Shown: positions 1-64,000 of the stretch, piece by piece
Position numbering within the stretch: position 1 is the stretch's first letter
Layout: each line of letters begins with the position of its first letter
Source: Mobula hypostoma
Taxonomy: Eukaryota
Assembly: GCF_963921235.1 (NCBI RefSeq)
Contig: NC_086117.1
Location: 15,562,001-15,626,000, forward strand
Direction: 5' to 3'
Length of the DNA stretch: 64,000 nt
The notes under the pieces: generated by a model
Databases searched by the model: none
What the model was told of the DNA's origin: nothing
What the model saw: the letters and a program-made list of their open reading frames with translations, nothing else
Made by a program: the position numbers and the translations under genes

Positions 1-626
1 TTAAAACTTCAGGGCAAAAAATAGAATGCGGATCAATGATGTAACAAGTCAATAGAATGCTGAGCAATGATGTAACAAGTCACTTTACTCTGTTGTCACT
101 GTATAATAAAATGCCATAATATGTTAACATAGAGCAAAAATAACCATTTCTACAAAAGAAGTGTTGAACCTGGTATAATAATACTGCGCGGCATGTTATA
201 TCACCAGCCGTTCGCACCCTCTAAACCATGCTTGTTGCAAATTCAGCCAATTCCACCCATCCAACTGGTATTTTGCAAACAAATGCAGCCACTAGTGTTT
301 TAGGCATTGGTACATCTAGACAATAGATGAAATTGGATTATGCAGCAAATTTTTGAAGAGTCCATTCTGCAGTTACTCGCCATAATAGTGGGTTTTAGTT
401 CAATCCCCCCCTCCCCGTACGGATTATGAGCAATGTTCACTGTGGGATACGGTACAGACGTGTCAACTTGTACAGTCTCATCATCACCACCAATAGAAAC
501 ATGGAGCTTTGAAAGTGGCCCGTTCTTTGGTGCGGCGCGGAGTCGTCGCAGGAGCCCTCCCGCTCTTGAAGCGCCTCAGCAGACTGGACACCCTGGGCCT
601 AAAGTTTACCCACAGACGCCCGTTGA
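1..626 (-). other. NTNG2: NTNG2 3' UTR (continues beyond window start)
   Basis: Directly downstream of the stop codon; no minus-strand AATAAA seen in 1-626. Confidence 0.7.
20..81. repeat. 31-bp tandem duplication (2 copies, 2 mismatches)
   Basis: aatagaatgcggatcaatgatgtaacaagtc / aatagaatgctgagcaatgatgtaacaagtc. Confidence 0.9.
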
Positions 627-847
627 CTAGGAGAATGCAGCCACCAGCAGCAGTGTGAGAGCGTAGAGCAGGGCAGTGCCCGGGCCGAGGGATGAGACGG
701 GCGCCGCGTTGCAATCCTCGTCCTGCAGGTCGCATTTGCGGCTTTCGCACAGGACGCCGGTGTAGCCCTTGGGGCAGAGGCAGCGCTGGTTCTGACGGCA
801 GGTCCCGCCGTTCTGGCACAGCAGGAGTTCATTGTCGCAGATATTTG
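627..847 (-). CDS. NTNG2: NTNG2 last coding exon: EGF-like domain plus hydrophobic GPI-anchor signal
   Basis: Acceptor ttttgtctccctcag|CA, phase 1. Encodes (P)[39 protein letters not shown]...[19 protein letters not shown] at 627-629. Confidence 0.95.
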
Positions 848-954
848 CTGAGGGAGACAAAAGGGCAGCTTTTAAGATCGGGAAGGGTTGAGGGGAAGTG
901 AGGTTGAAACTTTTAAAACTGTTATTTCAGGAAGCAGGAGCCGCACACAAAAGC

Positions 955-1200
955 GGGTGGCACGATACTGTAGCAGTTAGTGCTTTGCTCTACAGCCCCA
1001 GCAGCCAGGGTTCAATTCTCACTGTTGTCTGTGAGGAGTTTGTACGTTCTCACTCTGACTGCATGGGTTTCCTCCGGCTGCTCCGGGTTTCGCTCCACAT
1101 TACAGAGTTCTGTGGGTTAATGGGTGTAATTGAGCGGTGTGAGGTCATTGGCCAGAGGGGCCTGTAAACCGTGCTGTACGTCTAAAATTAAATTTAAAAA
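955..1200 (+). mobile_element. tRNA-derived V-SINE (HE1-like)
   Basis: B-box gggttcaattc followed by gagtttgtacgttctc...gggtttcctccgg. Related copies at ~18255-18500(+), 27210-27510(+), 48840-49050(-), 50560-50820(-), 51440-51600(-), 53130-53370(-), 63720-63960(-). Confidence 0.8.
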
Positions 1201-1219
1201 TAAAGGTGGAGACTGAGAG

Positions 1220-1440
1220 AGTTGAACATTTATGGGGGGAGACGCCAGAGACTGCAGACGCCAGAATCCGCAGCAACACCCTAAACGCTGGAGGAGATGA
1301 ATAGTCCAGGTGAAGGGTCTCAACCTGAAAAATCAACTGCCCATTTCCCCCTACAGTTGCTGCCTGACCCGCTGAGTTTCACCAGCTTTTGCTTTGTGTA
1401 TCGCTCCAGATTCCAACATCTGGGGTTTCTTGTGTCTCCA
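1220..1440. mobile_element. Penelope-derived non-autonomous fold-back element (degenerate)
   Basis: Inverted termini (ctgcagacgccagaatc / gattccaacatctg) and a degenerate tgaagggtctcaacctgaaa motif. Confidence 0.65.
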
Positions 1441-1869
1441 GTTCTAAGAAGTGATTTCAACCCCTCTGACCTCCCCCCAGAAATTATACTGGGCAAGTGC
1501 ATTTTCCCAAGACATTTCAATTTGGCTGCTGCTACTGTGACACCAGTTAGAAGAGACCTGTGTGTAACCGTTACTGCCACCTGCTGGTGAGTCTAGAGAA
1601 CTGGTTTACTCCGGCACTTTTATTTTCTTATAAAGTTTGGGCTGTTTTGGTGGAGGTACTAATTTTTAAAAAAATCAAAGTCATAATAAATCACAATAAA
1701 AATGTATTTACAAGAATAAACCATGCAATGCAGTTTCTTTCTTTCATAGTCAATACTCTCAGTACTGTTTTATTACATTCCTACCCATCAATAGCACTGC
1801 TGCTACTCGTGGTCCTCACAGGTAGTATATTATTACAATAGTTAATTCAATGAAGTTACAAGTCGCTCC

Positions 1870-3175
1870 TATCACAGCCCCTCTTTCCCTCCTGCCTCAT
1901 CCCATGACATAATGGCATTATGAGGGGCAGGACGTGCCTCACGAGCCTGATTGAATTCTTCGAGGGCATGACAAAACATGTTGATGAAGGTAGAGCAGTG
2001 GATGTGGGGTATATGGATTTTTCTGAGGTGTTTGTCAAGGTTTCCCATGGCAGGCTCCTTCAGAAAATCAGGAAGAATGGCTGTGCGAAATCAGCAGAAT
2101 TCAAAATTCAGATTCCGAAAAATTCAGGATTGGCTTGCCTGAAGAAGGCAGAGAGTGGTAACAGATGGAGCATATTCCGCCTGGAGATCCAGGACCAGCG
2201 GTATTCCTCAGGGACCCCTGCACTTTGTGATTTCTATAAATATCCTGGATGAAGAGGTGGAAGGGTGGGTTAGTAAGTTTGCAGATGACACGAAGGTTGG
2301 TGATGTTGTGGATCCTGTAGAAGGTTGTCATGGATCAGTGGGACATTGATGGGATGCAGAGCTGGGCTGGGAAGTGGCAAACGCAGTTCAATCTGGATAC
2401 ACTTTGGAAGGTCGAACTTGAAGACAATATACAGGGTTAATGGTAAGATCCTTAGTAGTGTGGAGGATCAAGAGGGATCTCAGGGTCCACATCCATAGAG
2501 CCATCAAAGTTGCCGCACAACTTGATAGGGTGGTTAAGAAGGTGTATGGTGCGTTGGCCTTCATTAGTCAAGGAATTGATTTCAAGAGCCACAAGTTAAT
2601 GTTGCAGTTCCATAAAACTCTAGTTAGACCACACTTGGAGTATTGTGTTGAGTTCTGGTCCCCTCATTATAGGGAGCATGTGGAAGCTTCAGAGAGGGCA
2701 CAGAAGAGACTTCCCAGGTTGCTGCAAGGATTAGAGACCATGGCTTATGAGGTTAGGTTGAGAGAGCTATGGCTTTTCCCTTTGGAGCCAAGTAGGATGA
2801 GAGGTGACTTGACAGAGCAGGTCAAGATGATAAGAGGCACAGATCCAGTGGGCAGCCAGACTTTTTCTTTCCCAGGACAGAAATGGCTAATACAAGAAGG
2901 TATACTTTTAAGGTGATTGGAGCAAAGTATAGGGGAGAGGCCAGAGGTAGATTTTAAACACAGAGAGGGATGGGTGCATGGAACGTGCTGCCAGAGGTGG
3001 TGGCAGACGCAGATACATTAGGGACATTTAAGCGATTCTTATTAGGCACATGGATGATAGAAAGGGGGAGGGCCATGTGGGAGGGAAGAGTTAAATTGAT
3101 CTTGAAGAAGGTTACAAGGTCGGCACAACATTGTGGGCTGAAGGGCCTGTACTGAACTGTACTGTTCAATATTCT
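1870..3175 (+). mobile_element. CR1 LINE, 5'-truncated, decayed ORF2 reverse transcriptase and 3' UTR
   Basis: CLTSLIEFFE, GIPQG, SKFADDTK and LVRPHLEYCVEFWSP fragments in shifting frames. Confidence 0.9.
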
Positions 3176-3520
3176 ACCACAATATCTCTAACTTTTCCCA
3201 GTTCTGATGGAAGAGTATTGAGCTAAAAAGTCGAGTGATCTTCCCTCTGCTAATGCTGCCTGACCTTTTAATCATTTCCAGCATTTTCTAACTTTGTCTC
3301 AGAGTTCCAACATCTGCCCTGTTTCTTTCCCTTCAGGTTAACTTTGGGCAGCGCCTGTTCCATCTGCCCGCGTTCGGTTCGCACTGTCTCTCGACCTGCT
3401 TGGGGTCTGGCCATGGGAACACTTAATGATCTTCAGCAGCTTGTCTCGGATGCGTCAGGGTTGAGATTATTGCTAATGGCCCACCGCAATGCTTCCAACT
3501 CTACAGCCACGGTTACTCAC

Positions 3521-3655
3521 GGAAGCAGCCCTGTCTCCAGTGGAATCCTGGTTTACAATCATCACACTTCACGCCCGTTGCTCCTTCCCTACATTCACAG
3601 TGTCCAGTCTCATTGCAGCGATCGTGCCTCGATCCGTGTTGATTGCAGTTGCATA
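3521..3655 (-). CDS. NTNG2: NTNG2 laminin-EGF 3 exon (135 nt, phase 1-1)
   Basis: aaacag|TA...TTCC|gtgagt. Encodes (V)[44 protein letters not shown]. Confidence 0.95.
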
Positions 3656-3764
3656 CTGTTTTTTAAAAAACACATTTTAGTACTTCAGGGAATATTCAAG
3701 ACACACTTTCCTCAAACTTGTCCCAGTACAGGGCTGTTTCAGGCGTAAAAAGAAAAAGGGAGCA

Positions 3765-4565
3765 AAATCTCATATTCCGCCTGGGTAGCCTCCAACCTGA
3801 TGGCATAAACGTTTATTTCTCCTTCCAGTAAATGTTTTCCATCCCCCTTCCCACTTTGTCTATTTCTCACTCTGCCCTCACCTGCCTATCACCTCCTCCC
3901 GGTGCCCCTCCTTCTTCCCTATCTCCCGTGCTCAAATCCCCCCTGCAAGCAACACACACGAAATGCTGGAGGAACCCAGCAGGCCGGGCAGCATTTATGG
4001 ATAAAAGAATAGTTTACGTTTTCCGCCCAGACTCTCAGGCAGGACTGGAGAAAAACAGCTGAGGAGTAGATTTAAAAGGTGTGGGGGGGGGGGTGAGGAG
4101 GAGGAGGGAGAGGGAGGGGGGAGGGGGAGGGGGAAGGTGGAGAAAAAGAAAGAAAGAAACACAAGGTGATATGTGAAACCGGGAGGGAGAGGGATGAAAT
4201 AAGGAGCGTGGAAGTTGATTGGTAAAAGAGATACAGGGCTGGAGAAGGGGGAGTCTGATAGGAGAGAACAAAAGGCCATGGATGAAAGAAAAGGGGAAGA
4301 GCACCAGAGGGAGGTAATGGGCAGGCAAGGAGATAAGGTGGAACAGGGACAAGGGGATGGGGAAAGGTGAAGGGAGGGTATTACTGGAAGTTCGAGAAAT
4401 CAATGTTCATGCCATCAGGTTGGAGGCTACCCAGACTGAATATAAAGTGTTGTTCCTCCACCCTAAGTGTGGCCTCATCACGGTAGTGGAGGAGGCCATG
4501 GATAGACGTATCTGAATGGGAATGGGAAGTGGAATTAAAATGGGTGGCCACTGGGAGATCCCGCT
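3765..4565. mobile_element. Penelope-like element remnants in inverted arrangement, with GIY-YIG C-terminus
   Basis: Minus strand 4560-4390 reads LPVATHFNS...EATLRVEEQHFIFSLGSLQPDGMNIDFS; plus strand 3771-3822 reads IFRLGSLQPDGINV; followed by the CT-rich 3' region and terminal repeat. Confidence 0.8.
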
Positions 4566-5199
4566 AGTTTCGGTTGGTGCTCGTCGAATTGGTCTCTCAA
4601 TCAGCACGCCAGTCAGCATCTTTGGAGACATCAGGGCCGGACCTTTCAGCATTTTTACGTATTGCGCTGTACTTATGCCACAAATAGCAAATTTCACGAC
4701 AGATGTCAGCGATAGTAAACCCGGTTCTGATTCGGATTCGGGTACCCCTCTGTACTAATCCCATCCGCCGGCACTGTTCTCAATGTCTTGTTGGTTCAGT
4801 GATATTACCCATTCCAGGTAAACGCTTTGAGAGATTCTGCTTCCACCACCCCTCAAGCGGTGCGTTGCAGATCCCAAACACCCTCCGGGAGAAACTGCTC
4901 TTCGTCAGAGAAAGTTTTTACGCCTCACTCCAAACGTCTGCTCTCTGGTGCCGGACTTCTCCCGTGAAGTTTGCAGCCACCCGTTCCGTTGCCTCGTGGC
5001 GACAACGGAAGAATCGCCAGAACCGGTCGCTCTCCATCAGACCGGCAGAAATAGCCAAGTTCCCGCGAACTGGGGCGGGTGACAGCGTGTCGCCAAGCTC
5101 GGGGACTCACATTGGATTTACAAGGGGAGGGCACACCGCCCCCAGGCTTACGAGAGGCTGGCGGTTCACACCAGTCACTACCTGACAGCGATATTGGTT

Positions 5200-5355
5200 A
5201 CACACACAAAATCTTGGAGGAACTCAGCAGGTCAGGCAGCATCTATAGAGAGGAATAAATGGCGACTATTCATTCCTCTTCATAGATGCTGCCAGACCTG
5301 CTGAATTCCTTCAGCACATTGCGGATTTCCAGCATCTGCAGAACTTCTTGTGTTA
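5200..5355. mobile_element. Penelope-derived fold-back element
   Basis: acacacaaaatcttggaggaactcagcaggtcaggcagcatctat paired with the inverted atagatgctgccagacctgctgaattcc. Similar copies at 6325-6517, 10105-10237, 17670-17885, 23580-23820, 26194-26612, 26695-26832, 36240-36610, 49420-49615, 61915-62360. Confidence 0.8.
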
Positions 5356-6524
5356 GAGATATCGATTGCCAACGTTGTATTAAAAACGGTTCATTGGGGC
5401 AGTCAATTTTTCACTGAGAAATATAATTCACCATCTAAAATGCATGAACAGTGAATCGTCTACCCGTGCCCCCTCTATTCTTTATTCTCTCCTTCTGATC
5501 TGCCCAGATCGTTCCGCCCACACCCAACCATCCCCTCTTTCCACCTCGCCACCCACTCGATCTTCACCCACCCAGTGGGGGCCCTCCGCTAATGTCCCCA
5601 CACCGTACCCACCTCCACTTTCTTTCCTATTAGATTCCGTCTTCTACGGCCCTTCGTTGCCTCCGCTCAACACCTTCCAGCCACTGTCGCTCTTCCCATT
5701 CTTCCCTCCTCCATATGCCTATCGTCCCTCCAAACTTGAATCTCTTTCCCCACCCTTCCGCTCACCTGGCTATTCTTTCAAGACTATTTTCTCCACAGAT
5801 GCTGTCTAACCCGTTAAATTCCTCCGGGAGTTTGTCTTTTTTTTTTAGCTCCAGATTGCAACAGCATGTTGTCTCTCCTAAAACAGGACGATTGTCTACC
5901 CTGGATGAGGCCTGCAGACTTCCAGCCGGGTTCTGCTGACGGCAGCTTCTGATGAGGTCTCGGGACGGACGTGAGAGCGGTCTCTGAATGACCCACTTCG
6001 GGGAAGCTGGCAATGCGGCCAATTGCTGTGCCACTGCCCGACCAATAGATGAGGTTTGGTCCTGTGGACCGGAGGGTCAGCAGCCCCCGTAACTGGAATG
6101 AGCCCGAGACTAGCGCAAAGGTTAACCCGTGGGAGCGCGATCCCTGAGCCTTTCTGAGGCCAATAATGTGAGACCCATAGACATTACAGATCCGATGTAG
6201 GGCACATCACCCCTGGCTCCCTTGCCGACTTTCCATAAGGTGGTCCCTGGGCGCGCTTATAGCCTGACACACCCTGTCATCTATTCCGCACGCAAAATCT
6301 TCAAAATGAATGATACCTAAAGGAACACACACACAAAATGCTGCAGGAACTCAGCAGGCCGAGCAGCTTCTACAGAAAAGAGTAAACAGTCTACTTCACG
6401 GGCTGAGACCCTTCAGCAGGACTTTTCCACATATGCTGCCTCGCCTGCTAGGTTCATCCGGCATTTTGTCTGTGTTGCTTGGATTTCCAGCACCTGCAGA
6501 TTTTCTCTTGTTTGTGATTGGGTA

Positions 6525-7660
6525 TAGAAACATTGAAAACCTACAGCACAATACAGGCCCTTCGGCCCACAATGCTGTGCCGAACATGTACTTACTTTAG
6601 AAATTACCTCGGGTTACACATAGCTCTCTATTTTTCTAATCTCCATATATCTATCTAGGAGTCTCTTAAAAGACCCTATCATATCTGCCTCCACCACAGT
6701 CCCTGGCAGCCCATTCCACGCACTCACCACTCTCTGCACAAAAAAAACTTACCCCTGACATCTCCTCTGTACCTACTCCCCAGCACCTTAAACCTGTGCC
6801 GTCTGGTGTTAGCCATTTTAGCCCTGGGAAAAAAAGCCTCTGACTATCCACACGATCAATGCCTGAAATAATCTTATACACCTCTATCAGGTCACCTCTC
6901 ATCTTTCGTCGCTCCAAGGAGAAAAAGCCGAGTTCCCTCAACCTATTCTCATAGTGCATGCTCCCCAATCTAGGCAACATCCTTGTAAATCTCCTCTGCA
7001 CCCTTTCTATAGTTCCTACATCCTTCCTGCAGTGAGGTGATCAGAACTGAGCACAGTACTCCACGTGGGGTCCTATATAGCTGTAACATTACCTCTCGGC
7101 TCTTAAACGCAGTCCCACGGTTGAGGAAGGCCAATGCACTTGTATGCATTCTTAACCACAGAGTCAATGCGCAGCAGCTTTGAGTGTCCTTGAGTGCCCC
7201 AAGATCCCTCTATCCCTCCACACTGCCAAGAGTCTTACCATTAATTCTATATTCTGCCATCATATTTGACCTACCAAAATGAACCACCTCACACTTATCT
7301 GGGTTGAACTCCATCTGCCACTTCTCAGCCCAGTTTTGCATTTGATCAATGCCCCACTGTAACCTCTGACAGCCCTCCACACTATCCACAACACCCCAAT
7401 CTTTGGGTCATCAGCAAATTTACTAACCCATCCCTCCACTTCCTCATACAGGTAATTTATAAAAATCTCGGAGAGTAGGGATCCTAAAACAGATCCCTGA
7501 GGCACACCACTGGTCACCGACCTCCATGCAGAATATGACCCGTCTACAATCACTCTTTGTCTTCTGTGGGCAAGCCACAAAGCAAGGTCCCCTTGGATCC
7601 CATGCCTCCTTTCTTTCTGAATAAGCCTTGCACGGGGCACCTTATCAAATGCCTTGCTGG
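6525..7660 (-). mobile_element. CR1 LINE 3' fragment
   Basis: SGVPQGSVLG, SKFADD and QRRFTRMLP...RGDLIEVYKI fragments; ttctat-type tail at ~6525. Confidence 0.9.
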
Positions 7661-8684
7661 ATATCTAAAGGGCTGCCATCCATTTGTTTAAATAAATGGG
7701 TGCCAGAAGTCAGCGTCAATGTTTGCAAGGAAGATGCAAGGAAAAGACAGTATTCCTTGTGACCAGTAAAGCGTGAGAGTGATGAGCCTGGCTATTGTGC
7801 CAGAGTAGTGTGAGTAACCTTCTGCATGCCGAATGGCCTAATTCTGCTCCCATGTCATATGGACTTAGGTTAATTAAAACGGACTCCTCTGTCAGTGACC
7901 AGTCGGTGGTCGGTACCTAGTCCAACCTGGCTGAAAATCTCGCCAAGGACAAAGTTAAATGTTGAAAGGGAGATGGAGACTGGACCATGGAACATCCAAA
8001 CCCAGACACCAAAACGAGTACAGAATACCTACGCCGAAACATGCGTAAAATTGCTCTTTGCCGTATTAGCATAAACATTAACTTTACCACACTCTTATTT
8101 TTCAGCAGTTAAACAGAGGAATTTCTGAGCACTGATCAGCTTTTGGTCACAGCTGCCAAGATCGAATGTAACCGAGCAAGAGGAAACCCGGATGTCCCCA
8201 CTTTCTCTGTACCCTTGTCCGGGGAACGCCGCGGACGAGAAGTTTCTGGCGGGGACTGAGCCGCGCAGACTGACTGTGCCGGAGCGACTGGAGAGCAGGG
8301 CGCGGCCTCGACGCTAATTGTGGAATGCTTTACTGCGACTGGGGTATTTAAATTAATTTCTCTTCTCCTTCTCAATCACACTTGTCAACACAGCTTTGTC
8401 AACACGGGGGCGTAAGAAACAGCAGCAACTGTTCTACACACAAAAGAAAACAATGGCAGGGCCAGAGAACCTGCGGGAGATCTTAGCAAACGTTTCACCC
8501 GTTGAGTCCAGGACAGCCCTTCCTCCGCGCTCCTGTTGAGCCCTTGCTGAGAGAGCCTGTTCACAGTTCAACCCTCACATAGACTGACTGACTGGTCACT
8601 GCATAAAATGCTCTGTCAGACACAGGTGAAGGTATCAGAACTGCGGAGCTGTAACCGAATCCAATCAGGTGCAGACCTCTTGAC

Positions 8685-9330
8685 ATAAGACCATAGGGCA
8701 TAGGAGTAGAATTGGGCATTTAACCAATCGAGTCTGCCCCGTTGTTCGATCATGGCCGAGTGAGTATCTCTCTCAATCCCATTCTCCTGCCTTGTCCCGT
8801 AACCTTTGACACCATTACTAATCAAGAATTTATCAATCTCCGCTTTAAATATACCCAATGGTTTCCACAAATTCACCTCCCTCTTGAGAAATAAATACCT
8901 CATCTCTTCTCTAAAGGGACGCCCTTCTATTCTGAGGCTGTGCCCTCTGGTCCTAGACTCTTCCACTACAGGAAACATCCTCTCCACGTCCACCCTACCT
9001 AGACCTTTCTAGACGTCTCGGGATGTCTGTGCCGAAAGCAATGCCAAATTGAACTAAGTCTTTTCTACCTGTATACTTTCCACATCCTTCCATTTCCTGC
9101 ACGGTCACATGTCAATCAAAAATAGTCTTAAATCCAATTTCGTATCTTGTTCTATCAACTCCTTAGCAGCCCGTTCCAACCACCTCTTTGTAAAAATACT
9201 CGTCCCGCACATCCCCTTTAAACTTTCTCCTCTCTTTTGGATGTCCACTCTTTGACATTTCTGTCTCACTGTTTGCCCCCTAACTATGCATCTCGTAATT
9301 TTATGAAGCTCGAACACTCCAGAGAAAACA
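8685..9330 (-). mobile_element. two adjacent CR1 3' fragments
   Basis: DVERMFPVVEESRTRGHSLRI, (cttatggt) tail; an older copy follows at 9040-9330. Confidence 0.8.
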
Positions 9331-9441
9331 ACACAACTTCCAGTAAGGAGTATTTTGTAAACTGAGACGAGAGCTGTTAGAGACTGAAGGCTGAAAAGAA
9401 ATTTGTACAATCCGCTTGGAGTTAAGGTCTCTGGTACTGAC

Positions 9442-9609
9442 CAATACAAACATTCTCGTCGTCTAGTTCAGCAGAGGCGTTGCGATAGTAGCCCAGTCGG
9501 CAGTGCTGGCAGTGCTGCCCCCTGGTGTTGTGTTTGCAGCTAACGCAAGTCACGATCTTCAGATACTCTATGTAACTGCAGCGATTGGAGTGTCCGTAGC
9601 ATTCACAGT
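9442..9609 (-). CDS. NTNG2: NTNG2 laminin-EGF 2 exon (168 nt, phase 1-1)
   Basis: ctttccattttag|AC...ATTG|gtcagt. Encodes (D/N)[55 protein letters not shown]. Confidence 0.96.
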
Positions 9610-10709
9610 CTAAAATGGAAAGTGGAGAGAAGGAAGGAAGGAAGATGAAGATAAATCAGAACCAGTGTAACTTCAATACAGCTAGTTCTTGATAATAATT
9701 ATAGGGATAGAAACGGGGTAATTTACAACTTAAAACAAAAATGCTGATCTGCACATTCTGAAGAATCTCAATTTCCGAACCAGCTTGTTTCCAAAATAGG
9801 ACATTTTGCAAAATAAATGTAATGAATTTGTGTAAGTATTCAGTGCATAGGAAACATCGAAAGAATGGTGAAATAAATAATTAATGAACTTTAAAAAAAT
9901 GAAACAGAATAAAACGAAAGATGTAAATTTTTCCACAGTGTTCCTTTTTGAAAGCAGTAGTTTAAGTTTAAACCCCACGTAGCAAACACAACGTTGCGGG
10001 CGGCCTTTTCCATCTGTAGGCAGTGCACTCCGGGAAGATGAAGACCAATAATTGTTTGACACAATGAATAGATGATCTTCTGGTTGATGACAAAGCTGGT
10101 AAAATCCCGATGAAGGGTCTCAACCCGAAACATTGACTGTTTGCTCATTTTCATAAGAGCTGCATAACCTGCTGAGTTCCTCCAGCAGTTTGTGTGTGTG
10201 TTGCTCTGGATTTTCAGCATCTGCAGAACCTCTTGCGTTAACAATAGGGCCCGTTCACAATGGCAGGAACTCCAGTGAGATGGTTTGGCTTGGGGAGGGA
10301 GGAAGGAGACAGAGAGTAGAAGAGATCAGGAAGAAATCAGGCCTGGGACAACTGAGAGCGGCCGCCATCCTTCCGACCAGTTGTTTCCCACCATTCCTTT
10401 CCATTTTCATGGGGGGGGGGAATACAGAACCAGGTTTGAGACAAAAACAGAGGATGAACCACTTACCTTCACTGGGTCTCTCACCAGGCAAAAATCAAAT
10501 CCACAAGCAGAATTTTCAACTTGCTGTTCTAAAACAGTCACTTGCAATTTCAATCTTCAGACGCTCAATTCATTACTCGGTTAACAGGCATACTTTGTTT
10601 CAAACAGAATAAATAAAGGGTTTCGGATGATCAAAAGCCCAGGGGGCACATAATGTATTCTGTTGCGTATTCTAATTCATTGCTTAGATTGCCAAGCACA
10701 TAATATATA

Positions 10710-11123
10710 CAGTACTATGCGAAAGTCTTGGACACATGCAAAAAAAATCTGTAAAGCAAAGGTACTTTCAAAAATAATGAAATGAAAAGTGTCTACGTAT
10801 CAAAAATTACTATAAAGAGCTGTAATCGGTGTTTTAAAAAAACTAAATCAAATCAATAGTTGTTGTGACCACCTTTAAAACTGGTTCAATTCTCTTCGGT
10901 ACACTATGCTGCAGTTTTATAAGGAATTCGGCTGGTAGGTTGTTCCAAGCATCTTAGAGAACTCGCCACCGTTCTTCTGCAGACTTTGGCTATCTCAAGT
11001 GCTTCTGTCTCTCCAGGTAATCCCAGACAGCCTCGATGATGTTGAGATCAGGGCTCTGTGGAGGCCGTACCATTTGAAAGCGTATAAAAAATCTAGGGTG
11101 CCTAAGACTTTAGCACAGTGCTG
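10710..11123. mobile_element. Tc1/mariner-derived non-autonomous DNA transposon
   Basis: TIRs cagtactatgcgaaagtcttggacac / gtgcctaagactttagcacagtgctg, flanked by TA on both sides. Confidence 0.8.
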
Positions 11124-11529
11124 TATAACATATACAGAATACTGTATTCTTCACAGCCTTGTCTATATCTTTTGGGCTATATATTTATAGTTCCATAGCT
11201 GGCTCAGGAACAAAGAACACTGTGGTCTGAAAGATTCCCTGGTGCGTGAAGCTGAGCCTCAAACTGTTTTTAATTTTTCTTCAAGAAATTAAAGGACAAT
11301 TCGGTTTTGAAGTAGGAAAGCCCGGTTGGGGGGGGGGGGGGCAATCAAGAATAAAACAGTGGCCACTTGAACAGTCCATCAGTGATCACGTCACTTCACA
11401 GCCTTTTCAGATTTAAACCTGACCATACTGCTAAAAATAAAGTTCCTGGTTTAGAAATGATGGCACAAAGTGAGTATGAGATGATTTGTTGCATCTGACC
11501 TGCTGGGAAACACCCATAACCTCAGTTAT

Positions 11530-12010
11530 GGTTAGCTAGTCTAGAGGAGGTTCACGGACTTGAAAGGGTTAACGCGAGACGAGCGTTTGTTGGCTCTGGA
11601 CCTGTACTCGCTGGAGTTTAGGGGGTGGTGGGGGACTCAGTAAAGCCCATATAGTATTGAAGGGCTTAGACAGAGTGGACGTGAAGAGGATGTTTCTTAT
11701 AGTTGGGTAGTCTAGCACCAAAAGGCACAGCTCAGAACAGAAGAACTTCCCTTTAGAAGAGAGATGAGGAGCAATTTATTTAGCCAGAGGATGGATAATC
11801 TGTGGAATTCATGGTGACTGTCAAGGCCAAAGTATATTCCAAGTATATTCAAGGCGGAGGTCGGTAAGTTCTTGGTTAGCAAGGGCGTCAAAGGTTACAG
11901 GGGAAGGCAGGAGAATGGGGTTGAGAGGGATAGTAAGTTAGCCATGATGGAATGACGGTGCAGAGTGGACGGGACGAATCGCCTAATTCTGCTCCTATGA
12001 CTTATGGCCT
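11530..12010 (+). mobile_element. CR1 LINE 3' fragment
   Basis: ctgtactcgctggagttt...tgtggaattc...ctgctcctatgacttatgg. Shorter copies at 13535-13742(-), 16370-16630(-), 23340-23570(-), 24290-24590(+), 39465-39720(-). Confidence 0.85.
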
Positions 12011-14717
12011 GTTGGAATGGAAATGAAGGTCTAAAATTTAGACCGCCCTAATATTCACTGGCTACCGATCATAGTTGCAAATAGAAGGGGGGAAGTGAAC
12101 AAAATCTAACACACAGAATAACTGTGAGACAATGTAAATGATGCAGTGTCAAACGCTGCTCCAGTATACGTGGACTACACAATATCGACTATTCTAATTA
12201 CTTTCCTACCTTTAACACTCCCCTGGGTTGCTTCTGGGTTTGACCTTGGTTGCGACTGAGGTAATTTTTTCACTTTTTCTGGTGCTTGAAAAGTCAAAAC
12301 AAAAAGTCCTTCCATTGTTATCACCGCATGTGATGCTTTAAGGCAAGGTGAGGTAAATAACCGGAAATAAAATCAACAGTCCACTGGCTATATATGGCAG
12401 CAGGAATAACAGACGTGAGAGCTATTAAGCGGTAGATAATTCGCGATTAAGAGAAAAGATATTAGAAAATAAGATTGTTGGGGTACTTTCCAGGGCAGAG
12501 ATCTGGCGAAGCGAACGTCTTGTAGGTGGGTTTGATTCAAATGAATGGGAGTACAAATGAGCGGGGATCTGGAAAGCGGAGTTGGCAAAAATAATCTTCA
12601 GTGATAACGTGAACACCGCGGCTTCAGTGGTCTCGTACCATCGCAAAACTGCACGATTAAGTCTTAGCAAACACACAATCGGCTGAATGGTCACGCCCTG
12701 TGTTGTAAACATGACGCACAAAATGCTAAGTCACATTCGAGTTTATCGTTATATGCATAAGTAAATGGGAAAAGCTCACTTGCATCAGCATCACATGGCA
12801 TCATTTAACGGGACAAAACTGAAATTTAAATACTGTGCTTAATTATTCCTCTTTTGCTGAATAAATTACCATGTTCCGTAAACTAGATTTTACAATGCGA
12901 TTTACCATTCTACACACAGGCTGGGCCACGTGTCTAGGGTGCCAAACCCTTGGCCCTTTGAACTTAATTGCCTTTCACAACAGGGTGGTGGGGGGGGGGC
13001 GTTGGGGTGTTAATACCGACGTGCATCACAAACTAAGTGAGGAACAAGTAACTTCTGAAACTTTGCTACATCTTCCGACCGGAATTGAGCTTCACTCGAG
13101 CGAACACTTTACGATAAAGATACACCATGTTTGGGCGTGAATCCAAACGTAATTACTGCATATGCCCAATCCTTCCGGACATTTATTTAAAATAAAACAG
13201 GCCATCGTTTCTAAAATACGCAGAGACGTTTATTTATCCCCGAACGGACTTTTCAGGGTTCAATTTATGAATTTGATAATCATTATCCCCAACAAATCCA
13301 GATTACAACAAAGTAGTCGTTATCAACGGACCACGGATGAAAAAATGCTACTTATCCCTACTTTCCCCGAGTATTTAGAAATATAAAAGGTTTCTTCATT
13401 TTGTCTTTGTAGCAGCATTATAACCCCGGTGTCAAATTCCCAAGCCTACTCAGCGCGTAATAAATAACTGGTGGCGGCTTCCAGGGTTCATTAAATTATA
13501 ACGTCACCTGTTCTACTAGAAGAAGCACGTTTTTAGACCATAGGAGCAGAATTCGGCCATTTGGCCCATTGAGTCTGCTTCGCCATTTCATCATGGCTAG
13601 TCCAATTCTCCTCTCAGACCCAATCTCCTGCTTTCGCCCTGCACCCCTTCACGCTCTGACCAAACAACATCTATCAACTCCTGCCTTAAATACACATAAA
13701 GACTTGGCCACCACAACTGCCCGTGGCAACGAATTCCACAGTTTTTTAAAGAAATACAATTAATGAAGTACATATAATTCGGTTAACGATGTGTAACTTG
13801 TTTGTACTTTTTAATTTGTATCATTACCCGTGCAATTCGCAGGGAAAATCACTTCTGCTACATTTAAAAGAGATTTAACTTTTTCTTTCAATAAGAAAAT
13901 CTAAAAAGCGGACAAGAGGCAGCCGGTGTTCTAAGCAACTCGCGTAGGGATTTTTCACTGGGGCTGAAAGGGGAGAGTTTAAACTAAATCCGGATGTACT
14001 CGTGCTTTCTGATTGGATTGAATCTGTTTCCAGCATTTTCGGTATTTGATTCGGATTCTGTATTTTTAAGAAACTGTGGCATCTACGTCGACACAAAAAA
14101 AAAATCGCTCAACACCACAGGTAGGAAATCGTAAGTCCTATGTTCACAATAGTTTGAGAGGGCTAACGTCTCCGTTTACCCTGTAGCCGAACCCATCTCA
14201 CGTTTAAGATGCAGCTTTTAACAAAAGACGGGAGCTTGCATTTAGTGCAATGAAGACTGGCTTTATTAAAATGTTAATAATTATAATTCTCCATTTAAAG
14301 GGGTAACTGAAAAGTCTAATTGTTTAAAATAACCCGAGGAGGCAGACTAAATATCCCCGCCTTCACCTTTCCAAGTGTTAATCTGTTGATAGTTTATCAA
14401 AACGTTTCGGTTTAATGCTTTGTTATTTATCATTTAGCAGATTGGATCTGCGGTAAATGTCAGGAGTGTTTTAAGCCTCCTGAATCCTCGCATTAATATA
14501 ACTATGTCCGACCTTTCCCTGTCTATTTTGCCATTTGATGTCCCCTACCGCCTGATTTCTGGCACCATGCCCGAGTTCGAAGATAATTTTGACTATGGGC
14601 GAAAGTACACGACGGGAGAGGTCGGTCGCACCGCCCATTATTTACCTCTCCGGACAGTCCTAAGTGTGATCGTGCGGAATGATTGGCAGTGATTGGCAAT
14701 GATTGAGAGAATTAACT

Positions 14718-14972
14718 TCGCCACGGACGGTCCCAAGCTCGGTTGCGAAAGGAGCGGAGGTGGAATGGGGCTAACAACCCCATCCCGCAAAACCCGGTGC
14801 CGTAGAAAAGCCAACAGAAGCTCCAAGAAGTTGGGCTACTTGGGAGAGGAAGGACGCACGAAGAAGATGGGCTGCTCTTGGGGACAACTTGAAAGACCGG
14901 CCCAGGACAGGGGTCTCTGTCCAGCTGCTGTCGGCAGCCTATGCCCCAGTACAGGTGACAGGCTTAAGTGAG
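14718..14972 (+). mobile_element. internally deleted RTE-type non-autonomous retroelement
   Basis: RTE-like 5' motif ggacggtcccaagc...ggggctaacaaccccatcccg joined to a 3' end encoding WGQLERPAQDRG..W-like sequence and a ttaagtgag tail. Confidence 0.6.
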
Positions 14973-15149
14973 TCGTTGGAGAAAGTGTAACCCTCAGTAT
15001 TGGCTACTGCCACCTAATCAACGTAGTTTGTAAGATTCTGCTCATAGAAGAGCTTCTAAAAACGAATGGAAAGCCTGCACTCAAACGATATTTATGACTA
15101 GAACAGACATGCTTCACTCTGCGGCATCTCCGATTTCAATCGTGTATTT

Positions 15150-15726
15150 GCTCAGTGGCCACTTTATTAGGTACAGAACCTTCTATGCCTAATAAAGCGG
15201 CAACTGAGTGTGTGTTCATGGTGTTCTGCTGCTGCAGCCCATCCACTGCAAGGTTCGACATGTTGCGTGTTCAGAGATGCTCTTCTGCACACCACTGTTG
15301 TAACGCGTGGTTATTTGAGTTACTGTCGCCTTGTCAGTTTGACCTAGTCTGGAAATTCTCCTCTGACCTCTCTCATTAAAAGGGGGTTTCGCTCTCATAT
15401 CTGCTGCTTGTTGGATGCTTATATCTACGTTTTTTTTTTAAATTGCACGATTCTCTGTAAAACTCTAAAACCATTCTGTGTGAAAGCATCAGGAGAACAG
15501 CAGTTTCTGAGATACTCAAACCATCTCCTCTGACAACAACGATCATTCCACGGTCAAAGTCACTTGCATCACATTTCTTCCCCATTCTGATATCTGGTCT
15601 GAACGACAACTGGATCTCTTGACCATGTCTGCATGCTTCAGTACATTGAGTTCCTGCCACATGATTAGCTGATTAAATATTTGCACTAACAAGCAGGTGC
15701 ACAGGCGTACCTCATAAAGTGGCCAC
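15150..15726 (-). mobile_element. Tc1-derived element with transposase N-terminal HTH remnant
   Basis: TIR cagtggccactttattaggtac; MGKKCDASDFDRGMIV...LSISETA and NERGQRR...KATVTQITTRYN. Confidence 0.85.
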
Positions 15727-16989
15727 CAAAAGAGAAACCGGTGACTCTGGGGAAGAGTCAGGTATTTGTGGGACATCTGGATGATTATTATTGAGAGCCT
15801 CTAGCCTGTCATCAGGGTCAAGGTTGCTGGTGACTACTAATTGATCCATTTGTCATTAAGGGTGACAGAACTGTGACCTCCCCTAAATCAGCCCGGGAGA
15901 TGCAAGGACAGTTTTATGAGATATGCCTGCTTTAATATGAAACCTAATAGCTGCTTGATTTCATATTGGACATCCTTCTAGACTAGGCTACTTCTATTCC
16001 TGTCTTATTAATCTTATCAATTTTATAAACAGTGCATCTTAAAACTGCACTAAATTGACACATTTACCTACTATCTCTCAGTTAAACATGCAATTTAACT
16101 TGTGTTACAGAGAGGCTCTGCATCTTCCACTCTGCTTTGCAATTCACTCTGACAGGTTGATAGAGCAGATTGGATTTAACTGACAGCATCTAAAATTTAT
16201 GTCAGTGATTCCCACCAGTACAAGAACTGTTTCAGCTTGGCATATTGTTGCTTCTTCCCTGTATCCAACGAGGCAACATGGCGTCACCAAGTATCTAACA
16301 TGAAAGGCAGCAGTCAATTAAAGTTCAATATAATAATTGGGGGAAATTACATGCACTGAGACTGTAAGGCATACAGTTGGAGCAGCATTAAGCTATTCAG
16401 ACCATTGAGTCCGCTGCACCATTACATCATGGCTGATTTATTAACCCTCTCAACACCATTCTCCTGCCTTCTCCCCATAACTTTGACACCTTGACAAATC
16501 AAGAGCCAATCAACCTCCACTTTAAATATACACAGTGACTTGGCCTCCACAGCTGTCTGTGTCAATGAATTCCACAGATTCCCCATCTTCCGGCTAAAGA
16601 AATTCCTCCTGATTTCTGTTCTAAAGCATGCTTGCACACTTTAGTTTGTGACAATAGTTGCCTATTGGAGTAGAAACGGAGAGATGATTGAAGCACAAAG
16701 TGGTGTAATGCAAGCACTTATCCCACAGATGACTCAGAACTAATCCTTATGTGTCTGATTGAGATTACAATGATATAGGGAATAAGTGAACTCGGAATGG
16801 TCTGATATTACCATGTTTAATATTGATCTACTATAAATCGGAAAATTCAGCTTTAATTGCTAAACTTTTCTTTCCCACTATTAAGCATACTTCATCAGAA
16901 GCTCTCATACCCCTGAGTCAACCAGCTTGTTACACTGATGGGTAACTTGTAACAGTATTGTTTACCATTACTTCCATCTCAGAATACTG

Positions 16990-17640
16990 CTTAGAACATA
17001 GAACAGTACAGCCCACAATGTTGTGCCAAACCAGCTAAAAAGCAAATCAAAAATACCTAAACACCAATCCCTTCTACTTAAACAACGTCCATATCCCTCC
17101 ATCTTCCTCACATCCATGTGCCTATCCAAACATCTCTTAAAAGCCTCTAATTTATTTGCCTCTACCACCATGCCAGGCAGTGCATTCCAGGCATCCACTA
17201 CTCTCTGAGCAAAAAACTTACCCCTCACATCCTCCTTGAACCTACCCCCTCTCACCTTCAATGCATGCCCTCTGGTATTAGACATTTCAACCCTGGGACA
17301 CAGATATTCCCTGTCTACTCTATTTATGCCTCTCATAATCTTATGCACCTCTATCAGATCTCCCCTCTTCCTCTGGCACTCCGGAAAAAAAACAACCCAA
17401 GTTTATTCATCCTCTCATGATAGCACCTGCCCTCTAAGCCAGGCAGCATTCTGGTAAACCTCTTCTGCACCATCTCCAAAGCCTCAACATCATATAGTGG
17501 GGTGAACAGAACTGTGTGCAATACTCCAGATGTGGCCCAACCGGAGTTTTATGAAGTTGCAACATAGCGCCATGACTTTTGAACTTAATGCCTCAACTAG
17601 TAAAAGCAAGCATTCAATAAGCTTTCTTAACCGCCTTATC
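16990..17640 (-). mobile_element. CR1 LINE 3' fragment
   Basis: KIMRGINRVDRE...TRGHALKVRGGRFKEDVRGKFFAQRVV; ttctatgttcta tail. Confidence 0.9.
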
Positions 17641-19845
17641 GAGCTGGAATCTTTAGGTGAACTAGGACCCAAGAGACTGCAGATGCCAAAATTTGGAGCA
17701 AAAAAGAAAGAACTACTAGGAGAACTTAGCAGATGAGATAGCATCTGTGATGGCAAAGGGATAGTTGGCATTTCAAGTCAAGACCCTGGATCAGGATTTA
17801 AGGCTTTGATCATCCTTTTGCCTCCACAGATGCTGCTTGATCTAATGAGATCTTCTGGCACTTTTGTTCTTGTCGCTCTGGATTTCTCGTGTGGCAAGAT
17901 GCTGACTACTGGCAATTATCCAGTTATCCTCTGGGGATTGGGTAATTGTGCCATCGTATCGGTTCTCTACAGGTATATCTATGGCATTCCCTTCCACTTA
18001 ATGGAATCTGTGTCACCCATGAAAAACAAACCAATTCCTCAGGGATTGCTCTAAATGATCTACAGCTAATTGCCATTGCTCCTGAAGGTCTCTAAATTGA
18101 AACAGAATAGATAAGCATTTATTATCAGGTAACTCAGTGAATGCAGGGCTTTCTGATTTGTAACCAATTCACATTTTATATATTCACAGAACCTCACCAA
18201 AAGAACATTGCACCACCCTCCTCCCTTCCTCGATGTGCCTATGAACTGGTGTTATACGGTAGCACAGTGGTTAGCAGAAAACAATTACAGCGCCAGTGAC
18301 CCCGGTTCAATTCCGCCGTTGTCTGTAAGGAGTTTGTACGTTCTCCTTGTGACCGCGTGGGCTTCCTCTGGGTTTTCTGCTGTCCTTCTGCATTCCAGAG
18401 ATGTACGGGTTAGTAGGTTAATTGGTCACGTGGGTGCTATTCGGCGGTGTGGGCTCATTGGGTCAATAGGGCCTGTTACTGCGCTGTAAATCTCAAAATC
18501 TAAAAATATACACATTATGCCAGTTTACACTTGCTTCAATTCTAGAAAATAGTTTTAATTTTACCAATCATAAGAAATGGAATCTTAGGTTTAATTTCAG
18601 TTGACAGAAATGTAGTAATAATTTAACTTGTTATTTTAGTCACAGGAACCAATCTATTTAATATTATGACTCCGTGTATATCAGAGCAGATTTTGCCTGT
18701 TAAAAATGTAGTAATTTCCATATTTAATTTAAGTGATTACAAATGTCTATTAGACCATTTAAGCCACTTTAGAAAATGGCAAAGTGAATCTGTGAATTAG
18801 GATTTTAAATGCGAGATTATGTCTGGTGCCCTTTTAAGAAAAACCATTGCTCATTATAAGATGCACCAGTGCTCATAGAAGGCATTCATATTATCAGCAG
18901 GAACTGGAGCTAGGAAAGAATCTGAGAGGCAGGGATTAATTTGTCAATGAACTTGTCTCCTGGGATAGTGCTCAGCCTGCCCTGCATCTACTCCCTTCAT
19001 TACTCATAGTGTAGGCCATGACCTTCTCATGTCGCATATCACTGTTGATCGTTCAACAAGCCTGAGCCTCTGTCTCCAGTGTGGAACCTCATACAGCACC
19101 AGCAACGCGGTAGACGAAGGAGTCAGTGAGGGATTTTCCTCCTAATGTACATGAACAAAATGATTGAATGTGGCAGAAAGGAGTAAGATCTGTTTATCTA
19201 CGGAGGGGTAATTGATTTATTTAGTGTAGAGGTGCAGGCAGAGAAAAGTATCTGTTGTACAATTGAGTATATCATTATTACAGATAGAGCACTGTTAAAA
19301 CTAACTATCCAGGGGCTTCATGTTTGTTACCGTGTAACTTTGATTTCTTCATGACCAGACAGTGGCAAATCGTCAAGGTATCCCCTAGCAGTGAACAGAG
19401 TCGTTTCAGAGTCAGATCATTAGGGTGAGATACTTTGTAGAAGAAAAATATTCCACTGGGGAGAACAAGACCCTCGGTGTGTTGAAAATGTGTATTCAGG
19501 TTTTACCCACTGAATATAAAGTGATCTGCAATAATAAGAAGCCATGAGATTCATACCCAGAGGAGAGAAAACCTGCTGAATACTGCGCTTTGTGGATAAA
19601 ACTGCTCACTTAAAGATATTTCAGAAGGAAACGAATCCATTAACTGTTATTACAAGTAAATCTTCCATTTTCATTCACTTAGCCGAAACATCTGTTATCA
19701 GATGTTCACTTGAGTGGCTACTCAGACACATCTCTGTTAATACTAAGTATCTAGGAGATCAATCTATGTTTAAAATTAAGATTTAGAACAAATAATTATT
19801 GTGCTTATGTCACTGGTCAGAATCAATAACTTAATATAATCTCAC

Positions 19846-19884
19846 CTTTCTTGATTCCTTGTCTGGAGACTGATCCCTGTCCTC
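19846..19884 (-). CDS. NTNG2: candidate alternative microexon C (39 nt): (G)GQGSVSRQGIKK
   Basis: ctgcttgtttacaag|GA...AAAG|gtgaga; phase 1-1, no stop; shares the GxKK end with two neighbours. Confidence 0.7.
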
Positions 19885-21515
19885 CTTGTAAACAAGCAGT
19901 GGACCGTCATATAGATACAGTGTGTCAGGTACGAGCATTGTAAATTGAAGACTCTATCAGTAAGATAATTTCATTCCACAAGAGAAGCAGCTATTGCTCT
20001 TTTTTTTTGCAAACTAGGCAATCCAATCTCATAATTCACATTAAAGGATTATGGTTTCTCTAAGTAATTACACTAAATTAAAATATATTCTACTTGAATT
20101 TCTGTCAGTATATTTAATTATTAACAAGAATCAGTTTCCATTTATATAGCACCACTGATATAGACCTCAGTAACCCAGAAAAGCATTATCAGCAAAGCAC
20201 AGAAAGGGATGACCAAAAGTTTGGTCAGAGATGTAGGCTTTAAGGACCACACTTAAGAGGGAAGGAGACTGGAAAGTTCTGGGAGGAATTGGTTGCCAAG
20301 GGTGCTGTAAGGACAGAAGGCCAAAAATGGAGGAGTACAGATCTCTGAAGTTGGAGGGAGGGGAGAGGCACTGAAACTGTTTGAAAGTGGTTGAACATTT
20401 TAACTGGAAGCTAGTATGGATAACACAGCTTGGGACGAGTGACAGAGGAACGTGATAGTACAATTTAGGACACACGCAGTCAGGTTTTAATCTGCCTATT
20501 CTAATCCAAAACAATTTCATTATGCCGTATTAGTACTTTGTAAAATGTAAGTATTGCAAAACACAGGTCTTGCCACAAACCAACTATCTTTTGATGACTT
20601 CAATTAACTAATACCATCTCTGCAACCAATTTAATTGCTAAAATTTATATTACACTTGATGACCGAATGATTGGTGATTTAGCCATGTAAAGGGATCAAA
20701 AGGCATTTAAAAGTTTTTATCATAAGGTACATGTAGCAAATTGTGTAGGACTTAGTCACAGAATAGCTAATGGTGTTGTACTTAGTGTATAAGTTAGATG
20801 ATTGTGTAGTAATGGAGAAGTGTATAAGATGTTAGTCAGACTTGCAGAGCAGTCCAGTAAGTTGACTTTGTATGGGAACATTTCCTTCAGAGAATTATTC
20901 TTGGCTGCATATCCACAGGGAACTCACCTAGCAACAGGGTCACTGTTGCGTATGGTTGATACATTCCAAGAATGCAGATAAATCACAGATAATTGATCAC
21001 TTGACAAAATATACATATAACCTTTAGAAGAGACCCAAATATAGTGCATTTTAACTCTTTGGCAGAATCTGGATTGGACCATTGAGAGAAATTGGAATTT
21101 GAAAAGTATAAAGGGAATGGAGATATGATTAAAAAGAAGAAAATTGGGGTTATAGGGTGTCAGCTGATCTCAGTGGGGCCACACAACACTGAAATGGTAT
21201 AATCGCATTCAACTGTAGTGGCTCTGGCTGGGGTTGTGTGGGTGCAGACTTTGAACAGGCACGGAGCTCTGCATGGCTGTGATGATGTCCTTGGTGGAAT
21301 TGCCTGATGATGTTCCATTTCTGACCTGGCTTTCAAGGGACAATGTAAAATTAATGAAGGTAATATAAAGCAGAAGAAATTATCTGCACCTTGAATAAGC
21401 TACACGTAACGGGTTTTAAATTCTGTCAAAGAGCATGGAAACTAGCAGGCTTTCACTTATAACTGGTAGATACCACTATGGGTCTCAGTTATTCTAACCA
21501 GAATGATAAACTCAC

Positions 21516-21551
21516 CCTTTTTAACTCCTTGCTCAGCAATCGGTACAAGTC
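21516..21551 (-). CDS. NTNG2: candidate alternative microexon B (36 nt): (R/G)LVPIAEQGVKK
   Basis: gtgcttctatttcttgttaaag|GA...AAGG|gtgagt; phase 1-1, no stop. Confidence 0.72.
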
Positions 21552-21875
21552 CTTTAACAAGAAATAGAAGCACAATTTCTAAGGTGGGTTAGAATCCACT
21601 AATAACGTTGCAAATGTAGTTGTCTCAGTTACTAGAGCTAAAGGCTACGTTCACTAAAGATAACTAATACTAAAAAAAGGTGGAATCACTAGTAACTATG
21701 CAGAGGAAACTTTGATTCCAAAATAACTAGTGATAACAAATAGTTAGTTTTAAAATCAGAGTTGCTTAAGATTATAATAACTGTTAACTGTTGTTCTATG
21801 CTAACTATTACTAGTTAGTAATTTTGGTCCATGCTAACTAATACTAATTATTAATGACCCATGTGGAAGACTTAC

Positions 21876-21914
21876 TCTTCTTGGCCCCTGTATCGAGACG
21901 AGGAATGATTTCTC
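21876..21914 (-). CDS. NTNG2: candidate alternative microexon A (39 nt): (G)EIIPRLDTGAKK
   Basis: ctctgttctgcttcattgaaag|GA...AAGA|gtaagt; phase 1-1, no stop. Confidence 0.7.
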
Positions 21915-22744
21915 CTTTCAATGAAGCAGAACAGAGGCAGATTGATGAACAATTTTGAGGAAAATTCAGCTCTCGAGTCTTCTGATAACTGCTATTTACA
22001 CACTTAATTGTGGAGAATTCTCGAAGTTAGGTTGTGCTATTGACGAGAAATGAAGGAATATGGTTCAGCACAGGGAATACACTAAGCATCATGGACAGGG
22101 AATGGACAGCAAGAAGTTGAGTTCCTTGATGAATACTGTTCCAAGAAAATTGATGGTTTTAGTGGCCAATTTGACTAGTGAATTGATCAGTGTTCCTTCT
22201 GGTGAATCTACTGGTGGACTAATACAAGTGAGAGTATCCATAGGCTTAGTTACTATTTCTGTTTTGACATTGCCATTAATTCTTTCCTTTCTGCAGGAAT
22301 CTGGGAATGAAATCCAACTGATTTCTTTAAAAAATAGCCTTATTGACAGGCTCTTTCTCAACTGTACCAGTATCATGAGAATATAAGGAAAAGGAGCAGG
22401 AATGGGCTAATTAGCCCTTCAACTCTATTTTGCTTTTGAATAAGATTATGAATGATTCAATCTTGACCTCAGGATTACATACGCCCCATTACCCACAAAT
22501 CAAGCCATTTCACTGGTACCCAGAGCTTTCACTATCTTATCTGTCCAGACACCAACTATTGAATTACCTTTATTTTTTTTATTTTTCAATTCTTTAACAC
22601 CTTTCCTTACTTCCAAAAAAAATGTCAAGGTTTGTGCCTGTCCTTCTAAAGTTTTGCTCTTTATTCTTCCTTTGATCTTAAATTTATGTTCCTTTTTCTT
22701 ACTTGCTCTATTGAAAATTTACTTATCAAACAAACTCTCCCTTC

Positions 22745-22749
<5 letters not shown>

Positions 22750-22776
<27 letters not shown>
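22750..22776. repeat. (GT)n microsatellite
   Basis: About 13 GT units at the tail of the adjacent SINE. Confidence 0.95.
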
Positions 22777-22777
<1 letters not shown>

Positions 22778-23032
22778 CACACCCTTAACTCCTGGTGGAG
22801 TCGTCAGGGCGCCATCATGACAAGTTTTATTTTTCCTCATCGTATGGTGTGTCTTGGCCATCTGAAACCTGGCGAAACCATCCCTCTCCTTGTTTTTTTT
22901 TTAACAAGGTCGAGTTGTTAGCTTGACGCTCAACCCAGGCATGGATGGAAAGCATGCAAGGGAGCTGGCCAGATTCGAACTCAGGACCTCTCGCCCCGAA
23001 GTCCAGCGCTGATGCCACTACACCACCAGCCA
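22777..23032 (-). mobile_element. tRNA-derived SINE
   Basis: Minus-strand A-box tggtgtagtgg and B-box gagttcgaatc; second copy at ~61945-62160. Confidence 0.75.
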
Positions 23033-25219
23033 GTTTATCTTATTCCAGGAAAACAATTCCGTTTCATTGGTCTCCCTTCAATGCCCTGATGACATCATAG
23101 TTAATTCATACTGCACATCCTTCTTAAAGTAACCTTACTCAAAACAGGCAGCAACATTCTATCATCTACATGAGTTCAGCATTCCTTCTTTCTTTTAGGC
23201 AATCACTATTTTTAACCATGGCTTTATGAATGTACTGTAGCTTTCGATATTTGATATCCCCAAATACGTCTGGTTGTGTCCTTTTACAATTTTAATTTTG
23301 AGTGTATGTTTCATCTGAATTTGTTTTCCCTGCAAATTCTAGGACCATAAGACCATAAGACATAGGAACAGAATTAGGCCATTCGGTCCATCAAGTCTGC
23401 TCTGCCACTCCATCTTCCCTCTCAACCCCATTCTCCTGCCTTCTCCCCGCAACTTCTGATGCCCCAACTAATCAAGAATCTATCAACCTCCTTTTTAAGT
23501 ATACCCACTGATTTGGCCTCTACGGCTGTCTGTGGCAATGAATTCCACAGATCCACCATCCTCTGGAAAACTTCAGGAATCAAAGCACAAAATTCTGGGA
23601 AAAGTTCTGCAAGTCAGGCAGCATCTGTGAGAAAAGAAACAGTTAAAGTTTTGGGTTCGTGGGCCATCAGCAGTAAGAAAAGCCCACATTTAGGGGATCA
23701 GACCCAAAACATGAACTATTTCTCTTTTCGCAGATGCTGCCTGACCTGCTGAGATTGCCCAGCGTTTTCTGATTTTATCTCAGATTCCCAGCGTCTGCAT
23801 ATTTTGTTTTGATTTTCAATCAGGATTCTCTGCAATAAATTTAATCTGGTCCCCATATACCTAACTTATTACCCTATTTAATGCTCCTGAACTCACTTAA
23901 TACTCTTCATAGTTTTGTACACTTTTATTTTTATATGACCTGAAGTTTTGAGATTGTGCTGAAAGCCTACAGGCACTAGTAACCACTCTTTTTTGTCTTC
24001 TATTTGTTATTACTCCCTGGCATTTCCAGCCCTTTGTACTTTTTCTATGTGGAAGTACCAGAACAATTTCTTGTCCCTGTCCTTCCTTGTACGGTTTTGC
24101 ATTTTGATGATTAATCTTGGGCAAATGGCAGATAATTGAGATTGAAGACCCAACTTAGTCCAGCGATCATAGAGCCATACAGACATCGAACACAGAAACA
24201 GGCCCCTCAGCTCAACTCATCATTTTGGGATCCTGAGATCTTACTGGCATGGAACTGCCCACAATGGTCATGATCAGTTCAATGCAAGAGGACACAGACA
24301 CGGAATACAAGGATGTCCCTTTAGAAAACAGATGAGGAAGAATTTCTTTAGCTAGAGAGTGGTGAATCTGTGGAATTCATTGCCACAGATGGCTGTGGAG
24401 ACCAAGTTACTGGGTATATTTAAAGTGGAGATTGATAGGTTCTTGATTAGTAAGGGTGTCAAAGGTTATGGGGAGAAGGCAGGACAATGGGGTTGAGAGG
24501 GATAATAGATCAGCCATGATGGAATGGCGGAGCAGACTCAATGAGCTGATAGGCCTAATTCTGCTCCTATGTCTTATGGTCTTATGGCAAGGAGAGTTGT
24601 TCCACTGCCATTAAAACTTTCTTCCTTTCTGCGGGCTTGTGAATGTGAATCTGCATTAAGGAAAGAGATAATTTAACATTGATTTTTTAAAAGAAATTTG
24701 TATTGATGTGTCCTTCACTACTGCCACTATGACTGGCACATTGCATTCAAGGTTGCAAACAGTGTGCGATTTAGTGCAGCTCCACAGGAGCCTGGGTCTT
24801 TGTTAAAATCACTGCAGAACGCAAGGCTTAGTATTGCAGAGGCTTCCTTCAATCACACGAAGGCCAATCGCAATGACAGAGGTAGCTCGATTACTTCTTC
24901 CTTCGGCACTAAGCATATAAACAATCAAGGGATTTGGCTTAGACGGCTGAGCAATACTCAAGCTAAAGAAACCTGTCCAGCAATTAGCATGACTGGTGCT
25001 TTTTTAGAGACTTTTACCAATAATCATTATTCGGGGAAGTGTTTCTCATTAGCTGCTGGAAGGATAGGAGCTGACATCTCTAACTCTGCTTGTGACAAAT
25101 CATGATTCTTGCAAAGTGACCCTAACCAATAACCATAGTTGATTGTTCTTAACCAATGGGCACTCACATTTCAAGTTTCAATCATTCTGTTCTTAAAAAT
25201 GTTCCTTACTTTAAAATAT

Positions 25220-25775
25220 ACTCAGTGGCCACTTTATTAGGTATGGCCTGAACCGAATAAAGTAGCCACTGAGTGTACGTTTGTGATCTTTTGCTGCTGG
25301 AGCCCATCCACTTTTGACGTGTTGTGCATTCAGAGTTGCTCTTCTGCACACCACTGTTGTAACCTGTGGTTATTTGAGTTACTGTCGCCTTCCTGTCAGC
25401 TTCAACCAATCTGGCCATTCTCCACTGGCCTCTCTCATTAATAAGGCATTTTCGCCCACAGAACTGGATTTTTTTTTTGTTGTTTTTCATGCCATTCTCT
25501 GCAAACTATAGAGACTGTAGTGTGTGGAAGTCCAAGGAGATCAGCACTTTCTGAGATAATCAAATCACTCCGTCTGGCACCAACTATCATTCCATTTAAA
25601 GCCACTTAGATTACTTTTCTTCCCCATTCTGATGTTTGGTCTGAACAACAACTGAACCTCTTGACCATGCCTGCATGCTTTCATCCATTGTTTTGCTGCC
25701 ACGTGATTGGTTGATTAGATATTTGCATTAACAAGCAGGTGCACGGGTGTACCTAATAAAGTGACCATTGAATGC
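25220..25775 (-). mobile_element. Tc1-derived element (same family as 15150)
   Basis: Same TIR; CLINERGQWRMARLVEADRKATVTQIT. Confidence 0.85.
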
Positions 25776-28635
25776 AGTTTTGTAATCTAACTTTCTCCCT
25801 TTATCACAAATCTCACACCTAACACCCTGCCGATTTGCCTTCTCTCTACCAACATCAGCTTCTAGAAATCAGGTTCTGGGTTCACCAAACATCAGCTCTG
25901 TTTGAGCAGATGGTACTGTATGTGGCGACTCTCTGCAGACGTACTTATTATGTCCATTATAATCATTCTACTCTTTTAAATGTAAATTGCCTGCTGGCAC
26001 TGCACTTTCTCTGTAACTGTAATACCTTATTCTACATAATTTTAGTGTTTTCCCTTACATTACTTCAATGCACAGTTCTAATGAAATGATCTGTACGGAT
26101 CATTCAAATCAACTGAATGGATCACAGTTTTCACTGAAACAATAATAAACCAATTTACCCTTTTACATTTAACAATACTAATCCACTCTCCTCTACACAA
26201 AATGCTGGAGGAACTCAGCAGGCCAGGCAGCATCTATGGAAAAGAACACAGTCAACATCTCAGGCTGAAACCCTTCGGATTTCCAACATCTGCAGATTTT
26301 GTTTAGTTCGTGATTGGACCACTCTCCTGTACTAACTGATTCCTTGTTCTTCAACCCTTTCCCTTTTCCACTTATCACCATCCAACTTCTCACTTCACCA
26401 CCTACCTCGCCCCTCACCTGGTTTTTCACCTTCTAGCTTGTACTCTTCCCCTCCCTTCTTATTCTGGCTTCTTGCCCCTCCCTTTCCAGTCCTGATGAAA
26501 GGTCTCTGCCCGAAACTTCGATCGTTCTTTCCTTTCCATCGATGCTGCCGAGTTCCTCCAGCATTTTGTGTGTGTTACTCTGAATTTCCAGCAACTGCAG
26601 AATCTCTTGTGTTTAGGGTTAGCAATAAGTTCCAATTTCTGAAAATCTCTGCCCTTTAGAATTGATTCCTCTTACTGCTGACATTTCTTCACAAACAAGA
26701 GAAAATCTGCCAACGCTGGAAATCCAAGCTGGAAGCCCTGATGAAAGGTCTCGGCCAGAAACGTCGACCGTACTCTTTTCCATAGATGCTGCCTGGCCTC
26801 CTGAGTTCCTCCAGCATTTCGTGTGTGTTGCTGACATTTCTTGTTTTATTTTGCTGAGTCTAAAAATACTCTTGTCAATATAAATTCATCTGCAAAATTA
26901 AAACTTGGGTATTTGAAATTTATAATTCTGTAATATTACAATTTAAAATAAAGGTTTTAAAATGTTTGCGAATCATCAGTTTTATTCAGCACTGTGAGGG
27001 AATGGGACTGATTTAGTAGCATTTTCAAAGAGCTTTATCTGTACAATAGTCAGTCTGGTGTTCTTCACTCCTGGTACAAGAAGGACTCTGAGTTCTAATG
27101 GTCCCAATTAGCTGTGGAGCCCTTTGTTTTCAATAATGTAAGAACTGACTTGAACACTAGCCCCATGCCTTCTGTTGACAAGGTCATTATTATGCAGTTT
27201 ATAAAGGCACGCGGGTGCCATTGTAGCGTAGCAGTTGTCGCAACGCTATTAAAGTTTGTGTTCGGCATTCAATCCGGTATCCTCTGTAAGGAGTCTATTC
27301 ATCCTCTCCGTGGAATGCCTGGGTTTTCCCTGGATGCTCCTGTTCCCTCCCACAGTCCAAAGACATACTGGTTAGTGGATTAAGTGGTCACCGTAAACTG
27401 TCCCGTGATTATCAAACTTGAAATCATTGGATTGATGGGTGGCACAGCTTGAAGGCCGAGAGGTCCTATTCTGCATTGTATCTCTAAATAAAAAACTAAA
27501 TAAATAATTGTTGGATTAAGGTGTAGAATTGTTATTTTTCTTGCAGCTTAACTTTCCTAAACTTGCTTCTATTTTTATATAATCATCTATTGTGTATATG
27601 TACATGTAGTTGTTCAGTGAAATTTTCTGTAAATATGGTAAAGTTGCTTCCATATTTTTCTAGAAGTTTCTTAGTTTTCAGTAGCAGATGTCACACCACT
27701 TCAATCTGGTTATCTTATTTCAATTGTTATCACTGGGATTTTGTCTGTCTCTAGTCTGAGTATGAGACGACCACGACTGATTTTTACTTCGTCTTTTCTT
27801 TGCTCTCTCAGCTCCTCTTTCTTTGTTCTTATAACCCTTAATAAGCCGGCCGTAAGCAACAAGTTTTATGCCTCATTCTTGACTTCCGAAGAGCCTTTCA
27901 ATTGCAAAATATCAGGATTCAATTCAACATAATCGCTGTTTCCTCCATTTCTGTCATACACCAAAAAAAAAATTTCTTCTACAAGTTTTCATATTGTTTG
28001 CACATATTCACACAACCCCACAGTCCTCACTCAGGGAAAGGAATTAAAATGGCCACTCTTCTGAATCTGCAGGAAATGTCTTATAGCTTTCTTTTTCTCT
28101 CTTTCTGCTCTAATTTTTATTTTTTACATTTCCTGTTGTATTATAGTATCTTTATGTACTGCACTGTACTGCTGCCACATAACAATTTTACAAATTATGC
28201 CAGTGATAATAAATCTGATTCTGATTTTGATTCTCGCATTTTAATGTTAAAATGGGAGAGGATAAACATGGCTCCAAAAAACTCAAAGTAAAAATGAAAT
28301 TCCTCTACTACTCAGCATCTGAAGTGATCTTTCAACTCTATATAAAATCTTTGCTGTTTCAGGAGAGGGACCCTGTGCATCATCAGTTTGCGCATAAGCT
28401 CTGTGACTCGGACGACCAGTACTAGAAGCAGAAGATTGTTCTCTGGTTCTGTGGATCTAAACTTTAATGAGTTTGATTGGGTGATAGTTTACTTATTGAT
28501 ATAGACTTTGTTGAACAGGTCACACAGTGGAGAGAGTTTCACCAGATTTTGCCTCCACAACTCTAGGGAGGTTTTGTAACTCATTCTAGGGAGTTCTGAT
28601 GCATAGTCTGTTGGAAAGCTAATAGGAGATTGTAC

Positions 28636-28704
28636 CTGGCCCCTTCTGTGGCTTCTGTGAGGCGGCAGCTACGGGTGGGATCACCGCTTGTGATTTTTTG
28701 ATTA
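28636..28704 (-). CDS. NTNG2: candidate alternative exon (69 nt): (I)IKKSQAVIPPVAAASQKPQKGP
   Basis: tttcctttttgttttacacgtatacag|TA...CCAG|gtacaa; phase 1-1; Pro/Ala/Lys linker at the position where mammalian Ntng2 has alternative stalk exons. Confidence 0.65.
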
Positions 28705-29399
28705 CTGTATACGTGTAAAACAAAAAGGAAACATTTAGTTGAGCAAGAGTTGAGACATCCTAAACAACAGTCAGTGATCACTGTAACCATTTTCACAGGA
28801 GTGGGCAAATTTCTAATAAAGCTCCCAGTCTGTTTCAGTCCACTGACTTTCCTCGAAATGGGAGTTGACCTCCTGCTGGCCTCTTCACTACGCTCTCCAC
28901 CAAGTGCCGACAGCTGTGTTTTGGAACACTTTCCTTGATCCATTCTATTTCATCAATCTTTCTCCCAGAACTTAAAAGACTTCTTTAAAGTTTGTTGCAC
29001 TGATCATTGCCCTGTCCTGTTCCCACAGCTGGAAGCACTTCGATGTTGGGATGTGGGAGAGTGGGTTCATGATGAGGACTCAAAGCTCTTGTGCTTTGCA
29101 CTGGAGTTACAGGCCAGAAAGACACACAAGTACGGATCTGGTCCCAGGACACCAGCTCATCCAAGGTTACAAATGATCCCAGGAAACACTGTCATCTTGG
29201 GAAGTTACTTACAAACAGATGAAAGCAACTGTTGACAGGAAGACATAGAGACAGGGCTTTACTGCTTCAGAATGCTGAACCAGATATCCAGAAAGAAGCA
29301 CAACTATGTTCTGAAAACTTCAACACTGCTTCTTAAGGGAGTCAAAGTGTGAGGCTGCCATCTTAGACCGAGGTCCTTTGTCGTTAATGACAAAACACC

Positions 29400-30220
29400 T
29401 GAGTTATAGCGAAAGGTTGACTAGGTTAGGACTTTATTTCCTAGACCATAAGAGAATGAGGCGAGATTTGATAGAGGCACACAAGATTGGGAGATGGGTT
29501 GGAGAAATGTCTCTACCAAAGGAGGTGTAAGGTGCTCTTTTCCTCTGCTAGCCTGCAGGTCACTCTTGGGTAAGGTGTAGCACCTGCTTAGCCCCCGATC
29601 GGGGTTACCCAAAGCCATGGGATCAGGTAGTGGATGGTCGTACGAGCAGCTGGTGCCCATCACACGTCCAGGTTATGCAACCACTGACGCCAGGCAGGCA
29701 GTCTCTGAACAGTATTGATAATGGCTGGGGTCACCCGTCTTATAAAGACACTGCCCAGAGGAAGGCAATGGCAAACCAGTTCTGTAGAAAAATCTACCAA
29801 GAACGATCATGGTCGTGGAAAGACCATGATTGCCACATCATATGACCCGGCACATGACGGTGGTGATGATGGTACAAGATTAGGAGGGGTGCAAATGCAA
29901 GAAGGCTTTTCCCGCTGAAGTTGGGTAAGACGGGAATTAGAGGTCATGGGTTACGGGTGAAAGGTGAAATGTTTAAGGGGATCATGAGGGGGAGCTTCCT
30001 CACTCAGAGAGAGAGGAGAGTGTGGAATGAGCTGCCGGTGGAAGTCATGGATGCGGGTTTGATTTCAACATTTGAATTTAGATAGGTACATGGATGGGAC
30101 GGGTATGGAAGACTGTGGTTGTGATGCAGGTCGACGGGAGTAGGCTGACTAATAGCTTTGCATGGACCAGATGGGCCAAAGGGCCTAGTTGTATTCTGTC
30201 GTGCTCTATGAGTCTATGAC
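29400..30220 (+). mobile_element. CR1 3' fragment interrupted by an RTE-like non-autonomous insert (~29495-29872)
   Basis: CR1 sequence resumes after duplicated acaagatt(g/a)gga; the insert ends in a (gat)n tail. Confidence 0.7.
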
Positions 30221-30607
30221 TCTGTCCTAAATGGCCAGCTGTTCTCTTCTCTTTATAGACCTGATATGTTTCCCGTGTCATTCTATTTACTTCTTATTTA
30301 TTTTTCTTTATTTTGCTCCCTTTTCTGAGAGGGTGTGAGGCCAATAGTTCCTGGGGTGGCTTTCCAAGCACCTGTAATCACCAATTCTTCGACGGATCAC
30401 TGGCTCCGGGGACACAATCCGTTTTGCCATCCTGCGCTGCCAGGCTGCCTGGCGGCCAGGTGGCGCATTGGAATGCCCCCTTCCTGCCACCGGCAGCAGG
30501 GGACCCACAGGGTGGCCCATCAGGACGCACCCTGCCTGCCGCTGTCGCTGCATCGTCTGGTACCCCCACACCTCACACGGACAGGGTGCCGCGTAGGTAT
30601 GCCTCAC

Positions 30608-30795
30608 TCAGACACGGAGGCCGGACAGTCCATCGTCCAGCAGGTAGCGTGGGGAATCGGGGCGCGCTGGTAGAGTTGACAGCACTAGTGACGGGAAGGT
30701 CACATGACTGTTGCTCAGGCAGGATCGGAGTGAGAGACGTCTGACACCGAGGCGAGAGTTAACGGCACGAAACTCGACCACAGTCATCCTGGACC
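30608..30795 (-). CDS. candidate alternative terminal exon (62 aa plus stop)
   Basis: ttctgacacatccctgagctgcag|GG in phase with the 27-nt exon; open to TGA at 30608-30610; two minus-strand AATAAA at 30307-30312 and 30297-30302. Confidence 0.35.
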
Positions 30796-31069
30796 CTGCA
30801 GCTCAGGGATGTGTCAGAAAAGTCACTTGTACCCCCCAGACTCTGTTCCAAAATATTAATTCCGTTTGAAGAAACTGTGGAAAAACTTGCTTTAAGTAGA
30901 TGATGGACATGCAAAACAAACCCAGATTCTGAAAGCAAAACTTGATGGAAACAAAATAGAAAGACACTTGAAATAAAGTTTTAAAAATTATGATCAAAGT
31001 AAGAAAACTGATAGACGTGGGAGTGATGAAGAGACAGAGACAGAGGCAAGTGACCCGGTTTGTACTTAC

Positions 31070-31096
31070 TGCCGTAAGCAGAACTGGCAGCTACAC
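31070..31096 (-). CDS. NTNG2: NTNG2 27-nt linker microexon: (C)VAASSAYG
   Basis: cttcttctgatttcttttcag|GT...GGCA|gtaagt; phase 1-1; resembles mouse Ntng2 CAAAGSAFG (recalled). Confidence 0.92.
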
Positions 31097-32379
31097 CTGA
31101 AAAGAAATCAGAAGAAGATGTTAAGGAGGCCAGCAGCAATTCGATGAATAGAACGTTCCCCACCGCCCCCCCCCCACCCCGTCCTCGCTGTGACAATAAA
31201 ACTCAAGACAGTGGTTGCACTGCAGTCTGCACCCAGCCTGGAGTTTGCCCTTATGCATATGGTTTTAAAGTGGGGATTGGCTGTTGCGTCGAATACCACT
31301 CATGGGTTAATAACTCTGCATTTTGTAACGCCAAATTCGGCTTTGCGTGCAGTTTCACAGATGCATGTTGTCACACTGAGAGGGCAATTTTAGAAGAGCA
31401 AATTTTCCTCTCGATACATGCTAAATGTGTTTGACTTTGGGGCAGGGAGGGCCACTGCTAGTTGTAACAACGTGCATGGTGGCTGTTGCACCATCTTGTG
31501 CAACACAGCCGGGGGATGCAGCAGGCAGTCGTAATAGGTGGACATTGGGTCCCCTACACATGGAAGTGAAGGACCCTCTCACGCCCACACAAGTGAGGCA
31601 GGAGAACTGTGGTTCATCGCTGTACCATACAGGGCCAACAGTACAGCTGTGAAATGGTGCCACCTCAGCTGTTCTATCTGACAACACTACCTTTGAACAC
31701 TTGCAGTGGTTTCTCATCCAAACTCACATTTTTTAATACAATCAATCCCGAAGGAGTTGGAAGTACCCATTTCTGGGTGATAGTGAACTTGTTTTCTGCC
31801 AGCACCATTGACTTCCCTGAAAAACATGGGCTTCTGCCCAAGGCTGTGTTGTAAGGGAGCTGTTCACTGTTTAATGGATGTAATTTTTACATTAATGTGC
31901 ACTCAGCAAATGGTCTCCAGTGATCCCACTAAAATCTCCCCTGCTGTCTATGCCCTAACTCTGAACTCCATTTACTTGACCTGGGAAATAAAAGGGAGAT
32001 TCATGGTCGATTGCATCTTGTTTTTGACTCTTTGATTTAGCGGTTAATCTGGGAAAAGTACTGTATGCATTGAAGGTGTTGCTCAGCTACGCCATGCTTG
32101 GAAGTTCAATGCTTGTGTCAGAGATACCTTCAGCAGCCTAGGAGATCACTAACTCGTCAGAACTTACCTTGGGCATGGACAACCAGGTAAAATAAATCAG
32201 TTGAGGAAATATTTCAATGACATTTCTTTTCAATTAAAGCCAGAAAGTATTGAAGTTACTTTATCTGAGGTGGGAAGCAAAGGTACGTTTCCACTACACG
32301 CGAGATCCATTCTTTGGACTAACGAGTTTCCAAGACACAAAATTTACAGTTCTTTCTTCCTGCAAAAAAACTGCTTGAG

Positions 32380-33140
32380 TATTTCAAGTGAAGTGATACA
32401 TTTTTGGAGGTTGAATTTGAAGGCAGAATACAGGGTTAAAGGCAGGATTTCGAGCAGTGTGGAAGAACAGAGGGACCTTGAGGTCCACATTACCGATCCC
32501 TCGAAGTTGCTGCACAGGTTGATAGGGTAATTAAGAAGATATATGGTGTGCCGGCTTTCAAGTGTTTGGGGGATTGAGTTCAAGAGTGTGAGGTAATGTT
32601 GCAGCTCTATAAAACTGGTTAGATTACACTTGGAATATAGTGCTCAGTTCTGGTAGCCTCATTATAGGAAGAATGTGGAAGCTTTAGAAAGGGTGCAGAG
32701 GAGATTTATTGGGATGCTGCCTGGATTGGAGAGCATGTCTTATGAGGAGATGTTGAGTAAGCTATAGCTTCTCTCTCTGGAGTGAAGGAGGGTGAGAGGA
32801 GTACAAAATGATAAAAGGCAGAGATTGATTGGAAAGCCAGAGACTTTTTCCCAGGGCGGAGATGGCTAATACAAGACGGCCCAATTTTAAAGTAAAAGGA
32901 GGGAAGTACGGAGGGATGTCAGGGGTAAGTGTTTTACATGGAGAGTGGTGGGTGTGTGAAATGAGCTGCCACCGACAGTACTAGAAGCAGATACATGAGG
33001 GAAATTTAACAGACTTTCAGACTAGCAATAGATGAAAGAAAAATGGGGGGCTATGTGGCAGAGATGGGTGAGACTGGATTTGGTGTAGGTTGAAAAGTTG
33101 GCACAACATCATTGGCTGATAGGCCCGTACTTCTATTCTC
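32380..33140 (+). mobile_element. CR1 LINE 3' fragment
   Basis: EVIHFWRLNLKAEYRVKG...VEEQRDL; typical 3' UTR. Confidence 0.88.
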
Positions 33141-33669
33141 AGTCAGTGGGACCTCAAGCGATGCTGAGCAGTTAATCTGATAGATTTTTATCTTTCTTCC
33201 TGACAGGTACCTGCTATTGTTGTAAAGGCAATAATCTGTATTTCTAGGAAACCTTTACCACAAAGAGAAATCATCCCACGGTGTTTTGGAGAAATAAAAT
33301 CAATAAACCATATACATTAAAGTTATGATTTTAAAGACCACTATCTGAGAGATGCAGTGTCAGACATGTACACAGTGGAAATGGATAAATTCCAGTTGTT
33401 ATTCTCCTGCCCTTGTACTTGAGCTAATGTTTGCAGGTCTGGTTATAGCAAAAATTATTCTCAAAATATTTTTCTATCTGATAGAAAATGTGATTGTTAG
33501 AATAGCTGAGGTGTTACTGGGATTCTACTCCCAGGTCCAGGGTACTTTAACCAGCAACAGAAGACAGGCGGTTTTCAATCAGCTTCCTTCCCCTGATTTT
33601 TATTTGCTTTGGAGAATAAAGCACTGATTTGTGTTGGATCGGGAATTCCACAATTATGTCCCAAAGTAA

Positions 33670-33890
33670 ATTTGAGTAATCTTGCTGTTTGATTAAGCAT
33701 GTTTGTTCTTTTAAATGATTTATTACGGGTTGTATATAAAAATACATTAATTGCATATGTCATCATGCTACCAACGTGACACATGCGCGCCTCGCTTAAA
33801 CTCGAAGCTAGACCTGCATTTCAGACTCTCGTGTCTTCCTTTGAATTAGTTTAATGTTTTGAAGTTACATAACATAAGATTGGCGGCGAG
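33670..33890 (+). mobile_element. Gypsy-type LTR fragment with primer-binding site
   Basis: Ends ...gttacataaca (33874), followed by tggcggcgag (TGGCGACGAG-like PBS); TATA-like tatataaa inside. Confidence 0.55.
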
Positions 33891-34478
33891 AGAGGGAAAG
33901 TGCTTGAGTTTCATGCATGTTTTGGCCAGATTCAGCAGAGTTAAAAAATCTCTGTCAGTGAACTCCACTGTGCCTGGATTTGACTAAAAACAATTGTCCA
34001 GAGCTACAGTCTATACCACGGGACTGGGAGTTGTTCTTCCGTGTTCACTTGTTTCTGGAACACGCCATTATAGCTAAGGCATTGGAGTTGTCAAGACTAT
34101 TCTGGATTTGAACATGTCTTCCCCCAAACCTTGCACTTTGCATTAGTAATCCTGAAGGAGGTGGTAGTGCCCACTTCAAGGTACAAGTGAACTCCTTGCC
34201 AACTGCTGTCACTCTGCCATTCAGTCTCCTTCCAAAAACCTGGGCTTCTGGTGGGTACATTTGACCAGGGCTGTGTTGCTGGGTGCTGCCCACTGAAGTG
34301 GAATGAGGAACCTGTAGAGATTTCGAAAGTTCAGTGAAAATAGTGCATTCAGAAGAGATGGATTGTTACCTAATCGTAGCTCATAGTAGCAGCAAACCCC
34401 AAGGGTTACTTCCTTTCCAATGAAACATGGTCAACAAACAGAGGGCATGACACTATAAGAAAGCAATGGTATACATAC

Positions 34479-34651
34479 AGCTGTTGGCTGTTCCCATTGG
34501 GTATGGGCTGTAGCTGCCCGGTCGCCATGACTTGGCTTTATAGCTCTTCCTGCACTTTCCACAATCTTGGCCTGTTGTGTTGTGATCACATTCGCACATC
34601 AAACTCCCCTCCTTGAAGTGGCAGCTATTTGCATGCATGTTGCATTTACAC
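34479..34651 (-). CDS. NTNG2: NTNG2 laminin-EGF 1 exon (173 nt, phase 2-1)
   Basis: ccttcttgttccag|G...AGCT|gtatgt. Encodes (R)[57 protein letters not shown]. Confidence 0.96.
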
Positions 34652-34699
34652 CTGGAACAAGAAGGAGTGAGAGTAACAGGTCAGTGAAAACTACCACAG

Positions 34700-35900
34700 G
34701 AGTAGCAGGGTTAATGGCAGGATTCTTAGCAGTGAGGGGGAACAGAGGGATTTGGGGTCCACAGCTGTAGATCCCTTAATGTTGCCGCGCAAATTGATAG
34801 CAACACACATAAAAGTTGCTGGTGAACACAGCAGACCAGGCAGCATCTCTAGGAAGAGGCACAGTCGATGTTTTGGGACGAGACCCTTCGTCAGGTCTAA
34901 CTGAACACATTCTTTTTCTCTCTCTCCTTTTTCTCCCTCTGTCCCCCTCACTATACCCCTTGCCCATCCTCTGGTTCCCCCACCCCCACTTTTTTTTCTC
35001 CCTGGGCCTCCTGTTCCATGATCCTTTCATATCCCTTTTGCCAATCAACTGTCCAGCTCTCGGCTCCATCCCTCCCCCTCCTGTCTTCTTCTATCATTTC
35101 GGATCTCCCCCTTCCCATCCCAGTTTCAAATCTCTTAATATCTCTTCTTTCAGTTAGTCCTGACAAAGGGTCTTGGCCCAAAACGTCGACTGTACCTCTT
35201 CCTAGAGATGCTGCCTGGCCTGCTGCATTCACCAGCAACTTTTATGTGTGTTGCTTGAAATTCCAGCATCTGCAGATTTCCTCGTGTTTGCGCAAATTGA
35301 CAGAGTAGTTAAGAAGGCATATGGTGTGTTTGCCTTCGTTAGTTGGGGGATTGAGTTTAAAACCTGCGATGTAATATTGCAATTTTATAAAAACTCTGGT
35401 TAGACCACACTTGGTATATTGTGTTCAGTTCTGGTTGCCTCATTATAGGAAGGATGTGGAATCTTTAGAGAGGATGCAGAGGAGATTTACCAGGATGCTG
35501 CCTGGATTAGAGAACACGTCTTATGAGGAGAGGTTGAGTGAGTTAGGGCTTTTCTCTTTGGTATGAAGGATTATGAGAAGAGACAAGATGATAAGTGGCA
35601 AGAGTGGGCAGCCAAAGCCCCAGGGCAGAAATGGCGTAATTGTAAGGTGACTGGAGGAAAGTATAGCCGGGATGTCAGAGGTAGGTTTTTTACAAGAGAG
35701 TGGCGGGTGCATGTAATTCGCTGCCAAGAAGTGGTGGTAGAGACAGATTCATTAAAGATTTTAAATAGACTCATAGATAAGCACATGGATGAAAGGGAAA
35801 TGGAGGGCTATGTGGGAGGGAAGGATTAGATTGATCTTGGAGTAGATTAAAAGGTCAACACAACATTGGGGACTGTAGAGCCTGTACTGTTCTATCTTCG
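34700..35900 (+). mobile_element. CR1 3' fragment interrupted by a Penelope-derived fold-back element (34801-35289)
   Basis: 14-bp TSD gcgcaaattga(t/c)ag at 34787-34800 and 35290-35303; about 95-bp inverted arms. Confidence 0.88.
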
Positions 35901-36879
35901 ATCAGTATATCTGGGTCTGTTGGGGACTTGGTTACCATACTGCCAGCATGGAACTGATAGGAAATGAGAAAGGCCACGACTGTTTAGCGCTGCGCGCCTT
36001 GAGAACTCCATGTGTAGCTCCAATTAAAAGAAAAGCATCTGCCATCATGATTCACAGCCACCTGCCAATTCCCAGAATTAAGATACCAGCTGCACTGATA
36101 AAACCTGATATTCATCAACTTCGAAATGATGTGCAATTACTTAAGGAGTAATTTAAACAGGACTTTGTACAGACCTCTCCCCAGCCTCTTTTTAGTGTGC
36201 TGCCTTCACCACAGGGAGAATTAACCTTTCAGCAAAAATGAAGAGGCTGAAATAAGAATAGAGAATGTTGGAGCACTACTGCATGTGTGGAGAAGGAACT
36301 ACTAGAATTCACTATTCAGATCAGTGAATCAGGACAATCATTATTCTGATGAAAGGATGAAGGGTCTCCACCCAAATGGTTGACTCTTTTTTCCCTCTCT
36401 ATAGATGCTGCCTGGCCTGCTTTGTTCCTTCAGCATCTTGTGTGAGTGTTACTCAAGGTTCCCAGCATCTGCAGAAACTCCTGTGTTTATTAACCACCTG
36501 AAATGTAAAGTTTGTTACTCTCTTCACAGATGCTGCCTGACCTGCTGAGCAGCTCCAGAATTCTCTGTTTATATTTTTGATTTCCAGTATCTGCACTTTT
36601 TTTTTGCTTTTAGAAAATGGGAGGTTCAACAACAGTTTTAAAAGATTTGGTCTAAGTTTGGTCTGTAGTTTAAATTGGGCACAAGTCCCCATTATGTTAA
36701 AATTAAAAGCCAATATTTTTAGTTAAAAAAAGATAGGGTTTACATTTGTGTTTCACTTTCATCTGTGTGGGACAGGCTAAACTGCCTCACAGATAATGAA
36801 ACACCTTTAAAAGTTTTATAATTAACTTAAAGCACAAGGAAACTTTTGAATTGAAGCTATAATCTCCATCCACACCCAT

Positions 36880-37450
36880 ACAGCCATAGAGCACTACAGC
36901 ACAGAAACAGACCATTCAGTTCATCTAGTCCGTGATGAACTATAATTCAGCCTTGTCCCATCAAATTGCACCTGGATTGTAGCCCTTCATAACCCTCCCA
37001 TCCAGGTACTTAATCAAATTTCTCTTAAAACACTGAAGTCAAACCTACATCCATCACTTCCGCTACCAGCTCATTCCACACTCTCACCACCCTCTGAGTG
37101 AAGAAGTTCTCCCTCAGGTTCCGCTTAAACATTTCACCTTTCACCCTTAACCTATGACCTTTAGTTCTAGTCTCACCCAACCTCAGTGGAAAGAGCCTGC
37201 TTGCATTTACCCTATCTATACTGTTATAATTTTGTATACCTCTATCAAATCTCACCTCATTCTACGCTCCAGGGAATAAAGACCTAGCCTTTTCAACCTC
37301 TCCCTAAAACTCACGTCCTCAAGTCTTGGCTACATCTTTAGAAATTTTCTCTGTACTCTTTCAATCTTATTGATTGGTAGGTAGGTACATAACCAGAAAT
37401 GCTCACGATACTCCAAATTAGGCCTCGCCAACATCTTAAACAACTTCAAA
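36880..37450 (-). mobile_element. CR1 LINE 3' fragment
   Basis: RLFPLRLGETRTKGHRLRVKGEMFKRNLRENFFTQRVV; related copy at 47795-48520(-), interrupted by an insert at ~48152-48364. Confidence 0.85.
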
Positions 37451-38308
37451 ACATCCTAAATGTACAGACACACCACTTCTGAAAGATAATGACTTTAACT
37501 TCCCTTTAGTTGTATACATTTTGACATATTGTAACTATTTGTAGTGAAATAGCCAAATAAACTGTAAGGTTCTCTAAAACAGTTACCCTGGCAACAAGGG
37601 AGAATTGGTGACTCAAACCTGGCCCGTTCTATCGTTCCTTTCATAACTTCAGGGCATCCCAAAGCATGTCACTGCCAGACAAAGTACAATGGCAAGGAGA
37701 CTACGTTGGACAGCTTCAAAACATTAAATTGCCACTAGCTAGAGTATCAGCACTTGGAGAGGTCTTGGAAAGCAGGCAAACGAGTTTAACCAGCATTGTC
37801 TCACTGTCAATGGACATCAATTATGTGGGTGGACAGGAGAAGCTTGACTATCCGCTTTACTCGTAGAAAGGCGAAGGGCGAAGGGCAAAGATGAGGTGAA
37901 GAAAAAGAAACCATTTTCCGAATGGAAGGGTCAAGGATGCAAACTGAAAGTACCCGGCAATAAAAGGATCTATGGAGCAGGAAGTGTGGTGAGTTCCTCC
38001 TCTTTAAAAGAGTAAGGTAAGAAAGTATTTGGAGCTTTCTGGTGAAGGAACCAGTGACTGTCGCACTGGATTGCCATTATGAAAAGCCAGTTGGGCTGTA
38101 TGGACCCGAGTTTTCTGAGACCATTGAAAGATACTTAGGGACCCTATTTTGGATGAAAATAAAATGCAGAGTTCAGATGAAGAACAATCAGAAGGTGGGG
38201 ATGATTGGATGGTGACAGAGATAAAACATGGGTACCATTAAAAAAATCACACATTCTCTACTTGTTTTCATATAATATATACATGTCTGTTATTATATTG
38301 AAACACTT

Positions 38309-38922
38309 TCCTTTTTAAATCTTTTTATTAATTTTCAAAATTATAAACAAAAGAACAATATTGATACAAAGAGATTGTAACAATCTTGTTATTAATAAGC
38401 ATATACAAAAAAAAATTCAAATAACATAGGTATAATAGACTTCCAAACTCATGATGAAATTGATCATAAAAAAGAAAAAGAAATAGAAAGAAAAAATATA
38501 TGTAGAAAGAAACCCCCCCCCAAAAAAAGAAAAAAAAAGAACTAAATACTAAACCCAAAAAAAGCAAACGGAACAAAACAGGGCTAGGCAAATATCTTAA
38601 ATTGAACACGTTCAGTAATGTTGTCAACTCTGCTCCTCTATTCATATATCTTAAGTTAATAAAGAAGATTCGGAAAGGTCAAATTACATCATATGAAAAT
38701 GTTGCATAAAAAGTTTCCAAGTTTCTCTAAATTTAACCGAAGGGTCAAAAAATATCACTTCTAATTTTTTCTAAATTTAAACTTAATATAGTTTGGGAAA
38801 ACCATTGGAATGTAGTAGGAGGATTGGTCTCCTTCCAGTTCAATAAAATAGATCTTCTGGCCATTAAAGTAACAAAAGCTATCATCCGACAGGCTGAAGA
38901 AGACAAAGATCTATGTTCTACA
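38309..38922 (-). mobile_element. L1-clade LINE 3' end, 5'-truncated
   Basis: IAFVTLMARRSILLNWKETNPPT...LNLEKIR (L1 ORF2 C-terminus), T-rich 3' UTR, A-rich tail, TSD gaaacactt at 38300-38308 and 38923-38931. Confidence 0.8.
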
Positions 38923-39723
38923 GAAACACTTCTCAAGGACACATTCACGGTGCAAGTTATCTACACAAACCGGTCACAAATGTTTACACCTTAATTTCTC
39001 TAATTTACACAGCTGAATTGTGGGACCTCTCTGCATTGCTGAAATGAGAGGACTCCGAATCCAAGTATAATGTGTAATGTAAAAAACTGACATATCCAAC
39101 AGTGGTGGAGTGAGTCTGTGCTGTATTGGGGGGAAAGCAATGTTAAATGTGTAGGTTGGAGAAACTTTGACTCACCCATTCCTTGATGTCAGGGTTGACC
39201 CTGGCAATGCAAAGGTGGTCTTGGGGGCACTCGAAGTGACAGAAATGCAGACTTAGGTGTTGCTGGTAACCTCACTGAAACTGATCTTTGTAACCACCGA
39301 TGATCTCACCAGGGGAAGCTTGGAGGAGGGACAATGAGCTAAGCTGTGATACTTGGAAACTCTAGCAGAGGAAACTCCCTACATCCCTCACTCTTTGGGA
39401 AGACTTCTCCGCAGCCCCTGGTGGTTTTATAAGGATAACCTAGGAAACGATGACACAGTGCTATAAGACCAGAGGACAATAAGACACAGGAGTAGAATTA
39501 GGCCACTCAGCCAATTACTCCACCATTCCATCATGATTTACCATCTCTCTCAACCCCAATTTCTTGCCATCTCCCCATAACCTTTGACACCCTTACTAAT
39601 CAAGAACCCATCAATTTTCATTTTAAATACACTCAATGACTTGGCCTCCACAGCTGTCAGTGGCAATAAATTCCACAGATTCATTACCCTCTGGCTAAAG
39701 ATATTCCTCCTCGTCTCTGTTTT

Positions 39724-40037
39724 TGTCAGGCTTGCACAGGTAGGTACCTTTGAGTCTCCACCCAGCTAAAAGGAATCACCTCCATTCATTTCCAACTCAT
39801 CACCTGCAGCCAATTTAAACCCATCTCTGATCCACAATCCTTGTTCACCCATATGAACCAACCAGCTTCAACCAGTTGCTGCTAGCCTTGTCGGCGTGTC
39901 ACGTCATGTGTCCATTCTCTCTTGATTTGTGGCCTCCCATGGAATGTTATTTTGCAGATTATTATTAAATTGATTGCTCACTGCTAAATTGTCTCTGCTG
40001 CTGTGTTTGGGTCAAGCTTCCTCTACATTTCCTGACA
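39724..40037 (+). mobile_element. 5' LTR of Gypsy element (314 bp)
   Basis: Terminal inverted repeats TGTCAGG...CCTGACA, internal atttaaa and attaaa, immediately followed by gag start (I/M)DPAE. Confidence 0.8.
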
Positions 40038-41304
40038 GGATGGGTGAACCAACGATTGACCCAGCAGAGTTTGCTCGCCTAAAGGAAGTCCTCCATCTTA
40101 ACCAGTACACAATCCAGAAGCAGAAGGAAGTCGCTGACCGTCTGCTCACCACTCTCAATGAATTCTCCGTCCCGATACAGCAACCCGGCACCAGTCAACC
40201 TCCTCCCTAGGAGCCCCGGATTCCGGAGCCCGAACACTTCCATGGATCTCCAACCTGACACCCACAACTTCCCACCACAGTGTGTCTTGCACTTCGAGCT
40301 GCAGCCACTTCTGCATTCTGTGGACTGAGCCAAGATTGCTGTCACTGTCTTTCTCTTGACTAGGTGAATTCTGACCTGGATTGCTGCTAACTGGGGCAAT
40401 AACACCATCTTCTGCAAAAAAAAAACACGAGGAATTCACCAGCGAGGGCTTTTGACCATCCAGGGAGTGGAAGGGAGGCAGTGGATTGCATACTTCACCT
40501 GTGTCAAGGTTCATGCTCGACGCTGGATTACACCGTGGAATTCAGGATCCTCGCAGTGGAATGCGGCTGCAACGTGGAAACGCTGCTGATCCAATACCAT
40601 CACAGTTTCGCAGAGTGCAGGGTGCTGTCGACCCTTGAGATGCCCAATGACCCTTGAAAACCTTATCACTCTGGCCCTTCGTGTTGACAAGCATTTTATG
40701 GAACGGCCCTCCAGATCACGAGTCAGAATCCCAGTTCTGTTCCCAGAACCATTTCAGGCAGTGGGACCCTCATCATCAATGCCTACAGAACCCATGCACT
40801 TAGGGAGAGCTCATTTAACAACCCCCTCCACCCCAAGAAATGAGTGTCGGTTGAGAAACAACTTGTGTGCTTACTGCAGGGCCGCCAGTAACCCGCTGTA
40901 TCCAGGAAAACGGCACCACCTCCTTCTCCCAGGAACCAACCTTCCCTGAGGTCACCTGTTCTCCCTCTCCCCTCCTCAGACCCAAGCCATTAATGGCTAC
41001 ATTGATGAAATGCTACAGTATGGCTTCGTTCAACCATCCCAGACCCCAGCCAGCACAGGATTCTATTTTTGTCAAAAGAAAGATGGGGTTCTTCGCCTCT
41101 GCATCGACTACCATGGACTCAACAAAATCACCATTAAGAATAGCTACTCTCTCCTCTAGATAGACTGCATTTGAAACACTCTGCAGGGCCCCAGATCTTC
41201 ACCAAACTGGATCTACAAGCTGACCCGCATCTGCCAGGGGGATGAGTGGAAGACGACGTTCGTAAAGGACCCCCAATACCCTATCTGTCATGTCCGTTCA
41301 GTCC

Positions 41305-44300
41305 TTCGGTGTCTCATATGGGAAATTGAGGAGGTGATAGATAGGAGCTACAGGGAGGTAGTCAACAGGAAATTGTAAGAGGCAGAAAAATAGGTGACTG
41401 CCAGGAGTGGGAAGGGAAATGAGCCGTTCCTGTGGCCATTCCCCTCAATGAGATGGGGAGCCATACCAACCAGGTCTCTGGCATTGAGTCTAGCACTGTG
41501 GCTCAGAAGGGAAGAAGACTGTAGCAGTGATAGGAGATTCCACAGTTAGAGGAGTAGACACAAGACTCTGTGGACACAATAGAGACATCCAGATGGTCTG
41601 TTACCTCCCAGGTGCTAGGTTCAGGGCCCAGGGTGTCTTGGCTCGGGTCCAAGGGGGACATTCTAAAGGGGGACAGTAGGCAGCCAGAGGTTTTGGTACA
41701 TATTGGCACCAATGACCTTGGTAGGAGAAGCGAGGAGGTTCCTGAAGAGAGAATTTGGGGAGCTAGGTAGAAGGCCGAAAAGCAGGACCTCCAGGGTAGC
41801 AATCTCAGGATCGCCGCCTGTGCCACTCACCAGCGAGGGCAGATGAATGCATGGCTGAGAAACCAGTGTAGGGGCACAGTTTCAGGTTACTGGATCATTG
41901 GGATCTCTTCTGGGGAAGATATCACCTGTACAAAAGGCACGATCACACCTGAACCCAAGGGCGACCAATACCCTTGCAGGCAGGTTTGCTAGACTTGTTG
42001 GAGAGGGTTTAAACTAATTTGACGGGGGGATGGGAACTGGAGTGATTGGGCTGAGGATAAGGCTGTTGGTTGACAAGCAGAGGCAGTGTGTAGTGAGACT
42101 CTCAGGAAGGACAGGCAAATGATCGGGCAAAATTGCCATTAGTGGGATGAGTTGCAGTGTAAAATAGGGACAAAGAGATAGAATTTGTAGAATGCCTATG
42201 AGATCACTTTTTAAGGGGCTTGTAGTTAAGCCCACTAGTCAGATGTATCAGTATTACAGTGGAAAAAAGGGAATTATAGAGCCAAAAGAGAGGAGCTGGT
42301 CAAAGTTGATTGGAAGGGAATACTAGCAGGGATGACGGCAGAATGTCATCTGGGAGAAATTTGGAAGGCGCAAAATAGCAGATCCCAAAAATGAAGTAAT
42401 ATTAATATTCTAAAGACAGGATGATACAACTGTATCTGACAAAGGAAGTCAAACTACATAAACGCAAAAGAGAGGGCATATAACAGAGCAAAAATCAGTG
42501 GCAAGTTAGAGGATTGGGAAGCTTTTAAAAACCAACAGAAAGAAACTAAAAAAGCCATAAGGAGGAAGGAGATGAAACAGAAAGGTAAGCTAACCAACAA
42601 TTCCATAAGTGTTTCAGATACATAATGAGTAAAAGGGAGGCAAAAGTAGATATTGGACAGCTGGAAAATGATGATGTAGAAATAGTAATGGGGGGCAAGG
42701 AAATGGTGAACAAATTGAATGAGTGTTTTACACCAGTCATCACTGTGGAAGACTCTAGCTGTACACCGGAAGTTCGAGAGTGTCAGGGGGCAGAAGTGAG
42801 TGCAGTTGCTATCACTGGGGAGCAGGTGCTTGGAAAAATGGAAGTCTGAAGGTAGCTAAGTCACCTAGACCAGATGGACTACACTCCAGGGTTTTGAAAG
42901 AGGTAGCTGACGAGATTGTGGAGGCATCAGTAATCATCTTTCACGAATCACTACGTTCTGAAATGGTTCTGGAGAACTGCAAAATTGCAAAAGTTACTCC
43001 AAGCTTCAAGAAGGGAGAGAGGCAGAAGAAAGGAAATAACAGGCCATTCAGCCTGACCTTAGTGGTTGGGAAGATGTTGGAGTTGATTGTTAAGGATGAG
43101 GTCTCAGAGTACTTAGAGGCGCATGATAAAATAGGCCAACGTCAGGATGGTTTCCTTAAGGGGAAATTTTGCCTGACAAACCTGTTGGAATTCTTCGAGG
43201 AAATAACAAGCAAGATAGACAAAGGTCAATCAGTGAACGTTGAGTACTTGGATTTTCAGAAGGCCTTTGACAAGGTGTTGCACATGAAGCTGCTTAACAG
43301 GATAAGAGTCCATGGTTTTACAGGAAAGATACTAGCATGGATAGAGGATTAGTTGATTGGCAGGAGGCAAAGAGTGGGAATAAAGGGAGCCTTTTCTGGT
43401 TGGCTGTCGGTGACTAGTGATATTCTGCAAGGGTCAGTGGTGGGACTGCTTCTTTTTACGTTGTATGACAATGATTTGGATGATGAAATTGATGACTTTG
43501 TGGCCAAGTTTTCAGACAACACAAAGATAGTTGGAGATGCAGGTAGTGTTGAGGAAGCAGAGAGGCTGCAGAAGGACTTAGACAGATTAGGAAAATGGGC
43601 AAAGAAGTGACAAATAGAATAAAGTATACAGAAGTGTATGGTCATGCACTTTGGTAGAAAGAATAAAAGTATGGATTATTTTCTAAACAGGGAGAAAATT
43701 CAAAATTCCAAGGACCAAGGGGACTCAGGAGTCCTTGTGCAAGATTCCCTAAAGGTTAATTTGCAGGTTGAGTTGGTGGTGAAAAAGGCACATTCAATGT
43801 TAGCTTTCATTTTGAGAGGACTAGAATATAGAAGCAAGATGCATTGCTGAAACTGTATAAGGCACTGGTGAGGCCTCACTTGGAATATTGTAAGCTGTTT
43901 TGGACCCCTTATTTAAGAAAGGATGTGCTCATGTTGGAGAGGGTTCAGAGGAGGTACACGAGGATCATTCCAGGAATGAAAGAAGTATTGTACGAGGAGT
44001 ATTTGATGGCACTGGGCCTTTACTCGCTGGAATTTAGAAGAATGAGGGGGAATCTCATTGAAACTTATCGAATATTGAAAGGCCTATATAGAGTGGATGT
44101 GGAGAGGATGTTTCCTATGGTGGGTAAGTCTAGGACCAGAGGGCACAGACTAAGAAGAGAGGGACGTCCATTTAGAATGGAGATGAAGATGAAATTCTTT
44201 AGCCAGGAAGTGGTGAATCTGTGGAATTCATTGCCACAGGCGGCTGTGGAGGCCAGGTCACATTTAAAGCGGAGGTCGATAGGTTCTTGATTAGGCAGTG

Positions 44301-44428
44301 CATGAAAGGTTATGGGGAGAAAGCAGGAGAATTGGGCTGAGAGTGAAATGGATCAGCAATAACGAAATGGCAGAGCAGAGACTCGGTGGGCTGAATGGCC
44401 TAATATTGCTCCTATGTGTTATGGTCTC
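41305..44428 (+). mobile_element. long decayed CR1 LINE (partial ORF1, ORF2 with endonuclease deletion) nested in Gypsy RT
   Basis: VLVHIGTNDLGR (ORF1 esterase); KSPRPDGLHSRVLKE, YLDFQKAFDKV, AKFSDNTKI; Gypsy pol resumes at ~44428. Confidence 0.92.
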
Positions 44429-45537
44429 CTCAAAAACCAAATGTACTGCAAGTTAGGGAAATGCCGGTTCCAGATCCTAGTCATTTACTTCCTGGGTTAA
44501 GTCCTTTCACCCCAAGGCATAACCACGGACCCAGAGAAAGTACACACTGTCATTTCATGGGCTACAGCGCTTCTTGAACTTCTCCAGCTTCTATCGCTAT
44601 TTCATCAGAAACCACAGCCAAATTGCTACTCCTCACCTCCTTCACCGAGCCACCTACCTACTAGATAACCTGGCCTGCTGCCGTGAACCATGCTTTAGAG
44701 GAGGCTGAGAGACACTTCACCACCGCTCCCATTCTCCACTATCCGAACCCCTCTGGATCTCCTGTGGTAGGGTCATACACATCTGATGTGGGCGCCGGAG
44801 CCCTCCTCTCCCAGCAAGGGCCGGAGGGGAAAACAGACCCTTGTGCCTTCTCCTCATGCCATGTTCAACCTACATAGCACCTTTATGGAGTAGGAGAAAG
44901 GGAGCTACCTGCCATTAAATGGGTCTTGGAAGAATGGCAGCATTGGCTGATGGGGAACACCAAGACGTTCCTGATCTCTACTGACCACTAGAACCTCGTC
45001 CGTTCAACGGACCCACCAACTCAACCCATGTCAGGCTTGCTGGGTCTTCTTCTTCAGCCAATTCAACTTCTCCATCTTCTACCAACCCAGCTCCAAGAAC
45101 AATAAGGGGTTGCCCTGTCACGACAGTTGGATGTGGCCGAAACAGGGATCGACCCTCAGCCCATCATTCCACTCTAGCAGATCCTCGCCCCGATCATCTG
45201 GGAACTTGAGAACCACATCCGGCAGGCGCTACAGCACGAGCCCGCTCCAGCTGATACACCTGACAATGGCGCGTACATTCTGGCCACTGTGCGCTTTGAA
45301 ACACTCCAGTGGGCTCACACCTCACCCCTCCCTGGCCAGCCAGGCGTGTGACAGACTCTGGATTTTCTGCGACACCCGTTCTGGTGGCCCACCTTGACTG
45401 CAGATATGTCAGTTCGTCACTCCCTGCTCTCAATGTGCCCAGTTTAATTCCTTCAACCGGCCGCCCTCTGGGCTCCTGCATCCCCTGCCGGTCCCTAGAC
45501 GCCCGTGTCTCACATCACCAAGGATATTATCGTGGGT

Positions 45538-45869
45538 CACCCTCTGGGTTTCCCCCCCTCCCCCTTTTCCTTCTCCCTAGGCCTCCTGTCCCATGATTCT
45601 CTCATATCCCTTTTGCCAATCACCTGTCCAGCTCTTGGCTCCATCCCTCCCCCTCCTGTCTTCTCCTATCATTTCAGATCTCCCCCTCCCCCTCCCACTT
45701 CCAAATCTCTTACTAGCTCTTCCTTCAGTTAGTCCTGACGAAGGGTCTCGGCCCGAAACGTCGACAGTACCTCTTCCTAGAGATGCTGCCTGGCCTGCTG
45801 CATTCACCAGCAAATTTGATGTGCGTTGCTTGAATTTCCAGCATCTGCAGAATTCCTCGTGTTTACGTT
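45538..45869 (+). mobile_element. young Penelope-derived insert in Gypsy integrase
   Basis: Perfect 11-bp TSD ttatcgtgggt at 45527-45537 and 45870-45880. Confidence 0.88.
45731..45766 (+). ncRNA. minimal type-I hammerhead ribozyme motif (Penelope-type)
   Basis: (a)GTC-CTGACGA-A-GGG tctcgg CCC-GAA-ACGT-C^GAC: CUGANGA and GAAA cores, stem II, palindromic ACGU in place of stem III, short stem I. Confidence 0.7.
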
Positions 45870-48800
45870 TTATCGTGGGTTTGTCACTTTCCGATGGGGC
45901 CACAGTGATCATGACCGTGTGGACCAGTTCTCCACCAGTGATGGTGCCAGCCCACTTCATTGCCCTCCCCAAACCTCTGTTAGCCACTGAGATGGCGGAC
46001 CTGCTTCTCCAACGTGTAGTCTGCCTCCACGGTTCCCTCAGGACATTGTGTCAAACTAGGGCCCACAATTCTCCTCCCAATTCTGGTGAGCCTTCTGCTC
46101 TCTTTTCCACACCTCTGTGAGTTTGTCCTCTGGCTATATCACCCACAGACCAACGGTCAGTCAGAAAAGGCACTGGGGGAGAAGTTTCCCTGGTGCTTCA
46201 CGGCCTCTAACCCTCAAACTCAAACTCACAAAAAGACGTAGTTTGAGATGATCAAGTTCCTAGTTTTCAGAGTTCTTTGTCTGCATGTTTATCAAGAGGT
46301 ACGTAATGTAAAATCACATCAGGACCTCTGAATTAGTTTATCTTTTTATTGGACAATAACTTTCATGGGGAGAGAGTGTGAACCAAGTTTCCTGGCATCC
46401 GTTTCCAGCAGCTAACGATCCACATGGAGTAAGCAGTTAGAGAATTACCCTCAGGATCCGTCCAGATTGTTTGGAGGAGTTTCCATCCTTCAGAATATTA
46501 AATGGCTCTGTTCAGGTTGATCAGGGAATGGGTATGTGAATTATTTATAGCGTACACAACTCTCGCTGTTATTACACCGAGAAAGCTAATAAACCAGCAA
46601 GTTTGGGAAGGAGGGCAGGAGCTAAAGTGCCATATGTGCTTGGCAGCCAAATCTAAGAGAATTTAATTTACTCATTTACACGTTGAATTGCTGTAGTTTG
46701 TTGGAATTCTGCAGGAATTTGCCTGTTGTATTTTTTCTGCCTCTCTGTACATCTGACTTAAACTCTTTTCATTACACCCAGTGCCCATTTGGGAACCAAT
46801 CTTCCAATGGGCGTTTGTACAATTTCTTCCATTCCCTTCCTGTGTCCTTTCCATAATAATTTTAGCCTACAGTATTGTGCAAATACAAAAAGACGAGTAA
46901 AATCAGCAGATGTAGTTTTCATTTAATTTACTTTGCTAAAACATAATAATTTTGAACCCATGCACTACAGTCGTTTACATTTGATTTACTAATGGGCCAA
47001 CATGTGGACTGAAACTTGGAGATGAACACGGGTTGCAGACAAGCTGGTTTGTAGTAGGAATTCTATGGTTATTCTCATAATTCCTTGATGAATACTAGTG
47101 GACCATTGCCGGAAACTGGCTGAATATGAGAAGCCATTCGTGGTGCACCAGAGCACCAACACCCCATCTGCAGACTCACTGGTATATAAATGACCCAGGG
47201 GCTGCATTTTTGAAGGGTGGCCTGCACACGTGAAATCATCCAGCACAGGTTGGAACCAAGAATGGGAAAAGCAGAAATCACTTCATTGATCTGAGCAATC
47301 TTCAACTCCAGCAGATGCAAAGTTTTCTTAATTGTAAAGTGTGCATCTGGTACAGTAATATCTGCAATTAGGGAAAACTGCCTCACAGACACCAAATTAG
47401 TTTTCACATTGTGTAAACAGATTGTTCTTTTCAAGTTCTTTTTATGGAAACATGTCTCACAAGATATTCAAATTCCGCACCTGAGCCACACTTGCTTCCT
47501 ATTTTCATCAGCCAACCGTATTTCCATCCGCACAATTACAGCGATGCCATTTGGCGTCTCCTGGGAGTGTTGGGTCTTTTGAATTGAGATGCCATCTGTT
47601 GTCTTTTTGATCAATCTCTACAGCCAGTGTGTGTTGCTGTGGTGACTGTTCGGGTTGCTGAGATTCTGCCTGGAGAATGGTCACTTGCTTTGGGGAGCCT
47701 GGGTGAAAGAAGGTGGGGCTCCTGGCAGGAGAGGAATACAATACCCTTTTGATTTCCCATTAAAATCCCTACTTTTACCAAGCTAGTTCTCATGTCAGAA
47801 TCATAGAGCACTATAGCACAGAAACAGGCCCTTCGGCCCATCTAGTCCAGGATGACTATTATTCTGCCTAGTTCATCGACCTGCCCTCAACACCCTTTCC
47901 ATCCATGTAGTTATCCATATTTCTCTTAAGTATTGCAATTGTACCTGCATCCACCGCTTCTACCTCGTTCCATATTTGCACCACCCGGTGAAGAACCCTC
48001 CCCTCAGTTCCCCTTAAATATTTCACCTTTCACCCTTAACCTATCACTTCTAGTTCTAGCCTACCCTAAACTCAGTGGAAAAAGCCTGCTTGCATTTACC
48101 CTAGCTATACCCCTCATAGTTTTGTATACCACTATCAAACCTCCCAACATTTGACACTGTGGTGTTTGCTGAGCTTAGCAATCAGCTTGCAGGCATTTCC
48201 TCACCGGTCGTGGTGTCATGCTCAGTGCACAGTTGTTGGTGCTTCTCTCTGGGAGTGCCTGCGCTTAAATAGGCTCCCGTTTGCTGGCCTCAAGTGGATT
48301 GCCAAGCTCAGCGCACACAACAGCATCAAACACCTCAACCCGAGGCACCAACATTCACCACCATCCTCCCCACATTTTCCTACACTCCAGGGACTAAGTT
48401 CCTAATCTATTCAACCTTTTCCCTATAACTCAGCCCCTCAAGTTCTGGCAACCTCCTTGTAAAGTTTCTCTGTGCTCTTTCAATCTAGTTGATGTCTTTC
48501 CTGTGGGTAGGTGATCAGAGCAGAGGACAGAGAAGAGGTCCACAGCAGATATCTCTAGCCCCGTAAGTAAAGAAATGACAAGGGTCTGCACTCATATGAA
48601 GTTTGGTCTTCATTCAGAGAGTGGAAGAGCCTTGGATAGAGATTACTGACTATGGTTTCCCATTCATAACTCCAGAATGGAGACAGTCATCACAGGCTTT
48701 CAGCTCTGCAAGTCATCTACTGTCTTCTAGCATCTGATAGGCCATACATCTATTCACACTAGACCTATCGGTGAAGAAGACCAGGTAGTATATATATATA

Positions 48801-51775
48801 TTTTGATAATAAATTTACTCTCAACTTTATTCTTTTTCGAGGTACAGCATGGTTACAGGCCCGCTGAGATCCTACACCACCTAATTAACCCACTAATCTG
48901 TACTTCTTTAGAATGTGGGAGGAAACTGGAGCACCCAGAGGAAACCCACGTGGTCAGGAGTAGAACATAAAAAAAACTTACAGGCAGTAGTGGAATTGAA
49001 ATCGGGTCACTGGCGCTGTAATAGCGTTAGGCTAACCGCTATACTACTGTGCTGGAACTAGCACGTAGGTTTGTGGTTGTAATGACAATGAGACAATCAG
49101 TGTTCAATCCTCGTAAAATCCTGGCCAGTCACTTCGGAGCATAGGTTATGTATGTAAATCCTTTAATGGTGATCAAACCTGCAATCTTCAGACTCCTTAC
49201 TAATAATGTAACAAAATGTCCCAGGGTTTAGTGCAGTTATATGTTGTGCCTCCAGTTTTATTGGGCATGTAGTTGATTTTCTGGCCATTTAACTTAACCT
49301 CCAATAGATCCATATTGCTACAGATGATTAAACTCACAAGTTACATTCTTATAGTATCTGAAGTTTGCCAACTCTGAATGGCAACAAAAAACAATGGCAT
49401 AGATCGTATCATGCTTAGAACACACGAAACGTTGAAGGAACTCAGCAGGTCAGGCAGCATCTACGGAAAGGAGTAAAGAGTTGATGTTTTGCGGCGAGAC
49501 ACTTCATTGGCACTAGTGAAGGGTCTCGGCCCAAAACGTTGACACTTTGCTGACTCCTTCCGGCAATTTCTGTGTGATGCTGTGGATTTCCAGCATCTGC
49601 AGAATCTCTTGTGTCTGTATTTGAAATTAAGGTTATATCACAAGAAGTAACTCTGGGTAACCATGGTCTTTGCGGGAAAGTTCTATTTTGAGCACCATCT
49701 GTGGAAGAATAGTTTAAAACCAATGCTCGTCAATTGTCTTTATACATAGGCTAACAAACATTTGGATTAAACTACTGGATAATGTAATAGAATCATATTA
49801 ATGGTTATCAATGTAGAGCCATTGCTGCTGAACTTAATGGAAGAAAACACACAAATGGCCTCAAAAGGTCTTTATTTGTTTTAATTCTGTTTAAAACAAG
49901 CCCTGTCTAATAGTGCACAAAAACTTAATTAAGGAGAAGCAATGTGCTGTCACAGTAAAACATCTGTCTCTTTGCTCTTTTTATGCTGAGTCTATTAGTG
50001 TTCTCTGAGGCTCCAATTACCTGAATATGAGTTATTAATTGATCGGAGGGGGGCATGCGACATGGCATAGAGAGGGAGGTCTCCAAGTACAGGAAATAAT
50101 GCAGTCCATCCCATGTTATTTTCTATTTATAGTGCCAATGAGTCAACGCACAGCTCTGATACCACTCAAGGCCACTGCCCCCTGCAGTACCAAACACTAC
50201 AGTTCATGAAAAGCCATTCAGAATTTATCCGTCATATTGATTCTATTCTTTCACTGAAGGAGATATTGGTGTTGGTGGAGCCAATGCATTTCATCCTTAG
50301 ATGCTACAGAAGTTTGTGGATTAATAATATTGTTATGTACTGCTTCCATCTCTATTCACAAGTCTAATGGAACTGCTCTTCCAGCAACATCCAGACTCTT
50401 GGACTTCAAAGCAAGTCAAGTTCGTATTGTGTTCTGAAGTATGTGTTGTATGCGTGTGTGTTTTTAGAGATATTTCTTGGGACCAGAGCATTACTGGCAA
50501 GGCCACTACGTATTATCTATCTCTAATTGCTCTCAAAAGTGATAAGCTGATTTTATTATTATTTATTGAGATACAATGCAGAATAGGCCCTTCGAGCCCA
50601 GCAATCTCCCTATTTAATCCTAGACTAATCACGGAACAATTTAAAATGACCAATTAACCTACCAATGTACATTTTTAGACAGTGGGAGGAAACCAGGGCA
50701 CCCGGAGGAAACCTATGTGGTCGCGGGGAGAACGTACAAACTCCTTACAGACAGCATGGGGAATTGAACCCAGGTCGCTGGTACTGTAAAGTGTTGTGCT
50801 AACCACTAGGCTGACTGCGCTGCCCATAAAAGACTAGTGGACAGTGCAGGCCCTTTGATCCACAATGTGTGCAAACCTTCTTGAACCATTGCAGTGCATG
50901 GCGAAGGTACTCCTCAGGCATTATGAAGTAGAGTGTCGCAGAACTTTAAACCAGCAACAACAAAGAAACAGCGCTATACTTCCACAGCAGAACGGTGTGT
51001 GACCTGGCATTGATGGTGTTTAACTGTAAATCAGGACCCACAGTGTACTTTCTTCCCCCACTGAGAGAAACAAAAGTCCCACTGCACTAAGTCCAGCTCT
51101 ATTTTTTTAAATCATATTTTTCCTGATCATTTAGCCATAGCTTTATACGTTTGTCACATATACATCAAAACATACAGTTATATGCATTGTTCTGTATCAA
51201 ATCAAATCAGCGAGCCTGCCCGGAAGAAGCACCATGCTTCCAGCACCAACATAGCAAGTCCATAACTTTTATACTAGTTTAACAATATCTATGATTTTGA
51301 CAATCTTATCTATCTTAATCTTGGTTTATATTGTTACTGGTATTTATATTTGAAATAATTCTCCTCTTGATTGTATTTATGCTCCTTTTAAATCAATAAA
51401 AAAATTAATAAAGAGAAAGAAAGCAAGCCTATAACTTACTAAATTATGTCTCTGGAATGTGGGAAAAATCTGGAGCACGAAGAGGAAACCCACATAGTGA
51501 TGGTGAGAGCATGCAAAACCCTTAGAGACAGCAGTGGGAATTGAATCGGGATCTTTCAGCCAGCACTGTAAAGCACTGTGTGAGCAGCTAGGCTACCAGT
51601 GTAACTGGTTCATCCAGGATAGCTGCGCTAATAGAGCAAGTATCCAACACACTCTCACAGGAGAATTATTCTACCACTTGTGGCATGATTAGGCCTGTCA
51701 CTCCGTTCTGCACCCAGCACCCTGGCCCTGCCCCCGATAAACTGATTTCCTACCATTATCAAAGAGCACAATGTG

Positions 51776-52322
51776 CACTCGGTGGCCATTTTATAAGGTA
51801 CTCCTGCTCATTAATGCAAATATCTAATCAGCTAATCAAGTGGCGGCAACTCAATGCATAAAAGCATGCAGGCATGGTCAAGAGGATCAGTTGTTGCTCA
51901 GCCAATCATCAGAAAGGGGAAGAAATGTGATCTAAGTGACTTTGATTGTGGAATGATAGTTGGCGGGGAATGGTGGTTTGAGCATCTCAGGAACTGCTGT
52001 TCCCCTGGGATTTAAATGCATAACAGTCTCTAGTCTAGAGTTTACAGAGAATAGTACAATTTGTTTTTAAATCCACTGAATGGCACAGTGATTCTGTAGG
52101 CAAAAATGACTTGTTAGTGAAAGGGGTCGGAGGAGAATGACAGGAAGCCAACAGTAACTCAAATAACCACGTGTTACAACAGTGCTGTGTAGAAGAGCAT
52201 CTCTGAACACACAATATGTTGAATCTTGAAGTGGATAGTCTACAGCAGCAGAAGACCATGAACATACACTCAGTGGCCACTTTATTAGGTACAGGGTACA
52301 TAATAGTGTGGCCACTGAGTGT
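51776..52322 (+). mobile_element. Tc1-derived element (same family as 15150), opposite orientation
   Basis: cactcggtggccattttataaggtac ... gtggccactgagtg TA. Confidence 0.85.
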
Positions 52323-52719
52323 ATGTAATTTCATTAACAGTTAATTTCTTTAAAGTCTCTTAGCAAAGCACAGTGCAGTTACTTCCTCACTCTCCTCTGG
52401 GTTGCTTCAAATTGAGGTCATCCATTTTACTCCTGATCAATTGCATTAAACAGAGAATTAAGGGTGTAAATTGTATTGAACTGGGGACTGCACTTCCTCA
52501 GTGCCATTACTTTTATTAATCAGGAGTTACACTAAGTTGATTTTAAAATACATGAAGTAAATGTATTGAGCAATCTGCACAAGTTAACATGTCGTGAACT
52601 GTGGTCCCACTCAACCCTGCTGTGTGCTTGTCTACTTCAGATTCAATTTATTTTGTAGTATTGTATTTCCTTAACTAGCAATCAGTGTTATGTAAAAAGA
52701 AAAAGAAAGAACAGTTAAC

Positions 52720-53015
52720 AAAAGGATGCCTTCCTTAATTTCTGGACTTCTCAAAGCATATCCGTTAGTCTTGCGAGACCATGGATCTGCGCCTGGAAAG
52801 TCTTCGCTCTCCAGGGTGCAGGCCTGGGGCAAGGTTGTATGGAAGACCAGCAGTTGCCCATGCTGCAAGTCTCCCCTCTCCACGACACCAATGTTGTCCA
52901 AGGGAAGGGCATTAGGATCCATACAGCTTGGCACCAGTGTCGTCGCAGAGCAATGTGTGATTAAGTGCCTTGCTCAAGGACACAACACGTTCCCTCGGCT
53001 GGGCTTGAACTCGAA
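52720..53015 (-). mobile_element. SINE with CORE-like segment
   Basis: ttaagtgccttgctcaaggacacaac next to a B-box-like gagttcaagcc on the minus strand. Confidence 0.55.
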
Positions 53016-53412
53016 AGCATATCAGAATCAGGTTTATCATCACTGGCATATGTCATGAAATTTGTTGTTTTGTGGCAGCAGTACAGTTCAAGACATCAAA
53101 AATCTATCTGTTTGTTTGTTTATTTATTTATCAAGCCACACCATCCAGCAATCCCCCAATTCAATCTGAGCCTAATCATGGGACAATTTACAATGACCAG
53201 CCTACAACCTACCGACCGGTACATCTTTGGACTGTGGGAGGAAACCGGAGCACCCGGAGGAAACCCATGCAGTCACGGGGGAGAACATATAAACTCCTTA
53301 CAGGCAGTGGTGGGAATTTGACCCAGTCGATTGCACTGTAAAGTGTTGTGCTAACCACTACACTACAATTAGAATATATGAAGCAGTGTAAAAAGAAATT
53401 AAAATAGTGATA

Positions 53413-53660
53413 CACATCAAAGTTGCTGGTGAACACAGCAGGCCAGGCGGCATCTATAGGAAGAGGCACAGTCGAAGCCCCGGGCTGAGATCCTTCATCA
53501 GGCCTGTCACGTCAGGCGTGAGTCCTGACGGAGGGTCTTGGCCCGGGGCGTCGGCTGTGCCTCTTCCTACAGATGCTGCCTGGCCTGCTGCGTTCACCAA
53601 CAACTTTGATATGTGTTGCTTGAATTTCCAGCATCTGCAGAATTCCTCGTGTTTGAGTTT
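53413..53660. mobile_element. Penelope-derived fold-back element
   Basis: Perfect 14-bp TSD ttaaaatagtgata at 53399-53412 and 53661-53674; about 90-bp inverted arms. Confidence 0.9.
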
Positions 53661-54629
53661 TTAAAATAGTGATATACTTTTCAATGGTTCTTGGACCATT
53701 CAGAAATCTGATGGCAGAGGGGAAGAAGCTGTTCCTGGAACATTACTTTCATAGCGAGTTTAGCACTTTTGGAATTGGTCACTAGAGTAAGAAAATGTAG
53801 CAGTGTCCCATATGCAGCAATGAGATAACTGATTGTGCTTCTTCCTATGGATGTTGTCTGGCCTGCTGCGTTCCACCAGCATTTTGCGTGTGCTGCCATA
53901 GTGATGTTGGTTGAAGGATTATTGTTGGTCAGAAATCGCATTCTGTAACTTTTTATATCTGTTAGAGGGTATTCTGGAGTTATGGTATACAGTAAATACT
54001 AATTTTAACACAGCCAGTCTTCAGACCTGAACATGGATTGTAGATCAAATTTAAAGTGCAGCTCTGAACAATGGCCTTCCATTTGACCACAAAAACCTGC
54101 ATATGGATGAATACAGCCCAGAGTCGGTGGGAATTAGCAATCATTTTGGGTGTCTGGAGTGTGGGTGCGAAGAGGAGGAGATGTGTAAAAACTATAGGTA
54201 ATTCAAAAGAAGCATTGTAGATACATTGAAACTGTGGAACTGTCCTGCTGTTACCTTTGATCTTTAGCATATACAAATGTCATGTAATATTGAGCCGAGC
54301 AGGCCTCTTCTTACAAGGGTGTCACAATATGATGCCTATTCCTCGTTTTTGTTGAATAAAACACTTCTATATCCACTAGCCTCAGTGTCTTTCCAGAACT
54401 TTGTTCATGTCACAACAATCCCCACCGCCTAGGGCATCACTTTAAGATTCTTTAAAGGATAACTCTGAAAATGTGGCTGTTCTTCAGCATTGCATTGTAG
54501 TGTCAGTCTAGATTAAGGGATCAAGGTTCTGATATTGGGCTGTGTCACAGGTTAAAATGTTACCAGAGAGTCAAATTATGTACTTCATAATGGTGAGTTG
54601 TCTTAGTGCAAAACAAAATTACCACAAGG

Positions 54630-55170
54630 TAATGTTGCAGCTCTATAAAACTTGGGTTAGACCACACTTCAAGTGTTTGTGTTCAGTTCTGGTCATTATG
54701 TGGGAGCTTTAGAGAAGCTGCAGAGGAGATTTACCAGGAAGGTGCCTGAATTAGTAGGTTGAGCAAGGTAGCATTTTCTCTTTGAAGAGAAGGAGGATGA
54801 GAGGTGACTTAATAGAGGTGTACAAGATGGTAAGAGACTAGATAGAGAGGACAGCTGGAGTCTTTTTCCCAGAGTGGAAATGGCTACTTCAAGGAGGCAT
54901 TACTTTAAGGTGTTGGGAGGAAAGTATAGGGGGGATGTCAGAGGTAGTTTTTGTTTTACACAGAGAGTGGTATGTACAGAGAACGCCCTACCAGGCAGAG
55001 GTATTAGGAACATTTAACAGACTCTTAGACAGGCTCATGAATGAAAGAAGAATGGAGGGCCATGTGGGAAGGAAGTGGTAGATTGGATCTGGTGTAGGTT
55101 AAAAGCTGACACAACATTGTGGGCTGAATGGCCTGCACTGTTCTGTGCTGTTTTAGGTTCTACGTTCTGA
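54630..55170 (+). mobile_element. CR1 LINE 3' fragment
   Basis: ggttagaccacactt...gagaggtgacttaatagaggtgtacaag...3' UTR. Confidence 0.85.
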
Positions 55171-55599
55171 AATGCTAACTTTGAACTGCACAGAACTTTG
55201 AAGTTGGTGGTGACTTTATAGGTGGTCTCAGGGAGACAGCAAGTGAGAAGAGTGCAGTTCACAACCCATTACTAAAGGATCTCCAAGAGCACAGGAGACA
55301 GTGTTGTTCAATATAGCATTACTTATTAGATAGATGAAAATATTTAGAACGTCAGTGTATTAAGGACCAATATCAAGCAAATGAAACCTTAGAAGATTTG
55401 AATATTCTTGAGATGACTAAAATTGAACAGGAAACCATTGATCAGGAAATTACACTTAGACAAATAAAGTAAATTATCAAGGCCTCAGAATTGGAGGCAA
55501 GCAACGTAACGCGCAGGCACAGAGGGAAAGGGCTCATGGTATGATTCCCACAACACTTGAGGGACTTGGAGAGAGCACAGATTGACTGGAATTATTCAA

Positions 55600-56190
55600 A
55601 GGATCAACGATCAACTTTCTTCACCATATACATTTATATGTGTTAGATATTGGTTGTGGTGTTTCGCCATAACATGCAACAAAAGCAACAATATTCAAAA
55701 CTAATAAAGAAAAAGAATTATATAACATAAGTTAGAGGTTAAAGTACAGATATGGAATAAAATGTGCATAAATATAAATACCAAATTGTATTTATAATAT
55801 AAACAGGATTATATAAAGAGTTAAAGTATTTTGCAGAGACTGAGGTAATAGGTAGAGGGGTGTAGGGTGGGATAACTAGAATGGTTGATCAGATTAACTG
55901 CCTTGGGGAAGAAACTTTTAAGATGATGTGAAGTTTTTGTTTTAGTAGTCCTATGGTGCTTTCCAGAAGGGGGTCTTTGAAAAAGAGACAGTTTGCTGGG
56001 AGGGTAATGTCCACAATGATTTTTTGCTGGCCCTTTATTTATCTTGGACACAGACGAGTCCTGAGGTGAGGGTAGACTGCAGCCGATGACCTTTTCTGCT
56101 GACCCAACGGTTCTCCGTAGTTTTTGAATATTGTGAGAGGACACTGCCCTGAACCAGATGGTAATGGCTGTATGTCTGGTTGTAGAGTTC
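55600..56190 (-). mobile_element. Rex1/Babar-type LINE 3' fragment
   Basis: AITIWF...QKLRRTVGSAEKVIGCSLPS...PSGKHHRTTKTKTSHHLKSFFPKAVNLIN. Confidence 0.75.
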
Positions 56191-56539
56191 ACTCGGAGTG
56201 ATCAGAGACTGGAAATCCACGTTGAGCCATTTTATTGAAGTTCTTTTGAAGAAGTAACATGTGCATTAACGGGAAGCCGGTGGACTTTCAGAATTGATCA
56301 GGTGCCACAATATAGTGTAGGAAATGGATGGGAGATTTGCTAGCTACCAAGAAACAAAGGGTAGGCACAGATGAGTCTTTTCCTGTTTGACAAGATGTAA
56401 TGAAAGGTGCACCACAGGGATCAGTAGTGGGTCCCAACTTTTATAGTTTAAATAAATGACTTGGGTGAAGGATATAAAGGTGGTTGCTAATCTGTTGATA
56501 ACAAAGACTGTGCTGAGGAGATAATGAATAGAGATTTCT

Positions 56540-57030
56540 ACAGATGTACTGTAGAGACCATTCTAACTGGCTACATCACCGTCTGATATAGGGGGTGGGG
56601 CTACCGCACAGGATCAAAATAAACTTCAGGGAGTTGTAATCCTAGTCAGCTCCAACGTGGGCACTAGCCCCCATAGTATCCAGGACATCTTCAAGGCGTG
56701 ATGCCTCAAAAAGGCAGCATCCATCATTAAGGACTCCCATTCTTCCAGGACATGCCCTCTTCTCACTGCTACCATCAGGAAGGAGGTGCAGGAGCCTGAA
56801 AGCACACACTCAACAATTCAGGAACACCTTCTTCCCCTCTGCCATCCGATTTCTGAATGGACATTGAACCCATGAACGCTACCTCAATACTTACATTTAT
56901 TTTTGCACTACTTACTTAATTTTAACTATATAATATACAGTATATATACTTACTGTAATTCACTGTTTTTACCTCTGTTATCATGTACAGTATAGCATTG
57001 TACTGCTGTCGCAAAGACAACAGATTTCAT
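56540..57030 (+). mobile_element. Rex1/Babar-type LINE 3' fragment; its tail continues at 61646-61695
   Basis: ETILTGYITV..., ALFSLLPSGRR.RSLKAHTQQFRNTFFPSAIRFL; (gattct)-type tail on the far side of nested inserts. Confidence 0.8.
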
Positions 57031-57342
57031 GGCACACACAAAATGCTGGAGGAACTCAGAAAGCCAGACAGCATCTATGGAAAAGAGTACAGTCAATGTT
57101 TTGGGCCAAGACCCTTCAGCAGGACTGGAGAAATAAAGAAGATTTAAAAGGTGGGGAGAGGGGAGAGAAAAACATAAGGTGATAGGTGAAACCAAGAGGG
57201 GGAGGGATGAAGTAAAGAGCTGGGAAGCTGATTTTCTATTGTTTGAAATTTCATAGAAACATAGAAAATAGGTGCAGGAGTAGGCCATTCGGCCCTTCGA
57301 GCCTGCACCGCCATTTATTATGATCATGGCTGATCATCCAAC

Positions 57343-60300
57343 TCAGAACCCTGCCCCAGCCTTCCCTCCATACCCCCTGCTCCCCGTAGCCACAAGGGCC
57401 ATATCTAACTCGCTCTTAAATATAGCCAATGAACTGGCCTCAACTGTTTCCTGTGGCAGAGAATTCCACAGATTCACCACTCTCTGTGTGAAGAAGTTTT
57501 TCCTAATCTCAGTCCTAAAAGGCTTCCCCTTTATCCTCAAACTGTGACCCCTTGTTCTGGACTTCCCCAACATCGGGAACAATCTTCCTGCATCTAGCCT
57601 GTCCAATCCCTTTAGGATTTTATACGTTTCAATCAGATCCCCCCTCAATCTTCTAAATTCCAATGAGTACAAACCCAGTTCATCCAGTCTTTCTTCATAT
57701 GAAAGTCCTGCCATCCCAGGAATCAATCTGGTGAACCTTCTTTGTACTCCCTCTATGGCAAGGATGTCTTTCCTCAGATTAGGGGACCAAAACTGCACAC
57801 AATACTCCAGGTGTGGTCTCACCAAGGCCTTGTACAACTGCAGTAGTACCTCCCTGCTCCTGTACTCGAATCTTCTCGCTATAAATGCCAGCATACCATT
57901 CGCCTTTTTCACCGCCTGCTGTACCTGCATACCCACTTTCAATGACTGGTGTATAATGACACCCAGGTCTCGTTGCACCTCCCCTTTTCCTAATCGGCCA
58001 CCATTCAGATAATAATCTGTTTTCCTACTTTTGCCACCAAAGTGGATAACTTCACATTTATCCACATTAAATTGCATCTGCCATGAATTTGCCCACTCAC
58101 CTAACCTATCCAAGTCACTCTGCATCCTCTTCGCATCCTCCTCACAGCTAACACTGCCACCCAGCTTCGTGTCATCTGCAAACTTGGAGATGCTGCATTT
58201 AATTCCCTCATCCAAGTCATTAATATATATTGTAAACAACTGGGGTCCCAGCACTGAGCCTTGCGGTACCCCACTAGTCACCGCCTGCCATTCTGAAAAG
58301 GTCCCGTTTATTCCCACTCTTTGCTTCCTGTCTGCTAACCAATTCTCCATCCACACCAATACCTTACCCCCAATACCGTGTGCTTTAAGTTTGCACACTA
58401 ATCTCCTGTGTGGAACCTTGTCAAAAGCCTTTTGAAAATCCAGATATACCACATCCACTGGTTCTCCCCTATCCACTCTACTGGTTACATCCTTAAAAAA
58501 TTCTATGAGATTCGTCAGACATGATTTTCCTTTCACAAATCCATGCTGACTTTGTCCGATGATTTCACCGCTTTCCAAATGTGCTGTTATCACATCTTTG
58601 ATAACTGACTCCAGCAGTTTCCCCACCACCGACATTAGGCTAACCGGTCTATAATTCCCCGGTTTCTCTCTCCCTCCTTTTTTAAAAAGTGGGGTTACAT
58701 TAGCCACCCTCCAATCCTCAGGAACTAGTCCAGAATCTAACGAGTTTTGAAAAATTATCACTAATGCATCCACTATTTCTTGGGCTACTTCCTTAAGCAC
58801 TCGAGGATGCAGACCATCTGGCCCTGGGGATTTATCTGCCTTCAATCCCTTCAATTTACCTAACACCACTTCCCTACTAACATGTATTTCGCTCAGTTCC
58901 TCCATCTCACTGGACCCTCTGTCCCCTACTATTTCTGGAAGATTATTTATGTCCTCCTTAGTGAAGACAGAAACAAAGTAATTATTCAATTGGTCTGCCA
59001 TGTCCTTGCTCCCCATAATCAATTCACCTGTTTCTGTCTGTTGGGGACCTACATTTGTCTTTATCAGTCTTTTCCTTTTTACATATCTATAAAAGCTTTT
59101 ACAGTCAGTTTTTATGTTCCCTGCCAGTTTTCTCTCATAATCTTTTTTCCCCTTCCTAATTAAGCCCTTTGTCCTCCTCTGCTGAACTCTGAATTTCTCC
59201 CAGTCCTCAGGTGAGCCACTTTCTCTGGCTAATTTGTATGCTTCTTCTTTGGAATTGATACTATCCCTAATTTCTCTTGTCAGCCACGGGTGCACTACCT
59301 TCCTTGATTTATTCTTTTGCCAAACTGGGATGAACAATTGTAGTTCATCCATGCAACCTTTAAATGCTTGCCATTGCATATCCATCGTCAATCCTTTAAG
59401 TGTCATTTGCCAGTCTATCTTAGCTAATTCACGTCTCATTCCTTCAAAGTTACCCCTCTTTAAGTTCAGAACCTTTGTTTCTGAATTAACTATGTCACTC
59501 TCCATCTTAATGAAGAATTCCACCAAATTATGGTCACTCTTACCCAAGGGGCCTCTCATGACAAGATTGCTAATTAACCCTTCCTCATTGCTCAAAACCC
59601 AGTCCAGAATAGCCTGCTCTCTAGTTGGTTCCTCGACATGTTGGTTCAAAAAACCATCCCACATACATTCCAAGAAATCCTCTTCCTCAGCACCTTTACC
59701 AATTTGGTTCACCCAATCTACATGTAGATTGAAGTCACCCATTATAACTGCTGTTCCTTTATTGCACACATTTCTAATTTCCTGTTTAATACCATCTCCG
59801 ACCTCACTACTACTGTTAGGTGGCCTGTACACAACTCCCACCAGTGTCTCTGCCCCTTAGTGTTACGCAGCTCTACCCATATCGATTCCACATCTTCCCG
59901 GCTTATGTCCTTCCTTTCTATTGCGTTAATCTCTTCTTTAACCAGCAACGCCACCCCACCTTCCCTTCCTTCATGTCTATCCCTCCTGAATATTGAATAT
60001 CCCTGAACGTTGAGCTCCCATCCTTGGTCACCCTGGAGCCATGTCTCTGTGATCCCAACTATATCATAATCATTAATAACAATCTGCACTTTCAATTCAT
60101 CCACCTTATTACGAATGCTCCTTGCATTGACACACAAAGCCTTCAGGTGCTCTTTTACAACTCTCTTAGCCCTTATACAATTATGTTGAAAAGTGGCCCT
60201 TTTTAATGCTTGCCCTGGATTTGTCGGCCTGCCACTTTTACTCTTCTCCTTAGTACTTTTTGCTTCTACCCTCACTTTACACCCCTCTGTCTCTCTGCAC

Positions 60301-60392
60301 TGGTTCCCATCCCCCTGTTGTGAACTAACCTCCTCACGCCTAGCCTCTTTAATCTGATTCCCACCCCCCAACCATTCTAGTTTAAAGTCACC
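57343..60392 (-). pseudogene. CR1 ORF2: APE endonuclease plus reverse transcriptase, one frameshift near 59850
   Basis: NARSI, ITETW, GDFN, SDH (endonuclease); KSPGPDG, DFQKAFD, GVPQGSVLGP, FADD (RT); 832 uninterrupted codons. Confidence 0.95.
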
Positions 60393-61311
60393 TCAGTAGC
60401 CCTCGCTAATCTCCCTGCCAGGATATTGGTCCCCCTAGGATTCAAGTGTAACCCGTCCTTTTTGTACAGGTCGCGCCTGCGCCAAAAGAGGTCCCAATGA
60501 TCCAAAAACTTGAATCCCTGCCCCCGCTCCAATCCCTCAGCCACGCATTTATCCTCCACCTCATCGCATTCCTACTCTCACTGTCGCGTGGCACAGGCAG
60601 TAATCCCGAGATTACTACCTTTGCGGTCCTTTTTCTCAACTCCCTTCCTAGCTCCCTATATTCCCCTTTCAGGACCTCATCCCTTTTCCTACCTATGTCA
60701 TTGGTACCTATATGTACCACGACCTCTGGCTCCTCGCCCTCCCACTTCAGGATATCTTGGACACAATCAGAAATATCCCGGACCCTGGCACCAGGGAGGC
60801 AAACTACCATCCGGGTCTCTGGACTGCGTCCACAGAATCGCCTATCTGACCCCCTTACTATTGAGTCCCCTATCACAACTGCCCTCCTCTTCCTTGCCCT
60901 ACCCTTCTGAGCTACAGGGCCAGACTCTGTGCCGGAGGCACGGCCACTGTCGCTTCCCCCGGGTAAGCTGTTCCCCCCAACAGTACTCAAACAGGAGTAC
61001 CTATTGTTAAGGGGCACAGCCACCGGGGTACTCCCTATTACCTGACTCTTCCCCTTCCCCCTCCTAACCGTGACCCACTTGTCTGCCTCCCGTGGCCCCG
61101 GCGTGACCACCTGCCTGCAACTCCTCTCTATCAACTCCTCACTCTCCCTGACCAGACGAAGGTCATCGAGCTGCAGCTCCAGTTCTGTAACGCGGTCCCT
61201 TAGGAGCTGCATCTCGATGCACTTGGCGCAGATGTAGACGTCCTTGAGGCTTGGAGACTCCAAGGCCTCCCACATCCGACACCGAGAACAGCAAACTGCC
61301 CTCACACTCAT
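60377..61311 (-). pseudogene. CR1 ORF1: zinc finger / coiled coil plus SGNH esterase, one frameshift near 60525
   Basis: CSRC...CAKC, LRDRVTELELQLDDL, VIGDSIVRG, VHIGTND, then DGLHLN in the shifted frame ending ...TLN*. Confidence 0.9.
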
Positions 61312-61469
61312 ACTGCCCCTCTCCTCAAATAGCAACAGAAAATGAATGCCAAACCTTCCTCGCCTCGCCCGTTTCCACCTAAGCCCGTTGAGCCAAAGCC
61401 CTTAAGCCCTCACTCTGCTCCCGGCTCACTCCGCCGCCCGCAAACTACGCTGCCCGCTCTATGAGGCTC

Positions 61470-61530
61470 TGTTCCTTTTAAATCTGCCGCGCTGCACAGC
61501 CCGACGTCACACGCCTGTGCAGTCCCGCCT
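61470..61530 (-). promoter_or_regulatory. putative CR1 internal promoter
   Basis: On the minus strand: GGCGGG GC-box, TGACGTC CRE-like site, then gatttaaaagg TATA-like box; CpG-rich. Confidence 0.45.
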
Positions 61531-62954
61531 CTCAGAATGCCGTTGGAGAAAAAAAAATAACGAAAATTTCAAAAATATCTTTCTCGGCACTCCCACTCAG
61601 ACTCTCAGACTCCTTCGAATCAAACCCGAAGCAGGATTTCTGCCCATTTCATGACATATGCCAGTGATATTAAACCTGATTCTGTGATTCTCTGTGAGAT
61701 AAAGGTTAAATGAAAAGACAAAGATCAGGCCAAAAGAATATTGTATGGGAAAATGTGAAGTTACCCATTTTGGCAGGAAAAGTAAGGAAGAAGGCTATAA
61801 CTTATGTAGCGACACGACTGAGCTCCGAGGTTCAGAGGGACCTGGGTGTCTGACAGCATGATTTACTAAAGACAGTTGGTAATTCTGAAAACTATCAGAG
61901 TGTTATTGCTTATTGGAGGAACTCAGCAAACCAGGCAGCATCTATGTTGTTACTTTTGTTCCCTTCTGAGCCTTGTGGCGCATCGGACAGCAACCTTGCC
62001 ATTTTTCTAGCATTTTTGTCTGTTTTTTACGAGGCTGAGTTGCTAGCTCGATGCTCAACCCAGCACGGATGGAAAGCATGCAAGAAGACAGCTGGATTCA
62101 AACCCGCGACCCCTCACCTCAAAGTCCGGTATAGATGTCCCCTACCCCACTGGCTGGCATGCAGCATCCATGGAAAAGAGTTAAACAGTCGACTTTTCAG
62201 ACCATGACCTTTCATCAGCTCCTGATGAAGAGTCTGGGGCCAAAACATCAACTGTTTACTCTTTTCCATAGATGCTGCCTGGCCTGCTGAGTTCCTCAAG
62301 CATTTTGTGTGTCTGCTGTTTGGATTTCCAGCATCTGCAGATTTTCCATTGTTTGTGATTGTTTATTGAGGGGGAACTGAATCAAGGTTATGCTTCACTT
62401 ATATAGGGCACTGGTGAAATCTGGAATACTGTGTATGTTATTGGCTGCCTTATTTAAGAGAGAAGGCTACAAATAAAGAAAACAGTTCATTGAAGCTTAG
62501 TAGACCAGTAAGTGGAATGGATGAGATGTCTCATGAGGAAAGATTGGACAGGCTAGCCTTGTATCTACTGGAGCCAAGAACTGTGAAATGCAATAATTGA
62601 AACATAAGATCCTGAGAAACCGTGACAGGATGGATGTGGAGAGAACATTTCCTCTCGAGGGAGGATCTAAAATTAGGGGGTCACTATCACAAAGTAGCAG
62701 TTACCTACTTAAGACAGAAGTAAGTAATTGTTCTACTCTCAAAGTGTTGTGAGTCTTTGAGACTTCCTTCTCAATGGATGCTGGAAACAGATTCTTTGAG
62801 TATTTTTAATAAAAAGGTTGATAGACTTAATACAGCAAACAAGGTTACCCACGGGTGACAGGAACACAGAGTTAAGTTGCCATCAGATTAGGCATGATAA
62901 TTTAAAATCCTAATTCGTGTTTATTCTCTCATAAAGTAGAGATTAACTGTGAAG

Positions 62955-63101
62955 TGAGAGTGAGAATGAGTGAAAAGAGAGAGAAGAGAGAGAGAGAGAA
63001 AAGAGAGAGGGGAGATAGTTGGGGAGAGAGAGAGTTGAGGAGAGGGGAAGAAAGAAAAAGAAAAGGGAGAAGAGCGAGAGGAGGGATGAGGGGGAAAGAG
63101 G

Positions 63102-63136
<35 letters not shown>

Positions 63137-63155
63137 TGAGGGTAGAGAGACAGAG
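62955..63155. repeat. GA-rich low-complexity tract / (GA)n microsatellite
   Basis: About 200 bp of almost pure purine on the + strand. Confidence 0.95.
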
Positions 63156-64000
63156 AACGCACATTGAAAGAAAATACGATGGAAAGCTGTAGAGTCTGAT
63201 CCCAAGTAGACCGAGTCAGTTAATGCAGTTAGCAAAGGCACCTCAGGGAATGAAGAGAAAGAAGATGGGATCATATGTGGCAACCAGAGACAGTTTCTTA
63301 ACAAAATCAGCCGTGAAGGAGCTGCAGCCAGCCAGCTTGTGAGCAGTTAAGTATGTTGGTAATGAATGACCATCTCTAATATTAACAATAAAGGGTATAG
63401 AGCAGGATTATATACTTAGAACTTCATACATTCAGAGTGTAAAACAAGGATTCGGTAATCTAACAACAACCCTTATTCTTTGGAAGGACACAGTGGAACT
63501 ATCATGGTTGGTGTAGTAATTTTTATTTTTGGGAATCTGGATGCTCAGCAGATGGAAATAGTAATGAAAGCAATGAACAGATTGAGGGGTAGAGGGAACA
63601 GATAGGATGTTGGTCCATAATATGGCAAATGCTTGGAGAAATAAGAAATGTGAATTTTCTTGGGAGTAAAGAGATGCTGTTGGAAATGTGTGAAACTTTT
63701 TTTTAAATTTATTTAGCAATCCAGCACAGAGTAGGCCCTTCCAGTCCTTTGAGCAAACCCGATTTAACTCTAAAATAATCACAGGACCAGTTAACCTACC
63801 CGCTATGTCTTTGGACTGTGGGAGGAAACCAGAGCAGCCGGAGAAAACCCATGCATTCTACGAGGAGGACATACAGACTCCTTACAGTCGGCACCGGAAT
63901 TGAACTATAACCTCCGGAATACCCTGAGCTGTAATAGCGTTGTGCTAACCACTACGCTTCCATGGCTTTTGCAGCCGCAATGGGCCCATTGGTGAGGTTG

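What the first reader, a model, noticed from the sequence alone, without database searches (positions are those of the whole stretch)
19846..21914. Array of three frame-preserving GxKK microexons in the netrin-G2 stalk
Seen: 21876-21914 (39 nt, GEIIPRLDTGAKK), 21516-21551 (36 nt, xLVPIAEQGVKK) and 19846-19884 (39 nt, GGQGSVSRQGIKK). All start aag|GA, are phase 1-1, lack stops, end G-x-K-K and have strong donors (gtaagt, gtgagt, gtgaga). Each has a TGC about 12-21 nt upstream of the AG. Three independent chance matches sharing all of this are unlikely. Established: netrin-G genes vary this LE1-LE2 linker by alternative splicing, and upstream UGC marks SRRM3/4-dependent neural microexons. Inference: duplicated exons form a combinatorial stalk cassette (16 combinations with the 69-nt exon) that tunes length and charge of a synaptic adhesion protein. 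The peptides do not resemble the mammalian Ntng2 alternative exons as I recall them.
Basis: partly seen in the sequence, partly recalled or inferred. Interest (0 to 1): 0.85.

Follow-up and report, generated by a model that had tools for sequence, protein, structure and literature searches.

The report
Shark netrin-G2 linker mini-exon array
Three tiny optional exons in the flexible stalk of the synaptic adhesion gene netrin-G2 are almost certainly real, but the same exons are already annotated as alternatively spliced in three other sharks, so this is a correct but ordinary finding.

Summary
On the minus strand lie three stop-free, phase 1-1 segments with AG/GT boundaries: 21914-21876 (39 nt), 21551-21516 (36 nt) and 19884-19846 (39 nt). 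They sit in the 21.5-kb intron between a 27-nt exon (31096-31070) and the LE2 exon (9609-9442) of netrin-G2.

Splice sites plus an open frame are not beyond chance on their own. The shared 3' motif AARAARR|GTRAG is: 3 hits in 64 kb, all here, against 0.23 expected.

The decisive evidence is comparative. RefSeq isoforms of netrin-G2 from Scyliorhinus torazame, S. canicula and Stegostoma tigrinum contain cassettes of the same size, phase and order:
- A: ETISRPDKEVKN-type
- B: PAPTAEQEVKK-type
- C: PTSMQGQGIKK-type

These cassettes are included or skipped in different combinations.

It also has a 69-nt cassette (28704-28636), a 75-nt pre-LE2 cassette (12284-12210) and one decayed cassette (~18.9 kb).

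"GxKK" is specific to this species, not a family motif. SRRM3/4 control is untested. No RNA evidence was obtained for this species itself: four RNA runs showed no contig on the exons.

Novelty is low, because these are orthologues of annotated exons in the known alternatively spliced "Ukd" region.

The parts
34475..34651 (-). LE1 (laminin EGF-like 1) exon of netrin-G2; donor gtatgt
   Evidence: Pfam EGF_laminin E=3e-7. 54/58 identical to S. torazame NTNG2 LE1. Sequence read.
31070..31096 (-). 27-nt constitutive exon, (C)VAASSAYG, phase 1-1. It is the end of LE1 and the counterpart of mammalian exon 5.
   Evidence: Sequence. Identical or near-identical VAASSAYG / VAASSTYG begins the linker in all 13 shark isoforms.
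28636..28704 (-). 69-nt alternative cassette, (I)IKKSQAVIPPVAAASQKPQKGP, phase 1-1
   Evidence: tblastn with shark cassettes gives E=6e-8. 15-16/23 identical to Scyliorhinus and Stegostoma. Skipped in S. torazame X3 and X5. Boundaries tatacag| and |gtacaa.
21876..21914 (-). Microexon A, 39 nt, EIIPRLDTGAKK, phase 1-1, aag|GA ... |gtaagt
   Evidence: Sequence. Same position, length and phase as the annotated cassettes ETVSSLDKEVEI, ETISRPDKEVKN and ETNLRLEKEVKN. Ranks 3, 46 and 46 of 11,297 intron peptides. It is the best tblastn hit of the Stegostoma cassette. TGC at -14 and -25.
21516..21551 (-). Microexon B, 36 nt, LVPIAEQGVKK, phase 1-1, aag|GA ... |gtgagt
   Evidence: Sequence. Orthologous to PAPAAEREVKK, PAPTAEQEVKK and PIPTAERKVKK (6-7/11 identical). 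Ranks 2, 1 and 1 of 11,885. Best splice scores in the intron. TGC at -21.
19846..19884 (-). Microexon C, 39 nt, GQGSVSRQGIKK, phase 1-1, aag|GA ... |gtgaga
   Evidence: Sequence. Orthologous to GRISTSGQAIKT, EPTSTSGQAIKT and PTSMQGQGIKK (5-6/12 identical). Ranks 1, 12 and 1. TGC at -14.
18840..18925 (-). Probably decayed cassette: counterpart of the Stegostoma exon DSALPQAVADNMNALYELWFSHNEQRFTS, here with a frame shift, an in-frame stop and no frame-preserving donor. The 3' limit is approximate.
   Evidence: tblastn 63% over 19 aa, E=2e-4. Sequence read.
12210..12284 (-). 75-nt pre-LE2 cassette, (A)PEKVKKLPQSQPRSNPEATQGSVK, phase 1-1. A second AG 6 nt downstream (12278) would give a 69-nt form.
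   Evidence: Sequence. Orthologues begin APEK... (APEKILKPRQTEPRPRPEEQGNFQ, APEKRPKPPQTQPRFKPREQGNIE), tblastn E=3e-4. Skipped in S. canicula X3 and X5.
9442..9609 (-). LE2 exon, (D)[10 protein letters not shown]...DENVCI
   Evidence: Pfam EGF_LMN_ATRN E=3e-10. 54/55 identical to shark NTNG2.
3522..3653 (-). LE3 exon (core)
   Evidence: Pfam EGF_laminin E=8e-11. 35/44 identical to shark NTNG2.
630..845 (-). Last coding exon: EGF-like domain plus hydrophobic GPI-signal tail
   Evidence: Pfam EGF E=4e-6. 48/67 identical to Scyliorhinus NTNG2. RNA runs hold up to 76% of the sampled words of window 1-926.

Best explanation
The three segments are genuine, alternatively spliced cassette exons of netrin-G2. 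They belong to an array of at least five intact symmetric (phase 1-1) cassettes of 69, 39, 36, 39 and 75 nt, plus one decayed cassette. The array encodes the unstructured 'Ukd' stalk between the LE1 and LE2 domains of this GPI-anchored presynaptic adhesion protein.

Every cassette begins and ends after the first base of a codon, so any subset can be included without changing the frame. Each of A, B and C adds 12-13 residues ending in Lys-Lys. Splicing therefore sets the length and positive charge of the stalk.

The three share a TGCTT...AAG|GA acceptor region and a Q/T-G-x-K-K|GTRAG end. The 75-nt cassette ends similarly (QGSVK). They most likely arose by tandem duplication of a linker exon before the sharks compared here diverged.

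Shown: the sequence features, the orthology to annotated cassettes, and combinatorial use of those cassettes in the annotated isoforms of related sharks.

Inferred: inclusion in this species, neural regulation through the upstream UGC (SRRM3/4) or Nova, and any effect on binding in cis or on cleft spacing.
For: - Gene identity and exon map.
- Intact AG/GT, phase and open frame.
- Motif clustering: 3 hits against 0.23 expected and 3 against 0.00.
- Similarity is confined to the exon and splice sites, not the flanks. No dispersed copies in the window.
- The profile search found shark NTNG2, and cluster members gave 13 isoforms from 3 species.
- Their linkers show cassettes of the same order, size and phase as A, B and C, skipped singly and jointly. 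Examples: S. torazame X2 lacks A, X4 lacks A and B, S. canicula X4 lacks A, B and C, Stegostoma X13 lacks A and C.
- S. torazame X3 reads ...YG-R-ETVSS when the A-type cassette follows the 27-nt exon directly. This is the Arg junction codon that the window sequence predicts.
- Empirical ranks of the predicted exons among ~11,500 intron peptides: B 2/1/1, C 1/12/1, A 46/3/46. tblastn hits are collinear.
- The neighbouring decayed cassette (~18.9 kb) shows what loss of constraint looks like in the same intron, whereas A, B and C keep their frame and sites.
- Gly and Lys codons of the shared ending differ among A, B and C only at synonymous positions.
- TGC lies within -25..-10 for 3 of 3, against 20% of intronic AGs.
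- Mammalian NTNG exons 6 and 7 (Ukd) are alternative and Nova-regulated (bioRxiv 10.1101/034645).
Against: - There is no direct transcript evidence in this species. In four RNA runs that hold the gene's 3' exon, no contig lay on A, B or C, although a 35-nt piece was placed elsewhere in the same stretch. A word search on exon C listed no holder, but only 2 words were sampled.
- The shark isoforms are automatic RefSeq models whose RNA support I could not inspect.
- Exon A is only 3-5/12 identical to its counterparts, and its acceptor (AAG) and donor (A|GTAAGT) are weak.
- All three acceptors have A at -3, the rarest choice.
- Splice sites plus an open frame alone are within chance.
Confidence: 0.85

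Rival explanations
1. The exons were functional in an ancestor and remain so in other sharks, but in this species some of them, most plausibly A, are no longer spliced in. They would be recently silenced pseudo-exons that have not yet accumulated disabling mutations.
For: No contig over A, B or C in four RNA runs. Weak AAG acceptors, and a weak donor for A. A neighbouring cassette in the same intron has clearly decayed, so cassettes do turn over in this array. Scyliorhinus and Stegostoma also differ in which cassette follows C.
Against: All three keep AG, GT, exact length, phase and an open frame at a divergence where the A-type cassette is only 6/12 identical even between Scyliorhinus and Stegostoma. 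Synonymous-only differences in the shared Gly and Lys codons point to continued protein-level constraint. Ukd-containing NTNG2 isoforms are at trace level in mammals too, so absence from contigs is expected.
Confidence: 0.1
2. Chance look-alikes: three AG...GT open segments that resemble exons and each other by coincidence.
For: Segments with comparable splice scores and an open frame occur 2-3 times per 21 kb per phase. The shared motif was defined after the fact.
Against: The 12-nt motif occurs only at these three places in 128 kb of searched strand, against 0.23 expected. Independent cassette peptides from other sharks pick out exactly these sites as top or near-top hits, in the right order. 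Length and phase match the annotated cassettes.
Confidence: 0.03
3. Copies of a repeat or mobile element that happens to carry AAGAAAGGTGAG-like sequence, not exons.
For: Three similar short sequences lie within 2.1 kb, and the surrounding intron contains low-complexity TAG-rich sequence.
Against: The flanks do not align. Self-BLAST of 19.6-22.2 kb finds no other copy in the window. Similarity is limited to the acceptor region, the coding 3' end and the donor. Orthologous coding cassettes exist in other sharks.
Confidence: 0.02

Closest known systems
RefSeq netrin-G2 isoforms of Scyliorhinus torazame (XP_072344699-706), S. canicula (XP_038637491-495) and Stegostoma tigrinum (XP_048414983, XP_048414991)
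   Same: Same gene, same linker position, same cassette order (27 nt, 69 nt-type, A, B, C..., APEK exon, LE2). Same cassette lengths (12, 11 and 11-12 internal codons) and phase. Recognisable sequence identity: B 6-7/11, C 5-6/12, A 3-5/12. Combinatorial skipping among the annotated isoforms.
   Different: The endings differ. The orthologues end EVEI/EVKN, EVKK/KVKK and AIKT/GIKK, against G-x-K-K in all three exons here. The cassette after C differs between lineages: DVPKRK... in Scyliorhinus, DSALPQ... in Stegostoma, and decayed here. S. canicula has an extra QQMQLILNMK exon. The window's species is a further lineage, 82-85% identical in the folded domains.
Mammalian NTNG1/NTNG2 'Ukd' region, alternative exons 6 and 7 (bioRxiv 10.1101/034645; isoforms G2a/b/c)
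   Same: Alternatively spliced short exons between the small exon that finishes LE1 and the LE2 exon. It is the least conserved part of the protein. Inclusion is regulated in brain (Nova reported). The 75-nt shark cassette resembles the mammalian pre-LE2 exon (…SKLFQLKPKSPQV…).
   Different: Mammals have two exons, while sharks have five or more. A, B and C show no significant similarity to mammalian or bony-fish linker peptides beyond shuffled controls.
Tandem lysine-rich linker cassettes in annotated Xenopus laevis and sauropsid NTNG2 isoforms
   Same: Repeated paralogous cassettes with a G/S-K-K motif near the 3' end (…SGKKQTMT, …LSKKQTKT, …SGKKHSKT; birds and turtles …SAGKKHAKKP), present or absent between isoforms.
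   Different: The cassettes are longer (about 21 aa). Orthology to the shark trio is not demonstrated, and they may be independent duplications.
SRRM3/4 (nSR100)-dependent neural microexons
   Same: Short symmetric exons in a synaptic adhesion gene, with weak acceptors and UGC 12-21 nt upstream of the AG.
   Different: At 36-39 nt they exceed the strict 3-27 nt definition. Neural specificity and SRRM dependence were not tested. The UGC is part of a TGCTT block shared by descent among the three, so it may reflect ancestry rather than regulation.

Membership tests
Netrin-G2 (NTNG2) gene | Three laminin-type EGF (LE) domains followed by a C-terminal EGF-like domain | tested here: met
   Pfam EGF_laminin / EGF_LMN_ATRN on three exons and EGF on the last exon.
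Netrin-G2 (NTNG2) gene | N-terminal laminin N-terminal (LN, domain VI) module | not testable with these tools
   No LN exon lies in the window. tblastn with full-length NTNG2 gives no hit for residues before LE1, so the exons must lie beyond position 64000.
Netrin-G2 (NTNG2) gene | C-terminal hydrophobic GPI-attachment signal | tested here: inconclusive
   The last exon ends ...[19 protein letters not shown], hydrophobic and aligned with the tails of annotated NTNG2. No GPI predictor was run.
Netrin-G2 (NTNG2) gene | Closest to annotated NTNG2 rather than NTNG1 | tested here: met
   LE2 begins CECYGH as in NTNG2, whereas NTNG1 has CECFGH. 82-85% identical to shark NTNG2 over the folded parts. 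All top hits are named netrin-G2.
Alternative Ukd/linker cassette exons of netrin-G | Located between the small exon that ends LE1 and the LE2 exon | tested here: met
   A, B and C lie between 31070 and 9609 on the coding strand.
Alternative Ukd/linker cassette exons of netrin-G | Frame-preserving (symmetric phase 1-1) with intact AG/GT | tested here: met
   Lengths of 39, 36 and 39 nt, stop-free in phase 1, with AG and GT present.
Alternative Ukd/linker cassette exons of netrin-G | Orthologous cassettes in related species | tested here: met
   Isoform alignment, tblastn and rank test.
Alternative Ukd/linker cassette exons of netrin-G | Observed inclusion and skipping in transcripts of this species | tested here: inconclusive
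   No contig on the exons in 4 RNA runs. The word search had too few words. Alternative use is seen only in annotated isoforms of other sharks.
SRRM3/4-dependent neural microexons | Length 3-27 nt (strict) or up to 51 nt (broad) | tested here: inconclusive
   36-39 nt meets only the broad definition.
SRRM3/4-dependent neural microexons | UGC-containing enhancer close upstream of the 3' splice site | tested here: met
   TGC at -14, -21 and -14, against 20% of intronic AGs having one in -25..-10. It is absent upstream of the 69-nt, 75-nt and LE2 exons.
SRRM3/4-dependent neural microexons | Neural-specific inclusion that depends on SRRM3/4 | not testable with these tools
   Needs tissue-resolved RNA-seq or a perturbation experiment.

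The most novel reading that the evidence does not exclude
The netrin-G2 stalk may be an 'exon accordion': a site where short lysine-rich cassettes are repeatedly duplicated, lost and re-shaped in every vertebrate lineage. Sharks have a trio plus a decayed member, Xenopus has three GKK cassettes, and teleosts have very long K/E- or His-rich linkers. In this shark lineage A and B have changed in parallel (E/K to G, N to K) to match C's G-x-K-K ending. This hints at selection or gene conversion for a repeated dibasic motif whose copy number is set by splicing, with the UGC-bearing trio co-regulated as one module.
Probability: 0.2. Interest if true: 0.45.

Novelty: already known. Interest (0 to 1): 0.25.

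Why it matters
Netrin-G2 and its ligand NGL-2 specify particular synapse classes, and alternative splicing of the stalk is one of the few ways the protein is diversified. Sharks carry a conserved array of five or more symmetric cassettes, against two in mammals, so combinatorial stalk splicing is old and was more elaborate early in jawed-vertebrate history. However, the exons are already present in automatic annotations of related sharks, and the principle is established in mammals. The practical value is therefore limited to two things: checking that this genome's annotation includes them, and providing a comparative data set for how linker microexons are born and die.

Tried and rejected
1. 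Splice-site PWM plus open-frame enumeration as a significance test. Rejected as evidence because chance gives 2-3 such segments per 21 kb.
2. Direct RNA evidence. Read laying on 19600-22200 gave no contig on the exons. A 60-nt word search on exon C had only 2 sampled words and listed no holder.
3. tblastn of bony-fish and mammalian pre-LE2 peptides against the intron. Only a weak hit to the 75-nt exon.
4. Local alignment of the A, B and C peptides against about 200 bony-vertebrate linkers. Not above shuffled controls.
5. Homology search with the eel NTNG2. No cartilaginous fish in the top 120.
6. Search with the shark LE1 exon alone. One genomic read-through fragment only.
7. First profile alignment (A2). 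It stacked the LE domains on each other and was discarded. The scaffolded alignment A3 worked.
8. Fetching orthologous genomic DNA. The genes span 117-126 kb, so no DNA was returned. DNA-level conservation of splice sites in other sharks was therefore not checked.
9. Repeat or mobile-element origin. Rejected.
Full report
**Observation.** Reading the minus strand confirms the three segments exactly as described.

| Exon | Coordinates | Length | Acceptor | Donor | Peptide (phase 1) |
|---|---|---|---|---|---|
| A | 21914-21876 | 39 nt | ttgaaag\|GA | \|gtaagt | EIIPRLDTGAKK |
| B | 21551-21516 | 36 nt | gttaaag\|GA | \|gtgagt | LVPIAEQGVKK |
| C | 19884-19846 | 39 nt | tacaag\|GA | \|gtgaga | GQGSVSRQGIKK |

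All three are stop-free in phase 1. TGC lies at -14 (and -25), -21 and -14 from the exon starts.

**Gene context.** The minus strand carries the 3' half of a netrin-G2 gene. The parts that flank the linker are:

| Part | Coordinates | Note |
|---|---|---|
| LE1 | 34651-34475 | laminin EGF-like 1 |
| 27-nt exon | 31096-31070 | (C)VAASSAYG; finishes LE1 |
| LE2 | 9609-9442 | laminin EGF-like 2 |
| LE3 | ~3653-3522 | laminin EGF-like 3 |
| Last exon | 845-630 | EGF-like domain plus hydrophobic tail |

LE2 begins CECYGH, as in NTNG2 and unlike NTNG1. The LN-domain exons are outside the window. The candidates lie in the 21.5-kb interval between the 27-nt exon and LE2.

**Is it more than chance?**
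- With rough splice-site matrices the three candidates are among the very few well-scoring phase-1-1 open segments in the intron.
- A proper null shows that segments as good as the weakest candidate arise about 2-3 times per 21 kb per phase. That criterion alone proves nothing.
- The shared ending is what stands out. AARAARR|GTRAG occurs three times in the window on both strands, all three at the candidates, against 0.23 expected. With GGNNNN in front it is 3 against 0.00. The patterns are post hoc, so these numbers flatter the case.
- The flanks do not align and there is no other copy of the region in the window. A repeat or mobile element is excluded.
- Similarity is confined to a TGCTT...AAG|GA acceptor block, the coding 3' end and the donor.
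- Among A, B and C the Gly and Lys codons of the shared ending differ only at synonymous positions.
- The 75-nt pre-LE2 exon ends similarly (CAG GGG AGT GTT AAA G|gt, QGSVK).

**RNA.**
- RNA runs of at least two organisms hold most of the gene's 3' exon.
- Laying four of them on 19600-22200 gave no contig on A, B or C, although a 35-nt piece was placed elsewhere in the stretch.
- A 60-nt word search on exon C had only two sampled words and listed no holder.
- There is thus no direct transcript evidence for or against inclusion in this species. Contigs drop rare isoforms, and in mammals the corresponding NTNG2 isoforms are present only at trace level (bioRxiv 10.1101/034645).

**Comparative evidence, which decides the case.**

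A representative search with LE2 and a homology search with an eel NTNG2 showed that NTNG2 has many annotated isoforms in bony fish and birds, and that these differ between LE1 and LE2. Neither search returned a cartilaginous fish. A profile built from eel, sturgeon and gar scaffolds plus the shark exon translations (A3) brought up netrin-G2 of Scyliorhinus torazame and Stegostoma tigrinum. Their clusters supplied 13 RefSeq isoforms from three sharks.

Aligning the linkers resolves these cassettes, in order:

| Position | Annotated shark cassettes | Exon in this window |
|---|---|---|
| 1 | VAASS[TA]YG | 27-nt exon |
| 2 | IIQETQAVIPPLAAASPEPQKVS type | 69-nt cassette |
| 3 | ETVSSLDKEVEI / ETISRPDKEVKN / ETNLRLEKEVKN | A |
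| 4 | PAPAAEREVKK / PAPTAEQEVKK / PIPTAERKVKK | B |
| 5 | GRISTSGQAIKT / EPTSTSGQAIKT / PTSMQGQGIKK | C |
| 6 | lineage-specific cassette | decayed copy at ~18.9 kb |
| 7 | APEK... cassette | 75-nt cassette |

- The third, fourth and fifth match A, B and C in position, order, length and phase.
- Different isoforms skip them singly or together: S. torazame X2 lacks A, X4 lacks A and B, S. canicula X4 lacks A, B and C, and Stegostoma X13 lacks A and C.
- S. torazame X3 reads YG-R-ETVSS where the A-type cassette follows the 27-nt exon directly. The window sequence predicts the same Arg junction codon.
- tblastn of each cassette against the window gives collinear best hits on the predicted exons.
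- In an ungapped scan of all ~11,500 stop-free peptides of the intron, the predicted site ranks 2/1/1 for B, 1/12/1 for C and 46/3/46 for A.
- The window's species is 82-85% identical to these sharks in the folded domains, while they are 89% identical to each other. The A-type cassette is only 6/12 identical even between them. The weak identity of A is therefore what orthology predicts.

**The array is larger than reported.**
- The window also holds a 69-nt cassette at 28704-28636 (IIKKSQAVIPPVAAASQKPQKGP; 15-16/23 identical to the other sharks).
- The pre-LE2 cassette is 75 nt (12284-12210, APEKVKK...), with a second AG 6 nt downstream.
- At ~18925-18840 there is a counterpart of the Stegostoma cassette DSALPQAVADNMNALYELWFSHNEQRFTS. 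Here it carries a frame shift, an in-frame stop and no frame-preserving donor. It looks like a decayed cassette and serves as an internal contrast to the intact A, B and C.

**Mechanism.** All cassettes are symmetric in phase 1, so any subset can be spliced in without changing the frame. Each of A, B and C adds 12-13 residues with a Lys-Lys end to the unstructured stalk between LE1 and LE2 of a GPI-anchored presynaptic protein. This changes the stalk's length and charge.
- Shown: structure, orthology, and combinatorial use in annotated isoforms of relatives.
- Inferred: use in this species, and regulation.
- The upstream UGC is present at 3 of 3 against a 20% background, and it is absent at the 69-nt, 75-nt and LE2 acceptors. 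This fits SRRM3/4-type microexons. It is also part of the block shared by descent, and in mouse the corresponding exons are reported as Nova targets.
- In netrin-G1 the Ukd region is reported to mediate a lateral interaction with LAR (cited in 10.1101/034645). A comparable role here is speculation.

**Comparison with what is known.**
- This is the shark version of the alternatively spliced Ukd region, which in mammals consists of exons 6 and 7.
- GxKK is not a family motif. In the other sharks the endings are EVEI/EVKN, EVKK/KVKK and AIKT/GIKK, so the Gly in A and B is derived in this lineage.
- Tandem lysine-rich cassettes also occur in annotated Xenopus and sauropsid NTNG2.
- The A, B and C peptides show no significant similarity to bony-vertebrate linkers.
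- No paper in the library describes the shark array, but it is present in public RefSeq annotations.

**Verdict.** Novelty is low, because orthologous exons are already annotated in related sharks and the principle is established. Interest 0.25.

Noticed in passing
window 18840-18925 (-): Counterpart of the Stegostoma NTNG2 cassette DSALPQAVADNMNALYELWFSHNEQRFTS (63% over 19 aa). In this window it has a 1-nt frame shift after ...EHW, an in-frame TAA and no frame-preserving donor. It is apparently a decayed linker cassette, or an assembly error.
   Followed up: partly
window 28636-28704 (-): Intact 69-nt phase 1-1 cassette IIKKSQAVIPPVAAASQKPQKGP with a strong acceptor.
   Followed up: yes
window 12210-12284 (-): The pre-LE2 cassette is 75 nt (orthologues start APEK), not 69 nt. 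A second AG 6 nt downstream (12278) could act as a tandem alternative acceptor that removes two residues.
   Followed up: partly
window 21915-21929 (-): The 15 nt just upstream of exon A translate in frame to (A)SLKG, which resembles the ALVKG extension present in Stegostoma isoform X3. Stegostoma seems to use an upstream acceptor that is TG, not AG, in this window.
   Followed up: partly
window 20212-20526: RNA contigs of runs X2 and X3 match 20212-20246 (35 nt, embedded in unrelated sequence), and X2 matches 20259-20526 (268 nt, 3 differences). This is probably a transcribed repeat or intronic fragment, not an NTNG2 exon.
   Followed up: no
window 57346-61401 (-): CR1-like LINE with an uninterrupted 837-aa ORF2 (endonuclease and reverse transcriptase) and a 319-aa ORF1 upstream. 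Several degraded copies lie elsewhere in the window (e.g. 6669-7664, 16971-17402, 43353-44287).
   Followed up: no
proteins P0352, P0339, P0315 (Xenopus laevis NTNG2 isoforms): The Xenopus linker contains three tandem paralogous cassettes ending ...SGKKQTMT, ...LSKKQTKT and ...SGKKHSKT, which differ between isoforms. This may be an independent expansion of lysine-rich linker exons.
   Followed up: no
proteins P0020, P0038, P0022, P0034 (teleost ntng2b): Teleost NTNG2 paralogues have LE1-LE2 linkers of several hundred residues that are His-rich or Glu/Lys/Thr-rich. Some are named 'histidine-rich calcium-binding protein-like' by automatic annotation.
   Followed up: no

What the first reader, a model, noticed from the sequence alone, without database searches (positions are those of the whole stretch)
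60330..60395. Candidate -1 programmed ribosomal frameshift joining ORF1 and ORF2 of a CR1 LINE
Seen: on the minus strand ORF1 ends ACT TTA AAC TAG, placing the heptamer T_TTA_AAC (60386-60380) in X_XXY_YYZ register just before the stop. ORF2 is exactly the -1 frame (TTT AAA CTA GAA TGG TTG GGG GGT GGG AAT...). That frame is closed by TGA at 60395-60393, so the overlap is about 5 codons and holds little besides the heptamer. ORF2 has no Met until IMGDFN in mid-endonuclease, after the NARS and ITETW motifs; the listed starts are TTG and GTG. A G-rich tract (TGGTTGGGGGGTGGGAATCAG) begins about 5 nt downstream and recurs about 57 nt later. Established: U_UUA_AAC is the coronavirus ORF1a/1b slippery site, whereas L1 and SART1 ORF2 are reported to use termination/reinitiation. 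Inference: this CR1 makes a Gag-Pol-like ORF1-ORF2 fusion. I cannot check whether this has already been proposed for CR1.
Basis: partly seen in the sequence, partly recalled or inferred. Interest (0 to 1): 0.85.

Follow-up and report, generated by a model that had tools for sequence, protein, structure and literature searches.

The report
Conserved ribosome-slip site in CR1 LINE
At the junction of the two genes of this shark jumping gene sits a classic ribosome slip signal that stays letter-for-letter identical in relatives from sharks, frogs and birds, so this LINE family probably makes its copying enzyme by a programmed -1 frameshift, which has not been shown for any LINE.

Summary
On the minus strand ORF1 ends ACT TTA AAC TAG, with the heptamer T_TTA_AAC at 60386-60380. 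ORF2 lies in the -1 frame, which is closed by TGA two codons upstream of the heptamer, and it has no Met before IMGDFN.

This copy is dead: each ORF has one frame break.

What matters is conservation.
- In 16 lineage representatives (two copies in this window, elasmobranch, frog-type and bird-type CR1s, 25-90% ORF1 identity), TTTAAAC plus TA(G/A) is invariant. Flanking sequence is only 30-45% identical.
- The codon before Leu always ends in T, although it encodes eight different amino acids.
- A crustacean/marine clade has G_GGA_AAC TAG instead, a second canonical slippery heptamer, again with ORF2 in the -1 frame.
- A G5-6 N G3-4 tract about 10 nt downstream is also conserved at the nucleotide level.

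No Watson-Crick stem-loop or pseudoknot is supported, and a two-layer G-quadruplex is only possible.

No AUG is conserved. Some relatives do have an AUG or near-cognate codon right after the stop, so termination-reinitiation is not excluded.

I found no description of this in the papers searched.

The same scan noted the same signal on two other pieces of this genome (s1-142001, s1-142500).

Most likely it is a real, ancient -1 frameshift site (about 0.7), untested experimentally.

The parts
60377..61311 (-). ORF1 of the CR1 element: zinc-finger-like N-terminus, coiled coil, SGNH/GDSL esterase. One frame break between 60523 and 60520 in this copy.
   Evidence: Translations. Pfam PF13472 and PF17182. 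108 homologues, the best 92% identical and ending ...ATEVTLN. Frame-break coordinates. Other copies differ in length by one letter at 60520.
60380..60386 (-). Slippery heptamer T_TTA_AAC in X_XXY_YYZ register of the ORF1 frame.
   Evidence: Invariant in 16 lineage representatives.
60377..60379 (-). ORF1 stop codon TAG, directly after the heptamer.
   Evidence: The stop is TAG or TAA in all 20 lineages compared.
60393..60395 (-). TGA that closes the -1 (ORF2) frame two codons upstream of the heptamer.
   Evidence: upstream stop two codons before the heptamer.
60354..60374 (-). Conserved G-tract (GG TT GGGGGG T GGG AAT...). G6 at 60369-60364 and G3 at 60362-60360. Candidate stimulator; a two-layer G-quadruplex is possible.
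   Evidence: 78-80% identity across lineages against about 30% for its surroundings. G-quadruplex predicted. G4Hunter score 1.52.
60300..60317 (-). Second, similar G-tract (CAGGGGGATGGGAACCAG), 57 nt after the first.
   Evidence: L084-type relatives carry only one such tract.
57343..60392 (-). ORF2 (AP-endonuclease and reverse transcriptase) in the -1 frame. It is open from just upstream of the heptamer. One frame break at about 59847-59844 in this copy.
   Evidence: Pfam PF03372, PF14529 and PF00078.
57252..57309 (-). 3' end of the element: hairpin arms 57309-57302 and 57278-57271, then a (TTTCTATG)x2 tail at 57267-57252.
42008..42034 (+). Second, decayed CR1 copy of another subfamily (about 66% identical). 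Same heptamer at 42008-42014, stop TAA at 42015-42017, G-tract at 42024-42034.

Best explanation
The site is the fossil, in a dead copy, of a programmed -1 ribosomal frameshift signal that esterase-type CR1 LINEs use to express ORF2.

Proposed mechanism:
- A ribosome translating ORF1 reaches U_UUA_AAC with tRNA-Leu in the P site and tRNA-Asn in the A site.
- In a minority of passages both tRNAs slip back one base, to UUU and AAA.
- Translation then continues in the ORF2 frame from CUA. It bypasses the UAG that follows directly.
- The product is an ORF1-ORF2 fusion with the predicted junction ...TLN-LEWLGGG... All other ribosomes stop and make ORF1 protein alone.

This would fix a low ORF2:ORF1 ratio and tie the enzyme physically to the ORF1 protein and to its own RNA, like Gag-Pol.

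The conserved G-tract about 10 nt downstream is the likely stimulator, acting as a G-quadruplex or as a protein-binding site at the mRNA entry channel.

Shown: the heptamer, its register, the -1 frame relation, deep nucleotide-level conservation, and the conserved G-tract. Inferred: that ribosomes slip here, how often, the fusion protein, and the role of the G-tract.
For: (a) Local anatomy is as described.

(b) TTTAAAC+TA(G/A) is 100% conserved in 16 lineage representatives. Between elasmobranch-type and bird-type elements the identities are:
- 24-78 nt upstream: 39-44%
- spacer: 29%
- further downstream: 32%

(c) The first heptamer base is the third base of codons for Thr, Gly, Asp, Ala, Ile, Cys, Ser and Val, and is always T. 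Background usage is TTA 11% of Leu, AAC 41% of Asn and NNT 24%. That gives about 1% per independent lineage by chance.

(d) A crustacean/marine clade has G_GGA_AAC TAG in four loci. The first G is kept after Gln, Val, Ala and Lys codons, and ORF2 is again in the -1 frame. The X_XXY_YYZ pattern is kept while its letters change.

(e) At the protein level, 151 ORF1 relatives keep the C-terminal block. Of these, 81 end in LN and 21 in GN, most often exactly 26 residues after DGxH.

(f) In every locus that reaches the endonuclease, the NARS motif is continuous with the heptamer in the -1 frame. That frame is closed 1-8 codons upstream in most.

(g) The first Met in ORF2 varies from codon 3 to 197 and often lies inside the endonuclease.

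(h) The G-tract is 78-80% conserved. In nearly all vertebrate lineages compared it uses GGG for both Gly codons, so the constraint is on nucleotides.

(i) Contigs of a probable RNA run span the junction with 2 differences and no length change at the heptamer.
Against: - No stable or conserved Watson-Crick stem-loop or pseudoknot follows the site. Minimum free energies are no better than those of shuffled sequences (z = +0.3 to +1.7 in most). RNAalifold finds 0 pairs in the elasmobranch set and -1.8 kcal/mol in the bird set.
- The predicted two-layer G-quadruplex is no better than in shuffles of this G-rich sequence. It is absent in three of the four crustacean-type loci.
- Several relatives have AUG, GUG, AUU or UUG 1-3 codons after the stop, including a SART1-like UAAUG in L084. 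These would suit termination-reinitiation.
- A teleost esterase-ORF1 family manages without a heptamer and without an AUG.
- There is no protein, ribosome-profiling or reporter evidence.
- This particular copy cannot express either ORF intact.
Confidence: 0.7

Rival explanations
1. Termination-reinitiation or non-AUG initiation. Ribosomes finish ORF1 at UAG. Some 40S subunits stay on the RNA and restart 1-3 codons downstream in the -1 frame at AUG or a near-cognate codon (UUG at 60371-60369 in this copy). They make a separate ORF2 protein, as reported for SART1 (UAAUG) and human L1. The G-tract would hold or pause the ribosome.
For: - L084 has UAAUG. L001, L016, L040 and L063 have an AUG 2-5 nt after the stop. 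Other lineages have AUU, GUG or UUG there.
- The ORF2 frame opens only at the junction, which fits restart as well as slippage.
- Reviews name reinitiation as the known route in other LINEs (PMC3708506; PMC3894237).
- A teleost relative without a heptamer also lacks an AUG.
Against: - It does not explain why seven bases upstream of the stop are invariant at synonymous positions, including the third base of a variable codon.
- It does not explain why a distant clade carries another heptamer of the same X_XXY_YYZ form.
- The start-like codon is not conserved in position or identity. The largest bird subfamily has UCG there.
Confidence: 0.2
2. Both routes operate, or different CR1 lineages use different ones. 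The heptamer would give a rare fusion protein, and restart would give free ORF2 protein.
For: An invariant heptamer coexists with AUG or near-cognate codons directly after the stop in several lineages.
Against: No direct evidence. It is less parsimonious than a single route.
Confidence: 0.06
3. The frame change happens in the nucleic acid, by transcriptional slippage, editing or splicing, not on the ribosome.
For: None found.
Against: - T3A3 is too short a run for polymerase slippage.
- Contigs of probable RNA runs show no length change at the heptamer. The only listed length changes are at 60520 and 60640.
- No consistent joint lies at the junction.
Confidence: 0.02
4. Coincidence, or a constraint unrelated to translation, such as a C-terminal Leu-Asn needed by the ORF1 protein.
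For: Leu-Asn is conserved at the protein level.
Against: A protein constraint does not fix TTA among six Leu codons, AAC over AAT, or the T of the preceding variable codon. It also does not predict G_GGA_AAC in the other clade.
Confidence: 0.02

Closest known systems
Coronavirus ORF1a/1b -1 frameshift signal (U_UUA_AAC plus pseudoknot; IBV, SARS-CoV)
   Same: The heptamer and register are identical, and the downstream ORF lies in the -1 frame. The expected mechanism is tandem slippage of tRNA-Leu and tRNA-Asn (my own knowledge; heptamer seen).
   Different: No pseudoknot or stem-loop follows the site; a short G-tract follows instead. The 0-frame stop follows the heptamer directly. The host is a LINE, not an RNA virus.
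Luteovirus/polerovirus and dianthovirus -1 frameshift sites (G_GGA_AAC in BWYV/PLRV; BYDV and RCNMV, where the heptamer is directly followed by the stop codon)
   Same: G_GGA_AAC is the heptamer of the crustacean-type CR1 clade. A heptamer placed immediately before the 0-frame stop is the arrangement I recall for BYDV and RCNMV (my own knowledge, not checked here).
   Different: Those viruses rely on compact pseudoknots or long-range base pairing. Nothing comparable was detected here.
Gag-Pol -1 frameshifting of retroviruses and LTR retrotransposons
   Same: An RNA-binding structural protein and a reverse transcriptase lie in overlapping frames. A slip would set their ratio and fuse them (PMC5009743).
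   Different: CR1 is a non-LTR element with no protease to release the enzyme. The overlap is only about 5 codons.
ORF2 translation in other LINEs: SART1 UAAUG coupling and human L1 unconventional termination/reinitiation
   Same: The RNA is bicistronic, ORF2 starts at the ORF1 stop, and a downstream element is involved (PMC3708506; PMC3894237).
   Different: Those cases need no slippery heptamer. Here the heptamer is the most conserved feature and no start codon is conserved.
Protein-stimulated frameshifting (arterivirus nsp1-beta/PCBP on a C-rich motif; cardiovirus 2A)
   Same: A short, unstructured, conserved motif lies about 10-14 nt downstream of the shift site (my own knowledge). The G-tract here lies 10 nt downstream in most lineages.
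   Different: No binding protein is known for the CR1 G-tract. This is an analogy only.

Membership tests
Canonical eukaryotic -1 programmed ribosomal frameshift signal | X_XXY_YYZ slippery heptamer in register with the upstream frame | tested here: met
   T_TTA_AAC at 60386-60380 in the ORF1 frame. G_GGA_AAC in the distant clade.
Canonical eukaryotic -1 programmed ribosomal frameshift signal | Downstream ORF in the -1 frame, open across the site and closed shortly upstream | tested here: met
   the NARS endonuclease motif is continuous with the heptamer in the -1 frame in all loci that reach it. The upstream stop lies 1-8 codons before the heptamer in most.
Canonical eukaryotic -1 programmed ribosomal frameshift signal | Stable stem-loop or pseudoknot 5-9 nt downstream | tested here: not met
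   Minimum free energy is no better than for shuffled sequences. RNAalifold finds 0 pairs and -1.8 kcal/mol. Pseudoknots were not searched with a dedicated tool.
Canonical eukaryotic -1 programmed ribosomal frameshift signal | An alternative downstream stimulator (G-quadruplex or protein-binding motif) at the right spacing | tested here: inconclusive
   The conserved G5-6 N G3-4 tract starts about 10 nt after the heptamer. A two-layer G-quadruplex starting 6 nt after the heptamer is predicted in winA, L084 and L086, and G-quadruplexes are also predicted in L009, L016 and L083 (three-layer), but it is no better than in shuffles. G4Hunter scores are 1.2-2.3 in vertebrate lineages and 0.7 in three crustacean-type loci.
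Canonical eukaryotic -1 programmed ribosomal frameshift signal | Conservation of the heptamer at synonymous positions among diverged relatives | tested here: met
Canonical eukaryotic -1 programmed ribosomal frameshift signal | A trans-frame protein product, or measured frameshift efficiency | not testable with these tools
   No proteomic, ribosome-profiling or reporter data were available.
CR1-clade LINE (non-LTR retrotransposon) with esterase-type ORF1 | ORF1 with a zinc-finger-like N-terminus and an SGNH/GDSL esterase domain | tested here: met
   Pfam PF13472 (36.4 bits, above the cut-off) and PF17182. Cys-rich N-terminus and homologues.
CR1-clade LINE (non-LTR retrotransposon) with esterase-type ORF1 | ORF2 with an AP-endonuclease and a reverse transcriptase | tested here: met
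   PF03372, PF14529 and PF00078.
CR1-clade LINE (non-LTR retrotransposon) with esterase-type ORF1 | 3' end with a hairpin and a short tandem-repeat tail instead of poly(A) | tested here: met
   Hairpin arms 57309-57302 and 57278-57271, and (TTTCTATG)x2 at 57267-57252. That this is the CR1 hallmark is from my own knowledge.
CR1-clade LINE (non-LTR retrotransposon) with esterase-type ORF1 | Placement within the CR1 clade by reverse-transcriptase phylogeny | not tested
   No tree was built. The assignment rests on ORF1 type, 3' end and bird CR1-like relatives.
Stop-start termination-reinitiation (SART1 type) | A start codon overlapping or abutting the ORF1 stop | tested here: not met
   This copy and its family have CTA GAA TGG TTG after the heptamer and no AUG. 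The feature is met in the relative L084 (UAAUG) and in some bird lineages.

The most novel reading that the evidence does not exclude
Programmed -1 frameshifting is the ancestral way esterase-type CR1 LINEs across bilaterians, from crustaceans to sharks and birds, make an ORF1-ORF2 fusion. It would be driven not by an RNA pseudoknot but by a short G-tract at the ribosome's entry channel. That tract would act as a G-quadruplex or as a binding site for the element's own ORF1 protein or a host G-tract-binding protein. ORF2 synthesis would then be switched on in cis once ORF1 protein has accumulated on its own RNA.
Probability: 0.25. Interest if true: 0.9.

Novelty: new variant of a known kind. 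Interest (0 to 1): 0.8.

Why it matters
How LINEs translate ORF2 from a bicistronic RNA is a long-standing open question. Two reviews on the subject call the mechanism unclear and do not mention frameshifting at all (PMC3708506; PMC3894237). The large recoding review lists only HeT-A and TART among non-LTR elements (PMC5009743).

CR1 is the dominant LINE of birds, reptiles and many fishes. A conserved canonical slip site would:
- give a concrete, easily testable mechanism;
- explain cis-preference and the low ORF2:ORF1 ratio by a Gag-Pol-like fusion;
- change how CR1 ORF2 is annotated (it does not start at a Met);
- add a cellular -1 frameshift signal that apparently lacks a classical RNA structure.

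Tried and rejected
- **Stem-loop or pseudoknot downstream.** Single-sequence folds of 90-120 nt in 18 lineages and two RNAalifold runs gave nothing conserved.
- **G-quadruplex as a proven stimulator.** It is predicted in several vertebrate lineages but is no better than in shuffles, and it is absent in most crustacean-type loci. I keep it only as a possibility.
- **Per-position variation among genomic copies.** In the contigs laid, none of the listed variants with a share of 10% or more fell within 60355-60401. However, 91 variants were not shown, and decay after insertion is neutral, so this adds little.
- **RNA evidence.** Only assembled contigs of runs guessed to be RNA were available. They show that the junction is present, not that it is translated.
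- **More loci from viral contigs.** None found.
- **Literature.** Ten searches found no paper linking CR1 with a slippery heptamer. PMC1190309 (SART1) is not held. Older subscription papers on chicken and turtle CR1 could not be read, so a prior mention cannot be excluded.

Full report
**1. What is in the window**

The minus strand from about 61311 to 57252 carries a CR1-type LINE.

- ORF1 starts at ATG 61311. It has a Cys-rich N-terminus, a coiled-coil-like middle and an SGNH/GDSL esterase domain (Pfam PF13472 and PF17182).
- ORF2 has AP-endonuclease and reverse-transcriptase domains (PF03372, PF14529 and PF00078).
- The element ends with a hairpin (arms 57309-57302 and 57278-57271) and two TTTCTATG units (57267-57252).

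The copy is dead.

- ORF1 changes frame between 60523 and 60520, so the mechanical 297-aa ORF stops at TGA 60444-60442.
- ORF2 changes frame at about 59847-59844.
- Other genomic copies differ in length by one letter at 60520, so the ORF1 break belongs to this copy or to a subset of copies.
- Intact relatives, such as a 311-aa protein 92% identical to this ORF1 (P0001), end ...ATEVTLN. They confirm that ACT TTA AAC TAG is the true ORF1 end.

**2. The observation**

- Heptamer TTTAAAC at 60386-60380 in X_XXY_YYZ register.
- TAG at 60379-60377.
- ORF2 in the -1 frame (TTT AAA CTA GAA TGG TTG GGG GGT GGG AAT), closed upstream by TGA at 60395-60393.
- No Met before VIMGDFN.
- A G-tract at 60374-60354, repeated in similar form at 60317-60300.
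- TTTAAAC occurs once on this strand of the element.

**3. Conservation**

A second, decayed CR1 of another subfamily (about 66% identical) lies on the plus strand at about 41300-44300. It has GGT TTA AAC TAA at 42006-42017, followed by GGGGGG AT GGG.

A protein search with ORF1 found 108 relatives in elasmobranchs, Xenopus, a turtle and many unnamed contigs. Almost all complete ones end in Leu-Asn, even at 25-35% identity.

I fetched DNA for diverse relatives: plus 80 loci from a metagenome scan that turned out to be mostly bird-type CR1 copies from one sample.

In 16 lineage representatives TTTAAAC followed by TA(G/A) is invariant. Identity between elasmobranch-type and bird-type elements is as follows:

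| Region | Identity |
|---|---|
| 78 nt upstream of the heptamer | 39-44% |
| Heptamer | 100% |
| Stop codon | 83% |
| 7-nt spacer | 29% |
| G-tract | 79% |
| Further downstream | about 32% |

The first T of the heptamer is the third base of codons for Thr, Gly, Asp, Ala, Ile, Cys, Ser and Val. In these ORF1s TTA is 11% of Leu codons, AAC is 41% of Asn codons and 24% of codons end in T. A Leu-Asn end would therefore spell the heptamer by chance about once in a hundred lineages.

The copies that deviate do so by single bases. All come from the decayed bird-type copies of the metagenome scan or, like L088, carry a disrupted ORF2.

**4. A second heptamer**

A more distant clade consists of marine metagenome contigs and a snow-crab protein, about 31% identical to the shark ORF1. 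It ends in Gln/Val/Ala/Lys-Gly-Asn.

All four loci fetched read G_GGA_AAC TAG. The first G is kept whatever the preceding amino acid, and ORF2 is again continuous in the -1 frame.

The letters differ but the X_XXY_YYZ form, the A-site codon AAC and the adjacent TAG are kept. This is what a slip site predicts and what no other model I could think of predicts.

A profile search of 1.84 billion representatives supports the breadth of this pattern. Of 151 relatives that keep the C-terminal block:
- 81 end in LN;
- 21 end in GN;
- 2 end in KN, which would fit A_AAA_AAC but was not checked at DNA level.

**5. The ORF2 frame and start codons**

In every locus that reaches the endonuclease, the NARS motif lies in the -1 frame continuous with the heptamer. 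That frame is closed 1-8 codons upstream in most loci.

The first Met varies.
- Codon 3-4 in some lineages: L084, where it forms UAAUG with the stop, and L001, L016, L040, L063.
- Codon 22 in many bird copies.
- Codon 43 or later, inside the endonuclease after the catalytic Asn, in others.
- Codon 197 of that reading frame in this copy, which lies after the frame break. In the true ORF2 frame the first Met is the one in VIMGDFN.

So no AUG is conserved. Even so, AUG or near-cognate codons (AUU, GUG, UUG) often sit within three codons of the stop.

A teleost (Colossoma) esterase-ORF1 family has neither a heptamer nor an AUG, and it has a spacer of about 170 nt. LINEs can clearly express ORF2 without an AUG by other means, so the missing AUG is not in itself evidence for slippage.

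**6. The downstream element**

The conserved tract is G5-6, one or two other bases, then G3-4. It starts 10 nt after the heptamer in most lineages and 6-7 nt after it in L083 and L082.

In the ORF2 frame it encodes Gly-x-Gly, and in nearly all vertebrate lineages compared both Gly codons are GGG. The constraint is therefore on the RNA, not only on the protein.

No Watson-Crick structure is supported.
- Folds of the following 90-120 nt are no more stable than shuffled sequences.
- RNAalifold finds no pairs in the elasmobranch-type set and only -1.8 kcal/mol in the bird set.

With G-quadruplexes allowed, a two-layer quadruplex (GG NN GG G GG NN GG) starting 6 nt after the heptamer is predicted in this copy, L084 and L086. 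Quadruplexes are also predicted in L009 and L016, and a three-layer one in L083. They are no better than in shuffles of these G-rich sequences.

G4Hunter scores are 1.2-2.3 in vertebrate lineages and about 0.7 in three of the four crustacean-type loci. The nature of the stimulator is therefore open. A G-quadruplex or a protein bound to the tract at the mRNA entry channel are the two ideas that fit the spacing.

**7. Reads**

The family is extremely abundant in two organisms. About 30,000 contigs of one run were laid, and thousands of them are 99% alike, so it was active recently.

A 133-nt contig of a run guessed to be RNA spans 60303-60435 with two differences. No length change at the heptamer is listed in any run. 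This speaks against slippage at the nucleic-acid level. It says nothing about translation.

**8. Interpretation**

The best explanation is a programmed -1 ribosomal frameshift at U_UUA_AAC. It would yield an ORF1-ORF2 fusion with the predicted junction ...TLN-LEW...

I put this at about 0.7. The comparative signature is the classical one used to identify frameshift sites, and it includes a swap between two canonical heptamers. Against that, there is no recognised stimulatory structure and no experimental evidence.

Termination-reinitiation at a nearby AUG or near-cognate codon stays at about 0.2, plus 0.06 for both routes operating. Nucleic-acid-level frame change and coincidence are each about 0.02.

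**9. Comparison with what is known**

- The heptamer is that of coronaviruses. The alternative one is that of poleroviruses.
- A heptamer abutting the stop recalls BYDV and RCNMV (my own knowledge).
- The logic is that of Gag-Pol.

Within LINEs, the routes described in the papers I could read are:
- SART1 stop-start coupling;
- L1 unconventional reinitiation;
- 2A-like peptides;
- a frameshift within HeT-A gag.

None of ten full-text searches found a paper linking CR1 to a slippery heptamer. The 1990s papers on chicken and turtle CR1 are not in the library, so an early remark cannot be excluded.

I class the finding as a new variant of a known kind.

**10. Earlier notes of this scan**

The same signal was noted on two other pieces of this genome. 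One of those was followed up with the same conclusion from eight copies (s1-142001, s1-142500). The second copy in this window was also noted (s1-144816).

I tested the claim independently here and extended it to frog-type, bird-type and crustacean-type elements.

Noticed in passing
window 41300-44300 (+); junction 42008-42034: A second, heavily decayed CR1 of another subfamily, with an internal deletion, keeps the same heptamer, a TAA stop and the G-tract. In this copy the -1 frame hits a stop four codons after the heptamer.
   Followed up: yes
window 60374-60354 and 60317-60300 (-): This family carries the G-tract twice (ORF2-frame GGGNQ and GDGNQ). L084-type relatives have one copy. About 54 nt next to the junction therefore look tandemly duplicated in this family.
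   Followed up: partly
L089 and L090 (Colossoma macropomum), around 2433: A teleost esterase-ORF1 LINE family has no slippery heptamer. It has a TGA stop, a spacer of about 170 nt with stops in all frames, and an ORF2 without any AUG before the endonuclease. It must use a different ORF2 expression route.
   Followed up: partly
all 20 junctions compared: The stop after the heptamer is TAG or TAA and never TGA, so the first -1-frame codon is always CUA. No explanation.
   Followed up: no
P0198, P0257: Two ORF1 clusters end in Ser-Lys-Asn, which would fit a third canonical heptamer, A_AAA_AAC.
   Followed up: no
P0026, P0030, P0050, P0051, P0078, P0082: CR1 ORF1 sequences are filed in public databases under misleading names or hosts. 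Examples: SGNH/GDSL hydrolase of Pseudomonas aeruginosa, 40S ribosomal protein S24 isoform of Pristis, TMEM204 and ABHD14A-like isoforms of Mobula, and a protein of the fluke Protopolystoma. These look like contamination or transposon-gene chimeric models.
   Followed up: no
L002-L081, contigs Ga0065711_*: One 'metagenome' holds dozens of long contigs (up to 79 kb) with bird-type CR1 copies, so it is largely host DNA.
   Followed up: no
window 57252-57309 (-): The 3' end of the element has an 8-bp hairpin stem with an inner GGCC/GGCC stem, and a (TTTCTATG)x2 tail. This is the usual recognition module of stringent-type LINEs.
   Followed up: partly
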